From: Aquificaceae bacterium
GTDB lineage: Bacteria > Aquificota > Aquificia > Aquificales > Aquificaceae
Direction of reading: 5' to 3'
DNA length: 64,000 nucleotides
Assembly: GCA_037925075.1 (NCBI GenBank)
Contig: JAXSNR010000001.1
Location: forward strand, 214,085 to 278,084
Part shown: piece after piece, positions 1-64,000 of the stretch
How the letters are laid out: each line of letters opens with the position of its first letter
Position numbering within the stretch: position 1 is the stretch's first letter
Notes under the pieces: generated by a model
Databases searched by the model: none
Told to the model about the DNA's origin: nothing
The model's input: the letters and a program-made list of their open reading frames with translations, nothing else
Made by a program: the position numbers and the translations under genes

Positions 1-1259
1 GTCCTTTCTTCACCCTTAAAGGTTAGAACCACTGTAGCGGTAGGTAGGAGCTTGTCCCCTGTTTGAACCTGATAATGAAGCACCTTTATGGGCTCTTCTT
101 CATGCTTTACAAACTCTTCATAAACTAGAGCCTCTATGTCCTCCTCGTACACCTCCTTTTTCTTGTCCGCAAGGGCTTTGAACTTTTCAAAGATCCTATC
201 AAGGTCTTCCTCTGAAAACTCAAAGCCCATCTCTTTGAGCTTGCTCTTGAGGGCATGCCTGCCCGAATGCTTGCCCAAAATTATACGCGTTGATGGAAAG
301 CCCACATCCTCAGGAGACATTATCTCGTAGGTAAGAGGGTTGGAAAGCACTCCGTGCTGATGTATGCCGGATTCGTGGGCAAAGGCGTTGTCCCCCACCA
401 CCGCTTTATTAGGCTGTACAAAGCTACCGGTTATTCTACATAGCAACCTGCTTGTTCTGTACAGCTCCCTTGTGTTTATGCCCGTGTACAGCCCTCCGAA
501 GAAGTCCTTACGTACCCTAAGAGCCATAACTATCTCCTCCAGAGCAGCGTTTCCCGCCCTCTCCCCTATACCGTTTATGGTGCATTCCACCTGTCTTGCT
601 CCATGCTTTACCGCCATAAGGGAGTTGGCAACAGCCATCCCAAGGTCATCATGACAATGTACGCTTATTATCGCCTTGTCTATGTTGGGTACCTTGTTCC
701 TTATGCCTTCTATGAGGTCCGCAAACTCTTCTGGCACCGTATAGCCTACCGTGTCAGGTATGTTTATGACCGTGGCACCAGCCTTTATGGCAGTTTCTAT
801 AACCTTGTATAGAAAATCCCTCTGGCTTCTGGTGGCATCTTCGCAAGAAAACTCCACATCGTCGGTAAACCTTCTTGCGTACTCCACCGCCCTTTTAGCC
901 CTTTCTAAGACCTCCTCCGGAGGCATACGAAGCTTGTACTTCATATGTATCTCAGAGGTGGCTATAAAGGTGTGAATCCTTTTCCTTTCCGCGGGTGCAA
1001 GAGCCTGACCTGCAAGCTCTATATCTCTCTCCATAGCCCTTGCAAGGGAGCATATAACAGGTCCTTTTACCTCTTGTGCGATAGTCTGAACCGCCTCAAA
1101 GTCCCCCTTTGACGCTGCGGCAAAGCCAGCCTCTATCACATCCACGCCAAGTTTGGCAAGCTGGTATGCCATCTGGAGTTTTTCCTCTGTGGTCATGGAA
1201 AAGCCCGGAGCTTGCTCACCATCCCTCAGCGTAGTATCAAAGATGTATACCCTGTCCAT
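1..1259 (-). CDS. leuA: 2-isopropylmalate synthase (3' end runs off the window)
   Basis: Not in the ORF track. Manual translation from ATG 1259: [19 protein letters not shown]...[12 protein letters not shown]...GIGERAGN...HESGIHQHG...LGKHSGR. SD AAGGAGG upstream. Confidence 0.95.
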
Positions 1260-1294
1260 TCTTTACCTCCTTGTAAATGATAATAATTCGCAAT

Positions 1295-1900
1295 TCACCT
1301 TTTGTCAAGATATACACGCAGGCACTCCCTTGACGCTACCACTATCTTTCCATCCACGCCAGAAAAGACCACGCTCTTGCCCATAAGGTGGCAGATACCC
1401 GCAAGCCAGCAAGCAATGGCATCCAGCTCATCCTGAAAGTAATCCCTATCTTCAAGCCCAAAAGGTAGCCTCATGTAAAAGTCAAGTATTGCCCCTCTGT
1501 CTTTCCTGTCAAGCCCCAGCAGGTCATAGGTGGCTCCCGGAAAGGTTTCAAGGACCTCAACCCCCCTTTGTCTGAGGTGGTCTGCCAGTCTCATAGCCCT
1601 CTTGGTCAAAAGCCTCATGGGACCCAGTGTCACGGGAAAAAACCTGTGCCCTTGCTTTCTCAGAAGAAGGTCGCATTCCCTAAAGTGTGGTCCTCTGTCT
1701 TCAAGGCTTTTTCTCCCCGCGGGTATGGAAAGAGGTGCATCTATCATGACCAAAGAAAAGCCCTCCAAAAGTTCAAAGACCTCTTTGTCCGTGTAGACCA
1801 CACCCACCTTTAAAGCCTTCCCCTCCCAATAAGCGTAGCCCGTTCTTCTCTTTTCACTTCCCGCAAGGTCAAGACCTAAGACCTTCTCCCAATCTCTCAA
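1295..1900 (-). CDS. DUF429-like predicted nuclease (RNase H-like fold)
   Basis: N-terminal LGLDLAGSEKRRTG, IDAPLS, VLETFPGA and C-terminal DELDAIAC match the DUF429 pattern. Confidence 0.7.
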   Translation of the reverse strand: MRDWEKVLGLDLAGSEKRRTGYAYWEGKALKVGVVYTDKEVFELLEGFSLVMIDAPLSIPAGRKSLEDRGPHFRECDLLLRKQGHRFFPVTLGPMRLLTKRAMRLADHLRQRGVEVLETFPGATYDLLGLDRKDRGAILDFYMRLPFGLEDRDYFQDELDAIACWLAGICHLMGKSVVFSGVDGKIVVASRECLRVYLDKR

Positions 1901-2801
1901 GGTACTCTTTTATGCCCTCTTCAAGGCTGTAGAGTGGCTCATAGCCCAAGAGTTCCTTTGCCTTTGAGATGTCCGCCTGCGTGTATTTTTGATAAAAGTC
2001 GTAGGGACAGTCAAAGTACTCTGGCTCGTAGTCTGTGCCAAGGTATCTGTTGAGAATCTCCACGATCTCATTAAAGCTCCTTGCCTGACCTGTGGCTACG
2101 TTAAAGATACCAGAGACATCCTTCTCAAAAGCCAAAAGGTTAGCCCTGACCACGTCCTCCACATATACAAAGTCTCTCCTTTGCTCTCCCCATTTGAAAA
2201 GCCTTGGGCGTTTGCCTTCCTTTATCTGTCTGTATAGCTGGTATATCATGCTTGCGGTCTTGCCCTTGTACTGTTCTCCGGGTCCATAGACGTTAAAGTA
2301 TCTAAGCCCCACGACCCGAAGCTCTGGGTGTTTCTCTACAAAATTCATAGCTATCCTGTCCATCATAAGCTTGGAAAAGCCGTATATGTTCTCCGGATCA
2401 AGCCCCTCCTCTTCCTTCATAGGTGGTGGGCTGTTGCCATAAACCCCGGCAGAGGAAGCGTATATGAGTTTTGCACCCCAATGAAGACAAGCATCCAGTA
2501 TGTACCTCAAACTGTCCGCGTTTACCTCCATCATCCTTTTCTGATCCATAAGGGTGGTGTCCGTTATGGCCCCCTGATGAAAAACCGCATCAAAGTGGAA
2601 GTTTTCTTTTAGCCAATCCCAAAGCTCCCTCTTTGAGAGGTCTCCCGTTATAACCTCACCATCAAAACCTACAAGGTTCTTAAAGTGTCCAGAGGAAAAG
2701 TCGTCAAGGACAAAAACCTTTGAACTGGGATAGGCTTTTTCCAAGGCTTTTGCCAAGTTTGAACCTATAAAGCCTGCACCACCAGTGATCAAAAACCTCA
2801 T
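1869..2801 (-). CDS. hldD: ADP-L-glycero-D-manno-heptose 6-epimerase
   Basis: GGAGFIGSN Rossmann motif, YASSAGVYG, YGFSK, LRYFNVYGPGEQYKGKTASM, RDFVYVED. Confidence 0.9.
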   Translation of the reverse strand: MRFLITGGAGFIGSNLAKALEKAYPSSKVFVLDDFSSGHFKNLVGFDGEVITGDLSKRELWDWLKENFHFDAVFHQGAITDTTLMDQKRMMEVNADSLRYILDACLHWGAKLIYASSAGVYGNSPPPMKEEEGLDPENIYGFSKLMMDRIAMNFVEKHPELRVVGLRYFNVYGPGEQYKGKTASMIYQLYRQIKEGKRPRLFKWGEQRRDFVYVEDVVRANLLAFEKDVSGIFNVATGQARSFNEIVEILNRYLGTDYEPEYFDCPYDFYQKYTQADISKAKELLGYEPLYSLEEGIKEYLERLGEGLRS

Positions 2802-4297
2802 TTTTTCTTAACCTTTTTCTTAGGTTGTGGAGGCTTGCCCTTGTGGGTGAGCTTTTTTATGATGTAGGTCTGAGCGAGGTTAAAAACATTGTTGAGGGTC
2901 CAGTATAGCACAAGCCCTGCGGGAAAGTTGGCAAAGAGAAAGGTGAAAACCACAGAGGTTATTATCATGATGTAGTTCTGTGATTTTTCTGGGCTTGGGC
3001 TTATAAACTGCTGGGCTATCATGGTGGCACCCATAAGGATAGGCAATATGTAATAAGGGTCTTTTAGGGCAAGGCTTGGAACCCAAAGAAAGCTCGCAAG
3101 CTGAAGGTCTGTTGTTATGGTAAGGACCTTGTAAAGGGCAAAGAAAACGGGTATTTGAAGAAGTATAGGCAGGCATCCGGACATGGGATTAAAGCCCACC
3201 TCACTGTAGAGCTTCATCATCTCCTCTTGGAACTTTGCTGGGTCGTTTTTGTATTTTTCTTTGAGCTCCTGCATCTTTGGTGCAAGCTCCGCCATTTTAC
3301 CCATGGCAACAGTGCTTTTGTAGGTAAGCGGAAACATAAGTAGCCTCACAATAAGGGTGAGGGCAAATATGGATACGACCCAAGAGTGAAGCTGTTCGTA
3401 TATCCAGTACATAAACACAAAAAGGGGCTTAACAATAAGCCTGAGAGTGCCAAAATCTATTACATCGGAAAGACCTATTTCTCTAAGCCTTGAGTACTCT
3501 TTGGCACCCGCATAAAAGTTAAGCTTGTCCTTGGAGCTTACCAAAGTTATAGTTTCTTGTCCTTGTAGTTTATAAACCGCTACCGTGTTTATATTTCCAG
3601 AAAAGCCCTTAAAGTAGTACCTGCTCTCTTCGCCCGCAAACTTTATATCTCCAGTTATAAGCTCCCTGCCCTCAATCTTTTTTGGGTCAAGCCTTTCCAC
3701 CTTATCCCCTATCTTTACCACTGGACCAGAATGGGTGAAAAAGTCCTCCTCTTTCACACGCATACCCGCATTCACAAAGAGAGGAGCCAATCCCTTGGCT
3801 TCCAACCTAAGGGTAAAGTAGTCTCCCTTGTATTCAAGGATCTTTGTAATCTCAAAGCTTTCTGTCTTTAAAGTGGCGGTGATTCTATTTCCCTGTGCAA
3901 CTATTTGGTACGGAGAGGAGTTTAAAAGAAGGTCTATCTCAGGCGTTCCAGTAAAGACCTCAAGGGGGTACAGATGCAGTTTCTTTTCCTCTTCCCTTAT
4001 CATGTCCCTTTTGTACCTTTTGTCTATAAGGCTGACAATACGGGCACCCTCTTCTGAAAGAGTAAGGGTAAACCTCTCAAATTCAAAGCTTTTGACAGTT
4101 TGAGGCTTTTGGGCTTCTCTTCTTGTCCCAAGTAGTAGGGATGGGACACTTTGGGGTTTTTCCTCCACCTTTTCCTGAGTTTGTGGTGTAGGCTCAGGTG
4201 CAAAAAATGCGAGGTAAGCCTGATATCCAAAGATAAAAAGGGTGGTAACCACGAAGATTATCAGCAATCCTTTAAGGTCTAAGTCCTTCCTTTCCAT
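2798..4297 (-). CDS. yidC: Membrane protein insertase YidC
   Basis: N-terminal TM, periplasmic domain, then VRLLMFPL...LQEEMMKLY-like segment, NPMSGCLPILLQIPVFFALY, GLVLYW. Confidence 0.95.
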   Translation of the reverse strand: MERKDLDLKGLLIIFVVTTLFIFGYQAYLAFFAPEPTPQTQEKVEEKPQSVPSLLLGTRREAQKPQTVKSFEFERFTLTLSEEGARIVSLIDKRYKRDMIREEEKKLHLYPLEVFTGTPEIDLLLNSSPYQIVAQGNRITATLKTESFEITKILEYKGDYFTLRLEAKGLAPLFVNAGMRVKEEDFFTHSGPVVKIGDKVERLDPKKIEGRELITGDIKFAGEESRYYFKGFSGNINTVAVYKLQGQETITLVSSKDKLNFYAGAKEYSRLREIGLSDVIDFGTLRLIVKPLFVFMYWIYEQLHSWVVSIFALTLIVRLLMFPLTYKSTVAMGKMAELAPKMQELKEKYKNDPAKFQEEMMKLYSEVGFNPMSGCLPILLQIPVFFALYKVLTITTDLQLASFLWVPSLALKDPYYILPILMGATMIAQQFISPSPEKSQNYIMIITSVVFTFLFANFPAGLVLYWTLNNVFNLAQTYIIKKLTHKGKPPQPKKKVKKK

Positions 4298-4503
4298 CAG
4301 GGGTAGTCCACTCCACCCTTAGAAAAGGGGTTGCACCTGAGAACTCTCCACATGGCTTTTAGCATGCCTTTTGAAACTCCGTACTTTTCCACCGCCCTTA
4401 TGGCATAGTTGGAGCAAGTAGGATAATACCTACAGCTTGGAGGATAAAGGGGTGAAATAAACAACTGCCAAAATCTTAAAAATCCAACCACTAACCTTTT
4501 CAA
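4297..4503 (-). CDS. yidD: Membrane protein insertion efficiency factor YidD (68 aa, TTG start)
   Basis: [19 protein letters not shown]...[14 protein letters not shown]. Start moved to TTG 4503, overlapping the rpmH stop; the track's extra N-terminus overlaps rpmH in another frame. Confidence 0.9.
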
Positions 4504-4643
4504 GGCGTCAACCTTTTCCTTCCCTTCTGCCTTCTCCTCTTTATTATATTTCTCCCGCTTTTTGTTTCCATACGTGCAAGAAAACCGCTCTTGCGTTTGC
4601 GTTTGAGGTTTGAGATGCGAGTTATATTCCTCTGGGTTGCCAT
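4500..4643 (-). CDS. rpmH: 50S ribosomal protein L34 (47 aa)
   Basis: Not in the ORF track. [54 protein letters not shown] upstream, canonical position before yidD-yidC. Confidence 0.95.
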
Positions 4644-4654
4644 ACTTTACCTCC

Positions 4655-4683
4655 AAAATAATAATAAAGGGGGAAGCACCCCC
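4655..4683 (-). terminator. Probable intrinsic terminator after atpE
   Basis: Minus strand GGGGG-tgctt-CCCCC followed by TTTATTATTATTTT. The stem is short (5 bp). Confidence 0.55.
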
Positions 4684-4684
4684 A

Positions 4685-5678
<994 letters not shown>

Positions 5679-5709
5679 GGTATGCAAAATTATACCATAA
5701 AATTCTTGT
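5679..5709. promoter_or_regulatory. Overlapping divergent -10 promoters for atpB and the P-type ATPase
   Basis: Minus strand TGgTATAAT-10nt-ATG; plus strand TAAAAT-6nt-ATG; no SD on either side. Confidence 0.6.
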
Positions 5710-8208
5710 ATGCATCACAAGAGCCCTGAAGAAAGCCTAAGAGAGCTTAACAGCACCTTGGAGGGCCTGAAGGAGGAGGAGGCAAGGAACAGACTTACCC
5801 TCTACGGCTATAACCTGCTTAAGGAAGAGAAAGAGAGCAAGCTCAGGGTCTTGGTAAGGCAATTTACAAACCCCTTTGTGCTTATACTTATGGTTGCGGG
5901 CTTTATAGCCCTTTTTCTTGGAGACCTAAAGGATGCCCTTGTGGTCTATGGCATCTTACTGGCAAATGGATTCTTAGGCTTCTATCAGGAGCTAAAAGCT
6001 ATAGCCTCCATAGAGGCTCTCAAATCCTTAACTACTTTGAGGGTAAAAGTTATAAGGAACGGTGTGGAGAGGGAAATAGACAGTAAGGAGCTTGTACCGG
6101 GAGACCTTGTTATATTAGGCGAGGGTGATGTGGTCCCTGCGGACATAAGGCTTATTGAAAGTTCAGGGCTTATGGTGGATGAGGCTATGCTCACCGGTGA
6201 GTCCTTGCCTGTAGAGAAGGAGGCAGGGCTTGTGCTTTTGGAAGATGCTCCCATACATGCCCGAAGCAACTGTCTGTACAAGGGCACCACGGTGGTAAGG
6301 GGTAGGGGCCTTGGTGTGGTCTTTGCCACGGGCAAAAACACGGAGCTTGGTAAGATAGCCCAGAGGGTGCAAGAAAAACCTCCAGAAAGCCCTCTTACGA
6401 AAGCCCTAAGCGGTTTTGGAAGGTGGTGGATACTTATTCTGGTTGTGTTCCTCTCTCTGCTGGTGGCTGTGGGAGTTCTTCAAGGGAGAGACCTAAAAAC
6501 TGTAGTGTTCTTTGCCGTAGCACAGTTGGTGTCCGCGGTTCCTGAGGGACTTCCCATAGTGGTTACCATAGCCCTTGTGGTAGGTGCCATTAGGCTATCA
6601 AAGGAGAAGGTACTCGTAAAGTACTTACCTGCGGTGGAAACCTTGGGAAGTGCCACCTACATATGCTCCGACAAAACAGGCACAATAACCCTTGGTAAAC
6701 TGAAGGTTCAGGAGTATATGGCTTACGACAGAAAAAGGCTATTTCTGTGTTCAGCCCTTTGCAACGATGCGGATGGTACAAGGGGAAATCCCATTGATGT
6801 GGCACTCCTGCGGTGGCTAGAAGAAGAGAGGGTAAACTGGGGAGTCTTAAGAGAGGCTTACGAAAGGTTATGGGAGCATCCCTTTGATACAAAAAGGAGG
6901 CTAATGGCGGTTGTGGTCTCCGACGGCTCCGGTGCTTTTGATTTCTATGTAAAGGGTGCCTTGGAAAGCCTTTCTGGCATGTGCGAGGAGGAATGTTCGG
7001 CGGAAGTCTGGCAGGCGCATGATAGGATGGCACAGGAAGGCCTTAGGGTTCTTGCCTTCGCATACGCAAAGCTTCAAAAAATACCGGAGAGGGTGGAGGA
7101 GGTAAAGGTCAAGATAGTAGGATTGGTGGGCTTTATGGACCCTCCAAAGGAGGGTGTCAAGGAGGCGGTGGAGTCTGCAAAGGATGCGGGCATAAGGGTA
7201 ATCATGATAACGGGAGACAATCTTCTGACCGCAAGGGCTGTGGCTAAGATGGTAGGAATATACGAAGACAGGGACATAGCCATAGAGGGAAGGGAGATCC
7301 AAAAATACAGGGATGAGGAGCTTTATCACCTGCTCAAAAGAGTAAGCGTGGTGGCAAGGGCCACGCCAGAGGATAAGTACAGAATAGTGAGGGTTTTACA
7401 GTCAAGGGGAGAGGTGGTTGCTGTAACCGGTGATGGTGTCAATGATGCACCCGCTCTTAGAGTGGCTGACCTTGGGATTGCCATGGGCTCTGGCTCTCAA
7501 TCTGCGAAGGACTCCGCCAAGATGGTTATCCTAGACAACAACCTTGCCATCATAGTAAACGCCATAAAGAGGGGTAGGCTCATAGCCAAAAACATATCAA
7601 AGGTCATAAGGTATCTACTGTCCGCCAACTTCTTCCAAATCCTTTACAATTCCCTCGCCATAATCACAGGCTTACCCCTGCCCCTATATCCTACCCAGAT
7701 ACTTTGGATAAACTTGGTAACCGACGGGGTGCAAGATAAGGCTTATCCTTTCACCAAATACGAGGAAGACCCCATGAAGGAAAAGCCGAAAAACCCTCTA
7801 TGGGTCTTCATGGGCAAGGGACAGCTCATAGTCCTCCTTTACAACGGACTTTTGATGAGCCTTACGCATTATGCACTGTTTGTCTATCTTTTAAAAACCT
7901 TTTCTTACGAGATCGCACTTACCATAAGCTTTACCTCTGCGGTAGCAAGCCAGTGGGCTGTGGGAGTGCAGGAAATAAGCGAAAAGCCCTTTTTTAGAAA
8001 CCCCACAGGGTATATAAGGCTAAACCCATACGTGTATTTTGGCATATTTATTGGAACGATCCTCCAGCTTTCCGCCATAACCCTTCTTACGGATTATTTC
8101 CATGCGGTCGCACTTTCAGTTCAACATATACCTTATGTGGTCCTTGTGCCCGTCTTTACCTTCTTTGGAATAGAACTAAGAAAATGGTTCAGCTACCTCA
8201 AAAGATAG
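5710..8208 (+). CDS. Cation-translocating P-type ATPase, type IIA (Ca2+-like)
   Basis: LTGES, AVPEGLP, phosphorylation motif DKTGT, KGA, MITGD, TGDGVNDAPAL, WINLVTDG. Confidence 0.9.
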   Translation: MHHKSPEESLRELNSTLEGLKEEEARNRLTLYGYNLLKEEKESKLRVLVRQFTNPFVLILMVAGFIALFLGDLKDALVVYGILLANGFLGFYQELKAIASIEALKSLTTLRVKVIRNGVEREIDSKELVPGDLVILGEGDVVPADIRLIESSGLMVDEAMLTGESLPVEKEAGLVLLEDAPIHARSNCLYKGTTVVRGRGLGVVFATGKNTELGKIAQRVQEKPPESPLTKALSGFGRWWILILVVFLSLLVAVGVLQGRDLKTVVFFAVAQLVSAVPEGLPIVVTIALVVGAIRLSKEKVLVKYLPAVETLGSATYICSDKTGTITLGKLKVQEYMAYDRKRLFLCSALCNDADGTRGNPIDVALLRWLEEERVNWGVLREAYERLWEHPFDTKRRLMAVVVSDGSGAFDFYVKGALESLSGMCEEECSAEVWQAHDRMAQEGLRVLAFAYAKLQKIPERVEEVKVKIVGLVGFMDPPKEGVKEAVESAKDAGIRVIMITGDNLLTARAVAKMVGIYEDRDIAIEGREIQKYRDEELYHLLKRVSVVARATPEDKYRIVRVLQSRGEVVAVTGDGVNDAPALRVADLGIAMGSGSQSAKDSAKMVILDNNLAIIVNAIKRGRLIAKNISKVIRYLLSANFFQILYNSLAIITGLPLPLYPTQILWINLVTDGVQDKAYPFTKYEEDPMKEKPKNPLWVFMGKGQLIVLLYNGLLMSLTHYALFVYLLKTFSYEIALTISFTSAVASQWAVGVQEISEKPFFRNPTGYIRLNPYVYFGIFIGTILQLSAITLLTDYFHAVALSVQHIPYVVLVPVFTFFGIELRKWFSYLKR

Positions 8209-9002
8209 TCTACAATAGGGTCCACTTGGAGCCTTTTGAGAGCTTGTATGCCATAGGGCTTTTCTACCTGTGGGACCTTTATACCTTCAAGTTCCATAGA
8301 CTGCCAACGGTTAACCACAAGACAAACCCTCATATCCTTAAGCGTCTCCCTTATACTCTGAGCCTCCACTAAGGATAGGGGTTCTTCGTTGGCAACCGCA
8401 AAGATAAGGGCCTTTTCCTTAAATATACCAAACAGGGTTTCTAACCTTTTCTTCCTGTCCTCTATGAGTTTGGGAAGGCGGTCTTCCCTTCCCATAAAAG
8501 TTTCCACCTTGTGCCTCTCCTTTGCCACCTGATTTAGAAACTCAAACCAGCCCTTCACCATATGCACCGTTTCAAAAAGCCTCAACATCTGACCAGTGGG
8601 TGCGGAATCTACAACCACATAGGGAAACTCCTCGCAATAATCCAAAAGTCTGTCAAGGATTGCGGTTTCTTGGGCTGTGGGTGAGTTCCTAAGGTACTTG
8701 GCATACTCCCTTATGCCAGACCTAACCGTAGGCAAAAGCTCAGTCAATGCGGAGATAACCTTGTGCGCATACTCCTCCACAAGAGCCTGTGCATTTAACT
8801 CAACCGCATAAAGCTGGTCTTGTAGTTTTCTCAGATCGTGCCCTATTTCTGTGAGAAGTATGCCAGAGAGGGAGTGAGCAGGGTCCACGGAAACCAAAAG
8901 GGTCTTTTCTGTCTGTGAGAGCCTAAGGGCTACCGCACAGGATAGGGTGCTTTTGCCTACCCCTCCCTTCCCACCAAAGAACACAAGCCTTTTTAGCAAC
9001 AT
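8193..9002 (-). CDS. ArsA/GET3-family ATPase (single domain)
   Basis: GKGGVGKS P-loop, DPAHSL, DSAPTG switch II. Confidence 0.88.
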   Translation of the reverse strand: MLLKRLVFFGGKGGVGKSTLSCAVALRLSQTEKTLLVSVDPAHSLSGILLTEIGHDLRKLQDQLYAVELNAQALVEEYAHKVISALTELLPTVRSGIREYAKYLRNSPTAQETAILDRLLDYCEEFPYVVVDSAPTGQMLRLFETVHMVKGWFEFLNQVAKERHKVETFMGREDRLPKLIEDRKKRLETLFGIFKEKALIFAVANEEPLSLVEAQSIRETLKDMRVCLVVNRWQSMELEGIKVPQVEKPYGIQALKRLQVDPIVDYLLR

Positions 9003-9229
9003 GGGAAAAGGTCAAGCCCACCCCTTTCTATCCCTAAGCTTTTGTGCCACAGGTGAAACTCTCCAAGCATGTAAGGATAAAGGTCAAGCACATACACGCC
9101 GAGAGGATTGTCAAGCCCAAAGTAATCAACAAAAAGAGAAAAAAGTAGCATGTCCCTTGTATGAGAATAGGAAAGCTCCAAAGGTTTCTTGAAATGCAGG
9201 TTTACAAAAGCTCCGAAAATTTCCTTCAT
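8993..9229 (-). CDS. cory-CC-star family small protein
   Basis: 78 aa, GLDNPLGVYVLDLYPYM...FHLWHKSLG, ends in CC, directly upstream of an ArsA ATPase as is typical for the family. Confidence 0.75.
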   Translation of the reverse strand: MKEIFGAFVNLHFKKPLELSYSHTRDMLLFSLFVDYFGLDNPLGVYVLDLYPYMLGEFHLWHKSLGIERGGLDLFPCC

Positions 9230-9627
9230 TTCAAGCTAAGAATCCATTTAGCTAACTCCTTAGCTTCCTCCTCTGTGACGTTTTGAGGAGGCATAGGCAC
9301 TTGACCCCATGTCCCCACACCGCCGTTCTTTATTCTCTTGGAAAGTTCCTCTTCTATGTTTGGCTGTCCTGCAAACCTCTTTGCAACATCCTTAAAAGCA
9401 GGTCCAACCTTTTTGTTGTTTATATCGTGGCAAGCAAAACAACCCTTTTGCTGGGCTAAGGCTTGCATGTCCTTTACCTGAGCGGTAGCCTGCTCTACCG
9501 GTTTTTGCTCCGCCTGAGGTTGGGCTTGTTGAGTGGGTTGTTGTGTAGCCTGCTCCGCCGGCTTTTGTTGGCAGGAGATTACAAAAAACACACCGGAAGC
9601 CAAAACCATGTAAGCAAGTTTCTTCAT
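9226..9627 (-). CDS. Lipid-anchored class I cytochrome c (c551/c552-like)
   Basis: Lipobox-like VISC, Q/P/A/E-rich linker, heme motif CFACH, KVGP, distal PMPP Met; SD AGGAGG. Confidence 0.9.
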   Translation of the reverse strand: MKKLAYMVLASGVFFVISCQQKPAEQATQQPTQQAQPQAEQKPVEQATAQVKDMQALAQQKGCFACHDINNKKVGPAFKDVAKRFAGQPNIEEELSKRIKNGGVGTWGQVPMPPQNVTEEEAKELAKWILSLK

Positions 9628-9704
9628 GCCAAGACCTCCTTTTTTTGAATTATAAAGCTCGAAAGGTTAAAGTTTTATGAAAACTTAGCTTATAATCTTT
9701 AACC

Positions 9705-10154
9705 ATGCTGGACGCAAGAGAGATCATGGAAATCCTACCTCACAGATATCCCATACTTCTTGTGGACAGAATAGTGGAGATGGAGGTGGGTAAGAGAATA
9801 GTGGGGATCAAAAATGTTTCCGTGAACGAGCCTGTGTTTCAGGGGCACTTCCCGGGCTTTCCCCTTATGCCGGGTGTTTATATCCTTGAGGCCATGGCTC
9901 AAGTGGGTGGGATTCTTATGATAAAATCCCTTGGGCTTGAGATAGGAAAGTATGCTATAGTCTTTGCAGGCATAGATGAGGCAAGGTTCAAAAGGCCCGT
10001 TTATCCGGGCGACCAACTCCTTATGGAGCTTGAGGTTATATCCCTAAAAAAGAGCCTTTCTAAGATGAGGGGTACCGCAAGCGTAAACTCTCAAGTGGTG
10101 GCAACAGCCATACTCTATGCGGCAGCCAGAGAACTTTCAGAGATAAGACGCTGA
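9705..10154 (+). CDS. fabZ: 3-hydroxyacyl-ACP dehydratase
   Basis: [31 protein letters not shown]. Confidence 0.96.
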
Positions 10155-13100
10155 TTAAAGCCTTCTCAAAAGGGTGAGTAGGGTTTCCACCTTTTCCTTT
10201 TCCTTTTGGAGGTCCTCAAGTGCCTCTTTGGCTCTGATAACCTCTTCCTCCGGTGCCCTCTTTAAGAAATTTTCGTTGCTAAGCTTTTGCTGAAAGCTTT
10301 GAATGGACTTTTCTATCTCTGAAAGCCTCTTGGTGTAAGAGTTTATGAGCTCTTCTACCCTTATGCCTTCCTCGGCAGGCAGGTAAAACTCAAAATCTCT
10401 GGAAAAGCCCGCAATGCAGTTTGGCGGTTCCTCATGCACCTCCTCAAGGCTTTCCAACCTTGCAAGACTGAGGATATGGAGCATAAACTCTTGCACCAAG
10501 CTTTTGCTTTCACCCGCTTTGTAGTAGAGCCTTATCTTCTTTGAAGGTTCAATCCTGAGGTCGCTTCTTAAGGACCTAATGGAGGATACAATCTCCTTTA
10601 GTCTTTCTATCTTTTCCTCCGCCTCTGGGTAGATTTCCGCGGGATTAAACTGGGGATAATCGGTCAGGGATATGCTTTCCTTGTGGGCTGTAGGAAGCTG
10701 CTGCCAAAGTTCTTCCGTTATAAAGGGCATGAAGGGATGTAGAAGTCTGAGGGTCCTTTCAAAGACGCTAAGCAGAGTAGCCTGAACGGTTATTTTCTCC
10801 CTCCTTATGGCCTCTTCTTGTACCTTTTTTTCCTCCTCCGAAAGGCCTTCATCCACCTTTGCATAAAGCCTTAGCTTGGAAAACTCTATATACCAGTCGC
10901 AAAACTCACTCCAGATGAACTCATAAAGCTCCCTTGCAGACTCAGAAAACTCGTACTCTGATAGGGCTTTTTCCACCCTTTGAGCGGTCTTGTTTAGTTT
11001 TGTGATTATCCAAAGGTCCTCCGGTCTGAGAGGTTCACCATAGGGTAGGTTTGAAAGGAGGTCTGGCTGTAAGTTCATCAGTATAAACCTGCCTGCATTC
11101 CAGAGCTTATTGGCAAAGTGTTTGTACCCCTCAAAACGTTTTTCCGAAAGCCTTATGTCTCTTCCCTGTTGGGTAAGTATGGCCAGAGTAAAACGTAGGG
11201 CATCCGCACCGTACCTTTCCACAATATCAAGGGGGTCTATCACGTTTCCCTTTGTCTTGGACATCTTCTGACCCTTTTCGTCTCTTATAAGAGCATGGAT
11301 GTACACATCCCTGAAGGGAATGTTTTCCGTAAAGTAAGTGCCCATAAAGACCATACGGGCAACCCAGAAGAAGATAATGTCAAAGCCTGTCACCAGAAGG
11401 TTTGTGGGATACAGAGCTTTGAGGTCCTGAGATTCCTCTGGCCAGCCAAAAACGCCAAAGGGCCAGAGGGCTGAGGAAAACCACGTATCAAGCACATCCG
11501 TCTCCTGCCTGAGCCTTTCAGACCCGCACCTTTTACAACGCAGGATAAACCTGTAGGTCTTTTTCTTGCTGTCGTACCTGTATCTGTTTTTTCTTTCTGT
11601 CAGTATGGCCATGGGGTTTAGGTCTTGGGTGAAGAAGAGCCTTAGAGAATGGGCATCCACATGGGTAGAGTGGTATTTATGAAAGGCAAACCTTTTATAA
11701 AAGTCAAGCACGGTAAGCTCTGGGTGCACAAAGGAAGGAGAGTTTAGTATGTTGGCTACCTCTTCTGGCGTAAACTCCTCTTCTATCTTACCATCCGCTA
11801 TAAGGTTAAAAATCAACTTGTCATAAACTCTGTCAAAATCTTCATCGGTAAACACGTTCTCGTGTCCGCAGTCTTCACAGTACCAAACGGGTATTCTATG
11901 CCCCCACCATATCTGACGGGATATGCACCAGTCTTTGAGGTTTTCCATCCACTGAAGGTATACCCTTGTCCAGTTTTCGGGAATAAACCTAATAAGACCC
12001 TCTTTGACCACACTTATTGCCCTTTCTTTTATGCGCGGGTCCGATACCTTTAAAAACCACTGGGTGGAAACTATGGGTTCAAGGACCGTTTTACAGCGAT
12101 AGCACTTACCAACCGCATGCCTGTGGTTTTCCACCCTTTCAAGAAGTCCAAGCTCTTGAAGCTCCTCTATTATCTTTTTTCTTGCGGTGTACCTGTCAAG
12201 CCCTGCAAACTTGCCTGCGTTTGTATTCATCTTTGAAAACTGGTCCATCACCTGCACAAAGGCAAGTCCATGGGACTTTCCTATTTCAAAGTCAAGTGGG
12301 TCATGGGCGGGGGTTATCTTGACCGCTCCTGTTCCAAACTCGGGCTTTACCCTCTCGTCCGCCACGATGGGGATTAGGTTTTCCACCTCTGAGCCATCCA
12401 TGGCAAGCCTTTTCCACTCCACAAGGGGAAGCCTTAGCCTTTTGCCCACAAAAGCCTTGTACCTTTCGTCTTCTGGATGCACTGCCACCGCGGTGTCCCC
12501 AAGCATGGTCTCCGGTCTTGTGGTGGCAACGGTTATATAACCCGAGCCATCCTCAAGGGGGTAGCGTATGTAGTAGAGCTTTCCCTCTTCCTCCTCGTGT
12601 TCCACCTCAAGGTCAGAAAGGGCGGTAAGGTCTTTGGGACACCAGCTTACCATGTACTCTCCGCGATAGATAAGCCCTTCTTCGTAAAGCCTTCTAAAGG
12701 CATGCCTGACAGCCCTTGAAAAGCCCTCATCAAGGGTAAACCTCTCCCTTTTCCAATCCACGCTTACACCGAGCTTTTCCAACTGCTCTCTTATGGAGTT
12801 TCTTGAAATGGGCACCCACTCCCACACCTTCCTTAAAAACTTTTCCCTACCTAGTTCCAGCCTGTTTATACCCTTTTCTTGTAGCTGTCTGTCCACCACA
12901 TACTGGGTTGCGATGCCCGCATGGTCAAAGCCTGGCACCCAAACCACGTGCTTGCCCAACATCCTCTGCCATCTGCAAACTATATCTTGCAAAGTTGCGT
13001 TTAGGGCGTGTCCCATGTGCAAGGAACCTGTCACATTAGGAGGTGGTATGACCACAGAAAACCTGTTTTCTGGTGATGGATCTTCAACAGAATAAAGAGC

Positions 13101-13169
13101 CCTTTCTATCCATCTTTTTGAGTGTTTTTCTTCAACCTGCTTATGATTGTACTGGCCTATGTCCTTCAT
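10155..13169 (-). CDS. valS: Valine--tRNA ligase
   Basis: PPPNVTGSLHMGH, DWCISRQIWWGH, KMSKT, C-terminal coiled coil; carries an extra ~90 aa insertion. Confidence 0.97.
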   Translation of the reverse strand: MKDIGQYNHKQVEEKHSKRWIERALYSVEDPSPENRFSVVIPPPNVTGSLHMGHALNATLQDIVCRWQRMLGKHVVWVPGFDHAGIATQYVVDRQLQEKGINRLELGREKFLRKVWEWVPISRNSIREQLEKLGVSVDWKRERFTLDEGFSRAVRHAFRRLYEEGLIYRGEYMVSWCPKDLTALSDLEVEHEEEEGKLYYIRYPLEDGSGYITVATTRPETMLGDTAVAVHPEDERYKAFVGKRLRLPLVEWKRLAMDGSEVENLIPIVADERVKPEFGTGAVKITPAHDPLDFEIGKSHGLAFVQVMDQFSKMNTNAGKFAGLDRYTARKKIIEELQELGLLERVENHRHAVGKCYRCKTVLEPIVSTQWFLKVSDPRIKERAISVVKEGLIRFIPENWTRVYLQWMENLKDWCISRQIWWGHRIPVWYCEDCGHENVFTDEDFDRVYDKLIFNLIADGKIEEEFTPEEVANILNSPSFVHPELTVLDFYKRFAFHKYHSTHVDAHSLRLFFTQDLNPMAILTERKNRYRYDSKKKTYRFILRCKRCGSERLRQETDVLDTWFSSALWPFGVFGWPEESQDLKALYPTNLLVTGFDIIFFWVARMVFMGTYFTENIPFRDVYIHALIRDEKGQKMSKTKGNVIDPLDIVERYGADALRFTLAILTQQGRDIRLSEKRFEGYKHFANKLWNAGRFILMNLQPDLLSNLPYGEPLRPEDLWIITKLNKTAQRVEKALSEYEFSESARELYEFIWSEFCDWYIEFSKLRLYAKVDEGLSEEEKKVQEEAIRREKITVQATLLSVFERTLRLLHPFMPFITEELWQQLPTAHKESISLTDYPQFNPAEIYPEAEEKIERLKEIVSSIRSLRSDLRIEPSKKIRLYYKAGESKSLVQEFMLHILSLARLESLEEVHEEPPNCIAGFSRDFEFYLPAEEGIRVEELINSYTKRLSEIEKSIQSFQQKLSNENFLKRAPEEEVIRAKEALEDLQKEKEKVETLLTLLRRL

Positions 13170-13199
13170 AAAGAAAGGATTATAGCATGATACGACCCT

Positions 13200-13625
13200 T
13201 CATGGACTTTGCAAGCCCGGATAGCTCTTTAAAAGCCTGCCCTTTTCATCAAAGATGTAGGTGGAGGGTAGGAAGGTTATGGGGAAATGGTCGTTGAACT
13301 TCACCTCCGTATCCACAAGGGTGAGAAATCTCGGCTCTATGTTGAGCTCCTTGTAGCCTTTTATCACATCCTCAGGCTCCATGGCGACCGCATAGGAGAT
13401 GATAAGGTAGCCCTTCTTTTCTTCTTGTATCCTGTTTAACTCTTTGAGGTGCTCACTGTGTCCCGCACAGGTCCTGCTCCAAATGTAGATAAGGGTCCTT
13501 TTGCCTTTGTAGTCCGAAAGGTAGACTGCTTTCCCGTCAAGGGTTTTGACCTGTATTCTGGGCAAGGTCTCATGAAAGCATGAAAATATAAAAAGAAGTA
13601 GTAAAAGGACAAGGTTTTTATACAC
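13200..13625 (-). CDS. TlpA/ResA-like thioredoxin-fold lipoprotein with atypical CxxH site
   Basis: DGKAVYLSDYKGK, WSRTCAGH, LPSTYIFDEKG. Likely GTG start at 13625 overlapping the thrC stop; lipobox-like FIFSC. Confidence 0.75.
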   Translation of the reverse strand: MYKNLVLLLLLFIFSCFHETLPRIQVKTLDGKAVYLSDYKGKRTLIYIWSRTCAGHSEHLKELNRIQEEKKGYLIISYAVAMEPEDVIKGYKELNIEPRFLTLVDTEVKFNDHFPITFLPSTYIFDEKGRLLKSYPGLQSP

Positions 13626-14847
13626 GGGCGAGTATCTTCTCCTTAAAGTCCGCAAGACTTGGTTTTATGTGTACGGTCTCCTTCAGATGGTTGTCAAGGA
13701 CTTCCATTGTCTTGTAGCCATTGCCCGTTATGTAAGCTACTACCACTTCATCCTTTTTAAAGGCTCCTTTCTGAGCCAGTTTTTTGAGTACCGCGATGGT
13801 TGTTCCGCCTGCGGTCTCCGTGAAGATACCTTCCGTTTCCGCAAGAAGCTTTATACCCTCTATGATCTCCTCATCGGTGGCAGTTTCCCAATCTCCTCCG
13901 CTTTCTTTGGTAACCTGAAGGGCATATATGCCGTCCGCTGGGTTTCCTATGGCTATGGACTTGGCTATGGTGTTGGGCTTGACTGGCTTTATAAAGTCTC
14001 TTCTCTCTTTCCACGCCTGAGCTATGGGTGAGCAACCCTCCGCCTGCGCACCGTAAACCCTGGTTTTCATGCTGTCTATGAGACCAACCCTTAGAAGCTC
14101 CTTTAGTCCTTTCCATATCTTGGTGATTAGTGAGCCAGAGGCTGCGGGAGCTATAACCGCATCGGGAGCCTTCCATCCGAGCTGTTCCACCACCTCAAAG
14201 GCAAGGGTCTTTGAGCCTTCCGCATAGAAGGGCCTTATGTTTATGTTTACAAAAGCCCACTGTAGCTCGTTGGCTATCTCAGAACAAAGCCTGTTTACAT
14301 CGTCGTAAGTGCCCTCTACCGCCACCACCGTGGGAGAAAAGACCAGACTTCCGTATATCTTCTGGGATTCAAGGTTTGCGGGTATAAAAACAAAGCAGTT
14401 TAGACCCGCCTGAGCTGAGTGGCTTGCCACAGAGTTGGCAAGGTTTCCCGTTGAGGCACACGCGGCCGTGTCAAAGCCAAACTCTATGGCTTTTGATATG
14501 GCAACGGAGACCACCCTGTCCTTAAAGGAAAGGGTGGGGTGGTTTACAGAGTCATCCTTTATGTAGAGGTTTTCAAGCCCGAGCATTTTCCCAAGATTTT
14601 CAGCCCTTTTAAGGGGTGTAAAGCCCGCGCTAAGACCTACCCTTGGCTCCTCCACGGGCAAAAGGTCAATGTATCTCCATAAGCTCTTTGGGCCTTCCTG
14701 TATCTTTTCCCTGCTAACCCTACTTTTTATATCATCGTAGTCATAGACTACCTCAAGGGGTCCAAAGCAGAACTCACATACATGCATCGGTTCTATGCTG
14801 TACTCTCTTCCACATTCTCTACACTTTAGCCCAAGCACCTTTGCCAT
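13618..14847 (-). CDS. thrC: Threonine synthase
   Basis: N-terminal CxxC...CxxC, HPTLSFKDR PLP lysine, ASTGNLA, ITGNGYK. Confidence 0.88.
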   Translation of the reverse strand: MAKVLGLKCRECGREYSIEPMHVCEFCFGPLEVVYDYDDIKSRVSREKIQEGPKSLWRYIDLLPVEEPRVGLSAGFTPLKRAENLGKMLGLENLYIKDDSVNHPTLSFKDRVVSVAISKAIEFGFDTAACASTGNLANSVASHSAQAGLNCFVFIPANLESQKIYGSLVFSPTVVAVEGTYDDVNRLCSEIANELQWAFVNINIRPFYAEGSKTLAFEVVEQLGWKAPDAVIAPAASGSLITKIWKGLKELLRVGLIDSMKTRVYGAQAEGCSPIAQAWKERRDFIKPVKPNTIAKSIAIGNPADGIYALQVTKESGGDWETATDEEIIEGIKLLAETEGIFTETAGGTTIAVLKKLAQKGAFKKDEVVVAYITGNGYKTMEVLDNHLKETVHIKPSLADFKEKILARV

Positions 14848-14900
14848 CTTGCCACCTCCAGAGGAATTCAGAAGTAAGATAATATAATATAAGCTCTGCT

Positions 14901-15668
14901 ATGGCAAAGAAAGTTTTTATAGAAAAGGCAAAGAGGTTCCTGAGAAAGGTTCTACAAGAGCCCGAGTTAAGAGAATATGTGGTAAGGGAGCTTTCCATTC
15001 ACTTTGCGGACAGAGAGAAGACGGAGGACAAACTGGAAAAGCTTTACAGAGAGGTGGTAAGGATAGGTGAGGAGCTTGTGAGGCTTAGGGAAGAGCAGGA
15101 AATAAGGTGGCAGGACCAAAGCAAGCTCTGGCAGGAACAGAACAAAAGATGGGAAGAGCAAAACAGAAGATGGGAAGAACAAAACAAAAGATGGGAAGAG
15201 CAACAGAGAATAAACAGAGAGCTTATGGAGGAAATAAAAAAGCTTCATAGGAAGTACGATACAGGCATAGGTGCATTGGGTGCAAGATGGGGGCTAAGGG
15301 CGGAGAGTTCCTTTAGAGAGGCCATAAAGGGCATACTTGAAGAAGACTTTCCAGTAAGGGTAGAAAGGTACTTAGCTTATGACCAAGAGGGGGAGGTTTT
15401 TGGAAGACCAGATCAAGTGGAGCTTGACCTCATAGTAAGGGACGGGAAAACCCTTATTGCGGAGATCAAGTCTTCCATAAGTAAATCTGACATGTTTGTG
15501 TTAAAAAGAAAGGTGGATTTTTACAAAAAAAGGGAAGGCAAGGAGGTGGACAGAGTGCTGGTCATATCTCCCATGGTGGACTCAAAGGCTATGGAGCTTG
15601 CCAAGGAGTACGGTTTTGAGGTTTACTCTTACCCAGAAGATGTGGAGGGTCTAAATGAAGAACAGTGA
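14901..15668 (+). CDS. Coiled-coil + PD-(D/E)XK nuclease-like protein (DUF3782-like, archaeal-type)
   Basis: Heptad WEEQNKR repeats, GARWG, VELDLIV...IAEIKSS nuclease motif. Confidence 0.7.
   Translation: MAKKVFIEKAKRFLRKVLQEPELREYVVRELSIHFADREKTEDKLEKLYREVVRIGEELVRLREEQEIRWQDQSKLWQEQNKRWEEQNRRWEEQNKRWEEQQRINRELMEEIKKLHRKYDTGIGALGARWGLRAESSFREAIKGILEEDFPVRVERYLAYDQEGEVFGRPDQVELDLIVRDGKTLIAEIKSSISKSDMFVLKRKVDFYKKREGKEVDRVLVISPMVDSKAMELAKEYGFEVYSYPEDVEGLNEEQ
15108..15212 (+). repeat. Five in-frame 21-bp degenerate tandem repeats
   Basis: tggcaggaccaaagcaagctc / tggcaggaacagaacaaaaga / tgggaagagcaaaacagaaga / tgggaagaacaaaacaaaaga / tgggaagagcaacagagaata. Confidence 0.9.
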
Positions 15669-16929
15669 GCTTTTTGAGAGGGCAAAGGGGCTTATGCCGG
15701 GAGGGGTTAGCTCTCCAGTGAGGGCTTTCAAAGCGGTAGGTGGAGAGCCCATAATAGTCTCAAGGGCTCAAGGTTCAAGACTTTGGGATGTGGAAGGTAA
15801 AGAGTACATTGACTTCCTCATGTCTTGGGGACCTCTTATACTTGGACATGCCCATCCCAAGGTGGTGGAGGCGGTATGCGATCAGGCAAAAAGGGGCCTC
15901 TCTTACGGTCTTACCAACGAGCATGAGATAACCCTTGCAGAGCTTGTGGTGTCCGCCATACCCTCGGTGGAAATGGTGAGGTTTGTCTCCTCTGGCACAG
16001 AGGCTACCATGTCCGCCATAAGGCTGGCACGGGGCTACACGGGAAGAAGGTACGTGGTGAAGTTTGACGGATGCTATCATGGGCATGGGGACAGTCTTTT
16101 GGTGAGTGCTGGTTCTGGCGTTGCCACCTTGGGAATACCCGGCACTCCGGGAGTTCCAGAGGAGATAGCAAGCCTTACTCTTGTTATCCCATACAATAAT
16201 GTGGAAGCCCTTGAAGAGGTCTTTAGAAAATACGGAGAGGATATAGCCTGCGTTATAGTGGAGCCTGTGGCGGGTAATATGGGGGTGGTCCCGCCAAGGC
16301 CAGGCTTCTTGGAAGGCATAAGGAGGATAACAAGAGAGTACGGTGCACTGGTCATATGCGACGAGGTCATAACAAACTTTAGGCTTTCAAAGGGTGGTGC
16401 GCAGGAGCTTTTTGGGAGAGACCCAGACATCACCTGCATGGGGAAGATACTGGGCGGTGGTATGCCCTTGGGTGCCTATGGAGGAAGAAGAGAGATCATG
16501 CAAAGGGTGGCACCAGAGGGACCTGTATATCAAGCGGGTACCTTGTCAGGCAATCCCCTTTCCATGGTGGCGGGCATAGCAACTCTAAGGGAGCTCTTTA
16601 GTCTAAACCCTTACCACGAGCTTGAAAGACTTACAAAAAGGCTCACTTCTGGCATTTCAGAGATACTCCAGAGGAAGGGCATACCTCACAGGATAAACCA
16701 GATAGCTTCCATGTTTACTGTCTTTTTCACAGAGGAGGAGGTGTATGACTACGAAACCGCAAAAAGGTCAGACAGAAAACTCTTTGGAAAGTTCTTTAGG
16801 GCTCTGTTGGAACAGGGTATTCTTATTCCACCCGCCCAGTTTGAAGCATGGTTTCTTAGCACCGCACACACGGAAGAGGATATAGACTTAGCCCTTGAGA
16901 AAATAGAAAGGGCGGTCGCATCACTTTAA
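15655..16929 (+). CDS. hemL: Glutamate-1-semialdehyde 2,1-aminomutase
   Basis: MPGGVSSPVRAF, FDGCYHGH, DEVIT, GKILGGGMP, AGTLSGNP. Confidence 0.96.
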   Translation: MKNSELFERAKGLMPGGVSSPVRAFKAVGGEPIIVSRAQGSRLWDVEGKEYIDFLMSWGPLILGHAHPKVVEAVCDQAKRGLSYGLTNEHEITLAELVVSAIPSVEMVRFVSSGTEATMSAIRLARGYTGRRYVVKFDGCYHGHGDSLLVSAGSGVATLGIPGTPGVPEEIASLTLVIPYNNVEALEEVFRKYGEDIACVIVEPVAGNMGVVPPRPGFLEGIRRITREYGALVICDEVITNFRLSKGGAQELFGRDPDITCMGKILGGGMPLGAYGGRREIMQRVAPEGPVYQAGTLSGNPLSMVAGIATLRELFSLNPYHELERLTKRLTSGISEILQRKGIPHRINQIASMFTVFFTEEEVYDYETAKRSDRKLFGKFFRALLEQGILIPPAQFEAWFLSTAHTEEDIDLALEKIERAVASL

Positions 16930-18573
16930 AAGCTCTGAGTACACATAGTAGTTATAAAGCACCTTTTTGACATATTCTCTGGTTTCTCTAAGGGGTATGG
17001 TCTCTATAAAAAGATACTGGTCTTCGTGTTGAATCCAATTGCTTACTCTTGCAGGTCCGGCGTTGTAGCTGGCAAGGGCTTTTACCAAATCACCCTTCCA
17101 CTCATCTATCAAGTACCTCAAGTAGGCAGTGCCAAGCATGATGTTAGTTTCTGGGTCGTATATGTTTCTTAGCCTTATGCCCTCTCTTTTTGCCATGTAC
17201 TGAGCGGTGCTATCTATTAACTGCATGAGCCCTCTGGCCCTTGCCACAGACACCGCATAGGGGTCAAAGAAGCTCTCCTGTCTCATCACCGCATATATGA
17301 GAGCGGCCTCTACCGAGTATCTTTCAGAAGCCCTTTCCACGTTGTTTCTGTATGGTTTGGGAAAGGCTACCGCGTTGTACACAAAACTCCCATAGCCGTA
17401 CTTTCTCACCGCCAACCTTACCGCACTGCTTGGATCAAAGCGGGATATAGCTATGATATCAGAGGAGCTTATTTCCCTAAGCCTTTTAAAAGCCTCCCAC
17501 CTCGCATACTCGGGGAAGCCTGCCTCCCATATGGCTTTGACTATTCTGGCAGTTCTCGGAAGGCTCTCATCTTCCATCACAACCCTCATAGCCCTACTTG
17601 CCACAGGGAGACCGAGCATTGAACTGGATACCGCCTGATAAAACCCAGATCCGCCGGAGGCCCTTATGAGATACTCTCCCGCCTCTTCCCTTCCCAGAAG
17701 CAGTGCGCTCTTGTATGCCCAGAAGTTGCCAGCGGAGGCTTCTTCCTTGTTCTGAGCTCCTTTTGCAGAGGATAAGAAGTACTCAAAGGCTTTTGCATAA
17801 TCACCGATGGCGTAGTAGGAAAGCCCAAGATTGAAATCCCTTCTGTGTGAGGGTTCCATACGCGTTAGGTAATTTATAGCTTCTTGGAAGTTTCCCCTGT
17901 AAAGGTTTAGTCTTCCAAGTCTAAAAAGGGCATCAGAAATTAGGTCCTTGCTTTTAATGGAGGACAAGGTCTCTTCGGACTTATCCCTCTGTCCCCTTTC
18001 GTACTGCATGATTGCCAACTCAACCCTTGCCCTGTCATCATTACAATCCTGAAATACCTGAAAAGCCCTTTCTGTATCTTTTAGAGATCTCAAAGCGGCG
18101 CCAAGCATATAACAAACTTTCTGAAAATCAAGCCTTTGAAGAAGTGCCACCACCTCCCTGTAGTGCCTCCTTCTAAAAAGCTCCTCCCCCGCAAGAAGAG
18201 CCTCCTCAGGACTCAGCTGTATGTTAGCTATAAACTCCCTAAATAGCACTGGATGTCTCAAAAAACCCACCTTTGGGTCTAACTCCAAGTCCTTCCATAG
18301 CTTGACATAGTCTTCCCTTAGGTCTTCTCTGAGATTTTTAGGATTTATGTCCATCAAAAGCCGGCTGGCAGACTGCCTTCTTCCCATCTTAAGCTCGTCC
18401 TGTGCCAGAAGAAGCTTTAGGTCATCTTTAAAAACCGCATCTGGATACTCTTCCAGTATCCTATAACCGATCGATGGCTCCCTTTTTTCCATGTAGTTTA
18501 TAAGAAGCCTGTATTCGGTTGGTAGCTGTGCGTAAACAAGAAGGGGAAAAATTAAAAAAAGTAGCAAGACCAT
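16921..18573 (-). CDS. Soluble lytic transglycosylase (Slt-like) with TPR region
   Basis: Signal peptide from ATG 18573, TPR helices, MRQES, GLMQL, ASYNAG, ETREYVKKV. Confidence 0.88.
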   Translation of the reverse strand: MVLLLFLIFPLLVYAQLPTEYRLLINYMEKREPSIGYRILEEYPDAVFKDDLKLLLAQDELKMGRRQSASRLLMDINPKNLREDLREDYVKLWKDLELDPKVGFLRHPVLFREFIANIQLSPEEALLAGEELFRRRHYREVVALLQRLDFQKVCYMLGAALRSLKDTERAFQVFQDCNDDRARVELAIMQYERGQRDKSEETLSSIKSKDLISDALFRLGRLNLYRGNFQEAINYLTRMEPSHRRDFNLGLSYYAIGDYAKAFEYFLSSAKGAQNKEEASAGNFWAYKSALLLGREEAGEYLIRASGGSGFYQAVSSSMLGLPVASRAMRVVMEDESLPRTARIVKAIWEAGFPEYARWEAFKRLREISSSDIIAISRFDPSSAVRLAVRKYGYGSFVYNAVAFPKPYRNNVERASERYSVEAALIYAVMRQESFFDPYAVSVARARGLMQLIDSTAQYMAKREGIRLRNIYDPETNIMLGTAYLRYLIDEWKGDLVKALASYNAGPARVSNWIQHEDQYLFIETIPLRETREYVKKVLYNYYVYSELLK

Positions 18574-18575
18574 AT

Positions 18576-18983
18576 CTATCTTATGTAGGTAATTATGAGC
18601 AGGATGAGGACACCCAAGAAGAGGTTCACCCAAATGAGATTGGGTATATGCGAAAGCCTATTTTTTCTGAAAAGGAAAAAGTAGATGTATGCAAACACCA
18701 AGGTCATGAGGGCAAACAGAAAAAGTTTTGTGTGAAAGAGGGAATTCTCGGAAAAGTCCTTCCTGTAGCCATGCCACAGACCTATCCCTGTTATAAACAA
18801 AACAGCTATGGAAAGCCAAACCGCGGGGAAGAACCTTGAAAACACCGAGCGAAGAAGCCTTTGTCTTTGCTCCTCGTTGGAAAGCTCTTTGAGGGATGGC
18901 CTTAAAAAAAGCAGGCTGTACACCATCCCACCTATCCAAAGGATGGCAAAGAAGATATGAAGAAAGGTCAAGCTCTTAATCAT
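18576..18983 (-). CDS. CopD/DUF4149-like four-TM membrane protein
   Basis: LHIFFAILWIGGM motif and four hydrophobic segments. Confidence 0.6.
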   Translation of the reverse strand: MIKSLTFLHIFFAILWIGGMVYSLLFLRPSLKELSNEEQRQRLLRSVFSRFFPAVWLSIAVLFITGIGLWHGYRKDFSENSLFHTKLFLFALMTLVFAYIYFFLFRKNRLSHIPNLIWVNLFLGVLILLIITYIR

Positions 18984-19207
18984 TTTTCAGAGCCCTTCCT
19001 TAGCCTCACCACCTGAACCTTGCCTTGGGCTATGTCTTCTATGGCTTGGAAGGTCTTCTTTATAAGCTCACCCCTTGTCCTATCCCTCACAAAGATGTCC
19101 TCACCCCTTTCCAATAGCTGGCTTACCCTCTTTGCCGCGGCATGCACAAGCTCATACCTAGAAGACACCTTTTTGAGTCCCTCTTCTATGCTTGGTCTCT
19201 TACTCAT
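18980..19207 (-). CDS. rpoZ: RNA polymerase omega subunit
   Basis: RPSIEE...SRYELVHAAAKRVSQL...AIEDIAQGKV. Confidence 0.9.
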   Translation of the reverse strand: MSKRPSIEEGLKKVSSRYELVHAAAKRVSQLLERGEDIFVRDRTRGELIKKTFQAIEDIAQGKVQVVRLRKGSEK

Positions 19208-20474
19208 TCCAGACCTCCTTTAATAAAACATTATAATCCTTTTCCTTGCTTAGGGACTTCAGCCAGTGGGGCATCTTAGAAAGCTCATCCAAAAAGGTTT
19301 CCCTTATTTCCTTTAGAGTGGGCAAAGGCTTTACAAGATTTCCTTCCTTACATACAAGCTCCACAAGACCTCCATCCCTGTATGGAACCACCTCATCGTA
19401 GCACATAAGGCCCTCTTCGTAGTGCCTTATGACTTGTCTCTTGTAAGGAAAGGTCTGCTTTCCGGGGCTTAGCTTGAACTTTGGCTTTCCCTCGTACTCC
19501 ACTAACTTGTAGGCTATATCAAGGTAGGGGGCATCCGCAGAGGTCAGAACCTTTGTGCCCACACCAAAGATATCCACAGGTGCACCTCTTGAAAGAAGGT
19601 ATTGCAAGTCCTCCTCATCAAGCCCACCGCTGACCACGATCTTCACATCCCCAAAGCCCTCCCTTTGGAAAAGCTCCTTTACCTTAACGCACTCCTCAAG
19701 CAGGTTTCCGCTGTCAATCCTCACCCCTACCACCCTTAGCCCCTCCTTCATCAGCTTTAGGGCTTTTTTTGCTCCCTCAAGGGTGTTGTAAGTGTCTATA
19801 AGGAGAAGAGTTCTATCTGGAAAGCTTTTTGCAAAGGCCCTAAAGGCTTCCTCTTCCTCCTCAAAGACCATCACAAAGGAGTGTGCCATGGTACCAAAGA
19901 CTGGAATTCCGTATCTCCTTCCTGCCTCAAGGTTTGAAGTGCCCAAAAAGCCCGTTATATAGCAAGCTCTTGACGCATAAAGCCCCGCATCAAGTCCATG
20001 GGCTCTCCTCAAGCCAAAATCCACGAGAGACTTACCCTTAGAGGCCAAGTAGCACCTTGCGGATTTGGAAGCTACCAAAGTGTTGTAGTGTATGAGGTTT
20101 ATAACCAGTGTTTCTAGTATTTGCACCTCTGGCAAAGGACCTTCAATCTGAACGAGGGGTTCCTTATGAAAAACTATCCTACCCTCTCCTATGGCGTAAA
20201 GGTCTCCCTTGAATTGGTATTGTTCAAGATAGTCCAAAAACCAGCTTTTGAATATATTTAGAGACTTCAGATACTTCAGATCCTCGTCACCGAACCTAAA
20301 ATCTCCGAGAGCTTCAAGGAGAGGCTCAAGTCCGCAAGAAACGAGAAAGTTTCTGTTTTTGGGAAGTTCCCTCACAAAAAGGCTAAAAACTCCCCTACCC
20401 ACCTTACCAGCCTCAAGGTAAGCCTGAGCCATGGTAAGCTCATAAAGGTCGGTAAAGAGAGCCTTTGAGGGCAT
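19200..20474 (-). CDS. pncB: Nicotinate phosphoribosyltransferase
   Basis: FTDLYELTM, DFGLRRAHG, GTMAHS, IDTY, GVRIDSG, YKLVEY. Confidence 0.93.
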   Translation of the reverse strand: MPSKALFTDLYELTMAQAYLEAGKVGRGVFSLFVRELPKNRNFLVSCGLEPLLEALGDFRFGDEDLKYLKSLNIFKSWFLDYLEQYQFKGDLYAIGEGRIVFHKEPLVQIEGPLPEVQILETLVINLIHYNTLVASKSARCYLASKGKSLVDFGLRRAHGLDAGLYASRACYITGFLGTSNLEAGRRYGIPVFGTMAHSFVMVFEEEEEAFRAFAKSFPDRTLLLIDTYNTLEGAKKALKLMKEGLRVVGVRIDSGNLLEECVKVKELFQREGFGDVKIVVSGGLDEEDLQYLLSRGAPVDIFGVGTKVLTSADAPYLDIAYKLVEYEGKPKFKLSPGKQTFPYKRQVIRHYEEGLMCYDEVVPYRDGGLVELVCKEGNLVKPLPTLKEIRETFLDELSKMPHWLKSLSKEKDYNVLLKEVWNE

Positions 20475-20483
20475 GATAGTATT

Positions 20484-22511
20484 CTACACAAACTCCAACA
20501 GAATAAGAAGCTCAGGGCTTAGCCCTTCTCTGTTTTCCCATGCCCAATTTTGAAGCTCCCAAAGGTTTACCATAAGCTCATACCTTCCCACAGTCCCGTT
20601 GTACTCTTTGACAAAAGCTACTATCTTTATGGCCTCTTCTTCTGAAATACCTATCAATATCTTTTTACCTATGTATCTTTCCATCCAGAACTTTACAGAA
20701 GCGTCCCTTATGTTAAGGTTAAGCCTGTCCGCTTTTTCTAATAACCCTCTTATCTCTTCCACCGGTGCAAGCTCTTTAAGGAGAAGGTAAAGCTTCAACC
20801 TTAGGTAGATTTCCACGCTGTGTCCTATAAGACCTCCTGCCTCAAAGTATTTGCCTCGCGCATGCCCGAGCAAGTCTTCAAGGAGAAGCTCATAGCTTTC
20901 GGTGAAGCTTACAAGCTCCTTAATGTATCCAAAAGCCCATTGGTCCAGTAGCCAGCTAAGAAGAGGTTGAGGTACTCCTTCAGAATAAAATTCCCTCAGG
21001 TCTTCCCTTCCTTCAAACTCCTCTTCTGTCTCCATGTCCTTAAGGTAAACCCTCCATGGCTCAAAGCCTTCCACCCTGTAGTAGAACTTGCCTAGGGTTC
21101 CCTCCTGAGGGATGACGTCTGAAAGCTCTAGAGCCACTAAGGAAGTGATAAGCTGTTTTTCTGAAGCCTTTTGAGGCAGGACAAGTTTTTGCCAAACTCC
21201 CAAACCGTTGCCGAGAGATTGTATATTGCTTGGGGCGTCAGAAAGCACGCGAAGGAACCTGTCCTCAAGCTCCTTATCATCAACAAAGTCAATGGCCTTC
21301 TTGGCAAAGAGAAGGTTTTTTACCGCCTCTATGCCGGAGATATCCGCAAAAAACCAGCCATCGGAAGAGAAGGCGTAGCTTATGTACTTGTAAGCGTAAA
21401 GGTGTTTGAAAAGATCCCTTACCTCTTCTTTTCCAAGCTTGTCCTTTGCGTGGGACTGCAAATACTCCTCCTTAGAGCCTCCAAGTAATAGGTCCACAAA
21501 GTCAAAGAGGGCAGTCTGTGGGTCCTTTGTGTATTTCTCCAACGCTTTGAAAAGCCTATTTTTTAACTCCGACCTTACCATCTCAAGGGCTTCTCTCATG
21601 GGACCTCTCCACTTTTGGTGCCAGCCGGGCAAGCCTCCCACAGCACATCCACAGTCGGACCTCCACCTTTCAACACCATGGGCACAGCTCCAAGAGGTAA
21701 ACTCCCATATGTCCGTCTCCCCCTCTGGATGCATGTTCTTATGCATTTCCTCAAGGGTTCTCATGCCTGGGTAATTCTCCACAAGATAGGCAAGCCCCAT
21801 CTCACCGAACTTTTTGTGGTGGCCAAAGGTTTCGCCATCCACCGCAATAAGGGTAAGACCCTTTCTCCTTCTTACTTGCTCTATAAGCTCATCCATATGG
21901 TTTATGAGTTCTCCAAAGGCTATGCTGTGAGATAGCTCTCCGTCGTAGACAAAGATGTCTACATGTCCTTCTGGGAGGTTGCACCTTAGGTAGCTTCCTC
22001 TTGCTTTAACTTGGTGGGGTGCAAGTATTACATACCTTATGCCATGCTTTACCAAAAGGGAGAGGGTCTTCTTGTCCACCGCAAGCTCTGGAAGCCAAAA
22101 GCCCGATGGTTTTTTCCCAAATATCTTCTCAAAGGACCTTATACCCCAGACTATCTGCACTTCCCTGTCCTCCTCTGGGTCAAGGGGTAGTATGGTGTGG
22201 TTAAAGCCTGTGGCTATGGCGTTTCTTCTGGCACTTCTCAGTCTATCAACAAACCAGGGCTTTTCTCTAAGTAGCCAAGAAAGAAGGCTAAAGGTAAAGT
22301 CAAAGCTCACATGCTCATAGTTGTTGACTATTTTCAGTATCTTTCCATCTTTTTTGTAATGGGCATACAGGTTGGGTAGATAGGACTCTCTGAATATCCT
22401 TTCATTCCAGTTTTCAAAGGGTTGGGCGGTGGGCTCTAAGGGAACAAGACCTAAATAGGGGGTTTCTCTTGGAGGTTGATGAAAGTGGCAATGAACACAA
22501 AGAAGGCTCAT
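20484..22511 (-). CDS. Glycoside hydrolase family 57 / DUF3536 protein
   Basis: HCHFHQP, NHTILPL, FWLPE nucleophile, DGETFGHH, SWSCAHGVERW, FSSDGWFF. Confidence 0.85.
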   Translation of the reverse strand: MSLLCVHCHFHQPPRETPYLGLVPLEPTAQPFENWNERIFRESYLPNLYAHYKKDGKILKIVNNYEHVSFDFTFSLLSWLLREKPWFVDRLRSARRNAIATGFNHTILPLDPEEDREVQIVWGIRSFEKIFGKKPSGFWLPELAVDKKTLSLLVKHGIRYVILAPHQVKARGSYLRCNLPEGHVDIFVYDGELSHSIAFGELINHMDELIEQVRRRKGLTLIAVDGETFGHHKKFGEMGLAYLVENYPGMRTLEEMHKNMHPEGETDIWEFTSWSCAHGVERWRSDCGCAVGGLPGWHQKWRGPMREALEMVRSELKNRLFKALEKYTKDPQTALFDFVDLLLGGSKEEYLQSHAKDKLGKEEVRDLFKHLYAYKYISYAFSSDGWFFADISGIEAVKNLLFAKKAIDFVDDKELEDRFLRVLSDAPSNIQSLGNGLGVWQKLVLPQKASEKQLITSLVALELSDVIPQEGTLGKFYYRVEGFEPWRVYLKDMETEEEFEGREDLREFYSEGVPQPLLSWLLDQWAFGYIKELVSFTESYELLLEDLLGHARGKYFEAGGLIGHSVEIYLRLKLYLLLKELAPVEEIRGLLEKADRLNLNIRDASVKFWMERYIGKKILIGISEEEAIKIVAFVKEYNGTVGRYELMVNLWELQNWAWENREGLSPELLILLEFV

Positions 22512-23458
22512 AACTCTATGAATACGCCCATCCTTTCAAACTTCCTTATCCTATCTTGCACAAGCTCCTCTGGGCTCAGCTTGGTAAGCTCTTTGAGGCA
22601 CCTTCTTAGAAAACGTTTGAGGACTCTTGCGCTTCTTTTGTGGTCCCAGTGAACTGCACCAAGAGGTTCTGGCACTATGGTATCTATTACTCCCAACCTT
22701 AAAAGGTCGTGGGCTGTAAGCTTGAGGGCCCTTGAGGCTTCTCTTACTTTGCCTTGGTCCTTCCAAAGTATGGCTGCACAGCCTTCGGGCGATATGACCG
22801 AATAAACTGCGTTTTCAAACATAAGCACTCTATTGGCAACGCCAAGGGCAAGGGCACCACCAGACCCACCCTCTCCTATTATCACCGCAACGCTCGGAAC
22901 CCTTAAGTAGCCAAAGGTATAAAGACTCTGGGCTATGGCTTCCGACTGCCCTCTTTCCTCCGCACCTATACCCGGATAGGCTCCCGGCGTATCTATGAGG
23001 GTTATAACCGGCATGCCATACTTTTCTGCCAGCTTTGCAACCCTTATTGCCTTTCTGTAGCCTTCTGGATGAGGCATGCCAAAGTTCCTTTCCATTTTCT
23101 CCCTTGTGGTCCTACCCTTCTCCTGACCTATAACCGCCACGGGAAGACCATCAAGATAGCCAAAGCCTGCCACTATGGACCTATCATCTCCAAAGCATCT
23201 GTCTCCATGAAGCTCCATAAAGTTTGCAAATATGAGGCTTATGTAGTCTGTAGCATGTGGTCTCTGGGGGTGTCTTGCAAGAAGCACCCTTTCCCAAGGG
23301 TCAAGCTTTGAGTAAACCTCTTTGCTTTTTTTTATAAACTCCCTCTGAAGTCTTCTGAGCTCCTTTTCCTTTTCTCTGTCTCCAAGGCTGTAAAGCCTTT
23401 TGAGTTGCTCCTCCTTCTGATGGATTTCTTGAAGCTCCCTTTCAAACTCTAAGAACAT
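22508..23458 (-). CDS. accA: Acetyl-CoA carboxylase carboxyltransferase alpha
   Basis: MFLEFERE..., ARHPQRP, ELHGDR, FGMPHPEGYRKA, DTPGAYPG, ISPEGCA. True start 23458; the track's extension runs through the tRNA. Confidence 0.96.
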   Translation of the reverse strand: MFLEFERELQEIHQKEEQLKRLYSLGDREKEKELRRLQREFIKKSKEVYSKLDPWERVLLARHPQRPHATDYISLIFANFMELHGDRCFGDDRSIVAGFGYLDGLPVAVIGQEKGRTTREKMERNFGMPHPEGYRKAIRVAKLAEKYGMPVITLIDTPGAYPGIGAEERGQSEAIAQSLYTFGYLRVPSVAVIIGEGGSGGALALGVANRVLMFENAVYSVISPEGCAAILWKDQGKVREASRALKLTAHDLLRLGVIDTIVPEPLGAVHWDHKRSARVLKRFLRRCLKELTKLSPEELVQDRIRKFERMGVFIEL

Positions 23459-23474
23459 TGGGAAGATTATACCA
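23459..23474 (-). promoter_or_regulatory. Extended -10 promoter for accA immediately after the tRNA CCA
   Basis: CCA-TGG-TATAAT-cttccca-ATG. Confidence 0.6.
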
Positions 23475-23550
23475 TGGTAGGCACGGGCGGACTCGAACCG
23501 CCGACCTCCTCCTTGTAAGGGAGGCGCTCTGCCAACTGAGCTACGCGCCT
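23475..23550 (-). tRNA. tRNA-Val (UAC), CCA encoded
   Basis: AGGCGCGTAGCTCAGTTGGCAGAGCGCCTCCCTTACAAGGAGGAGGTCGGCGGTTCGAGTCCGCCCGTGCCTACCA; 76 nt, full cloverleaf, anticodon TAC. Confidence 0.97.
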
Positions 23551-23571
23551 TGTAAATTACAATTATAACAT

Positions 23572-24900
23572 ATGCGGGGTTTTGAATGGACACCTCATAG
23601 AATACTTCTTCTCTCCTATCTTGTGGTGATCGCCATCGGCTCCCTGCTTATCTTCTCCCCCTTTTCTACTACAAAACCCATAAGCTACCTTGATGCCCTT
23701 TTTACCGCCACCTCCGCAACCACCGTAACAGGGCTTACTGTTCTGGATACAGAAAAGGACCTTACGACCTTTGGAAAAGTTATTGTGCTACTTCTTATTC
23801 AGCTTGGAGGCCTTGGATACATGACCTTTACCACTTACTTCCTTATAGTCTTGAGGAGAAAAGTGGGATTGAGGGAGAGGCTAATAATGGCTGAATCTTT
23901 TAACTATCCCGGCATGCATGGCCTTGTAAGGTTCATAAAGAGGATGTTGCCCCTGATTTTTTTCATTGAATTTTTAGGTGCCTTATTACTGTTTCCCTCC
24001 TTTTTGTTCAAGCTTAAAAACCCTACGGAGGCCATCTTTGCAAGCCTTTTTCACTCTGTGTCCGCCTTTAACAATGCTGGCTTTTCCACCTTTTCTGACA
24101 ACCTTGTAAGGTTCAGAGGTGACCCATGGGTAAACCTCGTGGTGTGCCTACTTATAATCCTTGGTGGCGTTGGTTTCTATGTTATCTACGAGCTAATTCT
24201 TTACAAAAGGGGAGAGCTCAAAAGGCTTTCAACCCATACAAGGCTCGTCCTTGTGTCTTCCGCTCTCCTGATTCTTTTCGGCTTTTTGCTTCTTCTTGCG
24301 GACCTTTGGAGGTTTAAGGGTCTTTCCACCGGAGAAAAGATTATGGCAAGCCTTTTTCATAGTGTATCCGCAAGAACTGCGGGGTTTAACACCATAGACC
24401 TAGCAAGCTTGTCGGAGGCTTCCCAGTTTGTGCTTATAAATCTCATGTTTGTGGGGGCTTCGCCCGGTGGGACAGGGGGTGGTATAAAGACCATAACCGC
24501 GGTGGTGGTTTTTCTGGCGGTGCTCTCTTACATAAGGGGTAGGCCTGAAGTCAATGTTCTTGGAAGAAGGCTTATAGACGCTCAGGTGCATAGGGCAATG
24601 GTTATACTGAGCTTAGCCTTTGCCTTCAACACCTTTATGGCTGTTTTGCTTGCGGAGTTGGAGGGTATAAGGCTTTTGCCCGCTCTTTTTGAGGTGGTTT
24701 CCGCCTTTGCCACCGTTGGTTTATCCCTTGGAAATCCTCAGGGGCTAAGCCTTTCTGCGGATTTTTCCTCTCTTGGAAAAATTCTTATAATTCTTACCAT
24801 GATCACCGGAAGGGTAGGGGTGCTTGGCTTTGTGCTTGCGCTTGTGGGTAAGGAAAAGCCAAGTCATGTAAGACTTCCAGAAGCGAGGTTGTTGATATGA
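23572..24900 (+). CDS. ktrB: Trk/Ktr potassium transporter membrane subunit (KtrB/TrkH)
   Basis: Pore-loop motifs TATSATTVTGL, SAFNNAGF, SARTAGF, SAFATVGLS; GGTGGGIK. Confidence 0.9.
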   Translation: MRGFEWTPHRILLLSYLVVIAIGSLLIFSPFSTTKPISYLDALFTATSATTVTGLTVLDTEKDLTTFGKVIVLLLIQLGGLGYMTFTTYFLIVLRRKVGLRERLIMAESFNYPGMHGLVRFIKRMLPLIFFIEFLGALLLFPSFLFKLKNPTEAIFASLFHSVSAFNNAGFSTFSDNLVRFRGDPWVNLVVCLLIILGGVGFYVIYELILYKRGELKRLSTHTRLVLVSSALLILFGFLLLLADLWRFKGLSTGEKIMASLFHSVSARTAGFNTIDLASLSEASQFVLINLMFVGASPGGTGGGIKTITAVVVFLAVLSYIRGRPEVNVLGRRLIDAQVHRAMVILSLAFAFNTFMAVLLAELEGIRLLPALFEVVSAFATVGLSLGNPQGLSLSADFSSLGKILIILTMITGRVGVLGFVLALVGKEKPSHVRLPEARLLI

Positions 24901-25538
24901 AAAAGCTCTTTGGTGTTGTGGGTCTTGGCAGGTTTGGCTTTAATGTGGCAAAGACGCTTGCGGAAGGGGGTGCGGAGGTAATAGCCTGCGATGTAGATGA
25001 AGAAAAGGTAAAACAGGTCTCTGAGATTGTCCATCAGGCTTTTATCCTTGATGCGACCGATGAGAAGGCACTAAAGGAGTCAGGTATAGCCAATGCGGAC
25101 ACGGTAATAGTGAGCATAGGGGAAAACATAGAGGCGAGCATACTGGTGGTGGTACAGCTCATGGAGCTTGGTGTGAAAGAGATAATAGCAAAGGCGGTAA
25201 ACCCGCTTCATGGGAGGATATTGGAGAGGCTTGGGGTCAGTAGAGTCATACATCCAGAAAGAGATATGGCCATTAGGCTTGCCCACTCTCTTCTCGTGGG
25301 AGGCTTTATAGAGGAAATACCTATTGCGGAAAACTACAGCATATTTGAGATGAGGCCTCCTCAGAAGCTACACCACAAGACCCTAAAGGCCTTGGACCTG
25401 AGAAGGAAGCACGATATAACGGTACTGGCCATAAAAAGGGGCGAAAGGTTCATAGTTAACCCTTCAGGCGATGAGGAGGTGCTTCCCGAGGACATCTTGG
25501 TGGTTTTGGGCAATAAGGAGAAGATAACTTCCCTGTAG
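24897..25538 (+). CDS. ktrA: Ktr/Trk RCK regulatory subunit (KtrA/TrkA)
   Basis: GLGRFG NAD-binding RCK_N, HPERDMA, RCK_C domain. Confidence 0.9.
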   Translation: MKKLFGVVGLGRFGFNVAKTLAEGGAEVIACDVDEEKVKQVSEIVHQAFILDATDEKALKESGIANADTVIVSIGENIEASILVVVQLMELGVKEIIAKAVNPLHGRILERLGVSRVIHPERDMAIRLAHSLLVGGFIEEIPIAENYSIFEMRPPQKLHHKTLKALDLRRKHDITVLAIKRGERFIVNPSGDEEVLPEDILVVLGNKEKITSL

Positions 25539-25550
25539 TATAATTGTACC

Positions 25551-26183
25551 ATGCTCTTTGTTCTCTCCGCACCCTCTGGAGCGGGCAAGACCACGGCGGC
25601 GGAAAGGCTTCTCAAGGTATGCCCTGGGATAAGGAAGATAGTGACCGCGACCACAAGGCAAAAAAGGGAGGGAGAAAGGCACGGTATAGACTACCTATTT
25701 ATGGACAGGGTGGAGTTTGAAAAGAAGATAGAGGAGGGCTACTTTCTTGAGTACGCTCATGTGTACGGCAACTACTACGGCACTCCCAAGGACCAAGTGC
25801 TTAGAAACGAGCAAGAAGGCGTGGACTCTCTCCTTGTTATAGACGTGCAAGGTGCCAGCAAAATAAGGGAGGTTTATCCAGAGAGTGTGCTTGTCTTTCT
25901 TATGCCACCAAGCCTTGAAGAGTTAAGAAGAAGACTTCTAAGCAGGGGCTATGGCAGGGAAAACTTGGAGCAAAGGCTTCAAAAAGCGGAGGAGGAAATA
26001 GCTTGTGCAAGACACTTTGACTACATAGTGGTAAACGAATTCATAGACAAAACGGTGGAAGCCCTACACGCAATAATCGTCGCCCATAGGTACAGAAGGG
26101 AGCTTTTTCTGAGGAGAATGGACATAAAGGACCCAACCCTGACAAACATAATCATTAAAGGCTCCTGCAAAATGTTCAAATAA
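25551..26183 (+). CDS. gmk: Guanylate kinase
   Basis: SAPSGAGKTT, TTRQKREGE..G.DY.F, NYYGT, IDVQGA. Confidence 0.95.
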   Translation: MLFVLSAPSGAGKTTAAERLLKVCPGIRKIVTATTRQKREGERHGIDYLFMDRVEFEKKIEEGYFLEYAHVYGNYYGTPKDQVLRNEQEGVDSLLVIDVQGASKIREVYPESVLVFLMPPSLEELRRRLLSRGYGRENLEQRLQKAEEEIACARHFDYIVVNEFIDKTVEALHAIIVAHRYRRELFLRRMDIKDPTLTNIIIKGSCKMFK

Positions 26184-26199
26184 GGTTATAATTGTACTC

Positions 26200-27216
26200 A
26201 TGGGCTACAAGGTAGCGGTGGTTGGTGCAACAGGTGAAGTAGGAAGGGCTTTTCTTAGGGTCTTGGAAGAAAGGAACTTTCCCGTGGATGAGATGTTTCT
26301 TTTTGCCTCCGAGAGGTCTGAGGGGGTTGAGCTTAAATTCAAGGGCGAGAGGCTAAAGGTACAGGCTCTAAGCAAAAGTCCAAGCTTTAAGGGTATAGAC
26401 ATAGCCCTCTTTTCCGCGGGCTCTTCCATAAGCAAGGAGTACGCTCCAAAATTTGCCTCCGATGGTGCGGTTGTCATAGATAATTCCTCCGCGTGGAGGC
26501 TTGAACCAGATGTGCCTCTTGTGGTGCCCGAGGTAAACCCAGAGGACATAAAAGAGCACAAGGGAATAATAGCAAACCCCAACTGCTCCACCATACAGAT
26601 GCTCGTAGCCCTAAAGCCTATCTACGATGCGGTTGGAATAGAGGCCCTTGTGGTCTCTACCTATCAGTCCGTCTCCGGTGCTGGTGCAAAGGCTATAAGG
26701 GAGCTTGAGGAACAGACAAGGGCTTGGTGCGAAGGCAAAGAAATACCACCTGCCAAGGCACTGCCAAAAAGAATAGTTTTTAATGTGGTGCCACAGATAG
26801 ATGTCTTTACAGAGAAGGGATACACCAAGGAAGAGTTAAAGATGCTCAACGAAACAAGAAAAATACTCCATGACCCCCACGTAAGAGTCTCCGCCACCTG
26901 CGTGAGGGTGCCAGTCCTTTACGGGCACTCAGAAGCCATAAGCGTAAAGCTCAAGTCTCCACTGTCTCCAGAGTCCGCAAGGGAAATTCTAAAGGGAGCC
27001 AAAGGCGTGGTGGTGTTGGATGACCCCACACAAGCCCAGTACCCCCTTGCGGTGGATGTGGCTGGAAGGGATGAGGTTTTTGTGGGAAGGATAAGGGAAG
27101 ACTTGGTCTTTGAACCCGGGCTTTCCCTGTGGGTGGTGGCGGACAACATACGCAAGGGTGCAGCCACAAACGCAGTGCAGATAGCAGAGCTCCTAAGTCA
27201 GTACGCCATGGTGTAA
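26200..27216 (+). CDS. asd: Aspartate-semialdehyde dehydrogenase
   Basis: VVGATGEVG, IDNSSAWR, ANPNCSTIQ, TCVRVPV..GHSE, DNIRKGAA. Confidence 0.96.
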   Translation: MGYKVAVVGATGEVGRAFLRVLEERNFPVDEMFLFASERSEGVELKFKGERLKVQALSKSPSFKGIDIALFSAGSSISKEYAPKFASDGAVVIDNSSAWRLEPDVPLVVPEVNPEDIKEHKGIIANPNCSTIQMLVALKPIYDAVGIEALVVSTYQSVSGAGAKAIRELEEQTRAWCEGKEIPPAKALPKRIVFNVVPQIDVFTEKGYTKEELKMLNETRKILHDPHVRVSATCVRVPVLYGHSEAISVKLKSPLSPESAREILKGAKGVVVLDDPTQAQYPLAVDVAGRDEVFVGRIREDLVFEPGLSLWVVADNIRKGAATNAVQIAELLSQYAMV

Positions 27217-27218
27217 AA

Positions 27219-27635
27219 ATGCTAAGGATTAAAGGGTCTGCCCTTCAAAAGGTAATAGCACAGGCGGAAAGGGATTACCCCTACGAGACCTGCGGTCTTC
27301 TTCTGGGTAAGATGGAAGAGGGTATAAGAACCGTCTTTGGAGCCTTTGAAACCCCCAACTCAAACCCCGACAGAAAAAACGACCGGTATGAGATAGCACC
27401 ACAGGACTACCTTAGGGCGGAAAAAAAGGCAAGGGAGTTTGGGCTTGAGATAGTGGGCGTGTACCACTCCCATCCTGACCACCCCGACAGACCCTCCCAG
27501 TTTGACGAGGAAAGAGCCTTTGAGGGCTTCTCTTACCTGATCCTTTCTGTAAGCAAGGGAAAAGTGGTTTCCTACAGAAGCTGGGAGCTCCTTGACCAAA
27601 GGTTCAAAGAAGAAGAGATTTTGATATTTGGATGA
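27219..27635 (+). CDS. JAB/Mov34 (M67) metallopeptidase
   Basis: YPYETCG, YHSHPDHPDRPS..D JAMM motif; start ATG 27219. Confidence 0.88.
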   Translation: MLRIKGSALQKVIAQAERDYPYETCGLLLGKMEEGIRTVFGAFETPNSNPDRKNDRYEIAPQDYLRAEKKAREFGLEIVGVYHSHPDHPDRPSQFDEERAFEGFSYLILSVSKGKVVSYRSWELLDQRFKEEEILIFG

Positions 27636-28744
27636 GGCCAAAGTTAAGACCCCTTGAGGTGGTGCCCTACGACGGCGTTTTTTGGCTCAAGGACCCTATG
27701 GGCTTGTCTGAGGGGCTTGTTGTACCTTATCAAACCTTGCTTCTTCTTTCCCTTATGGATGGGTCAAGAGACCTTAAGGACATAAGGGCTGAGTTTTTCA
27801 AAAGGACTGGCATAATCTTGGGCGAGCATGAGCTTTTTGAACTTCTTCAAACCCTTGAAGAGGCACTTCTGTTGGAGGGTGAGGGTTTTTACAAAGCCCT
27901 GAACTCTCTACGTCAGGAGCTACTTCAGAAGGGTACAAGACCCATGTCTCATGCGGGTGAGGTATACCCCGCGGATGCTTACGAATGTAGGGCCTTCCTT
28001 GTAGGAGAAGAAAAGGAAAAAAGAGACCTTTTGGGTCTTATGGCGCCCCATATGGATATAAGGGTCGCAAAACAGACCTACTGGGAGGGCTACGGAAGGC
28101 TCAAGGCGGACAAAAGGCTTGTGCTTATACTGGGCGTTTCTCATTACTGGCACGAGATGCCTTTCTCCGTTTTGCCTCTACACATGGAAACCCCCTTTGG
28201 CATTCTTGAAACAAGGATAGACCTCCTTGAAAAACTGCAATCCCTTTACCCCTTTGACCTAACCCATGACCTTTTCTCTTACCGACAGGAGCATTCCATA
28301 GAATTTGCGTCCCTGTACGCAAAAATGCTCTTCCCAGAGGCTAAGGCTTTGGCTCTCATAGTCTCTTACGGAGATAAAAACTTTCTCAAAGAACTTGCAG
28401 AGAACCTTCTGATGGTAATAGATAAGGAGCTTTACCATACACTTATAATCTCAAGCGTTGACCTGAGCCATGTGGGAAGGAAGTTTGGAGACAGGCAAAG
28501 CTTTGATCCATCCTTCAGAGACAGGCAATATCTTGAGCTTTTGCGGGGCCTTAAGGGAGAAGAAGCCTTTGAACTGTTGGAGCAAACCCAGAATTCCACA
28601 CGCATAGATGGCCAGTATGCAAACCTTGTCTTCTCCCATATGTTAAGAAAGGCTGGGCTTGAGAAGGGCGAGCTCTTTGACTACAAGGCCTATTACGAAA
28701 AACCCACAGACTCCGTTGTATCTTACGCGAGCATGGGTTTTTAG
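27632..28744 (+). CDS. MEMO1-family protein (AmmeMemoRadiSam protein B)
   Basis: PMSHAGEVYP, APHMD, LGVSH, EHSIE, SVDLSHVG, VSYAS. Confidence 0.85.
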   Translation: MRPKLRPLEVVPYDGVFWLKDPMGLSEGLVVPYQTLLLLSLMDGSRDLKDIRAEFFKRTGIILGEHELFELLQTLEEALLLEGEGFYKALNSLRQELLQKGTRPMSHAGEVYPADAYECRAFLVGEEKEKRDLLGLMAPHMDIRVAKQTYWEGYGRLKADKRLVLILGVSHYWHEMPFSVLPLHMETPFGILETRIDLLEKLQSLYPFDLTHDLFSYRQEHSIEFASLYAKMLFPEAKALALIVSYGDKNFLKELAENLLMVIDKELYHTLIISSVDLSHVGRKFGDRQSFDPSFRDRQYLELLRGLKGEEAFELLEQTQNSTRIDGQYANLVFSHMLRKAGLEKGELFDYKAYYEKPTDSVVSYASMGF

Positions 28745-29028
28745 AGGGGCAAGTACTCGCTCTTCAGCTCTAAAATAAACTCCGGGTAATGTTTTTCGAG
28801 GAGTTTTTTCACGCCGGTGAGAGTTTGCTCCGCTATTGACCTTTCATGGGCAAGGCATGCAAAGGCAAGGCTTGACCTTTGCCACAGGTCATGGTGGTCC
28901 ACCTCCGCAACGGAGACGTTGTAAGACGCCCTTATTCTATCCTTTATAGACCTTACGTAATGCCTTTTCTCCTTGAGAGAGCCATTCTCGGGAAAGAAAA
29001 GCTCCACCCTTAGCAAGCCTAACACCAT
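28741..29028 (-). CDS. DUF503 (YlxP-like) protein
   Basis: SLKEKR..VRSIKDRI...NVSVAEVDHHDLWQR. Confidence 0.88.
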   Translation of the reverse strand: MVLGLLRVELFFPENGSLKEKRHYVRSIKDRIRASYNVSVAEVDHHDLWQRSSLAFACLAHERSIAEQTLTGVKKLLEKHYPEFILELKSEYLPL

Positions 29029-29057
29029 GCAAGGCTCAATATTATAATAACTTTACC

Positions 29058-29504
29058 GTGTTTTGGCTACTGCTTTTTTTTGCTTTCTTACATGCATACG
29101 CTCAGGACTGCTCGCTTTTAAAAGTGAGATATCTTGCCCTAAAGGAGGATATGATATACGAAGACCTGATGCGAGAGGCGGAAAGCCTTATAAACAGGGC
29201 TTGTGAAAGGGATGATAAGAAAGCGGGAAGGTCTGCAGACAGCATACTGCAAGCCCTCGAAAACATAAGGTTTCCTGAAAGCTTTGGAAAGGACAAGGTA
29301 GTAGCCAGTAAAAGGCTAAGGAGGTCTTCGCTTCTTCTAAACGAGACGGCAAAGTACGCAAAAAAATATCCTCAAATATACGCTTACCAACTCCTCTTTT
29401 ACCAAGTTGCCCGAGAAAACTACAAGGTGGGAGACTACGAATATGCCCTAAAATACTCTATTGCCTCCTACAACTTAGGAAGGGCTATACTGGAGCTAAG
29501 ATGA
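29058..29504 (+). CDS. Hypothetical exported helical protein
   Basis: GTG start, signal-peptide-like N-terminus, two Cys, TPR-like C-terminal helices; overlaps the trmI start. Confidence 0.55.
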   Translation: MFWLLLFFAFLHAYAQDCSLLKVRYLALKEDMIYEDLMREAESLINRACERDDKKAGRSADSILQALENIRFPESFGKDKVVASKRLRRSSLLLNETAKYAKKYPQIYAYQLLFYQVARENYKVGDYEYALKYSIASYNLGRAILELR

Positions 29505-30241
29505 CCTTTAGGGAAGGTGATTATGTTCTGCTGGTCTGTGAGGAGAAAAGATACCTTAGGACACTCACAAGGAATTTTAGCCTAAGCTACAAGGAAAGGG
29601 TGGTAAAGTTTGAAGATCTTGTTGGCAAAAGCCCCGGGCAGGTGGTTAAAGGGTTTTATGTGCTCACTCCCACCCTTGAGGACATAATCTTGCTTGGCTT
29701 TCAAAGAAAAACTCAGATAGTGTACCCCAAGGACAGCTTTTACATAGCCTTTAAGCTTGGGCTTTCAAAGGATAAAAGGCTTCTTGAGTTTGGTGTGGGA
29801 AGCGGTGCATCCACCGCGGTCTTTTCTCAGCTGGCGGGCGAGGTCTGGGCTTTTGAGGTAAGGGAAGACTTTTACAAGCTTGCAAAGAAAAACTGGGAGA
29901 AGTTTGGGCTATGTGAGAAGGTGAGGCTTGAAAACCTTGACTTTATGCATGCGGAGTTGGAAGAGAATTTCTTTGATGCGGTCTTTGTGGATGTAAAGGA
30001 GCCTACCCTTTACATACAAAAGGTATGGAGGGTCCTAAAGCCCGGTGCAACCTTTGCGACCCTTTTACCCACCACCAATCAGGTAAGTAGTCTTCTGAAG
30101 TCCATGGAGAGCTTGTTCTGCCATACGGAAGTGCTTGAGATACTCCACAGACCCTATAAGTCAAACCCAGAAAGGCTAAGGCCTCAAGACACCATGACCG
30201 CCCACACGGGCTACTTGCTCTTTGCAAGAAAGAGAATATAG
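29501..30241 (+). CDS. trmI: tRNA (adenine-N1)-methyltransferase TrmI
   Basis: TQIVYPKD, EFGVGSG, VFVDVKEP, LRPQDTMTAHTGYL. Confidence 0.9.
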   Translation: MTFREGDYVLLVCEEKRYLRTLTRNFSLSYKERVVKFEDLVGKSPGQVVKGFYVLTPTLEDIILLGFQRKTQIVYPKDSFYIAFKLGLSKDKRLLEFGVGSGASTAVFSQLAGEVWAFEVREDFYKLAKKNWEKFGLCEKVRLENLDFMHAELEENFFDAVFVDVKEPTLYIQKVWRVLKPGATFATLLPTTNQVSSLLKSMESLFCHTEVLEILHRPYKSNPERLRPQDTMTAHTGYLLFARKRI

Positions 30242-30810
30242 CCCCTTATGTCCGCCAGTTCTATACGGCAGTGGTCATAGCCTTCAAGGGGCTCAGCACC
30301 CCTGATTACCATTATGTACCTCTTGGAAAGCCTCTCAAGTAAGGGCAATATCTTCTCCGTCTTTCCAAGGGCCCTACAGACCACAAGGTCAAAGCTCTCT
30401 TGCAGTTTCTGAGCCTCTTTGCAGAAAACCCTGTACTCAAGACCGAGCCTACTTTTGAGATACTCCAAAAAGGAGCATTTCTTTGCCACGGCCTCCACAA
30501 GGGTTAGGCTTATCCTGTCTCCGTAGTATATCTTCAAAGGGACTCCCGGAAAGCCCGCACCACTCCCCACATCACACACGGAAAGACCATCCACCTTTAT
30601 ACCCTTCTCCTCAAGACACAGACTAAGGGTCAGCGAGTCTAGAAAATGCCTCAAGACCACCTGCACATCATCCCTTATGGCGGTAAGGTTGTGCACCTTG
30701 TTCCATCTTTTCAACTCTTCAAGATAAACTGCAAAGCTCTCCAGTTGCCTTTGAGAAAGCTCAAAACCATTTCTGAGAAAAACCTGCCTTATAAGCTCCT
30801 GAGTAGGAAT
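30211..30810 (-). CDS. rsmG: 16S rRNA m7G methyltransferase RsmG (GidB); probable ATT start at 30810, first canonical start TTG 30714
   Basis: WNKVHNLTA, HFLDSL, DVGSGAGFPG, CRALG. The frame stays open 32 codons upstream of TTG 30714, to an ATT lying 6 nt after GGAGGA. Confidence 0.88.
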   Translation of the reverse strand: MPTQELIRQVFLRNGFELSQRQLESFAVYLEELKRWNKVHNLTAIRDDVQVVLRHFLDSLTLSLCLEEKGIKVDGLSVCDVGSGAGFPGVPLKIYYGDRISLTLVEAVAKKCSFLEYLKSRLGLEYRVFCKEAQKLQESFDLVVCRALGKTEKILPLLERLSKRYIMVIRGAEPLEGYDHCRIELADIRGYILFLAKSK

Positions 30811-31376
30811 TTTATGTCCTCCGCCATCTTTGCAGGGTCTTGTTTTGCGGGCGTGTAAAGCAGTTTAATCTTCATGTCGGGTGTAATCAAGTATATGGTT
30901 GCTGTGTGGTCCACAAGGTATCCACCGGCGGACTGCCCTTCCACCCTTTTGTAATAGGCTTTGTACTCCCTTGCGGTTTTTCTTATCTCTTCTTCAGACC
31001 CTATAAGCCCAATAAAGGTAGGGTTAAAGTAGGGAACATAGCCCTTGAGTACCTCTGGCGTGTCCCGTTCGGGGTCTACGCTTATAAAAAGCACCTGAAC
31101 TCTCTTTGCCTCCTCTGGCGTAAGGCTTTTTACCACCTTTGCCATGGTTTCAAGTGCCATGGGGCAAACATCTGGGCAGTGGGTATATCCAAAGAAGAGT
31201 AGCACCACCTTTTTTTGGCTTGCAAAATCGGAAAGTTTTACCCTTTTTCCCTCGTAGTCTGTAAGCTCAAAGTTGTAGGCGGGTTGGTCATACAGATGTC
31301 CGTAAAACTCGTGCTGTCTTTTGCAAGAAACAACAAACAGAAGCAGAAAAACCATAAAAGTTGTTAATTTTCTCAT
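30789..31376 (-). CDS. SCO1/SenC copper chaperone lipoprotein
   Basis: Lipobox-like VVSC, FFGYTHCPDVCP, FISVDPERD, VDHTA. Confidence 0.92.
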   Translation of the reverse strand: MRKLTTFMVFLLLFVVSCKRQHEFYGHLYDQPAYNFELTDYEGKRVKLSDFASQKKVVLLFFGYTHCPDVCPMALETMAKVVKSLTPEEAKRVQVLFISVDPERDTPEVLKGYVPYFNPTFIGLIGSEEEIRKTAREYKAYYKRVEGQSAGGYLVDHTATIYLITPDMKIKLLYTPAKQDPAKMAEDIKFLLRSL

Positions 31377-32686
31377 AATTTAAAATTATAGCACAGGCTT
31401 ACCCTTGTGCCAAGACCTTTTTTGCTTTCTACCTTCATACTCATACCGCTTCTCTGAGCGATAAGTTTAACTATGGAAAGCCCAAGACCCGTGCCTTCCC
31501 TGTCCGTTGCCTCCCTGTAGAAAAGCTCTCCCACCCTTTCTGGATGCTCCATACCAATACCCCTGTCCTCAACAACCACACAACCCTCCCTAAAATAGAG
31601 CATTATCTCCTGACCCTCCTCTGTGTACTTGTATGCGTTTTCTATTAAGTTTCTAAGAGCCATCTTGAAGTACTCCTTATCCACATGTAGCACCACATCT
31701 TCTTCAAGGTACTCTATGATAAATTTTCTGCTTCCTCTGATAAATTCGTACTCCTCCTCAAGCTCAGCAAAAAGTTGGTTTAGGCTCACCTCCTCCACCT
31801 TGAGAGGGACCTGAGATTCAAGCCTCAGGATGGTGGTGAGCTGGGTTATGAGCCTTCCCATCTTCTCAGATTGGAGCTGTATGGTGCGGTACACTTCTTT
31901 TAGCTCCTCCTCTGTGTACTTGCCCCTTTGCAAGAGCTCCGCCTGCCCCTTTATGTAGGTCAAGGGAGTTTTCAAAGCATGGGCAACGTTCCTTATAAAC
32001 TCCCTCTGCCAAAGGATTATACTTTTGAGCCTTTCCACCATGCTGGCATAGGCTTCCTCCAAAAGACCAAACTCATCCTTCCTGCCACTTTTCTTTATCT
32101 CGACCTCCAGCTCCCCCCTTGATAGGCGCCTTGAGACCTCCGTAAGATAGGCCAAGGGCTTTAAGAGTAGATTTATAAAGTAAAAGGCTAAAAGGGAAGC
32201 GGGCAAGGAAATCAAAAGTAGAAGCAGAGCCGTAAATAAGATTATCTGCCTTTCTACCTCTCTTATGCTGTCCAATTTTCCAAGAAGTATAAGGTGGTAA
32301 TCCCCTACCTTTTTTACCATAAAGGCGTAATCCTTACCTATCCCTTTTTTGGACCTTATGATGTCTTGTATATCCTTGGGCTCTACCTTTGGCATTTCAC
32401 CCTCAAGGAAGCTTTCTCTCTTTACCACCCTACCCTTCTCATCCAAAAGAATACTGGCTATCTCCCTTGATACCACATCCTCCGCCAGTAGCTTTGCGTA
32501 ATAGTTGGGGTTTTTGTAGTAGTTTCTGTAAAAATCCAAAAGAGGATTGACCTGGTACTCCATGTAGTGGAGTATGTACTTGTGGAGGGTTGACCTAACA
32601 AGCATCAGGCTAAAAAAGGACAGCAAAGCTACGCTTCCCAAGTAGAGACTGAAAAAAAGTAGTAGAGCCTTAAACCTTACCGACAT
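31373..32686 (-). CDS. HAMP-HisKA sensor histidine kinase (H-box AHALKTP)
   Basis: Two TMs, HAMP, N box NLIENAYKY, G1 EDRGIG, G2 GTGLGL. Confidence 0.9.
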   Translation of the reverse strand: MSVRFKALLLFFSLYLGSVALLSFFSLMLVRSTLHKYILHYMEYQVNPLLDFYRNYYKNPNYYAKLLAEDVVSREIASILLDEKGRVVKRESFLEGEMPKVEPKDIQDIIRSKKGIGKDYAFMVKKVGDYHLILLGKLDSIREVERQIILFTALLLLLISLPASLLAFYFINLLLKPLAYLTEVSRRLSRGELEVEIKKSGRKDEFGLLEEAYASMVERLKSIILWQREFIRNVAHALKTPLTYIKGQAELLQRGKYTEEELKEVYRTIQLQSEKMGRLITQLTTILRLESQVPLKVEEVSLNQLFAELEEEYEFIRGSRKFIIEYLEEDVVLHVDKEYFKMALRNLIENAYKYTEEGQEIMLYFREGCVVVEDRGIGMEHPERVGELFYREATDREGTGLGLSIVKLIAQRSGMSMKVESKKGLGTRVSLCYNFKL

Positions 32687-33350
32687 CCTCTACAGATAGC
32701 ATGTAGCCGTAGCCTCTTACCGTTTTTATAAGCTTGTGTTCTTTGTCTCCCAGCTTGTTTCTTAGGTTTTTTATGTACACATCCACCACGTTTGAAGCTT
32801 CTCCATAAGAGTATCCCCAGACCTTTGAGTATATCTCTTCTCTGCTTACAGCACTGTTTGCCCTTTCTGCCAGAAGCTTTAGGAGTTTAAACTCCCTCTG
32901 TGTAGTAGGTATTTTCTTTCCCCTGTAGTACACTTCAAAGGATTTTAACCTAAGCTCCAGATCATCTATCTTTAAAGTGTCCGGTCCTTCCCTCCTGTAC
33001 CTTCTTAGGACCGCATTTATTCTTGCAAGAAGTTCCCTAAAGGAAAAGGGCTTTGTTATGTAGTCATCCGCTCCCGCGGATAGCCCTTCTACCTTGTCCT
33101 CAATCTGACCTTTTGCGGTAAGCATCAATATGGGGATATCTTTTACCTCCCTTATCTTCTTACACACCTTAATACCATCCATCTTGGGAAGCATAATATC
33201 AAGAAGCACAAGGTCGTAGTCCTCTTCCAGTATGCGATTTACCGCAGAATAACCATCTGTTAGCCAATCCACCTGAAACCCCTCTTGGGTTAATCCATCC
33301 AAGAGCATTCTACCAAGATGCTGGTCATCCTCCACAAGCAAAACCCTCAT
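32670..33350 (-). CDS. OmpR-family response regulator
   Basis: VEDD, LDIMLP, LTAK, GADDYITKPF, winged helix VDVYIKNLR.K...TVRGYGY. Confidence 0.95.
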   Translation of the reverse strand: MRVLLVEDDQHLGRMLLDGLTQEGFQVDWLTDGYSAVNRILEEDYDLVLLDIMLPKMDGIKVCKKIREVKDIPILMLTAKGQIEDKVEGLSAGADDYITKPFSFRELLARINAVLRRYRREGPDTLKIDDLELRLKSFEVYYRGKKIPTTQREFKLLKLLAERANSAVSREEIYSKVWGYSYGEASNVVDVYIKNLRNKLGDKEHKLIKTVRGYGYMLSVEDVGKV

Positions 33351-34750
33351 ACTTCAGGAAGCACCAGATACTCTTCTATTTTAAGGATTTTTAATATATC
33401 CCTGTATGGCTGTAAAGCTATTTCTAACTCCCTTTCCAACTTCTCAGTGCCGAGCACGTTGTAGCTAAGGTCAAGAAGGAACTGAAGAAAGGCAAACACT
33501 CCTTCCTCACCTCTGGGCATCCTTCTGTAAATTATGACTCCTTCCTGATATTTCAAAATGTCTGAAGATGCAAGCTGTGCCAATATTATGTGGTTTAAAT
33601 GTCCCGCATGCTTAAGGAGCATACTATAAATAAGGTTGATTAGAAATTGATGTACCACATCTTTTATGTTTTCCATTGACTGATATAGAACAATGTCTAC
33701 CCATGATATTTTTTCCACTGGCAGGCTTTTGACCAATTTGAAGCCCTCTTTATCCTCCTGCACCATACCAAGAAGCAGTCCCTCCTTGTGTATTATGTAA
33801 GTTTTTGAGCCCTCCGAGTATATGGTTATCATACCCGTCTTCCCCTCCATACCCATACCTATGAGTATCTTCCCCACCTCTAAGAAGGACCCGGGTAATC
33901 CACTCACTACCTTCTCTTCAGAATGCTTCAGCATAAGCAGGTCAATGGCGCTTCCGCCTATTCCTATTACATTTAACAGGGAATTCTTTTTGGGCGTAAG
34001 AAAAAAGTCAAAGACTTCCAGGCTATAGGGATATATTGCGGATAGCTTACCCTTTTTGTAGTACAGTTCAAATTCAAAATCTCCTCCCATTATCTGAATA
34101 ATGCCATTAAACTTACTAAAGTGAAAGCTTTCTAACAAGGTTATAGGGTTCACTCTATCAATTTCAACACCCTTCATAAGGTATTCTACCCTTATCTCTT
34201 CTCTCAGGAGTTCGGGATTATAAAACTGATTTATGTCTAAATAGCCACCAGAAAAGAGAGATTTTAGCTTTCTTATTTCTTCAACAAGACTGTTCTTTGA
34301 GTTAACTAGTATATGATATACGCTTTTACCATCGTAAAAATCCGCTTCTTCAAAAATTTTTGTAGCTTTAACCACTGCCATGGGAGTTATAACCCTTTCC
34401 ATGAGGGATTTCAGTTCACTATGAACTAACTGAAGCTGAAGCACAAGCTCTTCTACCGATACGGGATCCTCGAGCTCAAAGATTTCTTCCCTTTTGCCGT
34501 CTCTAAAGGTGAAAAAGGCTTTTGGACTTTCCATGAGTTCAGAAAGGTGGTAAAGGAGCATAGACCTCTTGTTTTCAGCATTTACCTCATCACTATCACT
34601 GAGTCTAAAACCCTTTATAAGCCCTCTGTCCGTATACAGGGATACTACCTTTACGCCAAGAAATAGGTCAAGGGTACCCTCCCTGTTGAAAAGGCACCCG
34701 TTGAGAAGGTCTACTAAATCCTGCTTTGAGCTTAAGTATCCAGAGATCAT
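33347..34750 (-). CDS. Hypothetical protein with up to three DUF4388/PatA-N-like units
   Basis: Recurring G-x-(I/L)-strand-strand-G pattern: REGTLDLFLG..VSLYTDRGLI, FNGIIQIMG..FELYYKKGKL, KTGMITIYSE..TYIIHKEGLL. Pattern seen by eye only. Confidence 0.5.
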   Translation of the reverse strand: MISGYLSSKQDLVDLLNGCLFNREGTLDLFLGVKVVSLYTDRGLIKGFRLSDSDEVNAENKRSMLLYHLSELMESPKAFFTFRDGKREEIFELEDPVSVEELVLQLQLVHSELKSLMERVITPMAVVKATKIFEEADFYDGKSVYHILVNSKNSLVEEIRKLKSLFSGGYLDINQFYNPELLREEIRVEYLMKGVEIDRVNPITLLESFHFSKFNGIIQIMGGDFEFELYYKKGKLSAIYPYSLEVFDFFLTPKKNSLLNVIGIGGSAIDLLMLKHSEEKVVSGLPGSFLEVGKILIGMGMEGKTGMITIYSEGSKTYIIHKEGLLLGMVQEDKEGFKLVKSLPVEKISWVDIVLYQSMENIKDVVHQFLINLIYSMLLKHAGHLNHIILAQLASSDILKYQEGVIIYRRMPRGEEGVFAFLQFLLDLSYNVLGTEKLERELEIALQPYRDILKILKIEEYLVLPEV

Positions 34751-35319
34751 AGTAGCATCCTTTCCACCCTTGATACAAGATAGTTCTCAAGAACCTTAAA
34801 AGTTTCCAGCACCCCTTCACCTTTTATGGCACTGGCACACACATAAGGGTGGTTTTCAAGGTTTATTACCTTTTCCATCTCCCTGTAATCCATGGCATTG
34901 GGTAGGTCAAGCTTGTTATACTGGAGCACCACGGGAACGCTTGAGGGATCCTTGCCGATGCGAAGCAAGTCCGCTTTCAGAAGGCTGTAGAAGTTTATGT
35001 TTTCATTTAACCTTTCCTCTTGGGAGTCCACAACGAAAATCACTCCATCCACACCCCTCAAAACTGTGAGCCTTATATCCTTGTATATGTCCTGACCGGG
35101 CACCGTGTATAGGGCAAAGGAAAGGGTAAGGTCTCCTACCTTTACCTTTTTTGTGGCAAAGTCAAAGACAAGGGTTTTCTCTTCTTGGGTGTCTATCTTC
35201 ATTATACTGAGACCTTCCATTTCCGCCAGTTTTTCAAGGTTTGTGGTCTTACCAGATTGGGCTATACCATAATAGACTACCTTAAGCCTTATGAGCCTTT
35301 TTTCAAGATCTACCAGCAT
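34747..35319 (-). CDS. mglA: MglA-like small Ras-family GTPase
   Basis: KVVYYGIAQSGKTTNL, KTLVFDF, LYTVPGQ, LRGVDGVIFVVDS, QYNKLDLP, SAIKGEGV. Confidence 0.85.
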   Translation of the reverse strand: MLVDLEKRLIRLKVVYYGIAQSGKTTNLEKLAEMEGLSIMKIDTQEEKTLVFDFATKKVKVGDLTLSFALYTVPGQDIYKDIRLTVLRGVDGVIFVVDSQEERLNENINFYSLLKADLLRIGKDPSSVPVVLQYNKLDLPNAMDYREMEKVINLENHPYVCASAIKGEGVLETFKVLENYLVSRVERMLL

Positions 35320-36442
35320 TTAAGTCCCTCCTAAGCCTTATTTCTCCCCACCTTACGCACTCTATGCACAAGGGCCTGTAGATATTATAAGCTTTTCCGC
35401 AGAAACATACAAAGGGCTTAAGAGATTCTCCCACCGCTAACATACAGTACCTATCTTGCTCCCTGTGGGACTGGGAGCTGTAAAGAAGGGCTCTAAAGGT
35501 AGTTGTTAGCCTTTCTTCCAAGCTCTTTGCCTTACTTAGCAGGTTGAGGCGAAGGTATACCATACAAAGAAGGTTGGGGTCTATGGACCCTGATTTTGCT
35601 TCTATGACATCAAGCAGTTTTGTAAGCCCCTTTTCATCTTCAAGTAGGTTCCAAAGCACTTCTTCCTGGTATCCCAAGGAAATAGCCTTTTCCCAAACTT
35701 TTTTGGCATCTTTTAACTTGTCTTGAGAAAGAAGGTGCTTTATGTAAGCCGAGTAAACAAAGGGTGATGGGTTTAGGTCAAAGGCTTTTTCTATAAGATC
35801 TTCTTCCCCCTTCTTGAGATAGACCATAGCCATGATCTCTGCCTTAATGCTTTTCTGCTTTTCCTTTTCCCATTTCTCGCATATCTGTATCACCCTTTCT
35901 TGATACTCCAAAGCTTTTTCCCAGTCCTCTAAGAGGGCATAAGCATCCCTCAATCCTTTGATGGCTTTGAGGTTTTCTCCATCTTGTAATAGTGCCTGAT
36001 CGAACTTCTCCTTGGCTTCTTGCACCCTTTTCTCCCTCAGAAGGATTTCGCCTACGGTGGCTGAGGCTACGCCGTTAAAGTTCTTGAATTCCTCAAGCCT
36101 TCCCTGTGTGTAGATTAGCTCCGCCAGAAGGGACCTAACTGGCTCAAAAAATTTTCCCGCGGAGAGAAGTAGCCTTTCCGCTCTGTTAGGATAACCTCTT
36201 GAAAGCTCTCTTAGCCCCTCCTTTAGTGCACTAATTCGCCTCTTTAGTATGGCTTCTTTAAAGAGAAGGTATAAAGAGGGAAACAAAAAGCCAAGAGCAA
36301 AGCTAAAAAGTAGAAGCACAAACAGGGGTATGTTGTAGATTACGTGGAAAAATCGGACTTCCACATATGCAGCGTTCTGGGCTATAAAGAGAAGAAAGGC
36401 AGTGAGAAGAACTATAAAAATAAGGAGCTTTATTAAACTCAT
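35303..36442 (-). CDS. LapA-LapB-like fusion (LapA TM domain, TPRs, rubredoxin-like tail)
   Basis: FIAQN..V.VRFF...IPLFVLLLFSFALG, TPR helices, C-terminal CFC...CIECVRWGEI. Confidence 0.7.
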   Translation of the reverse strand: MSLIKLLIFIVLLTAFLLFIAQNAAYVEVRFFHVIYNIPLFVLLLFSFALGFLFPSLYLLFKEAILKRRISALKEGLRELSRGYPNRAERLLLSAGKFFEPVRSLLAELIYTQGRLEEFKNFNGVASATVGEILLREKRVQEAKEKFDQALLQDGENLKAIKGLRDAYALLEDWEKALEYQERVIQICEKWEKEKQKSIKAEIMAMVYLKKGEEDLIEKAFDLNPSPFVYSAYIKHLLSQDKLKDAKKVWEKAISLGYQEEVLWNLLEDEKGLTKLLDVIEAKSGSIDPNLLCMVYLRLNLLSKAKSLEERLTTTFRALLYSSQSHREQDRYCMLAVGESLKPFVCFCGKAYNIYRPLCIECVRWGEIRLRRDLNAGRS

Positions 36443-36780
36443 AAACTTACCCTCCCCGCATTAGAGTAGAGCCACTCAAGGTCATAGTACTCTCTCCATT
36501 CTTTCAAGAATATATGAACTATTATATCAATGAGGTCAATGAGTATCCAGTTTGCCTCTTCCGCCCCTTCCACATGGTCTGGTTTTAAACCCATTTTTTC
36601 CAGCTCTTCGGTAAGGTGTTTTAGAAGAGCCCTTGCATGCACCACAGAGTTGGCGGTGGCTATCACAAAATAGTCCGCTATGTTTGTTTGTTTTGAAACA
36701 TCCAAAACCACCACATCCTCCGCCTTTTTGTCCTCCAATAGATTCTTCAGCGTCCTCAAAAGCTCCCTATTGTCCCGCAT
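36439..36780 (-). CDS. rsfS: Ribosome silencing factor
   Basis: DKKAEDVVVLDV, DYFVIAT, WILID..DIIVHIF...REYYDLEWLY. Confidence 0.95.
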   Translation of the reverse strand: MRDNRELLRTLKNLLEDKKAEDVVVLDVSKQTNIADYFVIATANSVVHARALLKHLTEELEKMGLKPDHVEGAEEANWILIDLIDIIVHIFLKEWREYYDLEWLYSNAGRVSL

Positions 36781-37660
36781 ACCTTTTGAGTTCTTTATAA
36801 TAAGGGTTCTCTCCGTATACCTGTCTGTATGTTTCCATCTGCCTTAGCCCTTCCTGTCTGCTAACCTCCGCAAGGTTTTTCCACCTTTCTATCTCTCTGC
36901 TTAGGAATTCAATTCTGTTCTGGATGGTCCTTCTATCTTCTTCGGACCTGACAGACTTGAGCTCTTTTTCTGCAGATTCTATCCATCTTTTGTACTTGGA
37001 CTCTTGCCTTTTTGCCTGCTCTTTCACAAGAAGAAGAGATTTTATGTATCTGTATAAGACCTCCGCCTCTGAGACCTGCTCAGGGAAATTTATAAGAAGA
37101 TTTCTGTATCTGAGTGAGGCGGAGTAGTAGTACCCAAAGTCCTCATAGAACCTGCCTATTAGGTATTCGTGCTGTGCAATCTTTGACTGAGCGTTGTTTA
37201 TAAGCTCCATAACCCTATCACCATATGGACTGTTTGGATACCTGCTGAGGAATTCCTTTGCCTTGTCTATAGCCTTTAGGGTGTAGCTTTGGTCTCTGTA
37301 AGAGTCTGGTGCCACTCTCATATAACTGTCCACCACCATAAAGTAAACCTTCTCAGCTTCTGGGCTTTCTGGATAATAAAAAAGATAGTCCTCAAAGTAA
37401 ACTATGGCGTTTATATAATCCTTTCTCAGATAGTAGCTTTCACCAATGGTGTACTTAGCAGACTTTATCTGCTCCGGCGTGAGGTTTTCCAAGTACTTTA
37501 GAGCCTCCGAAAGCTTGCTTATGGCTTCCTTGTAGTCTTTTCTTGCATAGGCGGACATGCCTTGAGAGTAGCTTTCTGTAGCCAGCCTTGCCCTCTTTTC
37601 TTCTGTCATCTTGGCACAGCTCACTAAAAGTATGAGTAAAAGCGCTAAGAGTCTACGCAT
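36767..37660 (-). CDS. bamD: Outer membrane protein assembly factor BamD
   Basis: Lipobox LVSC, TPRs, RDQSYT.KA, IAQHEYLIGRFY. Confidence 0.88.
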   Translation of the reverse strand: MRRLLALLLILLVSCAKMTEEKRARLATESYSQGMSAYARKDYKEAISKLSEALKYLENLTPEQIKSAKYTIGESYYLRKDYINAIVYFEDYLFYYPESPEAEKVYFMVVDSYMRVAPDSYRDQSYTLKAIDKAKEFLSRYPNSPYGDRVMELINNAQSKIAQHEYLIGRFYEDFGYYYSASLRYRNLLINFPEQVSEAEVLYRYIKSLLLVKEQAKRQESKYKRWIESAEKELKSVRSEEDRRTIQNRIEFLSREIERWKNLAEVSRQEGLRQMETYRQVYGENPYYKELKRYAGQ

Positions 37661-39011
37661 GGCTCAGGTTGTAGCTATTTATACTGATCTCCTCACTGGA
37701 GCTCAACCGTATATTCAAAAATCCTCTTGCCTGCAGTTTCTTGCTTACGCTCTCGTATCTTAAAGGATGCACCTGTAGTTCAATGTTGTTTTGATGGTAT
37801 AGAAGGCTTTCCTTCTCAAGCTCAAACATAAAAAGGGGTAAGCTCTTTATAAAGCCTTTCCCAAAGCAAGTGGGGCATGCTTCTGATAGCATCTTGGTTA
37901 GGCTTTTGCCGGTCTTCTTCCTTGACATCTCCAAAATACCTAACTTGGTAAAGCCATAAACCGTAACACTACAAGCCCCCTCACCAAAGGCTGATAGCAT
38001 ACGGTCTATTACAAGGTTCCTGTTTTCCTGCTTTTTCATATCTATAAAGTCCACAAGAATTATACCACCTATGTCTCTTAGCATTATCTGCCTAACTATC
38101 TCCTTTACCGCCTCAAGGTTTGTTTTCAGTGCGTTCTCCTCATGGCATGAGCCTGAGGGGTCTCCGCTGTTTACATCTATTATGGTAAAGGCTTCCGTTT
38201 CCTCTATAACTATGTAGCCACCGCTTTTTAGCCATATTACCTTGTTGAATATTTCTCTAAGAGTGTCGTAAAGCCTGTATCTATATATGTAACTGGATGG
38301 GTCTTTAAGGTAAAGGTTCTTTCTAAGAAGCCCGGGTTCAAACTCCTCAAGGAAGGAAGCTATGTTGTTCCATACTATAGTGTTATCAGAAACCACTTCC
38401 TCTATTTCTTGCAAATAATCCCTTATGAGCCTTATGTAGCTTGGATATTCTTCAAGTATCATCTGGGGTTTTTTAAGGGCTTTTGCCCTTTTTTGAACCC
38501 ATTCCCACTGCTCCCTGAGCTTTCGAAGTTCATCCTTCACAGCCTCTGGGTCTACATTAACCGCAGAGCTTCTAACTATTACGCCCTCTTCCTTCAAATC
38601 TTCTCCTAAGAACTTGCATAATCTTTCCTTTTCTTCCGCATGCACCTTGCTGGAACACTTTATATCCTTTCCTCTGGGAAAGTACACGAGATATTTCCCC
38701 ACAAGCTTTATGTTTGTGGTGAGCTTTGCACCCTTTTCACCCTCTGGCTCTCTCAACACTTGCACTATCACACTGTCCCCTACCCTGTAGCTTTCACCCT
38801 TAAGGGGCAAAAAGGCATCCTTGCCAATGCCTATGTCCACAAACACGCCATCCATACCTTTTGCAAGTCTTTTGACCTTGCCCTTGAATATGCTATCTAA
38901 AAGCCTTTGTCCTCCTTTTGGTTCCACGCTTATCCTATAAGTGGTCTCGCCATCTATAAGAAAAGAAAGTATCAACTCCTCCGAGGACAGAACTATTAGC
39001 CTCTTTGCCAT
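37653..39011 (-). CDS. rng: Rne/Rng-family ribonuclease (RNase G-like)
   Basis: S1 domain FVDIG...AFL, LKSGGYIVIEETEAFTIIDVNSG, GGIILVDFIDM, CPTCFGKG. Confidence 0.9.
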   Translation of the reverse strand: MAKRLIVLSSEELILSFLIDGETTYRISVEPKGGQRLLDSIFKGKVKRLAKGMDGVFVDIGIGKDAFLPLKGESYRVGDSVIVQVLREPEGEKGAKLTTNIKLVGKYLVYFPRGKDIKCSSKVHAEEKERLCKFLGEDLKEEGVIVRSSAVNVDPEAVKDELRKLREQWEWVQKRAKALKKPQMILEEYPSYIRLIRDYLQEIEEVVSDNTIVWNNIASFLEEFEPGLLRKNLYLKDPSSYIYRYRLYDTLREIFNKVIWLKSGGYIVIEETEAFTIIDVNSGDPSGSCHEENALKTNLEAVKEIVRQIMLRDIGGIILVDFIDMKKQENRNLVIDRMLSAFGEGACSVTVYGFTKLGILEMSRKKTGKSLTKMLSEACPTCFGKGFIKSLPLFMFELEKESLLYHQNNIELQVHPLRYESVSKKLQARGFLNIRLSSSEEISINSYNLSHA

Positions 39012-39019
39012 TAACTGTA

Positions 39020-41827
39020 TTATACCCTTTCCACGATGCTTTTTATTATCTCTCTTTCAAGAGGAGAACCCACCTTTGGCAGGATAGTCTCCAACACTAA
39101 GCTCTTTACACCATCATACCTGCTTAGCCTTCTGGCACATCTGATGGTGTCCCTTATGGAAAAGACAAAATCCACAGGCTCTTCAGATTGCTGAGTCTGA
39201 TAGGCTCTGTAGGCACTTCTTATGGCGTTGGCTGTCTTTAAAAGTTCGAAGATTTTCCAAACAAGGTTTTCAAGCTTCTCTTGACCTTGAAGGCTTGCTA
39301 CCCTTATACCATTTACCACCCAATGCCACAAATGTACGAACTCCTCAAGGTTAAGGTGTGAAAGCTCACGCACGTAGTCCTTGAGTATTATGGCTTCATC
39401 AGGATGGTATATACCACGCTCGTCCTCAAAGGGTGGATAGTCTATAAAGATTATGTCCGCCCTTGACTTTATGTCCTGTGGAAGCTCAGACACTCCCAAG
39501 TAGTTCTGAGGGTTCACTCCTCCCACAAACACCACATCCCTGTGTGCCTTGATAACTTCACCCGTAGGCAAGGTAAGGTATCTTCTGTAGTCAAAAAGTG
39601 GGTTAAAGAGCTTTACCATTCCCGCAGGCAAGGTGTTTATCTCGTCAAAGTATATGACCGCACCGGGGGTCTGGAGTGCCTTTACAAGGTCCGAGTACAC
39701 CCTCTTTGTCCCTCTCTTGGGGTCAAACTCATACACAAAGGTAATGTCCTCCTTTTCCATCTTGGAGTTGCAGGGGATTATGTAAAGGGGTCTGTTGGTA
39801 AGGGCGGAGAAAACCTCCACGAGAAAGTTCTTTCCTACACCCGCATCTCCTTCAAGTATGAGAATACCTTCGGAATACATGAGCTGTTCCTTTACCAAAG
39901 AAGCAAACCTCTCCAAATTCCTTACAAACCATGGAGTCTCCTCGTAGGAAACAAAAAGGGGAAGTCTGGAGGGCTCATGAGACAAAAGACCGTTTAGGTG
40001 CCTAAGGTACCGCCTTATCCATGGGGGTAGACGCCTTATCTCCTCCTGAGGTATAAGGTTTGGATATCTTTTTGGTTCCACTAAAAGGCCATCCTCTCTC
40101 TCAAAGGCTATTTTGGCGAATATCCTGTCCTGTAGAGGAAGCCTCTCTTCAACCCTTATCCTCCACTTGAAAGCTCTCTTCTCTCCAGAAAACTTGGGAA
40201 AGTCTTCGGAGCCAAAAATCACCTTTGAGTCTTCAAACCTTATCCTGTATCTGCTAAGCTTATCTTGGAGTAGCTTTTCCTGAAAGACCTTAATAAGTTG
40301 AGTCTGTGCCTGCTGGTTTAGGTAGCCGGGTAGCCTGTTTATAAACTCTCTTGCTATCTTTATCTCCTCAAGGGCTTCAAAATCCCTAAGGTCATCGCTC
40401 TCAACCTTGCTTATCGCCTGCCTTACTTTCTCTAAGTGCTCCTGCAAGGTTTTCTGAAAGTAGGTCTCAAGGCTTTCCCTAAGTGCTTTTAGTCTCTCCG
40501 CCCTTTCTCCCTCTTCTATCTTGAGCCTTGACTCCACTTCTCTAAGGTCTTCCGCATCCGCTTTGCCTTCTCTTATCCTTCCCTCTAAATTACTTACAAA
40601 AGCCTCAAACTTGGCTTCCTCCACCAAGACCTGTGCCTGTAGTATGATATCTCTGAGCCTCCTTATGGGCATATCCATAGAGATAAGCCTTCTGTACTCC
40701 TCAAACTCCTGAGGTTCCAAGATTGTATTTATCCTTTTTAGCCTGTTTTTCAAAGCTTTTAGCTCCTCTTCAGCCCTCTTTATAATCTGAGACTGCCTGT
40801 CCTTGTTGTATATGTATTCGGTAAGGTTTGTGCTTATGGCTCTAAGACTGTAAAGCCTTTTTTCATCTTCCTCTTTGTACGCACAAGTGTATAGGGTTCC
40901 ATCGGGAGAGACCCTCACCACAGAATAGCCAAAGCCCTCAAAGGTATGAAGAAATTCAAAGGTGGGAAGATATATAACTCCCATCCTGTTTTCTTCCGCA
41001 TCCGCAAGGAAGATAAAATCACCATCTGGTGAGATGTCCATGTGGGATATGTTTATGGGAGTGGTCAGGCTTTGGAGGGCTTCTTCAAGTTGTAGGTCGT
41101 AGGCAAAAAGGGTATTTCCCTCCGCAAGCACTACCCTATCCCTTAGTGGAAGGGCTGCCCTTTTGGAGGCGTGATTTAGTCTTTTGAGAAGCCTTCCTCC
41201 AAGGTCGTAAAGGGCAAGGCCTTCTGTGCCAGAAAGGAGCAATCTTGTCCCACCTAAAAACCTCAGGAACCTTAGCTCACCTATCTTAGCGTCCGAGTAA
41301 GAAAAGGTGCTTTTAAAATCAAGCCCTTCTGAACCAAAACCGCCGGATATGTCTATTACATAGACCCTTTCTCCTACAACGCCGTAGGCAAGAAAGCTTC
41401 CGTAAAGGTCAAGCCCTACGGATGCCCTTATGCCTTCTTGGGTGGTCCTAAAGCTCTTCCATGTCTGTAGGTTTTTTGTGTCTTCCATAAGATAGACCAC
41501 AAGGTAGGGGGGTGTTATGAGGGCAAGGTATCTGCCTTTAAAGAGTATGTCTGTTACCACCTGAGCGGGGGGTCTGGAAGGTAGCCTGTGGATCTTGCCA
41601 GTCCAATCATAAAGCTGTAAAAGCCCATGCCTTCTTCCCACAAGGAGCCAGTAGCCATCTTCGGACACATCCATGGCATCCACCCAGAACTCCTCTATGC
41701 GTGCGTCTGGGTCCTTTTCCAAAAAGTCCTCAAGTGAAAAAGTTAGCTCTCCCTTTGGGGTCGTAAGCCTTAGAACCTTTTCTTCTTCCTTTTCCCTTCT
41801 ACGAAGGAGCTTCTGAACAAAACGCAT
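39020..41827 (-). CDS. Beta-propeller / coiled-coil / MoxR-type AAA+ ATPase fusion
   Basis: WD-like repeats (MDVSEDG, MDISPDG, VRVSPDG), E/K/R-rich helical middle, Walker A GDAGVGKN, Walker B YFDEIN, GVNP, DIKSRA, FSIRD. Confidence 0.75.
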   Translation of the reverse strand: MRFVQKLLRRREKEEEKVLRLTTPKGELTFSLEDFLEKDPDARIEEFWVDAMDVSEDGYWLLVGRRHGLLQLYDWTGKIHRLPSRPPAQVVTDILFKGRYLALITPPYLVVYLMEDTKNLQTWKSFRTTQEGIRASVGLDLYGSFLAYGVVGERVYVIDISGGFGSEGLDFKSTFSYSDAKIGELRFLRFLGGTRLLLSGTEGLALYDLGGRLLKRLNHASKRAALPLRDRVVLAEGNTLFAYDLQLEEALQSLTTPINISHMDISPDGDFIFLADAEENRMGVIYLPTFEFLHTFEGFGYSVVRVSPDGTLYTCAYKEEDEKRLYSLRAISTNLTEYIYNKDRQSQIIKRAEEELKALKNRLKRINTILEPQEFEEYRRLISMDMPIRRLRDIILQAQVLVEEAKFEAFVSNLEGRIREGKADAEDLREVESRLKIEEGERAERLKALRESLETYFQKTLQEHLEKVRQAISKVESDDLRDFEALEEIKIAREFINRLPGYLNQQAQTQLIKVFQEKLLQDKLSRYRIRFEDSKVIFGSEDFPKFSGEKRAFKWRIRVEERLPLQDRIFAKIAFEREDGLLVEPKRYPNLIPQEEIRRLPPWIRRYLRHLNGLLSHEPSRLPLFVSYEETPWFVRNLERFASLVKEQLMYSEGILILEGDAGVGKNFLVEVFSALTNRPLYIIPCNSKMEKEDITFVYEFDPKRGTKRVYSDLVKALQTPGAVIYFDEINTLPAGMVKLFNPLFDYRRYLTLPTGEVIKAHRDVVFVGGVNPQNYLGVSELPQDIKSRADIIFIDYPPFEDERGIYHPDEAIILKDYVRELSHLNLEEFVHLWHWVVNGIRVASLQGQEKLENLVWKIFELLKTANAIRSAYRAYQTQQSEEPVDFVFSIRDTIRCARRLSRYDGVKSLVLETILPKVGSPLEREIIKSIVERV

Positions 41828-41845
41828 AACTTTAAAATATTAACC

Positions 41846-42490
41846 GTGAAAGACTTAAAAACCTATGATTTATCTTATGTTGAGGCCCTCAAGGGCAAGG
41901 AAAACATGGAAAGGGATTGGGAAAATCTTCTTATTGCAGAAAAAACCGGCAAGCCCACCTTTAGGCTTTACAGATGGAGCGAACCCACCTTAAGCATAGG
42001 ATACTCTCAATCTCCTTTGACCTTTCCTGTACCTGTGGTAAAAAGACCCACAGGCGGTGGAGCACTCCTTCATGGTTGGGACCTTTCCTTTTCCTACACG
42101 GGTCTGAAGAAGGACTGGGGAGGTAGCTTTACAAAGATTTATAAAAACTTTATGGGGCTTATCTTGGATAGCCTTAAAGGTCTAAATCCCGAATTTGAAA
42201 TGAGCAGGTACAGGGGAGGGTATGAGCACTTTTTCTGCTACTTTTATCCAACCCTTGGGGAGATAACCTTCAGAGGCAAAAAGGTGCTTGCCTGTGCCAT
42301 GAGAGTGCTAAAAGATGCCTTCCTTATACACGGTAGCCTTTTTGTTGAGTTTGATTACGAAAAGTTTGAAGAGCTTACGGGCATTCAAGCAAGCCTGATA
42401 AGGGAAAGGATAACAACCTTTAAGGAGCTAAACATACCAATCCATGCCTTGGTTTCTCTTATGAAAAGCATAAGGCTTTCACTGTTTTAA
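41846..42490 (+). CDS. Lipoate-protein ligase A/LipM-family protein
   Basis: FRLYRW..PTLSIGYSQ, KRPTGGGALLH, GKKV...A.R, HGSL. Confidence 0.88.
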   Translation: MKDLKTYDLSYVEALKGKENMERDWENLLIAEKTGKPTFRLYRWSEPTLSIGYSQSPLTFPVPVVKRPTGGGALLHGWDLSFSYTGLKKDWGGSFTKIYKNFMGLILDSLKGLNPEFEMSRYRGGYEHFFCYFYPTLGEITFRGKKVLACAMRVLKDAFLIHGSLFVEFDYEKFEELTGIQASLIRERITTFKELNIPIHALVSLMKSIRLSLF

Positions 42491-42499
42491 AATAGAGAT

Positions 42500-43000
42500 A
42501 TGCCAGTTATCATAACCCTTTTTAGGCTTTTCCTCCTTGTTCCGACCATCTACCTTCTTCAGGAAGGGCATAAGAGCCTTGCGGGTGCTCTTGTGGTAGT
42601 TGCGGGCGTTTCCGATTGGTTGGATGGTGGTCTGGCAAGAAAAAACAATCAGGTAAGTAAGCTGGGAACACTCCTTGACCCTCTCGTGGATAAGCTTTTT
42701 GTCCTCGGCGTGCTTTCTTACTTTCTTTATAGCCAAGAGGTTGGACTTTTGCCCTTTTTGCTACTTTTGATAAGGGAGCTTTCTGTATCCTTTTTGAGAA
42801 GCCTCTCTGTGGAAAAGGGCTATATCATGCCAGCGTCTTACCTTGGAAAGGCAAAGGCTTTTTTTGAATTTATAACCCTCATAGCCCTGTGCTTTGACCA
42901 AGATTACGCTAAGGTCCTTCTGTGGCTTTCTGTATTTTTGGCGTACCTTTCCATGTACGACTACGCGGTTAGGTATTTTACCTTTGAAAAAAGAGCCTAG
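42500..43000 (+). CDS. pgsA: CDP-alcohol phosphatidyltransferase (PgsA-like)
   Basis: SDWLDGGLARK, GTLLDPLVDK, IRE, GKAKA. Confidence 0.82.
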   Translation: MPVIITLFRLFLLVPTIYLLQEGHKSLAGALVVVAGVSDWLDGGLARKNNQVSKLGTLLDPLVDKLFVLGVLSYFLYSQEVGLLPFLLLLIRELSVSFLRSLSVEKGYIMPASYLGKAKAFFEFITLIALCFDQDYAKVLLWLSVFLAYLSMYDYAVRYFTFEKRA

Positions 43001-43030
43001 GCTTTCCCTTTGGCGGTATAATATTGCACC

Positions 43031-44281
43031 ATGTTAAAGGAATACAACCCCTACCTTGAATACAAAGGCGAAGAGCTTTACTTAGAAGGCGTTTCCCTTA
43101 AGGCTCTTGCGGAGGAGTTTGGCACCCCCCTTTATGTTTATAGCGGTAGCTATATAAGGGATAGAATAAGGGCTTACAGAGAAGCCTTCCCCAACGCCTT
43201 AATATGCTATGCGGTAAAAGCCAACTTCAACCCCCACATAGTAGCTACAGTCAAAGAAGAAGGTGCGGGTGTGGACATAGTTTCTGGTGGTGAGCTTTTT
43301 GTAAGTTTAAGGGCTGGAGTGGAACCCTCAAAGATAGTCTATGCGGGCGTTGGCAAAACGGTCAGAGAGCTTGAGTACGCCATAAGCTCAGATATTCTCA
43401 TGTTTAACGTGGAATCCTTCATGGAGCTTGATGTTCTCAATGAGATGGCCCAAAGGCTTGGAAAAAAGGCTCGCATAGCCATAAGGGTAAACCCAGATGT
43501 GGACCCCAAAACCCACCCTTACATCTCCACAGGTATGAAGAAAAGCAAGTTTGGAGTGGATATAAAGACCGCAAAGAAGGAGTATGAGTACGCAAGGACT
43601 TTGAAAAACCTTCAGGTGGTGGGCATACACTGTCATATAGGCTCCCAGATATTGGACGTTTCCCCTTACATTGAAGCGTCTCAAAAGGTGGTGGAGCTTT
43701 ACCATGAGCTTACAAGGGAAGGCTTTGAGATTGAGTATCTGGACCTTGGCGGTGGGCTTGGTATAAAGTACAAACCAGACCAGTCAAACCCAGAGCCCTC
43801 TGACCTTGCGGAAGCCATATTGCCGGTGATAAAGGATGTAAAGGCTAAGCTCATTCTTGAACCCGGAAGGTCTGTGGTGGGAAACGCGGGAGTGCTTTTG
43901 ACTCAGGTTCAGTTTATAAAGGACAAGGGACACAAACACTTTGTGATAGTGGATGCGGGTATGAACGACCTTGTGAGACCTGCCATGTACGAGGCATACC
44001 ATCATATAGTACCTGTGGAAAGAAGAGAAAGACCCTACATAAAGACCGATGTGGTGGGTCCCATATGTGAAACGGGGGACTTCCTTGCCCTTGACAGAGA
44101 GCTACAAGCGGTAGAAAGGGGCGAATACTTGGCTGTGCTTTCCGCAGGAGCATACGGCTTTGCCATGTCTTCCCATTACAACGTAAGACCAAGAGCCTGT
44201 GAAATCCTTGTGGAAAAGGGAAGCTACAAGGTTATAAGAGAAAGGGAGGACTATGAATACATAATATCCTTATCCCCTTAG
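43031..44281 (+). CDS. lysA: Diaminopimelate decarboxylase
   Basis: YAVKAN, HCHIGSQ, LDLGGG, EPGR, GPICETGD, GAYG..MSSHYN. Confidence 0.97.
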   Translation: MLKEYNPYLEYKGEELYLEGVSLKALAEEFGTPLYVYSGSYIRDRIRAYREAFPNALICYAVKANFNPHIVATVKEEGAGVDIVSGGELFVSLRAGVEPSKIVYAGVGKTVRELEYAISSDILMFNVESFMELDVLNEMAQRLGKKARIAIRVNPDVDPKTHPYISTGMKKSKFGVDIKTAKKEYEYARTLKNLQVVGIHCHIGSQILDVSPYIEASQKVVELYHELTREGFEIEYLDLGGGLGIKYKPDQSNPEPSDLAEAILPVIKDVKAKLILEPGRSVVGNAGVLLTQVQFIKDKGHKHFVIVDAGMNDLVRPAMYEAYHHIVPVERRERPYIKTDVVGPICETGDFLALDRELQAVERGEYLAVLSAGAYGFAMSSHYNVRPRACEILVEKGSYKVIREREDYEYIISLSP

Positions 44282-45703
44282 CTCTCTAACCACACTGTTT
44301 ACCACATCAATTACAGCTTGTGGTGTGTAAAAGGTAAAAACTATTAGCATGAGCAACATTAAGGCTGGTATTAATAGCATAAAGGGATGTATAGCCTTTT
44401 CCCTTTCCCCCTTACCCGTTCCTGAGAGCATGGGCAGAACCTGCCAAAAAACTCCAGAAAAGGCTACTGCGAGAGAAATGAGCACTAAAATACCAAGAAA
44501 CTGATTTTTTTGAATAAGCCCAATTATTATGTAAAGTTTGCTAAAAAAGGTAGAAAAGGGTGGTAATCCAGATATACTAGCTAAGCCAAACAGCAACACA
44601 AATGAGGTTATCTTCATATCTTTAAAAAGACCATTTATCTTTTCCATCCTCCTTTCGTGCAATAGGGAAAGTATGTTTCCAGATGCCATAAAAAGAACAC
44701 CCTTGCTTATAGCATGAAAAAGTATATGCAAGATAGCACCAAAGGCACCATAACCGCCCACGCCAAAACCAAGAGCTATAAGACCCATATTTTCCATGGA
44801 TGAGTAGGCAAAAAGCCTCTTATACTCCCCCTGCCTTAGCATAATAAGGCTTGAGAGAAAGAGGGTTAGCAAACCAAAGAAGATCATAAAATTCCCCGCA
44901 TAGGCTATGCCCGCCTTTTCGTTTATCTGATAAAACCTCAAAATGCCAAGCAAAGCGGTGTTTAAAAGAACACCAGAAAGGAGAGCACTAACAGGACTTG
45001 GTGCCTGAGAATGTGCATCCGGAAGCCAGTTGTGCATAGGTGCAAAGCCCACCTTTGTGCCAAAGCCTACAAGGGCAAGGATAAAGGAAAGAAAAAGTAT
45101 ATTCCTATCAAGCTTTTGAACTGAAGCCATTATATCAACGAAGGAAAGAGCTTTAAGACTATCACCGTACACATGAGCGGTTGAGTAATAAAGTAATACA
45201 ATTGCAAATAGACCCAAGGTAATACCTATAGAACACATTATCACATACTTCCAAGAAGCTTCGTAAGACTCTTTACTTCTATAAAAGGCTATAAGCAAGG
45301 CTGTGGTTAAGGTGGTGGCTTCAAGCCCAACCCAATATATGCCAAGGTTGTTGGAAAGTATGGATACTATCATGCTAAGAATAAAGCCATTTTTCCAAAA
45401 ATAGTAATACTTGAAACGCCTTTTAGATATGCCCTGAGATATTTCTGTCCTTACATAACCAAAGGAGTAAAAAACCACAAAAAGCTCAAGCAAGGCAACA
45501 CTCAAAAGAAGAAAGGAATCAATAGGATCTACAAGGAAAAGGTCGTAAAAGTGCGTAGAATATTCTTTGCGAAAGAAGATATAAAGGCTTGATAGAAACA
45601 AACCAAAAGAAATTAGAAGTTGTAGATAGGACATGACCAGAACATCCACAAAAAGTGAGAGGATTAGGCCTAATGCTGGTAGCAATAAAGGTACGGAAAT
45701 CAT
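44270..45703 (-). CDS. hyfF: Ehr/hydrogenase-4 antiporter-like subunit (HyfF/EhrD-like)
   Basis: WVGLEATT, EASWKY, GTKVGFAPMHNWLPDAHSQAPSPVSALLSG, AYSSMEN. Confidence 0.85.
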   Translation of the reverse strand: MISVPLLLPALGLILSLFVDVLVMSYLQLLISFGLFLSSLYIFFRKEYSTHFYDLFLVDPIDSFLLLSVALLELFVVFYSFGYVRTEISQGISKRRFKYYYFWKNGFILSMIVSILSNNLGIYWVGLEATTLTTALLIAFYRSKESYEASWKYVIMCSIGITLGLFAIVLLYYSTAHVYGDSLKALSFVDIMASVQKLDRNILFLSFILALVGFGTKVGFAPMHNWLPDAHSQAPSPVSALLSGVLLNTALLGILRFYQINEKAGIAYAGNFMIFFGLLTLFLSSLIMLRQGEYKRLFAYSSMENMGLIALGFGVGGYGAFGAILHILFHAISKGVLFMASGNILSLLHERRMEKINGLFKDMKITSFVLLFGLASISGLPPFSTFFSKLYIIIGLIQKNQFLGILVLISLAVAFSGVFWQVLPMLSGTGKGEREKAIHPFMLLIPALMLLMLIVFTFYTPQAVIDVVNSVVRELRG

Positions 45704-46344
45704 TCTTTTAGCACCTCCAAAGCATCAACTCTTATGTCCTCAAAGCTCTTCATTATGCGAAGGAGCAAGACAGAAGCCATAAGTATGCTTACAAAAATGT
45801 CAAAAAGTATGCCGAGTTCTACTACCAGAGGCATTCCCGTAACAGCACTGTTTGCAGCCAAGAATATGGCATTTTCCATTATTAAAAGCCCTAATATCTG
45901 GGAAAAAAGAACCTTTCTGATAACAAGGAGCATACCACCTATAAAGAAGGTGGATAGAGATGACACAAACACAAACTTGCCAAAAATAAACTCAAGACCA
46001 CCAAACTTTGCAACCAGTATTGTAGATATAACTATAAGAATACCAGAAAACACCACAGCGGATGGAATGCTCATGATCATATCAAGTTCCCTTTCCTTGC
46101 CAGTTCTTTTAAGAACCCTGAAAAGTAAAATAGGGATCAGTATGCCTTTAAATACTATGGTAGCCAAAAAGGAAAGGTAGAGATGGAAGACCCCTGAGCT
46201 TATAGCTACCACAAGTACATACAAGGCAAGCGTCCATGATTGGAGCATGTTTAGTCTTATGGCAAACTTCAAAAAGGGAGAGGCAACGTTCAGAACTGCA
46301 AAAACCAGTACCATGAGAGCAAAAAAGCTTGCCAGTTTTTCCAT
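45700..46344 (-). CDS. hyfE: Ehr/hydrogenase-4 membrane subunit (HyfE/EhrC-like)
   Basis: FKGILIP..L, SQILGLLIMENAIF, MPLVVELGILFD; start ATG 46344 behind SD GGAGG. Confidence 0.82.
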   Translation of the reverse strand: MEKLASFFALMVLVFAVLNVASPFLKFAIRLNMLQSWTLALYVLVVAISSGVFHLYLSFLATIVFKGILIPILLFRVLKRTGKERELDMIMSIPSAVVFSGILIVISTILVAKFGGLEFIFGKFVFVSSLSTFFIGGMLLVIRKVLFSQILGLLIMENAIFLAANSAVTGMPLVVELGILFDIFVSILMASVLLLRIMKSFEDIRVDALEVLKE

Positions 46345-46345
46345 C

Positions 46346-47293
46346 TTAAGCCTCCATAGAAAGTACAAGTGCAAGCAAGGAAAGGACAAAAGCAAAGGAG
46401 AGGATGTTGGGAACTCTAAAAAGTCTCAACTTCGCATTGAAGGATTCCACAAAGGCAACAACCAGACAAAGAAATAACATCTTTATCAGATAGAGGGCAA
46501 AAGCCAAAGGATAAAGAGTAGCATCCCCTATGAAGGGAAATAGCAACATAGACATAAGGCTCAAAAACAGCGTAAGCCTTAAATAGGAGCCATATTCAAA
46601 GAGAAAAAGGTGCTTACCACTTGCCTCAAGTATGTTAGCCTCATGAACCATGGTGAGCTCTAAATGAGTTTCTGGATTGTCAAAGGGTATGCGTGCGTTT
46701 TCCGCAAGGGCAAGCACCAGAAGGGCAAACAATATAAGGAAGGGTATGCTTATTGAAAAGTGGTCTGATCCCTCAGAAAGGAGAGAGCGAAGTTCATCAC
46801 TTAGCTTTAAAAAAACACCCTTTAGATTAGGCTCTCCAGTGTATACACAAAGAGAGAAGAAAAGCAACACCGCACTTGGTTCTGACAAACTGCTTATAAA
46901 CCACTCCCTGCTTGAACCAAGACCTCCAAAGGAGCTTGCCTGATCAAGGGCATATAGGGTCATGAAAAAAACAGGTAGGGAAAGAAGGTATAGGATAACC
47001 ACAGGGTTTGAAGAATTTCCCAACGGAGGATTTTTGTAGAAAAAGGGAAGCATAAAGCACAAAATGGCATGAGGTAAAAAGTAAAAATAGGGGGCAATGC
47101 TTGAGACTATGCTTGCCTCCTTTGAAAGCACCACTTCTTTTTTGATAAGCTTGTAGAGATTCCTATAGAATTGAAAAAGACTTATACCCTTTTGACCTCT
47201 TATCCTTTGCTTTACTTTGTGGATAAGACCTGCAAAAAAGGGAGCAAGCATTATAACAACAAGAGCCTGTATAATACCCAAAAGCAAACTCAT
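46346..47293 (-). CDS. hyfC: Ehr/hydrogenase-4 NuoH-like subunit (HyfC/HycD)
   Basis: LAPFFAGLIHKVK.R..GQKG, GGLGSSRE, AENARIPFDNPETHLELTMVHEA, AKLRLFRVP; start ATG 47293. Confidence 0.87.
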   Translation of the reverse strand: MSLLLGIIQALVVIMLAPFFAGLIHKVKQRIRGQKGISLFQFYRNLYKLIKKEVVLSKEASIVSSIAPYFYFLPHAILCFMLPFFYKNPPLGNSSNPVVILYLLSLPVFFMTLYALDQASSFGGLGSSREWFISSLSEPSAVLLFFSLCVYTGEPNLKGVFLKLSDELRSLLSEGSDHFSISIPFLILFALLVLALAENARIPFDNPETHLELTMVHEANILEASGKHLFLFEYGSYLRLTLFLSLMSMLLFPFIGDATLYPLAFALYLIKMLFLCLVVAFVESFNAKLRLFRVPNILSFAFVLSLLALVLSMEA

Positions 47294-49146
47294 GGTTTTT
47301 CTCCTGTAAGTATTGCGTAGACAATAAAACAAAGAAGTAATGTGAGGAATATGTAGCTTATATAAAGGTTTATGTTTCCTGTTTGAAGGAATCTTCTAAC
47401 ATGGTCTGAGATATCCAGTATGTATGCGGTTAGCTTTCTGTATATCTTTTCTTCAAATACATCTTTTATCTCTTCCTTGTACAGAATACTACTTCGGAAG
47501 TACTTTTTTATTTCCGCATCAAAGTTTATCTCAGACACTGTGGAATAAAACATGGAAAAGAGCCTCCTTATACTGTAGGTTTGTGAGAGGGTGGTAGCCT
47601 GTGCGGATGGATTTTCTTCGTCAAGCCCGCAAACCCAGGTTTCATACATCCGAACCTTGCTTCTTCTTGTTATAAAAGCCAAGATAAGCAAAAGGACAAG
47701 GGATAGAAGCAAAATGTTAATTGGTACATAGTTCAACTCCGCGATTTCAAGTGGATAAACGCTGGAAAGCAAGCTAAACACCGGGTAGGGGTATAAGCCA
47801 AGCAAAAGAGAAGAGAGAACTGGTACACCTATACCAACCAACTCCGTTAGACTTGGCTTACTGGAAACCTTTGCTCCCCTGGGCTTTCCCAAGAAAGCAA
47901 CCCCAATAAACTTTACAAAGGTGGCACCTACAAAAACACCAGAGAGGGCAAGAAGAGTAAGCATAAGCACAAACATGTAAGCTGTAGAATCTCCTTTAAT
48001 GTTTAGAGAAAGGAGGAGGGTTTTGTAAAGAAGGAGTTCGCTGAAGAACATGTTGGAGGGAGGAAGAGCGGACATAAACAAAGAGGACGTTAGCATAAGG
48101 TAAAAGAGCATTGGGCTTGACTTTGAAAGTCCACCAAGCCTATTCATATCGTATTCGTGGGTCATTTTAACCACAACTCCTGCACCCATAAAAAGTGAAC
48201 TTTTCAGAAGAGAATGGTTTAAGGTATGAAGTAGTAAAAAGGCTTTAGCGGTAGAGTATATGGGTAATACTCCCTTGTGGAGACCAAAGTTAGCTAAACC
48301 CATTCCCATGACCAACAAGCCCATGTTTTCTATGCTGGAGTAGGCAAGAAACTTTTTAACACTTGATTCGGTAAGTGAGTAAATGGCACCATACACAAGA
48401 GAAAGACAACCAAAAAGGATGAGCAGTAAGCTTATAAGGGGTGAATTTGAAGAGGAAAATTCAAAGAGAAACCTCATCATGCCATAGATAGCGGTGTTTA
48501 GCATTACTCCAGACATTAGGGCTGAAACATTGGAAGGCGCCACAGGATGAGCGTAGGGTAGCCATACATGGAAAGGGACTACTCCAGCCTTTATGGAAAA
48601 GCCTAAGAGTGCCAACAAAAGAATATATGAGTCCGCAGAACCACGAAAGCTGTCAAAGCTTACAGAAGAAGTTTTTAGGTATAAAAGGATAAAGGAGAGC
48701 ATTATAAGGGCTGTCCCTAAATGGGTCATTAAAAAGTATATAAAGCCAGCTCTTGAGCTTTCCTTTTTCTCGTCACTTATAACAAGGTAAAAAGAGGACA
48801 GAGACATAATCTCCCAGAAGAAAAGAAAACTGACTAAATCGTTACTTATAAGGGTAAAAAACATAGAAAGTATGAAAAGCCCTGTAAGGCTTAAAAGGAC
48901 AGGAGGCTTTCCTTTTAGTTCCTTAGCATATCCGAGTGTGTATACTGAAACATAAAGGGATACAAAAACCAAAAGGGAAGAAAAGAAGGTGGATAGGGCG
49001 TCAAGCTTAAAGTGTGCCCCAAAAAATCCAAGTTGAAGTACAAACTCCCTTGGCAGGAGGAAAAGGGATAAAACTATGAGAGAAGAGACGGTAAAGGGTA
49101 TATACTTGTATACATTTAGGATTCTACTACTTGAGCCTTCAGACAT
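47290..49146 (-). CDS. hyfB: Ehr/hydrogenase-4 antiporter-like subunit (HyfB/EhrA-like)
   Basis: FFWEIMSLSS, KAGVVPFHVWLPYAHPVAPSNVSALMSG, KKFLAYSSIEN, TWVCG. Confidence 0.87.
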   Translation of the reverse strand: MSEGSSSRILNVYKYIPFTVSSLIVLSLFLLPREFVLQLGFFGAHFKLDALSTFFSSLLVFVSLYVSVYTLGYAKELKGKPPVLLSLTGLFILSMFFTLISNDLVSFLFFWEIMSLSSFYLVISDEKKESSRAGFIYFLMTHLGTALIMLSFILLYLKTSSVSFDSFRGSADSYILLLALLGFSIKAGVVPFHVWLPYAHPVAPSNVSALMSGVMLNTAIYGMMRFLFEFSSSNSPLISLLLILFGCLSLVYGAIYSLTESSVKKFLAYSSIENMGLLVMGMGLANFGLHKGVLPIYSTAKAFLLLHTLNHSLLKSSLFMGAGVVVKMTHEYDMNRLGGLSKSSPMLFYLMLTSSLFMSALPPSNMFFSELLLYKTLLLSLNIKGDSTAYMFVLMLTLLALSGVFVGATFVKFIGVAFLGKPRGAKVSSKPSLTELVGIGVPVLSSLLLGLYPYPVFSLLSSVYPLEIAELNYVPINILLLSLVLLLILAFITRRSKVRMYETWVCGLDEENPSAQATTLSQTYSIRRLFSMFYSTVSEINFDAEIKKYFRSSILYKEEIKDVFEEKIYRKLTAYILDISDHVRRFLQTGNINLYISYIFLTLLLCFIVYAILTGEKP

Positions 49147-49190
49147 GCTAAACTATTATTATATAACAAATTGGTGTTATAATTCTAACC
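49147..49190. promoter_or_regulatory. Bidirectional promoter between Ehr membrane and soluble subunit genes
   Basis: 44-bp AT-rich gap; plus strand TGtTATAAT-7nt-GTG; minus strand TATAAT-11nt-ATG. Confidence 0.6.
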
Positions 49191-50681
49191 GTGTTCCTGA
49201 AGGAAGAAAATGTAGAAGCCCATCAGCTTTACAGTAAGGTCAGGGAGGTTATCAGTAAGGGATTCTACCTTTTCAGTATGGTAGGAGGTGATGAAAGGGA
49301 GTTGGGAGGTGGGTTTGCTATCAGGTACTTTTTCATGAAACAGGGAGATTTAAAGGTTTTCACCTTAAGGACAGAGGATGTGTTTCCCTCTGTGGTTCCG
49401 ATCTGTCCGTCTTCTAAGAACTACGAGAGAGAAATACGAGACATGTTTGGGATTTTCCCAGAGGGTCATCCTGATAGTAGAAAGCTCATGCTGTATCCAG
49501 AAAACTGGGACCCAGCAATACATCCCCTCAGAAAAGACTACAAGGGACAAAAGCCAGAGTTTAAGAAGTATGGCAATTATAACTACAAAAAGGTTATAGG
49601 GGATGGGGTTAACGAAATACTTGTTGGTCCTATACATGCGGGTATCATAGAACCGGGCCATTTTAGGTTTTCCCTTGCTGGCGAAGCCATACTTCAGTTG
49701 GAGATAAGGCACTTTTGGAAGCATAGAGGAATAGAAAAACTATGTGAAGGGAAGGATCCCGAAGAAGTACTAAGGATTGTAAACAGAATTTCTGGGGATA
49801 ATGCGGTTAATTTATCCATAGCTTATCTTAACGCAGTTGAGCCTCTTCTTGGCGTTGAACTATCGGAAAGGGCTAAAACCATAAGGTCTATACTTGGAGA
49901 GGTTGAGAGGCTTTGGAACCATGTTAGAGATATAGGTTGGTTGTTCATGGATATAGGTTTTCCATTGGTCGCTCAACATCTTTTTTCATTACAGGAAAGG
50001 CTTATGAGGTTCAACAAGGCAATAGCAGGGCACAGGTTTATGTTTGATGTATGCGAACTTGGTGGAGTGAAAACTGATTTTGATAAGAACAGGGAAAGAG
50101 AGCTGTTTGACTTGCTTGAATTGATTGAGAGAGAAATAAAACATACAGAAGACTTTGCCATAGAAACGCCCTCTGTAAGGGATAGATTTGAAACCACGGG
50201 TCGTGTGTTTAAAAAGACTGCGTTGGAGCTTTCTCTTTGTGGCGTGTGTGCCAGAGCTTCTGGTCTGGAAAGAGATACTCGGTTAGAACTTCCTTATTTG
50301 GCTTACCAAGATGTACATCCTCAAGTACACGAAGAAGGGGACGTTATGGCAAGGTTTTTAGTAAGGGTAGGGGAAATCTACGAATCTATAAGGTTGATAA
50401 AGCTTTTCCTCAAAAACATGCCAGAACACACAAAAAATACGCATAAAATTCAGAAGCCTGAGCCTTATTCTTGGAACATGGGAAATGCGGAAACACCAAG
50501 AGGTAATGCCTTTTTCTTTGTGATGTTTGACAAACATGGAAAGGTATACAGGTTGAAGTATGTGGACCCATCCTTTAGAAACTGGCCAGCCATACAGTAT
50601 GCGGTCTTGGGAGATATAATAGCGGACTTTCCCCTTGTTAACAAAAGCATGAACCTTTCCTATGCAGGGAATGACCTTTAA
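49191..50681 (+). CDS. NuoC/D-like large subunit of Ehr complex (HycE/HyfG homolog lacking Ni-binding Cys)
   Basis: YEREI.DMFG...GHP..R...HPLRKD, VGPIHAGIIEPGHFRF, HRGIEK; L1 site RISGDN and C-terminus KSMNLSYAGNDL have no CxxC. Confidence 0.88.
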   Translation: MFLKEENVEAHQLYSKVREVISKGFYLFSMVGGDERELGGGFAIRYFFMKQGDLKVFTLRTEDVFPSVVPICPSSKNYEREIRDMFGIFPEGHPDSRKLMLYPENWDPAIHPLRKDYKGQKPEFKKYGNYNYKKVIGDGVNEILVGPIHAGIIEPGHFRFSLAGEAILQLEIRHFWKHRGIEKLCEGKDPEEVLRIVNRISGDNAVNLSIAYLNAVEPLLGVELSERAKTIRSILGEVERLWNHVRDIGWLFMDIGFPLVAQHLFSLQERLMRFNKAIAGHRFMFDVCELGGVKTDFDKNRERELFDLLELIEREIKHTEDFAIETPSVRDRFETTGRVFKKTALELSLCGVCARASGLERDTRLELPYLAYQDVHPQVHEEGDVMARFLVRVGEIYESIRLIKLFLKNMPEHTKNTHKIQKPEPYSWNMGNAETPRGNAFFFVMFDKHGKVYRLKYVDPSFRNWPAIQYAVLGDIIADFPLVNKSMNLSYAGNDL

Positions 50682-50695
50682 AGGAGGAATATAGA

Positions 50696-51196
50696 ATGCT
50701 TTTTCTCTTAAGGAGGTCCTTTCGTCTAAAAACCGAAGAAATAAAAACAGAACACCAAGAACTACTGGAAGAACTTCGTAAGGTAATAGATAACACCCTT
50801 GGCGGTAGTTTGTTTGTTAGAGAAGTGGATACAGGTTCTTGTAATGCCTGTGAGGTAGAAATTGCTAACCTTAACAACCCTTATTATGATGTAGAAAGGT
50901 TTGGCATAAAATTTGTTGCCTCACCAAAGCATGCGGATGTGCTTTTAATAACTGGTTGCGTGACCAGAAACATGCTTGTGCCTATGATGAAGGCGTACCA
51001 CAATGCACCAAAACCCAAATTTGTTATAACTGTGGGAGATTGTGCAAAAGATTGTAGCTACTTCAAAAATTCATATGCGGTAGAAGGTCCAGTGGAGAGA
51101 CATATACCCGTAGACCTTCACATACCCGGATGCCCACCAGAACCAAGTCAGATAATAGAAGGGTTTTTAAAACTGCTTAATAAAAGGGGAAGATGA
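50696..51196 (+). CDS. NuoB-like Fe-S small subunit of Ehr complex (HycG/HyfI homolog)
   Basis: GSCNACEVE, SPKHAD, VGDCA, IPGCPP: four cluster ligands present. Confidence 0.9.
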   Translation: MLFLLRRSFRLKTEEIKTEHQELLEELRKVIDNTLGGSLFVREVDTGSCNACEVEIANLNNPYYDVERFGIKFVASPKHADVLLITGCVTRNMLVPMMKAYHNAPKPKFVITVGDCAKDCSYFKNSYAVEGPVERHIPVDLHIPGCPPEPSQIIEGFLKLLNKRGR

Positions 51197-52276
51197 GGAT
51201 TCTTGCCCAAAATATCTCCCATTTAGAGTTATATAGTTTAGTATCTTACTCAGATTTCTTATACCTTTCAGATCTTGAATTGAGGTTAGCCTTTTTTCTC
51301 TCCTTCTTCTTATTATCTCCTTTGCGGTCTCCTTGCCTATGCCGGGAACTCTTATAAGCATACTGTAGCTTGCCGTGTTTATCTCCACTGGGAATAGGTG
51401 CCTATTTACCTCCGCCCATGCGGTTTTTGGATCTCTGTTGAGGGGAAGGTTGCCATCTAATAGTACGGGCTTTAGGTCCTCAAAGGAAAAGCCATACTCC
51501 CTTATGAGAAAATCAATCTGATATAGCCTGTACTCTCTCAGTGGGTTTTCCGCAGGTCTGTTTTCAAGGGGTGTACCCTTTACGGGGAAAAAGGCACTAA
51601 AGTATACCCTGCTCAATCTAAAACGTCTATTTAGGTAATCCACCACCCTTATTATTTCTTCATCCTTTTCATCTCCAACACCCACCATCATCTGGCTTAT
51701 CTGACTTTTGCCCTTCTGCTCTCTTATAAGCCTGTCCACGTACTCTATCTTGGGAAGCATATCCTGAAGTATGCTCTTGCCCTTTGCTATACCCTTTAGC
51801 CTTTCTTCTTTTGAAGTCTCAAGGTTTATGGAGACCCTGTTTGCCAACTTTACAGCCTCTTCAACGCTTTGCAAGGATGCACCGGGCATAAGCTTGAGGT
51901 GTATGTAACCTTTAAATTCGTACTTTTCTCTGAGGATTTTTGCCGTATCTATCATCCTCTCCATGGTAAAGTCTGGGTTTCCAAAGATGCCCGAAGATAG
52001 GAAAAGCCCCTTTACCTTTCCAGCCTTGTAAAGCTCCATAAACCCTCTTGCCACCTCCTCCGGCTTTAGTGCTATTCTTACGGTTTCATCCCTATCCCTC
52101 CTAAAGGCACAGTATACGCAGTTTTTATCACACATGGTGGTCTGCATAAGCTTAAGAATTGGCACTTTCCCCTTAGGCGTTGAAGCATGAAAAATACAAC
52201 TTTCAAAGTTATAATCTCCATCCCTCTCAAAGCTGGCAAGCCTTGACATAAGCCTTATCTTCTGATGGAGGTCCAT
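51167..52276 (-). CDS. Radical SAM + helix-hairpin-helix protein (putative DNA modification/repair family)
   Basis: CDKNCVYC, GLFLSSG, YIHLK..PG, RVYFSAF.P, REYRLYQ.DFLIR.YGF, LIRVPGIG (HhH). Confidence 0.85.
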   Translation of the reverse strand: MDLHQKIRLMSRLASFERDGDYNFESCIFHASTPKGKVPILKLMQTTMCDKNCVYCAFRRDRDETVRIALKPEEVARGFMELYKAGKVKGLFLSSGIFGNPDFTMERMIDTAKILREKYEFKGYIHLKLMPGASLQSVEEAVKLANRVSINLETSKEERLKGIAKGKSILQDMLPKIEYVDRLIREQKGKSQISQMMVGVGDEKDEEIIRVVDYLNRRFRLSRVYFSAFFPVKGTPLENRPAENPLREYRLYQIDFLIREYGFSFEDLKPVLLDGNLPLNRDPKTAWAEVNRHLFPVEINTASYSMLIRVPGIGKETAKEIIRRRREKRLTSIQDLKGIRNLSKILNYITLNGRYFGQESSSSPFIKQF

Positions 52277-52338
52277 AATCTATAGAATATGCACAGAACG
52301 GCTTTATGCCACCCCTTAGATGTTAAAATCTTAGTCCC

Positions 52339-53856
52339 ATGAGGGCACTTATATCCGTCTACTACAAGGAAGGTCTTGAAGAGCTTTTGCAAGCCCTTTA
52401 CGAAAAGGGTTATGAAATCATATCCACCGGTGGCACCGCAAGGTTTATTGAAAGACTGGGCTACAAGGTAAAACATGTGGAGGAGCTTACAGGCTTTCCT
52501 GAAATCCTGGGTGGTAGGGTAAAAACACTGCATCCTGCGGTGCATGGTGGCATACTTTACAGAGACTGGGTGGAAAAGGACAGACAAGATATAGAAAGTC
52601 TTGGCATAAAGCCCATAGACCTTGTAGTGGTAAATCTATATCCCTTTGAGGAAAAGTTAAAGGATGACCTTACAGAACAGGAGCTTATGGAGTTTATAGA
52701 CATAGGAGGACCCACACTCATAAGGGCTTCCGCCAAAAACTTCTACAGGGTTGGGGTGGTGGTGGACCCTGCGGACTACCGATGGGTGGCGGAAAAGATA
52801 AAAGAAGGTGGCCTGAGCCTTGAGGAAAGAAAGCACCTTGCGGTAAAAGCCTTTTCCCTTACCTCCTACTACGACGCTATCATATCAAAAGCACTTTCAA
52901 GCATCCTTGATGTAGATACCTCTCCAGAGTACTCCGCTTTACCCTTGAGATTGGCAAAGTCCCTAAGATACGGAGAAAACCCTCACCAAAAGGGATGGCT
53001 ATATCTCAATCCCTTTGAAGAGCTCGGAATCGCAAACTCTAAGGTCTTGCAAGGGAAGGAGATGTCCTTTAACAATTACCTTGATGGTGATTCAGCCCTT
53101 AGGTTAGTAAGCGAGTTTTCAAAGCCTGCCTGCGTGATAGTAAAGCACAACAACCCATGCGGTGTCGCATTGGGTAGGAGCCTACTTGAAGCTTATGATA
53201 GGGCTTTTTCTTCAGACCCAGAGTCTTCCTTTGGGGGCATAGTCGCCTTTAACGACAGGGTGGATAAGGACTTAGCCCAAAGGCTCACTGAGGTATTCCT
53301 TGAGGTGGTTATAGCTCCGGAGTTTTCTGAGGAGGCTCTGGAGGTGCTTTCAAAGAAGAAGAATCTTAGGCTTATTCAAGCACTTGGCTTTTCCAAGTCT
53401 TTTGATATAAAAAAGATAAGCGGAGGCTATCTTTTGCAAGAGGAGGACAGCTACGACTACGAAAGGCTTGAGGTAGTCTCAAAAAGACAGCCCACAGAAA
53501 GGGAGATGAAGGATATGCTTTTTGCTTGGAAGGTTTGCAAGTTTGTAAAATCCAACGCCATGGTAATAGCAAAGGAAGGCAGGACCTTAGGCATAGGCTC
53601 AGGAAACACCTCAAGGGTGGACAGCCTCAGATGCGCCATCGCAAAGGCTCAGAGGTTTGGCTTTGACCTAAAGGGAAGCGTCCTTGCGTCCGAAGCCTTT
53701 TTACCCTTTAGAGACAGCGTGGATATAGCCCATTCGGCGGGCATCACAGCCATCATCCAACCCGGTGGCTCCATAAGGGACTCTGAAGTGATAGAGGCGA
53801 TAAACCACTACAACATGGCTATGATATTTACAGGCACAAGGCACTTTAGGCACTAA
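52339..53856 (+). CDS. purH: Bifunctional AICAR transformylase/IMP cyclohydrolase
   Basis: [47 protein letters not shown]. Confidence 0.97.
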
Positions 53857-53866
53857 ATTTAAAGCC

Positions 53867-54163
53867 ATGCAGGTAAAGGAAGGCTTCTACACTTATGGCT
53901 CACATGGAGGATACGAGGCAAGCCTTGAAACACCCCCAGACCTTGTAATAGAGATACTCTCTCCCTCTAACACTTACACGGAGGTGGAACAAAAGGTGCA
54001 AGAGCTTTTGGATTTTGGAGTGGAAAGGGTCCTACTTTTGGACCCAAGGCTTAAAAGGGCATTTCTTCACAAAAAGGGCATTGTAGAAGTTTATTCCTTT
54101 GAGGAAGAGTTTGAGCTTCTACCAGAATTGAAAATTAAACTCTCTGAGGTGTTGGAGGAATGA
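53867..54163 (+). CDS. Uma2 (DUF820) endonuclease-like protein, N-terminally truncated
   Basis: PPDLVIEILSPSN...K...FGV..V.L.DP; only 98 aa against about 180 aa for the family. Confidence 0.65.
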   Translation: MQVKEGFYTYGSHGGYEASLETPPDLVIEILSPSNTYTEVEQKVQELLDFGVERVLLLDPRLKRAFLHKKGIVEVYSFEEEFELLPELKIKLSEVLEE

Positions 54164-54393
54164 AGCTTTTGTATTTTTCCATAATCAGAGAAAGGCTAAA
54201 AAAAGACAGCGAGGACATGGAGTTTGCTGGCAAGGTTTCTGAGCTTCGCAGTCTTTTGATAGAAAGGTATCCGGAGCTTGAGGGGGTCTTTAAGGCTTCA
54301 AGGTTTGCGGTCAATTACGAGTATGTGGATGAGGACTACGAGCTAACTGGGAGAGAGGTGGTAGCGGTAATACCTCCGGTGAGCGGTGGATAA
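54160..54393 (+). CDS. moaD: MoaD/ThiS sulfur carrier (molybdopterin synthase small subunit-like)
   Basis: KLLYFS..RE, AVNYEYV, C-terminal IPPVSGG. Confidence 0.88.
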   Translation: MKLLYFSIIRERLKKDSEDMEFAGKVSELRSLLIERYPELEGVFKASRFAVNYEYVDEDYELTGREVVAVIPPVSGG

Positions 54394-55324
54394 GAGGGCT
54401 TTAATCCTTAGGCTTTCTTCTCTTGGTGATGTGGTGCTAACTTCCTGTCTTTTGGACCCTCTTATTGAGCTTGGCTATAGCCCTTACCTTTTGACCTTTG
54501 AACCCTATGGTGAAATCTTCTTAGAAGACCCACGCCTTAAAGTTTTTCAGATAAAAAAGGAGGAGCTTTTTAGGAAACAAACCCTTGAAAGGTTAAAAGG
54601 CTTTGACCTTTACCTTGATATGCACAAGAACCTAAGGACGCTTTTACTGAGGTTAAAGCTTGGTGGAAGGTGGAAGAGCTACAACAAACAGTCCATCAGA
54701 CGCAGGCTTTCCATATACTTCAAAAGCCTTAGAAAACCCTACAGTGTGGTAAGGGCATACCTTGAAAGCATAGGCTACAAGGAGGGAAGACCCAAGATAT
54801 TGCTTTCTGAAGAGAGGCTAAAGCTTTGGAAACAAAGGCTTGGAAGTTATGTATGCATAGCACCGGGAGCAAGGTACGAAAAGAAGAGATATCCTTACTT
54901 TGACAAACTCACAGAACTTTTTCTCAAAGAGGAATATCAAGTGGTTCTTGTGGGAGACAAAAGGGACAGGGAGCTTACAAGAAACTGGCAAGGTATTAAT
55001 CTGTGTGGGGAGCTTTCCCTTTTGGATGTGGGTGCGGTCATAAAAGGTGCTTTGATCTTTTTGGGAAACGACTCTGGCTTACTTCACATATCAAGGGCTG
55101 TAGGCACAAAGGCCATTCAAATTTACGGCGGAACGCATCCCACCCTTGGCTTTGCCCTTGAACCTGATGAAGGCCTTTATGTGCTTAAAAACCTCTACTG
55201 CCAGCCCTGTAGCCTGCATGGAAAAGGCAAGTGCAGGCTTGGAGACTATCCATATCCTTGCCTTGATATAGCTCCGGAAGAGATATTTAAATTGGCTCTT
55301 GGCCTTTTAAGGGAAAGAAGCTAA
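54386..55324 (+). CDS. Glycosyltransferase family 9 (LPS heptosyltransferase-like)
   Basis: RLSSLGDVVLT, IAPGA...KR, GNDSGLLH...A.GT, CQPC. Confidence 0.88.
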   Translation: MDKRALILRLSSLGDVVLTSCLLDPLIELGYSPYLLTFEPYGEIFLEDPRLKVFQIKKEELFRKQTLERLKGFDLYLDMHKNLRTLLLRLKLGGRWKSYNKQSIRRRLSIYFKSLRKPYSVVRAYLESIGYKEGRPKILLSEERLKLWKQRLGSYVCIAPGARYEKKRYPYFDKLTELFLKEEYQVVLVGDKRDRELTRNWQGINLCGELSLLDVGAVIKGALIFLGNDSGLLHISRAVGTKAIQIYGGTHPTLGFALEPDEGLYVLKNLYCQPCSLHGKGKCRLGDYPYPCLDIAPEEIFKLALGLLRERS

Positions 55325-55377
55325 AAGGTTAAGGCTAAAAGGGAGTTTATGGTATATTTACATGTTGGAGGGCTAAA

Positions 55378-58300
55378 GTGTCCTCTTTGGATTTGACCTT
55401 TATAACAAACGAACCGGGGCAAACACTTAGGGATAGGTTTAACCAACTAATAAAGGACTGTAGGTTTTTTGACTGTATTGTCGGTTATTTTAATGTAAGC
55501 GGATTCCATGCCATTTACAAATCCTTGGAGAAGGCTGAGAGAATAAGAATCCTAATAGGAATTGGAACCACTCCAAGCACTTACCACCTAATAAAAACCG
55601 CAGAAACACACCCTTCTCATTATGAGGCAAAACAGAAGGTTGAAGAGATGATAGAAAATGAAATGGCTGAAAGCGAAGACGATCAAAATGTTGAAGAAGC
55701 AATCAGAAAGTTTATTGAGTGGATAAAAAACGGAAAACTACAGATAAGAGCATATCCATCCCAAAAACTTCATGCAAAGTTGTACATTATAACCTTTAGA
55801 GAAGGTGATCGTGATAAGGGAAGAGTAATAACAGGCTCAAGCAATTTTACTCAGTCTGGGCTTATAGACAATCTTGAATTTAATGTTGAACTAAAAAATA
55901 CATCGGACTATGAATACGCAAAGAATAAATTTGAGGCGTTGTGGAAAGAATCCGTTGAAGTCTCCGAAGCCATTGTCCAGATCTTAACACAAAAGACTTG
56001 GCTAAAGGATGATATCACACCTTACGAGCTTTATCTTAAATTCTTGTATGAATATTTCAAGGACGAGCTAAATATAACAGATGAAGTCTTTACGGAGTAT
56101 ATTCCGGAAAATTTCAAAGAGCTTGAATACCAAAAACAGGCGGTTTTGAACGCCAAAAGAATCCTTGAAGAGTACGGTGGAGTTTTTATCTCCGATGTGG
56201 TAGGACTTGGTAAAACCTACATGGGTGCAATGCTTGCAAACCAACTTGATGGTAGAACGCTTGTTATAGCACCACCCGCACTTATTGATAAAAGAAACCC
56301 CGGCTCATGGAGAAATGTATTTTCTGATTTTAACATTCCTGCGGAGTTTGTATCAATCGGCAAGCTTGACGAAGCTAAAGAGGATTCAAAGAAATATAAA
56401 AACATCATCATAGATGAATCACATCGTTTTAGAACAGAGACCACCATTAGCTACGAGGATTTATCTGAAATCTGTCGTGGTAAAAGAGTTATACTCGTAT
56501 CCGCAACTCCCTACAACAATTCACCAATGGATATTCTTGCCCAAATTAAACTTTTCCAGAACGCCAAAAAAAGCACCATACCCGGAATTGTAAATCTTGA
56601 AGATTTTTTTAAAAAACTTGATAAGCGATTAAAGGATATTGACCGCCAGAAGGATTATGAGGAATACCTAAGAATAACAAGGGAGAACGCAAAGGAGATA
56701 AGGGAAAAGGTTTTAAAGCATATAATGATTAGAAGAACAAGAAGCGAAATTCAAAAGTATTTTGCAAAAGACTTGGAGAAAAACAATATTAGATTTCCAG
56801 AAGTAGAAGACCCAAAGCCTATTTATTATCAGTTAAACTCCCATGAAGATAAGGTTTTTATGGAAACTGTAAGGCTAATAACACAAGAACTAAAATATGC
56901 CCGTTATATGCCACTACTGTATTTAAAGAAACCCATAAAACCTTTGGAAGAACAAGCCCAGAAAAATATGGGCGGTTTTATGAAGGTGCTTCTTGTAAAG
57001 CGACTTGAAAGTAGCTTTTATGCATTTAGAAATACCATTGACAGGTTTATTGGTTATTATGAGAAGTTTCTTAGTGAATACGAAAAAGGAAACGTATATA
57101 TAAGCAAAAAGTACATAAATAAAATATTTGAACTCTTGGAAGAAGGGGATGACGAAAAAATTCAAGAGCTTATAGATGAAGGAAAAGCGGAAAGATACAA
57201 CAGCGAAGACTTTAAACCTTATTTTGAAAAAGACCTAAAAAAGGACCTTGAAACTTTAAGAAAAATAAAATCCATGTGGGACTCTATAGAAAGAGACCCA
57301 AAGGTTGAAACTTTACTGGAAAGTTTAGAAAACCACCCCGTTTTAAAGGATAAAAAAATCATCATCTTTACAGAATCCAAGGAAACTGCGGAATATTTAA
57401 CTGAGAAAATAAACGAAAGATACGGACATGAGATAGCCTTGTTATTTCATAGTGGCTCTCCAGAAGGAGTTCGTGAGAAAATTATAGAAAACTTTGACGC
57501 AAGGGCAAGAAATAAAAAGGATGATTATAGAATCCTTATAACAACCGATATACTTTCCGAAGGCGTTAACCTTCATAGGTCAAACATTGTTATAAACTAT
57601 GATATACCATGGAATCCAACAAAATTAATGCAAAGAGTAGGGAGAATTAACCGTATAGATACAAAATTTGATAAGATATACGTGTTTAACTTTTTCCCAA
57701 CAGAACAGGCGGACTCTGAAATTGAACTTACAAAAATTGCTCGCTCAAAAATAGAAGCCTTTTTGACATTGCTCGGTGGTGATTCTTCAATCTTGATGGA
57801 AGGAGAACCAGTAGATTCTCATGAACTATTTGACAAACTACTCTCAAAGAAAACCATAACAGAAGACGAAGAAGAAGAAAGTGAGCTAAAGTATTTGAAG
57901 ATTATCAAAGATATACGCGATAACAATCCTGAGCTTTTTGAAAAAATAAAAAGGCTTCCTAAAAAGGCACGTTCCGCAAAGGCATTTGATGAATCATTAA
58001 ATGAAGTTGCACAGCCAAACTCCTTAATTACCTTTTTCAGACAAGGTAAATTGATGAAATTTTTCCTATCAACAAAGGATAAAACGTTTGAACTTGATTT
58101 TCTGACAACTGCAAAAATTCTGGAAAGCTCCATAAATGAAAAAAGAGAAAAAATTCCTGTTGAAGATTACTACCATCTACTTGATAAAAATAAATCCGCT
58201 TTCTATGAAACTACCACCGAAGAAGGAATTATTGAAAGTACAAAAAGAGGTGGTTCTGATAGTAGGCAAAAATTGTTGAAAATTCTACTTGCAGTTCAAA

Positions 58301-58575
58301 ATAACAGCAAGCAATTAACAGAAGAGCAAGAAGAATACCTAAAGAATGTTATAGATAGGCTTGATGTACTTCCAAAAAAGACCATTCAAGGAGTTCTAAA
58401 AGAGTTGGAAAAACTCGGAAAAGAGATACAGAATCCACTAAAAGTAATAACAGTCTTGCAAAGTAAAATATCACAAGCATTTCTTAGAGAGCATTATGCG
58501 GAGAATTCTACCAAAAAGGAAGAAAAAAGAGAAGTTATTTTATCACTTTATTTGGTAGATAAGGAAAATGAATAA
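55378..58575 (+). CDS. PLD-nuclease domain + SNF2/SF2 helicase
   Basis: LHAKLYI...GSSNFT (PLD-like), SDVVGLGKT, IIDESH, SATP, ILSEGVNL, QRVGRINR; GTG start behind SD GGAGG. Confidence 0.88.
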   Translation: MSSLDLTFITNEPGQTLRDRFNQLIKDCRFFDCIVGYFNVSGFHAIYKSLEKAERIRILIGIGTTPSTYHLIKTAETHPSHYEAKQKVEEMIENEMAESEDDQNVEEAIRKFIEWIKNGKLQIRAYPSQKLHAKLYIITFREGDRDKGRVITGSSNFTQSGLIDNLEFNVELKNTSDYEYAKNKFEALWKESVEVSEAIVQILTQKTWLKDDITPYELYLKFLYEYFKDELNITDEVFTEYIPENFKELEYQKQAVLNAKRILEEYGGVFISDVVGLGKTYMGAMLANQLDGRTLVIAPPALIDKRNPGSWRNVFSDFNIPAEFVSIGKLDEAKEDSKKYKNIIIDESHRFRTETTISYEDLSEICRGKRVILVSATPYNNSPMDILAQIKLFQNAKKSTIPGIVNLEDFFKKLDKRLKDIDRQKDYEEYLRITRENAKEIREKVLKHIMIRRTRSEIQKYFAKDLEKNNIRFPEVEDPKPIYYQLNSHEDKVFMETVRLITQELKYARYMPLLYLKKPIKPLEEQAQKNMGGFMKVLLVKRLESSFYAFRNTIDRFIGYYEKFLSEYEKGNVYISKKYINKIFELLEEGDDEKIQELIDEGKAERYNSEDFKPYFEKDLKKDLETLRKIKSMWDSIERDPKVETLLESLENHPVLKDKKIIIFTESKETAEYLTEKINERYGHEIALLFHSGSPEGVREKIIENFDARARNKKDDYRILITTDILSEGVNLHRSNIVINYDIPWNPTKLMQRVGRINRIDTKFDKIYVFNFFPTEQADSEIELTKIARSKIEAFLTLLGGDSSILMEGEPVDSHELFDKLLSKKTITEDEEEESELKYLKIIKDIRDNNPELFEKIKRLPKKARSAKAFDESLNEVAQPNSLITFFRQGKLMKFFLSTKDKTFELDFLTTAKILESSINEKREKIPVEDYYHLLDKNKSAFYETTTEEGIIESTKRGGSDSRQKLLKILLAVQNNSKQLTEEQEEYLKNVIDRLDVLPKKTIQGVLKELEKLGKEIQNPLKVITVLQSKISQAFLREHYAENSTKKEEKREVILSLYLVDKENE

Positions 58576-58596
58576 ATTTTGAAGGAGGTGGTAGGC

Positions 58597-61500
58597 ATGG
58601 AAAGGGAACAGGCTAAAAACTTAGTAATAGAAACCTTTGAAAATCCTTTTGATAAAGGTAAATTTAAAAAGTTTCTTAAAAATCTCTTAAAGTCCTTTGA
58701 TGAGACTAAAACATTTATCTATCAAGGCAATTACATTCTTGATGCCTTTGAGCCTTATATAAGTTCATTAGAAAGAATTGGTAAATATACATACGATGAC
58801 AAAGAAATTGACTTGTTAATTGTGCATTTGAAAAAAGAAACATCACTTGGACGAGCAAGAACAATGCAAAGGAATTTCATTGCTTGGTATCTGAAAGGTT
58901 CAAGAGGAGGGAAATTAAAAGATGCAGCCCTTGTTGCCTTTGTCTCTCCTGATTCCGAAGATTGGCGTTTTTCTCTTGTAAAAATGGAATATCGCTTTAA
59001 AGAAACACCAGAAGGCAAGATTAAAGTCCAAGAAGAATTTACTCCCGCAAGAAGATGGTCCTTTTTAGTTGGCAAAAATGAAAAAAGCCATACCGCTCAA
59101 TCAAGGTTTATTGAAATACTTGAAAAAGATAAGAAACCAATCCTTGAAGATTTAGAAGAAGCGTTTAATGTTGAAGTTGTTACAAAAGAGTTTTTTGAAA
59201 AATACAGAGACCTTTTTGTCAGAACTAAACTTGAACTGGATAAAATTTTGCATAATAGCCCAGTAGTAAAAGAAGAATTTACAAGTAAAAACATAAATAC
59301 TGTTGATTTTGCAAAGAAACTATTGGGTCAGATTGTATTTCTCTATTTCCTGCAAAAGAAAGGTTGGTTTGGAGTGGAAAGAGGAAAACCCTGGGGAACA
59401 GGTCCAAAGGATTTTATTAGAAGACTATTTAATAAGGAATTTGGTGAATACCAAAACTTTTACAATGATATCCTTGAACCGCTCTTTTATGAAGCTTTAA
59501 GAACCGATAGGAGTTCAGATGACCATTACTATAGCAGGTTTGATTGCAAAATACCCTTTTTAAATGGTGGATTATTTGACCCTATAAACGGTTTTGATTG
59601 GGTAAATGTGGATATTAATCTGCCCAATGAACTCTTTTCTAACACTAACAAAACCAAAGAGGGTGATATAGGGGATGGTATTCTTGATGTGTTTGATAGA
59701 TATAACTTTACCGTAAATGAAGAGGAGCCGCTGGAAAAAGAGGTTGCCCTTGACCCGGAACTTCTTGGAAAGATTTATGAAAAATTAAATGCTATAAGAA
59801 CTGATAACTTTGATGAGTATGTAAGGGTCTTAGCATCAGGGAAAAAGGGTGAAGAAACAAAGTTTAACAAAGAATATGGAGTTTATTACACACCAAGAGA
59901 AATTGTCCATTATATGTGCCAAGAGAGTTTAATAAATTATCTTGAAACAGAATTAAACGAAAAAGTTTCAAGAGAAGATTTAGAAAGGTTTTTCAAATAT
60001 GCGGATTCTCAAGAAATAGAAAAGATGGCTATTGAGAAAGCGGAGAAAATTGAACGTGGTGAGCAGAAGGCAACAAAATACGAAAGTCAGATACCAGAAA
60101 GTATAAGGCAAAATGCAAAAGAAATAGACAAACTCCTTGCTGATGTAAAGGTATGCGACCCAGCAGTTGGTTCTGGTGCTTTTCCAGTAGGAATGCTTCA
60201 CGAAATTGTGAAGTTAAGACAACTTCTTTCTATATACACAAAAGAGGATACAAAATCTTATGACTTAAAACGCCACTGTATAGAAAACTCCCTTTATGGA
60301 GTTGATATTGACCAGGGTGCGGTTGAAATATGTAAATTAAGATTTTGGCTATCCATGATTGTAGATGAAGAGGATTTTTACAATATAAAACCACTGCCAA
60401 ACCTTGATTATAAGGTTGTTTGTGGAGATTCGCTTTTGGGGGTTCAAGTAGATTTGTTTAACCAGAATGCATTTAAGAAACTTGAAGAACTAAAAACAAA
60501 GTATTTCAATGAAACAAATCCTTTAAGGAAACAAGAATTAAAAAAAGAAATTGATAAATTAATTATAGAGATATCAAATGGATATAAAGAGTTTGATTTC
60601 AAAGTTTACTTCTCAGAGGTGTTTCATCAGAAAGGCGGATTTGATATTGTGATTGGAAATCCGCCGTATATTTCTACAAAAGGAGTAACACAGCAACAAA
60701 AACAACAACTTATGAAGCATTTTGGTTTTTCTGATGACACTTACAATCACTTTTATTTTAAAGGAATGCAAATACTCAAAGAAAATGGAATTCTTGCTTA
60801 TATATCTTCTAAAACTTTCTGGACTATTCAAACCAAAAAGAACCTACGAGAATTATTATTGCAAAACAAAATACTTCAACTATTTGATACCGCCAATCCT
60901 TTTGAATCAGCTATGGTGGATACTTGTATAACTATTGTTCAAAAACAAAAACCTAATAAAGACCATCAAATTATTTTCTTGGATGGCAAAAAAAGTATAA
61001 CTCAACCAGAAAGATATACCGTTTTACAACGAGTATTCGCCACTGCACCCAATCAAGTATTTTTTATTCCTACTCCAAGAAATATGAAAATTTATGAACG
61101 CTACGGGAAAATCGTTAATGAATTATTAAATCAATGGTGGGATTTAATATCTACAAGCAAAAACATTGAAAAGAATAAACACAAACTGGAAGAATATCGT
61201 AAGAGTTTAAAACCAGGTGATATTACTTTACTGGGACTTATTACAGAAGGGGGACAAGGTTTAGCAACTGGAAATAATGGCAAATACATTGGTGTGCTGG
61301 AAGGCACAAAATGGGCAGATAAAGTAAGAAAAGAAAGACCAGAAAAATTACTTTTAGCCACAGAGTTTTGTAAAAAAATGAATATAAAGAACAAACAGGA
61401 CGCACAAGCATTTTTAGATAAGCTTACAGAAAAGGAAATCCGAAAACTCTTTGACGATTTAAAAGAAAAATATGGCAGAGATATATTTGGACAGGGCTGG

Positions 61501-61968
61501 CTTTATAGAATTGTAAGTCAAGATGAGATTGCAGATGTAGATAAACTTACAGAAGATGAAAAACTCAATGGCATTCTGGGAGAAAAAACTTTTGTGCCTT
61601 ATGACAAAGGAGATAAAGAAGGCAACCGCTGGTATGCACCAACGCCCTATTATATTGATTGGAGTAGGGAGAATGTGAAAATGTTACAAACTGATCCAAA
61701 AGCAAGATGGCAAGGCTATCAATTCTATTTCAGGGAGGGGTTTTGCTGGATATTTACTTTAAATGAATTTAGTGAATATCAAAAAGCTAGAATTAAAGAA
61801 CCAGGAATTCACGATGTTAATGCAATGAGCTTATTTCCAAACTTAAATTATGTCAGTTCAAAATACTTAATTTGTCTTCTAAATTCTTACTTTCTTTTTT
61901 ATTACAAGAGAACTTTATTAATTCAACTTCAGGATTTCAAATCAACGATGCTCGCCAACTTCCCATAA
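58597..61968 (+). CDS. Type IIG/Eco57I-like N6-adenine DNA methyltransferase, frameshifted near the 3' end
   Basis: PFLNGGLF, LGKIYE, GVYYTP, motif I VCDPAVGSGAF, YGVDID, motif IV IGNPPY; ATG 58597 behind SD GGAGG. Confidence 0.88.
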   Translation: MEREQAKNLVIETFENPFDKGKFKKFLKNLLKSFDETKTFIYQGNYILDAFEPYISSLERIGKYTYDDKEIDLLIVHLKKETSLGRARTMQRNFIAWYLKGSRGGKLKDAALVAFVSPDSEDWRFSLVKMEYRFKETPEGKIKVQEEFTPARRWSFLVGKNEKSHTAQSRFIEILEKDKKPILEDLEEAFNVEVVTKEFFEKYRDLFVRTKLELDKILHNSPVVKEEFTSKNINTVDFAKKLLGQIVFLYFLQKKGWFGVERGKPWGTGPKDFIRRLFNKEFGEYQNFYNDILEPLFYEALRTDRSSDDHYYSRFDCKIPFLNGGLFDPINGFDWVNVDINLPNELFSNTNKTKEGDIGDGILDVFDRYNFTVNEEEPLEKEVALDPELLGKIYEKLNAIRTDNFDEYVRVLASGKKGEETKFNKEYGVYYTPREIVHYMCQESLINYLETELNEKVSREDLERFFKYADSQEIEKMAIEKAEKIERGEQKATKYESQIPESIRQNAKEIDKLLADVKVCDPAVGSGAFPVGMLHEIVKLRQLLSIYTKEDTKSYDLKRHCIENSLYGVDIDQGAVEICKLRFWLSMIVDEEDFYNIKPLPNLDYKVVCGDSLLGVQVDLFNQNAFKKLEELKTKYFNETNPLRKQELKKEIDKLIIEISNGYKEFDFKVYFSEVFHQKGGFDIVIGNPPYISTKGVTQQQKQQLMKHFGFSDDTYNHFYFKGMQILKENGILAYISSKTFWTIQTKKNLRELLLQNKILQLFDTANPFESAMVDTCITIVQKQKPNKDHQIIFLDGKKSITQPERYTVLQRVFATAPNQVFFIPTPRNMKIYERYGKIVNELLNQWWDLISTSKNIEKNKHKLEEYRKSLKPGDITLLGLITEGGQGLATGNNGKYIGVLEGTKWADKVRKERPEKLLLATEFCKKMNIKNKQDAQAFLDKLTEKEIRKLFDDLKEKYGRDIFGQGWLYRIVSQDEIADVDKLTEDEKLNGILGEKTFVPYDKGDKEGNRWYAPTPYYIDWSRENVKMLQTDPKARWQGYQFYFREGFCWIFTLNEFSEYQKARIKEPGIHDVNAMSLFPNLNYVSSKYLICLLNSYFLFYYKRTLLIQLQDFKSTMLANFP

Positions 61969-62144
61969 TCATTCCCACACCTGAACAATTAAAGCAATTT
62001 GAAGCTATATTTGACAGGGCATACACAATCCAAAAGCAAAAATTTGAAGGTAAGATAAGTGAAGAAGAAGCAGAAGAAAAACTTGCCGAAGTCCAAAAAG
62101 AATTGGATGAAATGGTGGAAGGAATGTATATGGAGGGAAATTAA
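61872..62144 (+). pseudogene. Out-of-frame C-terminal tail of the methyltransferase (end of the specificity domain)
   Basis: FINSTSGFQINDARQLPIIIP...LDEMVEGMY lies in the -1 frame and continues the LLNSY motif. One extra base near 61895-61912 would give a single 1182-aa ORF. Confidence 0.8.
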
Positions 62145-62164
62145 TATGAAAAAAGTAAAAATTT

Positions 62165-62668
62165 ATGTTTAGCAAACTCATTCAAATAATTTTAGTTGCT
62201 ACATCGCTTTCACCAGTTTTGCTTACCTTCTGGTTTAAACTATTTAGTAAGTCTTGTGATTTAAAAGAAGGTATATTTTATTTAATATCAGCAATTATTT
62301 TGATGGTCATTTTAAAACTCATTATTGACCTTGCAAAGAAAAAATTAGAAGTAATTCCTATATCCATAAAAGAAATATCTAACGCAGATAATGAAAGTGT
62401 TATTTTTATTTTTACCTACCTTATACCATTGTTAGGAATAGATTTTAATATGATGTTGTTCTTATTAGTATTATTTTTTATTATAGTATTCACTACGAAT
62501 ATATACCATTTTAATCCATTATTAGGCTTATTAGGGTATCATCAATATGAAGTAAAATTAGAAGATGGTCCTACTTTTATTTTGATTACCAGAAAGACAC
62601 TTATAAACAGCAAACAAATAAAAAGTGTAGTTCAATTAACTAATTATATATTATTAGAAAAGGAGTGA
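62165..62668 (+). CDS. kwaA: Kiwa anti-phage membrane protein KwaA-like
   Basis: About 4 TMs, TSLSPV, IFTYLIPL, HFNPLLGLLGY..YEV...LITRK; directly upstream of a KwaB-like gene. Confidence 0.7.
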   Translation: MFSKLIQIILVATSLSPVLLTFWFKLFSKSCDLKEGIFYLISAIILMVILKLIIDLAKKKLEVIPISIKEISNADNESVIFIFTYLIPLLGIDFNMMLFLLVLFFIIVFTTNIYHFNPLLGLLGYHQYEVKLEDGPTFILITRKTLINSKQIKSVVQLTNYILLEKE

Positions 62669-62671
62669 CGT

Positions 62672-63517
62672 ATGAATATCTACGCAATTTTAAGAAATGA
62701 TAACTCTCTTAAAAGAATAAGTTTAACTCAAGAGCTACAAGAAGAGTTGGATAGCTATATAAATTCATCCATTCAACATTTTGAGGGATTATCTCCAATT
62801 AAATTCTCCGGTGAATATAAACCTGATGAAGATCAAATTTTATTTATTGAAAATTTTAAAAATCCTTACAGTGAGTTTGTCCCTACAAGTACAGAAATTT
62901 TAGAAAAGAGTGAAATTGATTATATAAAAACTATTGTCTTTGTTGATTCAGATAAAATAGCATATCAATGTTTTGATAGTAGAAAAATAATTAAACCTAA
63001 TAAGTGGTTTCTAATATACTCAAGAAAAACCTTTTCCAAAATTAACGAACCAGCATTAATAATTGATGCTAAAATTGATGCACTTTATTTTAAGGAAGAA
63101 AAGAAGTTATTATTTCTTTCATATCACAATGCTTCAAAAATATTTGATTTAAGTGAGTATTATAGAGAAGCAACTGATAGCGAAATTAATCATTTCCTTA
63201 ATAACAATCTCATTCAAAAGGATACATCATTTAACACAAATTTATTTAACTCACGAATGCGAAAAAAATTACATCTAATAATTAAAAATAATGTATTAGA
63301 AAAAGTTGAAAGAAATTTTAGTGAGGTTGTAAAATATGCAGAAAAATTTAAATTAGAACAAATGTTTGATAAAATAAATCAAAAAATTATTTTTCCTTCT
63401 GAGAAGAAAGATTTAGAAAAATTAATTAAGTTCTTGAACGAGGATCTTTTCGAATCACCAATCACGGGAAACAAGTATGAAATTAATTCGAAACATACAG
63501 TTTCCGAGCATACTTAA
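62672..63517 (+). CDS. kwaB: Kiwa anti-phage protein KwaB-like (DUF4868-like)
   Basis: 281 aa soluble protein, F.GEYKPD.DQ...I..F, Q.F..RK.I, I.FP.EKK....LIKFLNED.FES.ITG..Y..NSK; paired with the KwaA-like gene. Confidence 0.7.
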   Translation: MNIYAILRNDNSLKRISLTQELQEELDSYINSSIQHFEGLSPIKFSGEYKPDEDQILFIENFKNPYSEFVPTSTEILEKSEIDYIKTIVFVDSDKIAYQCFDSRKIIKPNKWFLIYSRKTFSKINEPALIIDAKIDALYFKEEKKLLFLSYHNASKIFDLSEYYREATDSEINHFLNNNLIQKDTSFNTNLFNSRMRKKLHLIIKNNVLEKVERNFSEVVKYAEKFKLEQMFDKINQKIIFPSEKKDLEKLIKFLNEDLFESPITGNKYEINSKHTVSEHT

Positions 63518-63539
63518 AGATTAAAAATAAAACCCGTAG

Positions 63540-64000
63540 CTACAGAATTTAGCTTGCGAAATATTACATAACCTAAAATCGGTTAGAAATTTTATTATGG
63601 AAGTTATAAACAAAGAAAAACTTTTGGAGCTTGGTGAAAGGTAGATTGAGTAAAAAACTCAGAGAATGCGAAATCTTTTAAAGATTGCAGAACCTGATGA
63701 AGCTTTACACCGTGAGATTATGTTATCCTTAGGTTATCCTAAAAACAAAGTTCAATTTTTGGAGCTTGCCTTGATACTTCCCTACAAAGAAATAAAAAAT
63801 CTAAAAGAAAGGCAAACAATAGAAAAAGCACTCCTTTATCGTGCTGGCTTTTGCGAATCAAAGGAGGGATTACCCAATAGCTTTGACTTTTCTTTGAAAA
63901 TGGATAGGTCAGTTTGGGAACTTAAAGGTATAAGACCAGCCAACCATCCTGATAAGAGAATTAAAGGGATTTCTCATTTATTAGCTCAGACAGTATCTGA
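63540..64000 (+). pseudogene. Decayed DUF2851-like gene (runs off the window)
   Basis: Frame reads ...MEVINKEKLLELGER*IE*KTQRMRNLL...EALHREIMLSLGYPKNKVQFLELA...WELKGIRPANHPDKRIKG, with in-frame stops at 63642 and 63651. Confidence 0.6.

Follow-up and report, generated by a model that had tools for sequence, protein, structure and literature searches.

We consider it somewhat more probable than not that, in Aquificaceae, an MglA-family small GTPase encoded without an adjacent mglB and a 467-aa protein form a two-gene unit in which the latter would be a dedicated PATAN adaptor, acting as an effector or scaffold and not as a GAP, with the two-component system and SCO1 encoded beside them as neighbours. 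The window discussed here is the whole stretch of 64,000 nucleotides that was analysed (G000:C1:214085-278084, C1 being its contig).

Gene organization of the locus

An overlapping gene chain from bamD to rsmG had been described in the initial annotation, and ORF calls and Pfam labels agree with it apart from a gap between SCO1 and rsmG. The nine genes of the chain are all on the minus strand with overlaps of 4-17 nt (14, 4, 17, 4, 4, 17 and 4 nt in turn; ORF calls), including 4 nt between the GTPase and 467-aa genes and likewise 4 nt between the latter and the response regulator gene. The SCO1/rsmG gap is the only one and amounts to 74 nt, measured from a TTG start. The chain and the adjoining RNase E/G gene are as follows (evidence in parentheses):

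37653-39011, minus strand, RNase E/G (ORF call and Pfam)
36767-37660, minus strand, BamD/YfiO (Pfam YfiO, 1.5e-33)
36439-36780, minus strand, RsfS (Pfam RsfS, 1.7e-32)
35303-36442, minus strand, 379-aa protein with LapA_dom, TPR and C-terminal Cys4 (Pfam, synteny)
34747-35319, minus strand, orphan MglA-family small GTPase, 190 aa (PDB matches, Pfam Arf/Ras, motifs, tree)
33347-34750, minus strand, 467-aa partner protein (AF2 model, DUF4388 matches, hhalign)
32670-33350, minus strand, OmpR-type response regulator (Pfam Response_reg and Trans_reg_C)
31373-32686, minus strand, membrane sensor histidine kinase with two TM segments and HAMP-HisKA-HATPase_c (Pfam, NCBIfam, synteny)
30789-31376, minus strand, SCO1 (ORF call and Pfam)
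30211-30714, minus strand, RsmG (ORF call and Pfam)

Conservation of the gene pair

Synteny analysis revealed that the GTPase and 467-aa genes were adjacent in all 42 loci read (13/13 long and 29/29 short), which represent 11 of the 12 Aquificaceae genera; outside the window, the match ends of the pair lay within a few tens of bases. In all these loci the LapA/LapB-like gene, MglA and the 467-aa gene form a conserved unit, despite rearrangements on both flanks. One same-genus genome (96% complete) was without the pair, its LapAB gene ending at a contig edge. Genus g5, represented among others by two complete genomes, lacks MglA, the 467-aa protein and PF14332 alike. This genus retains BamD-RsfS-LapAB-RR, the regulator (RR) directly following the LapAB-like gene with no GTPase pair between them. 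The 467-aa protein was present in 74 of 89 Aquificaceae genomes and in none of 88 other Aquificota genomes, and database searches for its family returned 33 matches among 5.8e9 proteins and 19 clusters among 1.8e9; the family is confined to Aquificaceae. Judged from this pattern, the 467-aa protein is very likely a dedicated partner of the window MglA.

The orphan MglA GTPase

The GTPase matched the MglA structures of M. xanthus (6hjh; E 3e-35, ∼40% identity over the aligned part) and T. thermophilus (3t12; E 1e-31). Its motifs read GIAQSGKT (P-loop), EEKT (G2), TVPGQ (G3) and NKLD (G4), and the Group 1 signatures GxxxxGK[ST] in the P-loop and [NT]KxD for guanine specificity are present. Within G3 (LYTVPGQD), Thr replaces the Asp of Ras and the catalytic Gln is retained; T[VI]PGQ occurred in 40 of the 41 orthologues covering the motif, with AVPGQ and TTPGQ found once each. 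In a tree of 35 rows, with one reference sequence from outside the phylum, the orphan MglAs were monophyletic (96/96) and sister to a group of M. xanthus MglA and the MglB-coupled MglAs of a sister family (99/90), and the Group 5 GTPase branched far outside the orphan clade. The structure matches, TVPGQ, NKLD and the tree bear out the earlier description of an MglA-like GTPase, and on these sequence grounds the protein is a member of the MglA family. By the same reckoning, its orthogroup belongs to MglA Group 1 and the window member is a variant at the arginine-finger position (EEKTLVFDF), with Lys in place of the Arg53 of M. xanthus MglA. This Lys is a local trait, and most genera retain Arg (g2, g3, g6, g7, g9, g10, g11, g12, most of g4 and part of g1); in a single orthologue the residue is Ser. 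The P-loop site equivalent to Ras G12 and MglA G21 is mostly Ala among the orphan MglA orthologues.

The PATAN-like partner protein

The 467-aa protein had been annotated as multi-DUF4388-like, and profile comparison upheld this similarity, most clearly in module 2. The window protein itself scored 20.7 bits on DUF4388 (PF14332), below the Pfam gathering cut-off of 25; all 25 aligned orthologues matched at E<=1 (best E 3.5e-10), and many orthologues bear a precomputed PF14332 match. An AF2 model (pLDDT 85, pTM 0.71) contains three PATAN-core-like beta-alpha-beta-beta-beta modules at about residues 1-125, 186-282 and 283-360, connected by long helices and followed by a C-terminal helical domain (360-467). 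The PATAN domain was taken as an N-terminal core of a strand, a helix and three strands with the G-[ILV] and G-x-[ILV] signature, after which come an inserted helical stretch and a further segment of sheet. Against the PATAN profile (hhalign), module 2 reached 75% probability (E 2.5e-5). Modules 1 and 3 aligned in register but weakly (E about 0.002-0.003, probability 10-15%; control regions in the same comparison, E 0.1-0.2). The module 1 alignment (E 0.002-0.005) extended from the core through the insertion to the FxF strand, and that of module 3 (E 0.003) stayed within the core. Modules 2 and 3 matched each other at 67%. The protein thus appears to contain a single recognisable PATAN module and two that are degenerate. 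Its MISGY N-terminus, R160 and R409 are invariant in the family. A PDB fold search gave no meaningful match, and no solved PATAN structure was found for comparison.

MglB and the second MglA locus

No match to Roadblock/LC7 (PF03259) was found inside the window; in a coupled system MglB would be encoded no more than four genes from mglA. The earlier claim that MglB is missing thus holds for the locus but not for the genome, where our search for MglB identified a canonical mglB-mglA pair at C1:605288-606263. This pair, ∼356 kb off, is the nearest Roadblock to the locus and is coupled to a paralogue of the window GTPase; in addition, a Roadblock-PATAN-GTPase triad is located on another contig (G000:C2:330952-332483). 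An MglB-MglA2-373-aa protein module is conserved across Aquificaceae. In a single profile-profile match (hhalign 69%, E 4e-5), the 373-aa family aligned with the 467-aa family over modules 2-3 of the latter, and the model of the 373-aa protein, though of low confidence (pLDDT 64), again has three alpha-beta-beta-beta modules. The two partner proteins are paralogues, and these comparisons suggest distant homology.

The initial annotation had considered the 467-aa protein as an effector, GAP or scaffold. Were it to stand in for MglB as the GAP (or GEF) of the orphan MglA, supplying or placing catalytic residues, the absent adjacent Roadblock gene and the drift from Arg to Lys would be explained. 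The variation among Arg, Lys and Ser at the finger site within the orthogroup and the two invariant arginines of the partner agree with such a role, as does the frequent Ala at the G21 site, a position at which G21V in Thermus MglA lowered kcat 7-fold (PMC3000849). However, the 373-aa homologue follows a paralogue that already has the MglB GAP, which favours an effector or scaffold role for the 467-aa protein. Moreover, Roadblock similarity was found in neither partner protein, the intrinsic Arg is kept in most genera, and PATAN proteins are not known as GAPs or GEFs. A GAP role therefore appears unlikely.

Neighbouring genes and a possible envelope link

The initial annotation counted the two-component pair as part of the module, a view that comparison of genera does not support. 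The response regulator and kinase follow the GTPase pair in 5 of 11 genera (g1, g4, g6, g10 and most of g9) and were not found after it in g2, g3, g7, g11, g12 and T. albus. This distribution, together with the g5 regulator encoded without a GTPase pair, makes the kinase pair look like an operon neighbour, and gene order places the response regulator probably outside the GTPase unit. The best NCBIfam match of the regulator was a heavy-metal regulator subfamily, under cut-off.

RsfS and BamD are kept upstream in all sampled genera except g2, and the 379-aa membrane protein is always encoded directly upstream of the GTPase. It combines a LapA domain with two TM segments (LapA_dom PF06305, 36 bits, cut-off 28), TPR repeats and a C-terminal zinc-ribbon-like CxC...CxxC motif, with C346, C348, G349, Y355, C359 and C362 invariant among orthologues. 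The orthologue profile matched PDB LapB chains (7wzb, 9up5, 8v24, 7t6d and 4zlh; E 3e-6 to 1e-4), but these matches were confined to ∼60 positions of the TPR region, and far better scores (E 1e-38 down) went to designed TPR and PPR proteins. For the Cys4 region, ribosomal protein L32 and zinc-finger chains were the only matches of the profile. PF18073 was not detected at the Cys4 motif (its only strong match in the genome was RadA), and NCBIfam LapB models gave weak matches in 5 of 12 orthologues (E 1e-5, far under cut-offs). The genome yielded no further LapB candidate. The architecture appears LapA/LapB-fusion-like.

A wider circuit, in which the GTPase, the 467-aa protein, the two-component pair and the LapB-like and BamD genes would tie a small GTPase to envelope biogenesis, could account for the unbroken overlapping chain, for the cohesion of LapAB, MglA and the 467-aa gene between rearranged flanks, for the five genera with a following kinase pair and for the MsbA-like exporter gene that directly follows the GTPase pair in Aquifex. 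We nevertheless doubt it, since the kinase pair does not follow in the other genera listed above and g5 has LapAB-RR without the GTPase pair, indicating that the two gene sets are separable. Housekeeping genes, among them BamD, RsfS and RNase G, also often cluster for co-expression alone, and a literature search found no paper linking MglA GTPases to LapB. The envelope link through the LapB-like and BamD neighbours is suggestive at the level of gene order. From the LapAB-MglA adjacency and the Aquifex exporter, the target of the pair could instead be envelope assembly: MglA and its triple-PATAN partner would regulate outer-membrane/LPS assembly in space or time, not pili, with the GTPase, read by its three-armed PATAN scaffold, acting on BamD, the MsbA-like exporter or the LapA/LapB-like protein, the last as a route to FtsH/LpxC-type control. 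Such a role would account for a LapB-like gene kept directly upstream in every pair-bearing genus despite moved flanks, and we regard it as quite improbable. Least credible is a shared transcript for a GTPase and a 467-aa protein of unrelated functions, with a PATAN likeness too weak to matter, because the sub-cut-off Pfam score, the marginal modules 1 and 3 and the uninformative fold search are set against strict adjacency in 11 genera, kept while the flanks were rearranged and the partner proteins diverged to 24-49% identity, joint loss in g5, the DUF4388 match of every aligned orthologue and an MglA-PATAN association that recurs across phyla.

Proposed role of the pair

For the two-gene unit of MglA and PATAN adaptor, the observations establish gene order, gene overlaps, family memberships, joint occurrence across genomes and the paralogy of the partner proteins, whereas physical binding, signalling direction, target and the source of GAP activity are our inference. 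The pair would be co-transcribed behind the LapA/LapB-like gene in a housekeeping RNase G-BamD-RsfS-LapAB envelope/ribosome operon, and the two genes are probably coupled in translation. The 467-aa protein may sense the nucleotide state of the window MglA, and its repeated PATAN modules may recruit or place other proteins, by analogy with cyanobacterial PATAN proteins and the pilus motor ATPase. PATAN genes recur close to mglA/mglB (PMC4316618), and PATAN domains bind the PilB1 motor (bioRxiv 10.1101/2021.06.11.447907). It should be noted that g5 retains T2SSE/pilus ATPases though it is without any MglA, so the co-loss gives no support for a pilus target. GTP hydrolysis by the window MglA might be intrinsic and slow, or stimulated in trans, for example by MglB of the second locus. 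The OmpR/kinase pair and SCO1 would have a separate function, possibly in metal or envelope processes.

Comparison with known systems

MglA is the best-studied bacterial Ras-like switch, and knowledge of it comes almost entirely from Myxococcus, with MglB, RomR/RomX and TPR effectors. The MglA/MglB switch of M. xanthus and T. thermophilus is closest to the window GTPase, with TVPGQ and NKxD in common, whereas the window GTPase has no adjacent MglB, Lys for Arg53, Ala at G21 and a PATAN-repeat partner; no RomR/RomX, SgmX or Frz context was seen around it.

The initial annotation regarded the module as a candidate undescribed one, but orthologous pairs were already catalogued: Table S2 of Wuichet & Søgaard-Andersen 2014 (PMC4316618) gives aq_1560 and HTH_1432 as 'MglA>PATAN>' and Thal_1033 as 'MglA>', and already in 2010 the Aquifex protein had been listed as an MglA homologue with no mglB next to it. 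The Group 1 pairs of Aquificae in that survey represent the same orthogroup and gene order, a 190-aa MglA then a PATAN-annotated protein (for example, Thal_1034) without adjacent MglB. The survey gives the neighbourhood only, and nothing essential differs. Thus, the locus is an unstudied example of a known theme and no new kind of system. The survey does not mention that the 467-aa family has three modules and is restricted to Aquificaceae, that a LapB-like gene invariably lies upstream, or that the family is related to the partner of the MglB-coupled MglA.

SofG of M. xanthus and MglA of Bdellovibrio bacteriovorus are likewise MglA-family switches without a cognate adjacent MglB (PMC4316618). 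They act with bactofilins or RomR/TPR proteins and have no described PATAN-repeat partner, whereas the window system belongs to a thermophilic chemolithoautotroph lineage and is known here from genes. (Aquificaceae is a hot-spring family.) The cyanobacterial PATAN-REC (PatA-type) proteins PixG, PixE and LsiR, which bind PilB1, have in common with the 467-aa protein the PATAN (DUF4388) protein-interaction module linked to spatial control; the latter, in contrast, has no receiver, three tandem and mostly degenerate modules instead of one, and a GTPase pairing instead of a Che-like pathway. Group 5 Roadblock-PATAN-GTPase triads (for example, aq_1844) and the actinobacterial conservons CvnA-D also encode a small GTPase with an adaptor, but their GTPases have GTPGQ and no arginine, a Roadblock partner is always present, and the accompanying PATAN or DUF742 protein is single and canonical.

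As a genome feature, a locus both conserved and already catalogued holds limited surprise. Its constant LapB-like neighbour offers a cheap way to ask whether a small GTPase touches envelope biogenesis, and the proteins, being thermostable and compact, are suited to structural work. Aquificaceae possess two MglA paralogues of Group 1. Behind each lies the gene for a different PATAN-repeat protein, the two being distant relatives, and MglB accompanies just one of the paralogues. The association of PATAN with MglB was reportedly noticed in 2006, and comparison of the two paralogues could reveal what PATAN proteins do for small GTPases, a question that dates from then.

Gene order and conservation of the locus

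ORF calls together with Pfam and NCBIfam assignments resolved the chain of genes listed below, in which neighbouring ends overlap by 4-17 nt from the RNase E/G-like gene to SCO1.

Gene chain in the window (coordinates, strand, product; assignments from Pfam/NCBIfam unless indicated)
37653-39011, minus, RNase E/G-like
36767-37660, minus, BamD/YfiO
36439-36780, minus, RsfS
35303-36442, minus, 379-aa protein with LapA domain, TPR repeats and C-terminal Cys4 motif (LapAB)
34747-35319, minus, 190-aa small GTPase
33347-34750, minus, 467-aa protein (Pfam DUF4388, sub-threshold)
32670-33350, minus, OmpR-type response regulator
31373-32686, minus, HAMP/HisKA/HATPase kinase
30789-31376, minus, SCO1
30211-30714, minus, RsmG (74-nt gap before rsmG)

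Since ORF calls, Pfam and NCBIfam labels all match it, the description of this chain in the initial annotation was correct; the interpretation built on it was, taken as a whole, partly supported. With the overlapping gene ends as our one basis, we infer that the chain is co-transcribed. Promoter and terminator pattern scans of the region gave results at or below shuffle expectation, and an Rfam search of it matched no family. At 30789-33350, SCO1 follows the regulator/kinase pair with a 4-nt overlap, and the best NCBIfam match of the regulator, below cut-off, was the heavy-metal (CopR/CusR-type) subfamily.

Synteny was analyzed in 13 loci that were extended by 7-kb flanks and came from 10 genera of Aquificaceae (the genera of the family are coded g1-g12), and in 29 shorter loci. 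The LapA/LapB-like gene, the GTPase gene and the 467-aa gene were adjacent, and their order unchanged, in all 13 and all 29, and RNase G-BamD-RsfS lay upstream in every sampled genus except g2, an Aquifex-like genus. The regulator and kinase came after the pair in g1, g4, g6, g10 and most of g9, whereas unrelated genes stood there in g2, g3, g7, g11, g12 and Thermocrinis albus; in Aquifex, the next gene encodes an MsbA-like ABC exporter. Genus g5 had no MglA homologue, 467-aa protein or match to PF14332 (DUF4388, or PATAN), two complete genomes included, and retained BamD-RsfS-LapAB with an OmpR-type regulator directly after. Within the window's genus, a single genome at 96% completeness lacks the pair, and there a contig end truncates LapAB. 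Given the constant adjacency and the joint absence in g5, the GTPase and the 467-aa protein therefore behave as an inseparable cassette, and the two-component genes are part of an operon backbone that is able to exist without it. Thus, the proposal that the two-component pair belongs to the module agrees with the gene order in the five genera where regulator and kinase follow, but the pair is separable, as the g5 arrangement demonstrates. For the OmpR/kinase pair, a function in copper or envelope stress looks likelier than one tied to the GTPase.

The 379-aa protein is LapA/LapB-like by architecture and is not a proven LapB. Its LapA domain scored above the Pfam threshold, and its orthologues carry TPRs and four invariant C-terminal cysteines. 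Matches of the protein's profile to solved LapB chains (E 3e-6 to 1e-4) were confined to the TPR region, and designed TPR proteins far outscored these chains. NCBIfam LapB models gave sub-threshold matches in 5 of 12 orthologues, and the Pfam LapB zinc-ribbon model PF18073 did not detect the Cys4 motif. That model is not LapB-specific, because it gave 56.8 bits for the zinc ribbon at the N-terminus of RadA (G000:C1:286796-286879, L094; G000, source genome) and also matched in all 14 control genomes. A second LapB, sought with the same model, was rejected, its sole strong match in the genome being RadA.

The orphan MglA and its relatives

In a PDB search, the GTPase matched solved MglA structures over its full length (Myxococcus xanthus, E 3e-35; Thermus thermophilus, E 1e-31), and Arf and Rab structures scored far worse. 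It has a normal P-loop, NKLD and TVPGQ, the last being the hallmark of Group 1. The arginine-finger position (Arg53) is occupied by Lys. Among 42 aligned orthologues, Arg is found there in most genera and Ser once; Lys prevails in the genus of the window and is present in one g4 genome. We read the site as a variable basic position in the orthogroup, not a family trait, and the Lys as a local variant. In the same alignment, Ala predominates at the equivalent of Ras G12 (MglA G21), with occasional Gly, Thr or Pro. The G21V substitution in Thermus MglA lowers kcat 7-fold (PMC3000849), and a slow intrinsic GTPase activity of the orphan MglA is plausible.

A maximum-likelihood tree of 35 sequences placed the orphan MglAs in a single clade (96/96), whose sister comprised M. 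xanthus MglA and the MglAs that are coupled to MglB in a sister family (99/90); the Aquificaceae paralogue coupled to MglB branched outside this whole group. This placement indicates that the MglB-less copy is nearer kin of classical MglA than is the MglB-coupled paralogue. In one genome of the window's genus (G067:C1:30880-32156, L017), additional partial MglA-like matches, at 50% and 47% identity, fall between the full-length mglA and the gene for the 467-aa protein, which suggests a decaying tandem duplication.

It had also been stated that MglB was missing. A Roadblock/LC7 profile search of the whole 1.6-Mb genome found no match in the window and two clear matches outside it, so that the statement is true for the locus, but a coupled mglB-mglA exists elsewhere. 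At G000:C1:605288-606263, the gene for a 165-aa Roadblock protein (mglB) overlaps that for a 189-aa MglA paralogue (42% identical), which has the motifs QRT and TTPGQ. The order at G000:C1:605288-607400 (L002, L007) is mglB, the mglA paralogue, a 373-aa protein (precomputed Pfam family PF26309) and a HAMP-containing membrane protein of roughly 300 aa, which carries a CxxCH motif and is HAMP-like at its end. This order was kept in eight of nine Aquificaceae loci read, MglB not being found at the remaining one (L102, g10). In the source genome, the set is divergent from flhA. The MglB-coupled paralogue appears split in an Aquifex-like genome (G001:C1:1282996-1283549, L109; a 141-aa part and a separate match for the C-terminus) and carries an in-frame TGA in two others (G074:C1:164769-165332 and G007:C110:7469-8026); these copies could be pseudogenes or sequencing errors.

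The second clear match lies in a Group 5 triad (G000:C2:330952-332483; L001, L008, L054), in which a Roadblock protein scoring 72.7 bits and a canonical PATAN protein of 230 aa scoring 76 bits are encoded with a GTPGQ-type GTPase of 183 aa that has Thr where the arginine finger sits. Of the 99 Aquificota genomes with a completeness of 95% or more, 83 had orthologues of the triad PATAN protein. Weak Roadblock-like matches were also seen in tandem 122-aa and 114-aa proteins (G000:C2:570695-572371; L003, 1456-3131), followed by an SCP2-like protein and a PAS-domain protein, with no GTPase nearby.

Architecture and possible role of the partner

Sequence searches found the 467-aa family in Aquificaceae only (33 clusters from a set of 5.8 billion proteins; 19 representatives from one of 1.8 billion). 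It was present in 74 of 89 Aquificaceae genomes and in none of 88 genomes representing the phylum's other four families. A confident AlphaFold2 model built with 25 orthologues (pLDDT 85, pTM 0.71) has three strand-helix-three-strand modules (residues ~1-50, 188-240 and 282-340) and long helices at 99-120, 362-394 and 416-456. DUF4388 scored 20.7 bits on the window protein against a 25-bit cut-off and matched all 25 orthologues (best E 3.5e-10), always in the middle module. Pfam matched none of the modules when they were cut out, so profile-profile comparison was needed. Against a PATAN profile of 30 canonical 230-aa proteins of the phylum (hhalign), the middle module aligned with 75% probability (E 2.5e-5), module 1 in register across the core plus the helical insertion and FxF strand (E 0.002-0.005), and module 3 over its core (E 0.003), compared with E 0.1-0.2 for the linker and C-terminal domain; modules 2 and 3 also matched one another (67%). 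These alignments indicate one clear and two degenerate PATAN-like copies, and the label 'multi-DUF4388-like' was therefore apt.

PDB sequence and profile searches found nothing, whether the query was the 467-aa protein, the profile of its family or a canonical PATAN protein, and the PDB holds no PATAN structure. The nearest folds in a Foldseek search of the PDB with the 467-aa model were sliding clamps/PCNA only (TM ~0.1, probability at most 0.23); homology was rejected, and the resemblance is read as a common repeated beta-alpha-beta-beta-beta pattern.

The initial annotation had left the partner as a new effector, GAP or scaffold. A GAP role would be disfavoured: neither the 467-aa nor the 373-aa protein shows Roadblock similarity, by which a cryptic Roadblock domain was rejected. 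The 373-aa protein aligned with the second and third modules of the 467-aa family (hhalign 69%, E 4e-5), a link seen by hhalign alone, BLASTP between the two being not significant. Its low-confidence model (pLDDT 64) has three helix-three-strand modules and a helical C-terminus, and a similar 410-aa protein follows mglB-mglA in a sister-family genome. Kinship between the partners of both MglA paralogues is probable on these profiles; if the families are homologous, their common role would not be that of a GAP, because the 373-aa partner coexists with MglB. PATAN domains are known protein-binding modules, those of Synechocystis binding the pilus motor ATPase PilB1 (bioRxiv 10.1101/2021.06.11.447907), and PATAN genes repeatedly adjoin mglA/mglB (PMC4316618; bioRxiv 10.1101/2021.06.11.447907). 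Considering these properties and the coexistence of its kin with MglB, our reading is that the 467-aa protein would act as an effector or scaffold of the orphan MglA.

With regard to the target, the source genome encodes four T2SSE-type ATPases, and the loss of MglA and PATAN in g5 was not matched by loss of pilus-type ATPases; a pilus link lacks co-loss support, because g5 keeps such ATPases without MglA. In a g12 genome (G089; L047, 2204-6238), pilB-, pilT- and pilC-like genes lie ~0.8 kb past the 467-aa gene on the opposite strand, with a methyltransferase-like gene between; as this was found in one genus only, it is probably coincidence. The envelope is a possible target of the effector/scaffold pair, given the invariably adjacent LapB-like gene and the MsbA-like one of Aquifex, and GTPase control of envelope assembly has a low probability. 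The literature searched yielded no link of MglA GTPases to LapB.

Relation to previous surveys

The module had been proposed as undescribed. However, a 190-aa Aquifex aeolicus protein was already listed among MglA homologues without adjacent mglB (Fremgen et al., 2010; PMC3000849), and Table S2 of Wuichet and Søgaard-Andersen (2014; PMC4316618) gives aq_1560 and HTH_1432 as 'MglA>PATAN>', Thal_1033 as 'MglA>', HTH_1830 as '<MglA<MglB' and aq_1844 as a Group 5 MglA-PATAN-MglB triad. Thus, the MglA/467-aa pair is catalogued, without a dedicated study. To the catalogue, our analysis adds that the partner has three modules and is narrowly distributed, that the LapB-like/MglA/partner triplet is strict, that the two-component pair can be separated from it, that the partners of the two MglA paralogues are probably kin, and that the finger-position Lys is a local variant.

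Follow-up and report, generated by a model that had tools for sequence, protein, structure and literature searches.

An Ehr complex with a divergent gene layout in a genome of the Aquificaceae

The energy-converting-hydrogenase-related (Ehr, or Ech-related) complexes have in common a NuoL-like, a NuoH-like, a HyfE-like and a NuoM/N-like subunit, a large subunit without CxxC motifs and a NuoB-like subunit with its cluster (PMC7894505, PMC6688271, PMC10284858, PMC12342949, PMC4378227). Their function is given as unknown in the literature (PMC6349859, PMC10284858, PMC12342949, PMC4378227), and our literature search found no biochemical work on any of them. An earlier interpretation of the present locus (hereafter the sequence-only reading) had described the substrates of these complexes as unknown, which is the majority view and not the sole one, given the published and disputed claim of H2:quinone 'endo-hydrogenase' activity for hyqBCEFGI (PMC2650096, PMC3357923). 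In Geobacter, Ehr subunits rise or are most abundant on formate (PMC7894505), and a pairing of formate dehydrogenase (FDH) with Ehr has been proposed (PMC6349859).

The locus that we describe here (44270-51196 of a window of 64,000 nucleotides, the whole stretch of DNA analysed, from a hot-spring bacterium of the Aquificaceae) consists of six ORFs, all with intact frames. HyfB/C/E/F-like genes are found on the minus strand and the genes of the large and small subunits on the plus strand, just as the sequence-only reading had placed them. The complex almost certainly belongs to the Ehr class, to which it had already been assigned: the large subunit is of group-4 type and lacks the two CxxC motifs, the small subunit is of NuoB type with a cluster site, and a NuoH-like and antiporter-like subunits accompany them. 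As a member of the described family it is ordinary: a 'mini complex I' of six subunits whose ancestors were hydrogen-producing enzymes and which has lost the Ni site. New here are the divergent inversion, the polymorphism at the level of the genus, the grouping outside the Aquificota, the low GC, the selection on the module and the signature at the Ni site.

Subunits and the former nickel site

The membrane arm is made up of a NuoH-like, a HyfE-like and two antiporter-like subunits. The first gene of the membrane operon (47290..49146, minus strand) encodes a HyfB/HycC/EhrA-like antiporter-like subunit of 618 aa that matched NF005086 (hydrogenase-4 subunit B) at 2.5e-135 and PDB 7z0s_C at 1.3e-46; the NCBIfam Hyf equivalog scores were all under their cut-offs. 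Next is the NuoH/HycD/EhrB-like subunit (46346..47293, minus strand; 315 aa; PF00146, 5.7e-28), in which the acidic loop RIPFDNPETHLELTMVHEANILEASG is retained and whose alignment with PDB 7z0s_D (HycD; 4.6e-22) begins at M14. Its longest ORF (46346-47332) opens at TTG 47332, and the likely start is ATG 47293, which has an AGGAG and an ATGA overlap with the upstream gene; the orthologue in the related genome G008 is also 315 aa long. The HyfE/EhrC-like small membrane subunit (45700..46344, minus strand; NF008556, 9.1e-14; NuoK-like PF00420, 3.7e-05) likewise has a longer ORF (45700-46395, from TTG 46395), the likely start being ATG 46344 with GGAGG 7 nt before it; this gives 214 aa, the length of the orthologue in genome G036. 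The last gene (44270..45703, minus strand) encodes a HyfF/EhrD-like antiporter-like subunit (477 aa; PF00361, 1.1e-56) with hydrogenase-4 subunit F as best NCBIfam match (1.9e-104, under the equivalog cut-off). It has an ATGA overlap with the preceding gene and GGAGGTG upstream.

The charged residues of the ion path are mostly retained. Across 57-72 homologues of the antiporter-like subunits the TM5 Glu, TM7 Lys and TM11 Lys are invariant and TM12 always carries Lys or Glu; E112, K186, K315 and E370 of the HyfB-like subunit are invariant (57 homologues), and the HyfF-like subunit retains E128, K217, K334 and K389. The central TM8 Lys is replaced by Asn in both (N217 in the HyfB-like subunit, here and in the sister clade, and N248 in the HyfF-like subunit), a change that may make one step of the ion path less effective. 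The 'ion-translocating oxidoreductase' of the sequence-only reading would fit the charges that are kept and loses some ground at TM8.

Just two subunits form the peripheral arm, one of NuoC-NuoD/HycE type and one of NuoB type with a single [4Fe-4S] site. The latter, EhrS (50696..51196, plus strand; 166 aa), matched PF01058 (1.8e-29), NF005012 (2.2e-37, above cut-off) and PDB 7z0s_G (5.3e-36) and 6cfw_J (2.6e-35), and its gene has AGGAGG 8 nt upstream. C49, C52, C116 and C146 match the cluster ligands of HycG and MbhJ in the alignments, are retained in all 14 small subunits aligned and form the site for one predicted [4Fe-4S] cluster, in agreement with the intact cluster noted before. The large subunit, EhrL (49191..50681, plus strand; 496 aa; PF00329, PF00346, PF00374), is a fusion of NuoC and NuoD/HycE-like parts that matched NuoC, NuoD and the N-terminus of NiFeSe_Hases; its match to PDB 7z0s_E (Escherichia coli HycE) had an E value of 2.6e-73.

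Alignment with HycE bears out the absence of both Ni-binding CxxC motifs. RISGDN (49785..49802, plus strand) stands in place of the N-terminal RxCGxC motif (RVCGIC in HycE), with Ser201 and Asn204 for the cysteines, and the C-terminal NLSYAGNDL (50652..50678, plus strand) in place of DPCxxCxxR (NLSYAG against DPCYSC), with Ser490 and Gly493. All four Ni-ligand cysteines are thus replaced and no cysteine is conserved anywhere in the large subunit; EhrL therefore cannot hold a canonical [NiFe] center. There is no C-terminal extension, the last residue aligning with the mature C-terminus of HycE. Sequencing error can be set aside, because the same replacements occur in ~66 homologues, and they are conserved across bacteria and archaea. 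The family signature is [RK][IV]SGD[NHT] and NKSxNLSY[AS]GND[LM]-COOH, within which N484, K485, S486, L489, S490, Y491, G493 and D495 each reach 95% conservation or more (68 homologues). Where NuoD has its quinone-ligand Tyr, EhrL has Gly202 in the alignment, and a quinone site like that of complex I is therefore not evident.

The six genes are bounded by a lysA-like PLP decarboxylase gene on the left (43031..44281, plus strand), whose 3' end overlaps that of the HyfF-like gene by 12 bp, and on the right by a radical-SAM/HHH gene (51167..52276, minus strand), overlapped by the 3' end of ehrS by 30 bp; both were identified with Pfam and lie outside the complex. With these flanks, the locus has no NuoI-like, input or maturase gene, as had been noted from the sequence, and a search of all six frames from 43001 to 52500 gave no CxxCxxCxxxC motif. 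No electron donor, acceptor or partner gene is encoded at the locus.

Divergent layout and origin of the module

The two units are separated by a gap of 44 bp (49147..49190) with interdigitated -10-like elements: TGtTATAAT on the plus strand (49175-49183), 7 nt ahead of the GTG at 49191, and TATAAT on the minus strand (reverse complement of 49158-49163), 11 nt ahead of the ATG at 49146. Neither of the first genes has a Shine-Dalgarno sequence; the internal genes of both units carry GGAGG and both units show translational coupling signals between their genes. The region and the positions of the start codons are conserved in three relatives, and a simple sigma-70 scan gave nothing over chance. 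The sequence-only reading had proposed a shared promoter here; the gap and the hexamers on both strands are indeed present, and from them we infer a promoter function and leaderless starts. Transcription of the two units would probably start from -10 elements that overlap back to back and give mRNAs with little or no leader.

In ~60 loci across phyla the usual order is co-directional B-C-E-F-L-S. The two divergent operons described before are real at this locus but are not a trait of the family; the layout is an inversion confined to a Hydrogenobacter-type clade, a local rearrangement. Within the genus, the 6.9-kb module is either present or cleanly absent between the convergent lysA and radical-SAM genes. 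Only three of the 19 genomes scanned carry this type (the source genome, G008 and G113), so the module is dispensable, and in seven congeners without Ehr lysA directly abuts the radical-SAM gene. Another congener, G012, has a second-type Ehr copy without its B and C genes.

The checks proposed earlier (large-subunit phylogeny, GC and synteny) gave a grouping outside the Aquificota, low GC and empty sites. EhrL groups with a non-Aquificota hot-spring clade (the sister clade), apart from other Aquificota, in a tree that also holds Nitrospirota sequences sharing the NLSYAGNDL C-terminus; the Ni-site variant is SGDN in this clade, SGDT in Nitrospirota and SGDH in Hydrogenothermaceae. The AT-richness first noticed by eye holds in figures: the GC of the module is 40.2% against a genome mean of 44.6% (within the lowest 4.7% of 7-kb windows), and the individual genes have a GC3 of 0.32-0.42, those of the flanks one of 0.45-0.52. 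The bacterium acquired Ehr horizontally, as an accessory module whose gene order is rearranged. Its genes have dN/dS values of 0.06-0.11 (0.077 for EhrL against G008), similar to the flanking housekeeping genes, at a dS of ~0.8-1.3 versus G008, and they are therefore kept by selection.

No neighbor gene is conserved across ~74 loci, and the six genes travel alone. In the sister clade the neighbors include a molybdopterin FDH-like gene, a NuoE-NuoF fusion, a NuoG/FdsA-like gene, a 97-aa 2x[4Fe-4S] ferredoxin and a CdhD-like gene.

Possible roles of the complex

The best explanation overall, to which we assign a probability of about 0.55, is a module that translocates ions and is fed by a donor of low potential that can dissociate; taken on its own, redox-coupled ion translocation by Ehr has about even chances. 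A dissociable low-potential carrier would dock at the NuoI/HycF position and charge the single cluster; candidates are a ferredoxin and, for the sister clade, the adjoining FDH/NuoEF/2x[4Fe-4S] module. The polar pocket at the former Ni site, which is strictly conserved, would hold a small molecule that accepts the electrons, and the reaction would be coupled, possibly reversibly, to H+ or Na+ movement along the acidic loop of the NuoH-like subunit and the chains of Glu and Lys in the two antiporter-like subunits.

The most serious competitor, though an unlikely one, is a redox-independent ion transporter that would serve pH or Na+ homeostasis in the manner of Mrp-type cation/proton antiporters; its hydrogenase-like arm would act as a cap, structural or regulatory, and its Fe-S cluster would have a structural role or serve for sensing. 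Such a transporter would suit a locus without electron input or output module, the two large membrane subunits have Mrp antiporter subunits among their best PDB matches, and the Methylacidiphilum genome paper counts ehrABCDLS among possible pH-homeostasis systems (PMC6688271). However, the four cluster cysteines are conserved in every small subunit aligned, the pocket residues are among the most conserved of the protein, which is hard to explain for a cap, and the sister-clade operon sits amid redox genes.

Considerably less probable is a cytoplasm-facing H2:quinone oxidoreductase without canonical Ni ligands, as claimed for Hyq of Azorhizobium caulinodans. The loss of all four Ni cysteines with no other conserved Cys, the missing C-terminal processing tail and the absence of the NuoD quinone Tyr from EhrL speak against it, in spite of the same six-gene set (in relatives also in the same order, B-C-E-F-G(L)-I(S); PMC2650096), of the genetic and physiological data on H2 recycling or production ascribed to Hyq (PMC2650096, PMC2930871, PMC3357923) and of the listing of Hyq and Ehr as group-4 subtypes without canonical Ni-Fe ligands (PMC4758237). 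The host lineage is hydrogen-oxidizing, but the source genome already carries three true [NiFe] hydrogenases and H2 does not induce the Nitrospira Ehr genes (PMC12342949). Similarly, Hyq belongs to the nif regulon and the G036 module lies 2 kb from a nif cluster, but nifH was not found in the source genome or G008 and no HyqR-like sigma-54 regulator is present at the locus.

Slightly less probable still is that Ehr serves as the membrane anchor of a cytoplasmic formate dehydrogenase (the FDH-Ehr complex proposed in PMC6349859), as synteny in the sister clade and in Margulisbacteria/Saganbacteria would have it. FdhA/FdsA-like genes adjoin the operon in nine sister-clade loci, several also with NuoEF-like genes, and Geobacter Ehr proteins peak on formate (PMC7894505), yet the association is limited to one clade among the ~74 loci. 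In the source genome tblastn found no orthologue of FdsA, the NuoEF fusion, the CdhD-like protein or the 97-aa ferredoxin (the best FdsA match had 25% identity), and the only formate dehydrogenase found is a selenocysteine enzyme of the FdnG type whose Tat signal would place it on the periplasmic side. A functionless, decaying relic of a transferred hydrogenase operon, suggested by the patchy presence in the genus, the low GC and the incomplete G012 copy, is very improbable against six intact frames, dN/dS values equal to those of flanking housekeeping genes, retained coupling signals and replacement motifs shared by bacteria and archaea.

Comparison with known systems

The complex is closest to the Ehr of Geobacter sulfurreducens (GSU0739-0745; EhrA-D, L, S), Methylacidiphilum (ehrABCDLS), Nitrospira/Nitrospirales and Sulfobacillus, with which it shares the lack of a NuoI-like subunit. 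It differs from other Ehr loci, co-directional also in Nitrospirota, in having the four membrane genes inverted relative to L-S, and the Asn for the TM8 Lys of the HyfB-like subunit sets this clade and the sister clade apart. Hyq of A. caulinodans (hyqRBCEFGI) can be likened to it by gene set (B, C, E, F, G and I, without equivalents of HyfA, D and H), by the NuoB-type CxxC...C...C cluster ligands (PMC3357923) and by the canonical Ni-Fe ligands listed as missing (PMC4758237), whereas Hyq has a sigma-54 activator gene (hyqR) and nif control and no regulator gene is found here.

For five of the six subunits the best relative of solved structure is the formate hydrogenlyase/hydrogenase-4 of E. 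coli (Hyc, PDB 7Z0S; Hyf), which also has the fused NuoC-NuoD large subunit and the hydrogenase-type EPGHFR loop; in contrast to Hyc and Hyf, the complex has no Ni ligands, no HycF/HyfH (NuoI-like), HycB/HyfA or FdhF, and no C-terminal tail for a maturation protease. NuoI and NuoEFG of complex I are also missing, and Gly202 occupies the position of the quinone-ligand Tyr. MbsL of the MBS of Pyrococcus furiosus matched EhrL at 1.6e-23, much more weakly than HycE, and MBS and MBH have 13-14 subunits including a NuoI-like one. With complex I (Nuo), MBH and MBS, the complex shares the core of NuoB, NuoD, NuoH and antiporter-like subunits and the conserved TM5 Glu, TM7 Lys and TM12 Lys/Glu.

Gene content and layout of the module

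The Ehr module (44270-51196) contains exactly six long ORFs, divided between the two strands as the sequence-only reading had described. The membrane genes, all on the minus strand, start in order of transcription with a HyfB/HycC-like antiporter-like protein of 618 aa (B; 47290-49146), followed by a NuoH/HycD-like protein (C; 46346-47293), a HyfE-like protein (E; 45700-46344) and a HyfF-like antiporter-like protein of 477 aa (F; 44270-45703). The plus strand carries the large subunit of 496 aa, in which NuoC and NuoD/HycE-like domains are fused (L; 49191-50681), and a NuoB/HycG-like small subunit of 166 aa (S; 50696-51196). Pfam and NCBIfam agreed on all six identities with searches of the sequences against solved structures, the closest being those of the Escherichia coli formate hydrogenlyase (HycG, 5.3e-36; HycD, 4.6e-22; HycC, 1.3e-46). 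The large subunit is homologous to those of group-4 [NiFe]-hydrogenases (PF00374, an N-terminal match, PF00346 and PF00329) and matches HycE (7z0s_E) across residues 23-493 (E 2.6e-73). The small subunit exceeds the NF005012 cut-off, and the membrane subunits match PF00146 (NuoH-like), PF00420/NF008556 (HyfE-like) and, in two proteins, PF00361 (antiporter-like). The NCBIfam Hyf 'equivalog' scores are all well under their cut-offs; these proteins are relatives rather than orthologues of hydrogenase-4 subunits. A group-4-type large subunit without nickel motifs, a NuoB-like cluster subunit and NuoH-, HyfE- and antiporter-like subunits are the features by which Ehr complexes are defined in the literature (PMC6349859, PMC10284858, PMC12342949, PMC4378227), and all were found, as that reading had proposed. 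Such six-gene sets have been named ehrABCDLS (PMC6688271) and, in Geobacter, EhrA-D/L/S (PMC7894505).

In nearly all of the 12 Aquificota loci and some 60 loci of named genomes and MAGs compared, the six genes run in one direction, in the order B-C-E-F-L-S. The divergent layout appeared only in the window's genus, where the congener G008 and two Aquificaceae MAGs share it, and in one further genome of the family, G036 (1,743,135 bp). Since G014, the earliest branch of the window's clade, is co-directional like most other loci, the divergent layout is a simple inversion of the B-C-E-F block, and its retention at two different genomic sites makes it compatible with function. A different rearrangement is seen in the Thermocrinis sp. 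RSWP3 MAG (L080), where E-F-L-S share one strand and are followed by C and B inverted; disruption of the Ehr operon has thus occurred at least twice in Aquificaceae.

The genes within each unit are tightly coupled, with ATGA overlaps at B/C and E/F and a gap of 1 nt at C/E, and GGAGG-type Shine-Dalgarno sequences precede C, E, F and S; none was seen on the first gene of either unit. The two units are separated by 44 bp, as had been read. On the plus strand a -10-like TGtTATAAT (49175-49183) stands 7 nt before the first gene, and on the minus strand a -10-like TATAAT (the reverse complement of 49158-49163) stands 11 nt before its own. This arrangement of hexamers and start positions is kept in three relatives; a search of these 44 bp with a simple sigma-70 consensus found a single weak match, no better than those in shuffled sequences. 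We infer putative overlapping, back-to-back promoters with leaderless or near-leaderless first cistrons. Control by a fluoride riboswitch was rejected, as Rfam scans of window positions 43000-52500 (E up to 1) gave no match and those of seven related loci returned only a CRISPR repeat (L022) and a cobalamin riboswitch (RF00174, 47.8 bits; L053:6725-6951), the latter lying between the Ehr operon of a hot-spring MAG, upstream, and a 501-aa gene.

The nickel site and the iron-sulfur cluster

In the HMMER alignment of the large subunit, the HycE motif RVCGICGFAH corresponds to RISGDNAVNL and DPCYSC(TDR) to NLSYAGNDL, with Ser201, Asn204, Ser490 and Gly493 at the positions of the nickel-ligand cysteines. 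The protein terminates three residues past the last of these positions, at a residue aligned with the final residue of processed HycE, and hence offers a maturation protease no tail to remove. The same replacement motifs ([RK][IV]SGD[NHT] and, at the extreme C-terminus, NKSxNLSY[AS]GND[LM]) recur in about 66 homologues, from Aquificota, Nitrospirota, Campylobacterota, Chloroflexota, Ca. Acidulodesulfobacterales, Methanocellales and Woesearchaeota, so the loss of the nickel site is not an assembly error. Residues of the C-terminal motif are among the 82 large-subunit positions with a conservation of 95% or more. The possibility of a new thiolate metal site was rejected, since no conserved cysteine was found in the large subunit and the CGVC at residues 350-353 is clade-specific.

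The small subunit retains C49, C52, C116 and C146, aligned with cysteines of HycG and MbhJ, as ligands for one [4Fe-4S] cluster. No ferredoxin-type motif (CxxCxxCxxxC) occurs in the six frames of 43001-52500, and the genes bordering the module encode a lysA-like decarboxylase and a radical-SAM/HHH protein. The absence of both nickel motifs, the intact small-subunit cluster and the lack of a NuoI-like ferredoxin, an input module or a maturase at the locus, all noticed at first sight of the sequence, are in this way borne out. A NuoI-like partner encoded as an orphan at another site of the genome was also rejected: there are only two NuoI-like genes, 10 kb apart on the second contig (C2) and far from the module, and we read them as belonging to two putative nuo gene sets.

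In Campylobacterota MAGs (L074, L076, L088) two Ehr-like modules lie in tandem. The large subunit of the first is short (457 aa), falls on a very long branch and carries the motifs RISGNES and KSCDLSYAGSDL.

Distribution and origin

Close orthologues of the module are present in three of the 19 genomes of the genus (the window's, G008 and G113) and, outside it, in G036 (71%) and G014 (65%). In seven Ehr-less congeners the lysA-like and radical-SAM genes lie next to each other in convergent orientation and overlap at their ends, and in the carriers the 6.9-kb module sits exactly between them. No direct repeats or target-site duplication are visible at its borders. The impression of AT-richer DNA holds, with a GC content of 40.2% in the module and a genome mean of about 44.6%, within the lowest 4.7% of 7-kb windows; by GC3, each module gene ranks among the lowest 3-13% of the genome's long ORFs.

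In a maximum-likelihood tree built from 70 large subunits (quick search, with SH-aLRT as the sole support measure), the sister group of the window's clade, at 100% support, consists of hot-spring MAGs. Among them is a 'Deltaproteobacteria' bin, and Ca. Acidulodesulfobacterium was assigned to this sister clade by synteny. The Hydrogenothermaceae and the Aquificota genomes G023 and G030 fell in a separate clade with Campylobacterota, and a third Ehr type (G012, G016) grouped with Nitrospirota, from which at least three separate Ehr lineages follow for Aquificota. These separate lineages fit horizontal transfer of a self-contained module, as do the patchy presence, empty sites, low GC and sister clade outside Aquificota obtained from the phylogeny, composition and synteny checks proposed at the outset. 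Against G008, dN/dS is 0.06-0.11 at a dS of 0.8-1.3, with flanking genes in the same range; the module is under purifying selection and mobile as a unit.

Several other features were seen along the way. The Nitrospirota-like Ehr copy of the congener G012 (L026, G012:C1:147000-166900), whose large subunit is 40% identical to the window's, retains S, L and F along with an E truncated at its 5' end, and B and C are missing from the locus; it is probably decaying, because the orthologous locus of G016 (L027) is complete. A Uma2-family ORF (53867-54163) has 98 aa and is probably truncated, as congeners carry one or two tandem 176-aa copies there (L020, L095, L102). Window positions 55000-64000 have a GC of 27-36%, far under both the module and the genome mean.

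Candidate function and known complexes

The antiporter-like subunits have an invariant Glu in TM5, an invariant Lys in both TM7 and TM11, and always Lys or Glu in TM12; the central TM8 Lys is replaced by Asn in both of these subunits of the window's clade, and the acidic loop of the NuoH type is retained. These comparisons establish a predicted complex of six subunits that has a single Fe-S site, lacks a canonical NiFe site and keeps its ion-path residues largely intact. We propose that a dissociable low-potential donor, docking at the position of NuoI, would charge the single cluster, that an acceptor would react in the conserved polar pocket of the large subunit, and that this reaction would be coupled to ion translocation, perhaps reversibly. 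We give this mechanism as a whole a probability of about one half. An ion transporter working without redox chemistry appears unlikely.

The wider Ehr family is concentrated in lineages known for their dependence on ferredoxin or the reverse TCA cycle (Aquificota, Nitrospirota, chemolithoautotrophic Campylobacterota and Methanocellales). It is doubtful that Ehr, in the Aquificaceae that carry it, would draw on the membrane potential to drive electrons uphill to the very low-potential rTCA ferredoxins (-440 to -485 mV), a reading under which it could also run in reverse, oxidising ferredoxin and pumping ions. The lack of the module in most congeners argues against a general role of this kind. 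The source of reduced ferredoxin in aerobic H2-oxidising Aquificaceae is unresolved (PMC10052474).

An in vivo 'endo-hydrogenase' activity has been reported for Hyq of Azorhizobium (PMC2650096, PMC2930871, PMC3357923), which has been grouped with Ehr as subtypes without canonical Ni-Fe ligands (PMC4758237). An activity of this type is improbable for the window's complex. A link to nitrogen fixation, as in Hyq, was rejected, since nifH (TIGR01287) was not found in the window's genome or in G008 and is found in some relatives without Ehr. Only in G036 do nif genes adjoin Ehr (L104, G036:C1:1033000-1047000; L021): the cluster, which includes genes for a NifA-like sigma-54 activator, NifH, nitrogenase component 1 and a NifX-like protein, stops some 2 kb short of the point where the Ehr membrane operon has its 3' end. 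Its first component-1 gene is apparently split into 313-aa and 298-aa pieces, with about 1.3 kb and two ORFs between them (L104:3344-6445).

Neighbour clustering of about 74 loci revealed no conserved partner gene beyond the six, and a universal partner was rejected, the formate dehydrogenase (FDH)/NuoEF set being restricted to one clade. This is the sister clade, whose flanks encode a 680-aa molybdopterin oxidoreductase, a CdhD-like protein, a 97-aa 2x[4Fe-4S] ferredoxin, a NuoE-NuoF fusion and a 994-aa FDH subunit of the NuoG/FdsA type. An FDH-Ehr pairing has been put forward for Margulisbacteria and Saganbacteria (PMC6349859), and these neighbours repeat it; they also fit the increase in Ehr proteins seen in Geobacter on formate (PMC7894505). 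That the module anchors an FDH in the window's organism is nevertheless slightly less probable still than the hydrogenase reading: its genome has no orthologues of these FDH, NuoEF, ferredoxin and CdhD-like genes, and its sole FDH is of the FdnG type, with a Tat signal and selenocysteine. The alpha-subunit gene (G000:C1:673242-676361, beyond the window) encodes a twin-arginine signal and has an in-frame TGA at ...ARI*HAPTV..., typical of selenocysteine. A relic without function is very improbable, as the module is not decaying and its dN/dS (0.06-0.11) is in the range of its flanking genes.

Ehr is widespread (about half of Nitrospirales genomes, many thermophiles and acidophiles, the tuberculosis bacillus) and is an evolutionary intermediate between hydrogenases and complex I, with a substrate known for none. 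The 71% identical G036 orthologue, with the same divergent layout, offers a practical handle, and Ehr-plus and Ehr-minus congeners are a clean 6.9-kb indel apart. The polar signature at the former nickel site and the FDH, NuoEF and ferredoxin neighbours of the sister clade are targets for mutagenesis and pull-downs.

True group-4 [NiFe]-hydrogenases (Hyf/Hyc/Ech) have all four cysteine ligands of the NiFe centre, where the window's large subunit has S201, N204, S490 and G493, and a NuoI-like 2x[4Fe-4S] subunit (HycF/HyfH/EchF), whose gene is missing from the Ehr locus; the Hyc/Hyf type also has a C-terminal extension cut by the maturation endopeptidase, absent here. In complex I the quinone head group is bound by a Tyr of NuoD (Tyr87 in T. 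thermophilus), whereas, when the window's large subunit is aligned with E. coli NuoCD (RIEYLGG), this column is occupied by Gly202 of RISGDN; as the beta1-beta2 loop is also of the hydrogenase type (EPGHFR), a quinone site of the complex I type is not evident. NuoI and the NuoEFG input module of complex I are missing from the locus, the nuo-type genes of this genome lying away from it (NuoE/F at C2:268770-270510, a NuoG-like gene at C1:7323-9221). MBS/MBX of P. furiosus has 13 subunits, including a NuoI-like one and an Mrp module, and a large subunit with part of the cysteine set, in contrast to the six genes found here; MbsL (6u8y_L) matches the window's large subunit weakly (1.6e-23). Hyq (hyqBCEFGI) has the same six-gene set, in the order B-C-E-F-G-I that about 60 Ehr relatives retain and in which the window has B-C-E-F inverted, but it lies downstream of the sigma-54 activator HyqR and belongs to the nif regulon, and the window locus has no regulator gene. 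The window copy brings no new kind of system; it is a further member of the known Ehr family, one whose gene order is derived and which shows clear signs of having been acquired horizontally.

Follow-up and report, generated by a model that had tools for sequence, protein, structure and literature searches.

A damaged copy of a widespread helicase-methylase gene pair in an Aquificaceae genome, probably an ATP-dependent restriction-modification-like module

The window analysed here, a 64,000-nucleotide stretch of an Aquificaceae genome, contains near its end an AT-rich island (GC 0.33 versus ~0.44) with a helicase gene, a methyltransferase gene, two Kiwa genes and a short DUF2851-like gene. The features are as follows.

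55378..58575, + strand: intact fusion of a PLD (HKD) nuclease and a Swi2/Snf2 ATPase, 1065 aa (Pfam, PADLOC, AF2)
55771..55845, + strand: PLD catalytic motif H132-x-K134 ... G153-S-S-N156, invariant in alignments A3 and A4
58597..61968, + strand: methyltransferase gene, upstream frame, 1123 aa from ATG (Eco57I, PADLOC and PDB profiles)
58597..59091, + strand: family-specific 165-aa N-terminal module of the methylase (AF2 model, homologue search)
60157..60669, + strand: methyltransferase catalytic core, spanning AdoMet motif I (DPAVGSGAF) through motif IV (NPPY) (alignment)
61895..61900, + strand: frameshift site, a T6 run with one base missing at or beside it relative to intact orthologues (three-frame translation)
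61901..62144, + strand: rest of the methyltransferase, encoded in the -1 frame (conserved FQINDARQLPIIIPT...) and reaching the native C-terminus (three-frame translation)
62165..62668, + strand: kwaA of Kiwa (PADLOC KwaA 3.1e-50, full length)
62672..63517, + strand: kwaB of Kiwa (PADLOC KwaB 2.1e-58, full length; Pfam KwaB 5.2e-13)
63597..64000, + strand: short DUF2851-like gene, third in the cassette in this clade, running ~360 nt past the window (Pfam DUF2851)

The first gene had been annotated initially as a 1065-aa PLD-SNF2 helicase, and its intact reading frame, Pfam domains and invariant catalytic residues bear this out. Residues 33-189 match PLDc_2, residues 247-760 match ResIII/SNF2-rel_dom/Helicase_C, and a C-terminal region extends beyond the motor (about residues 860-1065). 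PADLOC assigns the protein to C3a139 'HKD+Snf2' (1.6e-59). Its PLD motif reads LHAKLYII...GSSNFT, with one HKD copy per chain, and the motor contains Walker A (G276xGK279T), D346-E-x-H349 and Q752-R-x-G-R756. All catalytic residues of both domains are kept here and are invariant across 52 aligned relatives. The AF2 model (pLDDT 82.4) predicts a Swi2/Snf2 fold. Foldseek matched it to RapA, Chd1, CSB, Rad54, SauUSI (7clg, 7e-12) and ZorD; the motor is structurally closest to RapA and chromatin remodellers, and among restriction enzymes SauUSI matches best.

The methylase gene starts at an ATG at 58597, with the SD sequence AGGAGG 8 nt upstream, and its product consists of the N-terminal module, a helical spacer, a gamma-class N6A methyltransferase and a target recognition domain (TRD). 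Pfam detects Eco57I (1.3e-34, residues 570-771), N6_Mtase and MmeI_Mtase, and PADLOC REase_MTase_IIG matches at E = 1.6e-297. PDB profiles of CamA, PglX/BrxX, BseCI, TaqI and DrdV all align from residue ~418 onward. Residues D527, P528, A529, S532, G533, A534, F535, N694, P695, P696 and Y697 are invariant in 29 homologues. The enzyme is an N6-adenine methyltransferase of the Eco57I/PglX type. TRDs are swapped among methylases that are otherwise ~70% identical, as expected of an exchange of specificity.

The initial annotation of an N6-MTase of ~1180 aa was correct as to the enzyme, but the gene is not a single open frame and ~1180 aa is its unbroken length. Intact orthologues (1185-1198 aa) have one uninterrupted frame, whereas the incoming frame here stops at 61968 and the conserved part resumes in the -1 frame, the one-base shift lying about 80 codons before the protein end. 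Three-frame translation against two orthologues (P0122 and P0123) revealed that the -1-frame C-terminus ends like both, and this part aligns with the C-terminal DNA-recognition domain of CamA. The run does not qualify as a canonical -1 slippery site because T6A is in register with the -1 frame and not with the incoming frame. The DUF2851-like gene, which covers profile positions 172-355 of 375 and encodes 256 aa in intact orthologues, is interrupted by two in-frame nonsense codons, TAG at 63642-63644 and TAA at 63651-63653, upstream of an internal ATG at 63666. As two genes are damaged, this copy of the module is most likely inactive. Alternatively, the methylase frameshift might be an assembly error or a reversible ON/OFF switch (phase variation), leaving the module functional in at least part of the population. 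The position of the shift at a homopolymer and the fully intact helicase gene would fit this explanation, as would the expectation that methylase loss is harmless if recognition resides on this subunit, a condition under which mod genes commonly phase-vary. However, T6 is short for a contingency tract, the eight other homopolymers of at least six bases in the gene are all in frame, and the two substitution-type nonsense codons of the DUF2851-like gene cannot be homopolymer errors and point to real relaxed selection. We therefore consider an undecayed module unlikely, albeit worth keeping in mind.

The DUF2851-like gene co-occurs with the helicase in this clade, and most of the wider family lacks it. 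Thus, the system initially described as consisting of two genes comprises three in this clade, with the DUF2851-like gene closing the cassette. Between the methylase and this gene lie kwaA, whose product reaches 59.6 bits with the NCBIfam KwaA model and is below its 100-bit cut-off, and kwaB; genomes G015 and G017 have no kwaA at that position. Kiwa is a passenger inserted into the gap before the DUF2851-like gene, and this gap accepts other defence genes as well. Beyond the window, where inspection had been recommended, the sequence continues with housekeeping genes.

The helicase-methylase pairing is far beyond chance, and the two genes form a self-contained unit that is conserved across phyla. 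We compared 65 related loci of many bacterial and archaeal phyla, all helicase-anchored and with at least 1.5 kb of downstream sequence, and in 63 of them the methylase lies downstream of the helicase in the same orientation; the genes abut or overlap in 38 loci, and one of the two loci without a methylase (L015) retains a TRD remnant. Far from being a rare peculiarity of this locus, the pair represents a very widespread family, and the same genome carries a further, intact paralogous pair about 200 kb away. The cassette is located directly between housekeeping genes in Thermocrinis minervae and in G015, which is a complete genome from the same genus. Within the genus its distribution is patchy, with three different chromosomal sites, and the locus was most likely acquired horizontally. 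Across phyla, TA pairs, Schlafen-type genes and other defence passengers are found in or beside the cassette.

A combination of a methylase with an Snf2 remodeller could also serve as an epigenetic or DNA-transaction module in gene regulation, repair or control of element mobility. Defence is assigned to the family by analogy, phase-variable Type IIG and Type III methylases act as regulators, and the closest folds to the motor are RapA and chromatin remodellers. Such a role is nevertheless hard to reconcile with an invariant PLD nuclease motif, TRD swapping, a patchy distribution with horizontal transfer, and the setting in an AT-rich island with Kiwa or, across phyla, with the defence passengers mentioned above; we regard it as quite improbable.

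The N-terminal module of the methylase sits in the place that the nuclease takes in Type IIG/IIL enzymes. The AF2 model of residues 1-430 (pLDDT 84.6, pTM 0.80) arranges the module as helix, three strands, helix, strand and hairpin. Homologues of the module fall into 773 clusters at 50% identity; its best 150 matches begin at or within ~10 residues of the N-terminus, barring two short fragments, and belong mostly to proteins of ~1000-1340 aa. From these searches, the module appears to be essentially restricted to the N-terminus of such methylases. No other part of the system is as well conserved: the module shows 63% identity, the helicase 58.8% and the catalytic part of the methylase 47.8% (36/36 loci), and the identity of the module tracks that of the helicase across loci (Spearman 0.66).

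Given this architecture, the methylase itself might be a self-contained Type IIG restriction-modification enzyme with a divergent nuclease in the N-terminal module, and the PLD-Snf2 protein an accessory or second effector. The REase_MTase_IIG match agrees with this idea, the module is placed like the nuclease of MmeI-type enzymes and precedes a spacer that weakly matches MmeI_hel, and solitary relatives such as Cj0031 restrict phage. Moreover, the predicted order of helix, three strands, helix and strand resembles a PD-(D/E)XK core, so that a cryptic or unusual nuclease may be conceivable, and residues D78, D128, E168, K114, K135 and H171 are conserved. Yet D78 is the sole conserved strand acid, and the alignment lacks a conserved (D/E)xK since an invariant Leu stands two residues after D78, at the Lys position. 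No Pfam nuclease family matched residues 1-430 in 60 family members, a PDB sequence search gave no match before residue ~418, and a PDB fold search with the model of residues 1-430 returned nothing at E < 0.02 (DrdV, TM 0.17). The initial failure to see a clear PD-(D/E)XK motif is therefore borne out by the Pfam, PDB, fold and alignment searches. As the module is essentially confined to these methylases and a PLD-nuclease partner precedes them in 63/65 loci, making a second nuclease redundant, we consider a stand-alone Type IIG enzyme improbable.

The absence of DrmA and DrmB, first noted for the window, extends to the genome. DUF1998 (DrmB), DUF499 (MtsA/BrxC-like) and PglZ were all missing from the whole 99.95%-complete genome in searches whose positive controls worked; DUF3780 (MtsB) gave no match in a search whose control was likewise silent. 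A location of drmA/B just beyond the window is ruled out, as they are absent from the genome and the continuation is housekeeping. These results weigh heavily against the view that the locus represents class 1 DISARM, MANTIS (BREX-related type 2) or BREX in reduced or partial form, with the remaining components elsewhere. Building blocks are shared, as the DrmD, DrmMI and PglX models match secondarily, the helicase is hit by the NCBIfam model 'phospholipase D-like anti-phage protein' (NF042964) and MtsD of MANTIS is likewise a PLD-SF2 fusion. The scores, however, are far under the curated cut-offs (DrmD 152/610, NF042964 160.7/1100, BREX-1 PglX 121/500), and related cassettes are directly flanked by housekeeping genes. 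An identity with DISARM, MANTIS or BREX is refuted for this genome, barring highly divergent DrmA/B or MtsA/B analogues beyond the reach of the profiles, and a partial system is very improbable.

The family is partly catalogued under PADLOC "HKD+Snf2", CDD cd09178 and REBASE-type "Type IIG", and the same gene pair is listed in a table of a 2023 NAR paper. Comparison with described systems, as initially proposed, yielded the PADLOC candidate and the REase_MTase_IIG match but no named and tested system, and a literature search found neither a name nor an experiment for this exact helicase-methylase family. DefenseFinder/PADLOC would return 'RM Type IIG', a label that we judge to be wrong. Databases thus file a compact, likely ATP-driven restriction pair as an ordinary "Type IIG" enzyme.

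Taken together, we favor the interpretation that horizontal transfer brought in this copy of a widespread two-subunit ATP-dependent restriction-modification-like module and that mutations have since damaged it, and consider this reasonably probable. By analogy, its function is most likely that of a Type ISP/III/MANTIS-like system; on the same grounds we infer a defence role, cleavage, coupling through the N-terminal module, translocation and dimeric cleavage. The methylase (subunit B), built of N-terminal module, MmeI-like helical spacer, gamma-class N6-adenine methyltransferase and exchangeable TRD, would read a short DNA sequence and methylate host copies without having a nuclease of its own. 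The PLD-Swi2/Snf2 protein (subunit A) would be the effector, recruited or licensed at unmethylated sites via the N-terminal module and spending ATP to travel along double-stranded DNA. Cleavage would occur when two single-HKD PLD domains meet and dimerise into one active site, as in SauUSI and MtsD of MANTIS. Because target recognition sits on the methylase, its loss would disarm restriction and not kill the cell. The initially proposed division of labor, with the nuclease on the helicase and recognition on the methylase, is in accordance with the location of the PLD and TRD domains. Its placement outside Types I-IV was overstated, as it shares its logic with Type III, Type ISP and MANTIS.

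In Type ISP enzymes (LlaGI, LlaBIII), a nuclease, an SF2 motor, a gamma-class adenine methylase and a TRD act jointly; the MTase-TRD recognises the target, and DNA is cut after ATP-driven translocation. Here, these functions are distributed over two polypeptides, with a PLD/HKD nuclease in place of Mrr/PD-(D/E)XK and with a Swi2/Snf2-like motor. Type III systems (EcoP15I Mod and Res) also consist of two genes, with a methylase that recognises the target and a helicase-nuclease that depends on it, so that loss of mod abolishes restriction. In contrast to the present pair, Mod is a beta-class methyltransferase with an internal TRD, not a gamma-class enzyme of the Eco57I/PglX type, and Res carries a C-terminal PD-(D/E)XK nuclease instead of an N-terminal PLD. 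Type IIG/IIL enzymes (MmeI, Eco57I, DrdV, Cj0031) share the order of N-domain, helical spacer, gamma MTase and TRD, whereas the N-domain here is devoid of a detectable nuclease motif or fold and a PLD-Snf2 gene precedes the methylase in 63/65 loci. Like the helicase, SauUSI (Type IV, PDB 7CLG) combines a PLD nuclease and an SF2 ATPase in one chain, but it has its own TRD, attacks modified DNA and has no methylase partner. Class 1 DISARM (DrmA, DrmB, DrmC, DrmD, DrmMI) has the Snf2 helicase, adenine methylase and PLD domain in common with our pair; here, however, the whole genome lacks DrmA/DrmB, PLD and helicase form one fused protein, and the DrmD model scores far below cut-off. The closest studied system is MANTIS (Gao_RL, Gao_29 or Type-2 DUF499-centred BREX-related; MtsA-D), which likewise uses a methylation-based self/non-self logic (bioRxiv 10.64898/2026.09.23.753747; PMC12839542). 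Its methylase cannot bind DNA without the AAA+ loader, and a loader-free version is thus not a given. Compared with MANTIS, the genome studied here lacks the DUF499 AAA+ loader (MtsA), the helicase scores 160.7 bits with the MtsD-type NCBIfam model, whose cut-off is 1100 bits, and the methylase bears the family-specific 165-aa N-terminal module.

The locus in the window consists of the following genes:

55378-58575, + strand: PLD-Snf2 helicase, open frame of 1065 aa
58597-62144, + strand: methylase gene; its ATG (58597) is 21 nt past the helicase stop and has AGGAGG 8 nt ahead of it
62165-63517: Kiwa genes kwaA and kwaB, full length (PADLOC KwaA 3.1e-50, KwaB 2.1e-58)
63597-64000 and about 360 nt more past the window (L005:682-1446): short DUF2851-like gene, corresponding to the C-terminal half of the Pfam model

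The helicase combines a PLD-like domain (residues 33-189) with a ResIII/SNF2/Helicase_C region (residues 247-760), as assigned by Pfam. A single HKD motif (H132, K134, G153-S-S-N156), the Walker A motif (G276xGK279T), the DExH box (D346, E347, H349) and motif VI (Q752, R753, G755, R756) are all present in the window copy and invariant across two alignments, which comprise 23 and 52 bacterial and archaeal relatives. The AF2 model of the protein (pLDDT 82.4) resembles the Swi2/Snf2 ATPases RapA, Chd1, CSB and Rad54 as well as ZorD; the restriction enzyme that it matches is SauUSI (7CLG, E = 7e-12). PHROG family phrog_26785, of unknown function, covers the full-length helicase (E = 2.3e-275) and probably derives from prophage-borne copies. 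Relatives in the GenBank phage collection are all distant (<28% identity), and plasmid and phage collections together yield only distant ones (<36% identity), annotated 'helicase-related protein'.

The downstream gene encodes an adenine methyltransferase with Eco57I, N6_Mtase and MmeI_Mtase domains (Pfam), in which motif I and NPPY are invariant. The gamma-class N6A methyltransferase and the target recognition domain (TRD) share one polypeptide, with motif I preceding motif IV and the TRD at the C-terminus. The initial annotation had described a 1065-aa PLD-SNF2 helicase followed by an N6-methyltransferase of about 1180 aa. Both genes, their domains and their motifs were found as described, but the methylase is not a single open frame. 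The reading frame is broken by a stop at 61968, while the −1 frame carries on with the conserved tail (FQINDARQLPIIIPT...) as far as 62144. Relative to the intact orthologues, which are single ORFs of 1185-1198 aa with 78% and 77% identity, the gene is one base short at or beside the T6 run at 61895-61900. What the frameshift removes corresponds, in alignment, to the DNA-recognition domain at the C-terminus of CamA, so it probably inactivates the window's methylase. A programmed −1 frameshift was considered and rejected, because the phase of the T6A heptamer is that of the −1 frame and not of the incoming one, and because the orthologues consist of one ORF. A designed phase-variation tract was likewise dismissed, the T6 run being one of nine similar runs within the methylase gene. 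Scanning for promoters and terminators gave signals at or below shuffle expectation.

A nuclease in the N-terminus of the methylase was rejected on the basis of three types of search. PDB searches with a single sequence (phmmer) and with a profile returned matches only from residue ~418 on, namely to CamA, PglX/BrxX, BseCI, TaqI and DrdV. Residues 1-430 were modelled confidently by AF2 from a 60-sequence alignment (pLDDT 84.6, pTM 0.80), and Foldseek found no PDB fold match to this model better than E = 0.02, TM 0.17. Pfam at E <= 1 revealed no nuclease family in 60 members of the methylase family; the only matches, both weak, were DUF7814 in 7 members and MmeI_hel, which covers the helical part of the methylase, in 2. 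The family alignments contain no conserved (D/E)xK in the first 165 residues, a family-specific part referred to here as the N-module. These results are in accordance with the initial annotation, which had seen no clear PD-(D/E)XK motif in the protein. The order of elements predicted for the N-module by AF2 (helix, three strands, helix, strand, hairpin) would be compatible with a nuclease-derived fold. On the candidate strand, D78 alone is a conserved acid, an invariant Leu occupies the position expected for the catalytic Lys, and Arg prevails among the invariant residues (R94, R98, R130, R159). The N-module was found in 773 bacterial, CPR and archaeal clusters (50% identity). In the best 150 matches, two short fragments excepted, it is located at or very near residue 1, and the proteins are mostly ~1000-1340 aa long.

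Helicase relatives of 52-75% identity are spread over many phyla, including Aminicenantes, Nitrospirota, Bacteroidota, Chloroflexota, CPR, Thermotogota and Campylobacterota; further groups are Methanomicrobiales, Nanoarchaeota, Promethearchaeota and others. Among the 65 helicase loci with at least 1.5 kb of downstream sequence, 63 encode, further downstream on the helicase strand, a methylase that bears the same N-module. The two genes abut or overlap in 38 of these 63 paired loci, and an insert of 0.3-2.3 kb separates them in the other 25. One of the two unpaired loci, from a Thermodesulfovibrionia MAG (L015:13186-14738), has an intact helicase, but of its methylase nothing is left except a TRD remnant from the C-terminus; it is another decayed copy. 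The N-module is the best conserved part of the pair (63% identity, as compared to 58.8% for the helicase and 47.8% for the catalytic part of the methylase), and this ranking above both holds in 36/36 loci. Its divergence follows that of the helicase (Spearman 0.66), and TRDs have been exchanged between methylases that are otherwise ~70% identical. In Thermocrinis minervae and in a complete genome of the window's genus (G015), the cassette sits directly between housekeeping genes. Helicase and methylase form one unit. The window's genes belong to the PLD-Snf2 plus N-module methylase pair ('HKD+Snf2', CDD cd09178), with the same-strand order retained. In the clade of the window, the cassette has a third, DUF2851-like gene besides the two described initially.

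Some members of the family show additional peculiarities. The one insert inspected at the level of gene calls (L004:13209-13834) is a toxin-antitoxin-type MNT/HepT pair. In some methylases (L004:13838-17665; proteins P0177, P0210, P0221 and P0226), a Y1 transposase domain (PF01797) is embedded in-frame; these proteins comprise 1273-1455 aa, and PF01797 splits their Eco57I domain matches. The methylase of Desulfurella acetivorans A63 (L001:13188-16931) is called as two genes, coding for 1001 aa and a 231-aa M_Eco57I_C piece, and possibly represents another split or frameshifted copy. It is followed by a Schlafen/AlbA_2-HATPase_c_4 gene and a DUF2851-like gene.

Within the window's genus, the cassette occupies three chromosomal sites, and the window's own genome contains a second pair:

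window 54386-64000: cassette between GT9 heptosyltransferase and Hsp20
G015:C1 (L093): cassette between BacA and TIM
G006:C16 (L095): cassette beside a CCG/Fer4 protein gene
contig 1, 65446-72270 (L092:5447-12271), - strand: second pair of the own genome, intact, divergent, adjoining rpoD

As three sites are used in one genus and most of its genomes are devoid of the cassette, the distribution points to repeated, independent acquisition. The helicase of the second pair (1092 aa) is 35% identical to the window helicase; its methylase (1180 aa) is 27% identical to the window methylase, shares its N-module and carries a TRD of the TaqI_C type. Upstream of this pair lies an SLFN-g3 helicase/AbiO-like gene (PADLOC PDC-S41).

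The window's genome, G015 and G017 (both of the same genus), Desulfurella, one Bacteroidota MAG and one Aminicenantes MAG all have a DUF2851-like gene located downstream of the methylase. The gene order in G015 is BacA, helicase, intact methylase, DUF2851-like gene and TIM. DUF2851 occurs in 4/31 related genomes, three of which carry a close helicase orthologue; in the fourth genome with such an orthologue, the locus ends at the contig end. Apart from a weak match in G003, the gene is confined within the genus to genomes with the window's helicase clade. It is a clade-specific accessory, as most of the wider helicase family lacks it. The protein had no match in PDB, PHROG or PADLOC, and a literature search returned nothing relevant, only one unrelated paper. 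The window copy is interrupted by two in-frame stops, TAG (63642-63644) and TAA (63651-63653), at codons that specify Trp and Lys/Leu in the orthologues; an internal ATG at 63666 follows both of them. Both stops are substitutions and not homopolymer artefacts, which favours genuine decay of the locus over an error in the assembly.

The Kiwa genes, encoding the membrane protein KwaA and KwaB (DUF4868) that make up this system, occupy exactly the gap that runs from the methylase stop at 62144 to position 63597, where the DUF2851-like gene originally started. With 0.27-0.29, they have the lowest GC content of the island. In G015 and G017 the corresponding gap is empty and measures ~56 nt; in other genomes it houses Schlafen-type/HATPase, ImmA/IrrE-type, MNT/HEPN or DUF5131 passengers. 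Flanking repeats or att-like sites around Kiwa were sought and discarded: the matches were short and AT-rich, and the best of them, an 11-mer at 62074 and 63613, was unconvincing.

Class 1 DISARM, the BREX-related type 2 system MANTIS and BREX were each rejected by profile searches of the whole genome (1.6 Mb, 4 contigs, 99.95% complete) and by NCBIfam cut-offs, which the two proteins miss widely. DrmB (DUF1998/MZB, PF09369) had 0 matches genome-wide, with a positive control in 8/14 genomes, confirming its presumed absence. The genome also gave 0 matches for the DUF499 AAA+ ATPase MtsA (PF04465; control positive in Thermus and Thermotoga) and for PglZ (PF08665; control positive). DUF3780 (MtsB, PF12635) also gave 0 matches, with a control that was likewise silent everywhere. 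The helicase scored 152 bits against the DrmD equivalog NF038317 (cut-off 610) and 160.7 bits, over the helicase part only, against the MtsD-type PLD-helicase model NF042964 (cut-off 1100), and the methylase reached 121 bits with the BREX-1 PglX model (cut-off 500). The initial annotation had reserved the possibility that drmA/B lie just past the window. The next 14 kb contain the DUF2851-like gene and then housekeeping genes (Hsp20, EPSP synthase, GluTR, HisRS, SMC), and neither drmA nor drmB. The PADLOC comparison it had called for placed the helicase in the candidate model 'HKD+Snf2' and filed the methylase under REase_MTase_IIG (1.6e-297). The pair is already catalogued piecemeal, by this candidate model, by CDD cd09178 and by a row in a table of PMC9881135. 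Beyond that table entry, the literature offered neither a name nor an experiment for it, and generic annotations read 'helicase-related protein' and 'Eco57I ... domain-containing protein'.

Taken together, a recognition and methylation subunit with no detectable nuclease is strictly co-inherited with a motor subunit that bears an intact single-HKD PLD (63/65 loci), TRDs are exchangeable, and the setting is a defence island. Analogy to Type III, Type ISP, SauUSI and MANTIS suggests that the methylase would mark the sites of the host, and that its N-module might recruit or license the motor-nuclease wherever a site is unmarked. The motor-nuclease would translocate using ATP and might cleave once two PLD domains pair. 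We favour, with moderate confidence, an overall reading as ATP-dependent restriction-modification via methylase and motor-nuclease, and are less confident of the individual steps. Loss of the methylase would disarm restriction because recognition lies on this subunit, which fits the intact helicase gene beside a broken methylase gene. More tentatively, and with less than even confidence, we propose that the pair is a distinct, unnamed minimal class of ATP-dependent restriction-modification: in effect a Type ISP enzyme divided over two proteins, equipped with a PLD nuclease and driven by an Snf2 motor, whose Type IIG-like methylase may have swapped its nuclease for a 165-aa adaptor docking and licensing the motor-nuclease, rendering a MANTIS-type AAA+ loader dispensable. 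The gap between methylase and DUF2851-like gene would in one clade be a landing site for defence cassettes (Kiwa here; Schlafen-type, TA and HEPN elsewhere). If the pair is such a system, a large share of the genes counted as self-contained "Type IIG" enzymes by REBASE-derived models, PADLOC and DefenseFinder would encode one of two proteins in an ATP-driven system, the one that recognises and methylates DNA, and defence-system censuses would change. MANTIS and BREX would gain a minimal comparison, a PglX-like methylase working without an AAA+ loader, and thermophilic members would be handy for structural work. The window copy serves as a natural example of decay, with methylase and accessory gene damaged and the nuclease-motor still intact, and also illustrates Kiwa insertion into the module.

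Each of the related systems shares some of these features. An N-terminal HKD followed by an SF2 helicase is common to the window's helicase and MtsD, but MANTIS needs an AAA+ loader and the window's genome lacks DUF499. Type IIG enzymes, like the methylase, have a gamma-class N6A methyltransferase and TRD in one chain. They also harbor the endonuclease in the same polypeptide, whereas none is detectable in the methylase by sequence, fold or Pfam. Because this feature, one of those that define Type IIG, was tested and not found, we regard the PADLOC label, judged at the sequence level, as a convenience of homology. In Type ISP enzymes, one polypeptide comprises helicase, methyltransferase, TRD and a nuclease of the Mrr type; here, in contrast, there are two genes, between which a stop codon and SD sequence lie, and the nuclease is a PLD. 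Type III systems consist of a beta-class Mod with an internal TRD and a Res with a C-terminal PD-(D/E)XK nuclease, whereas the present pair combines a gamma-class methyltransferase carrying a C-terminal TRD with an N-terminal PLD nuclease.
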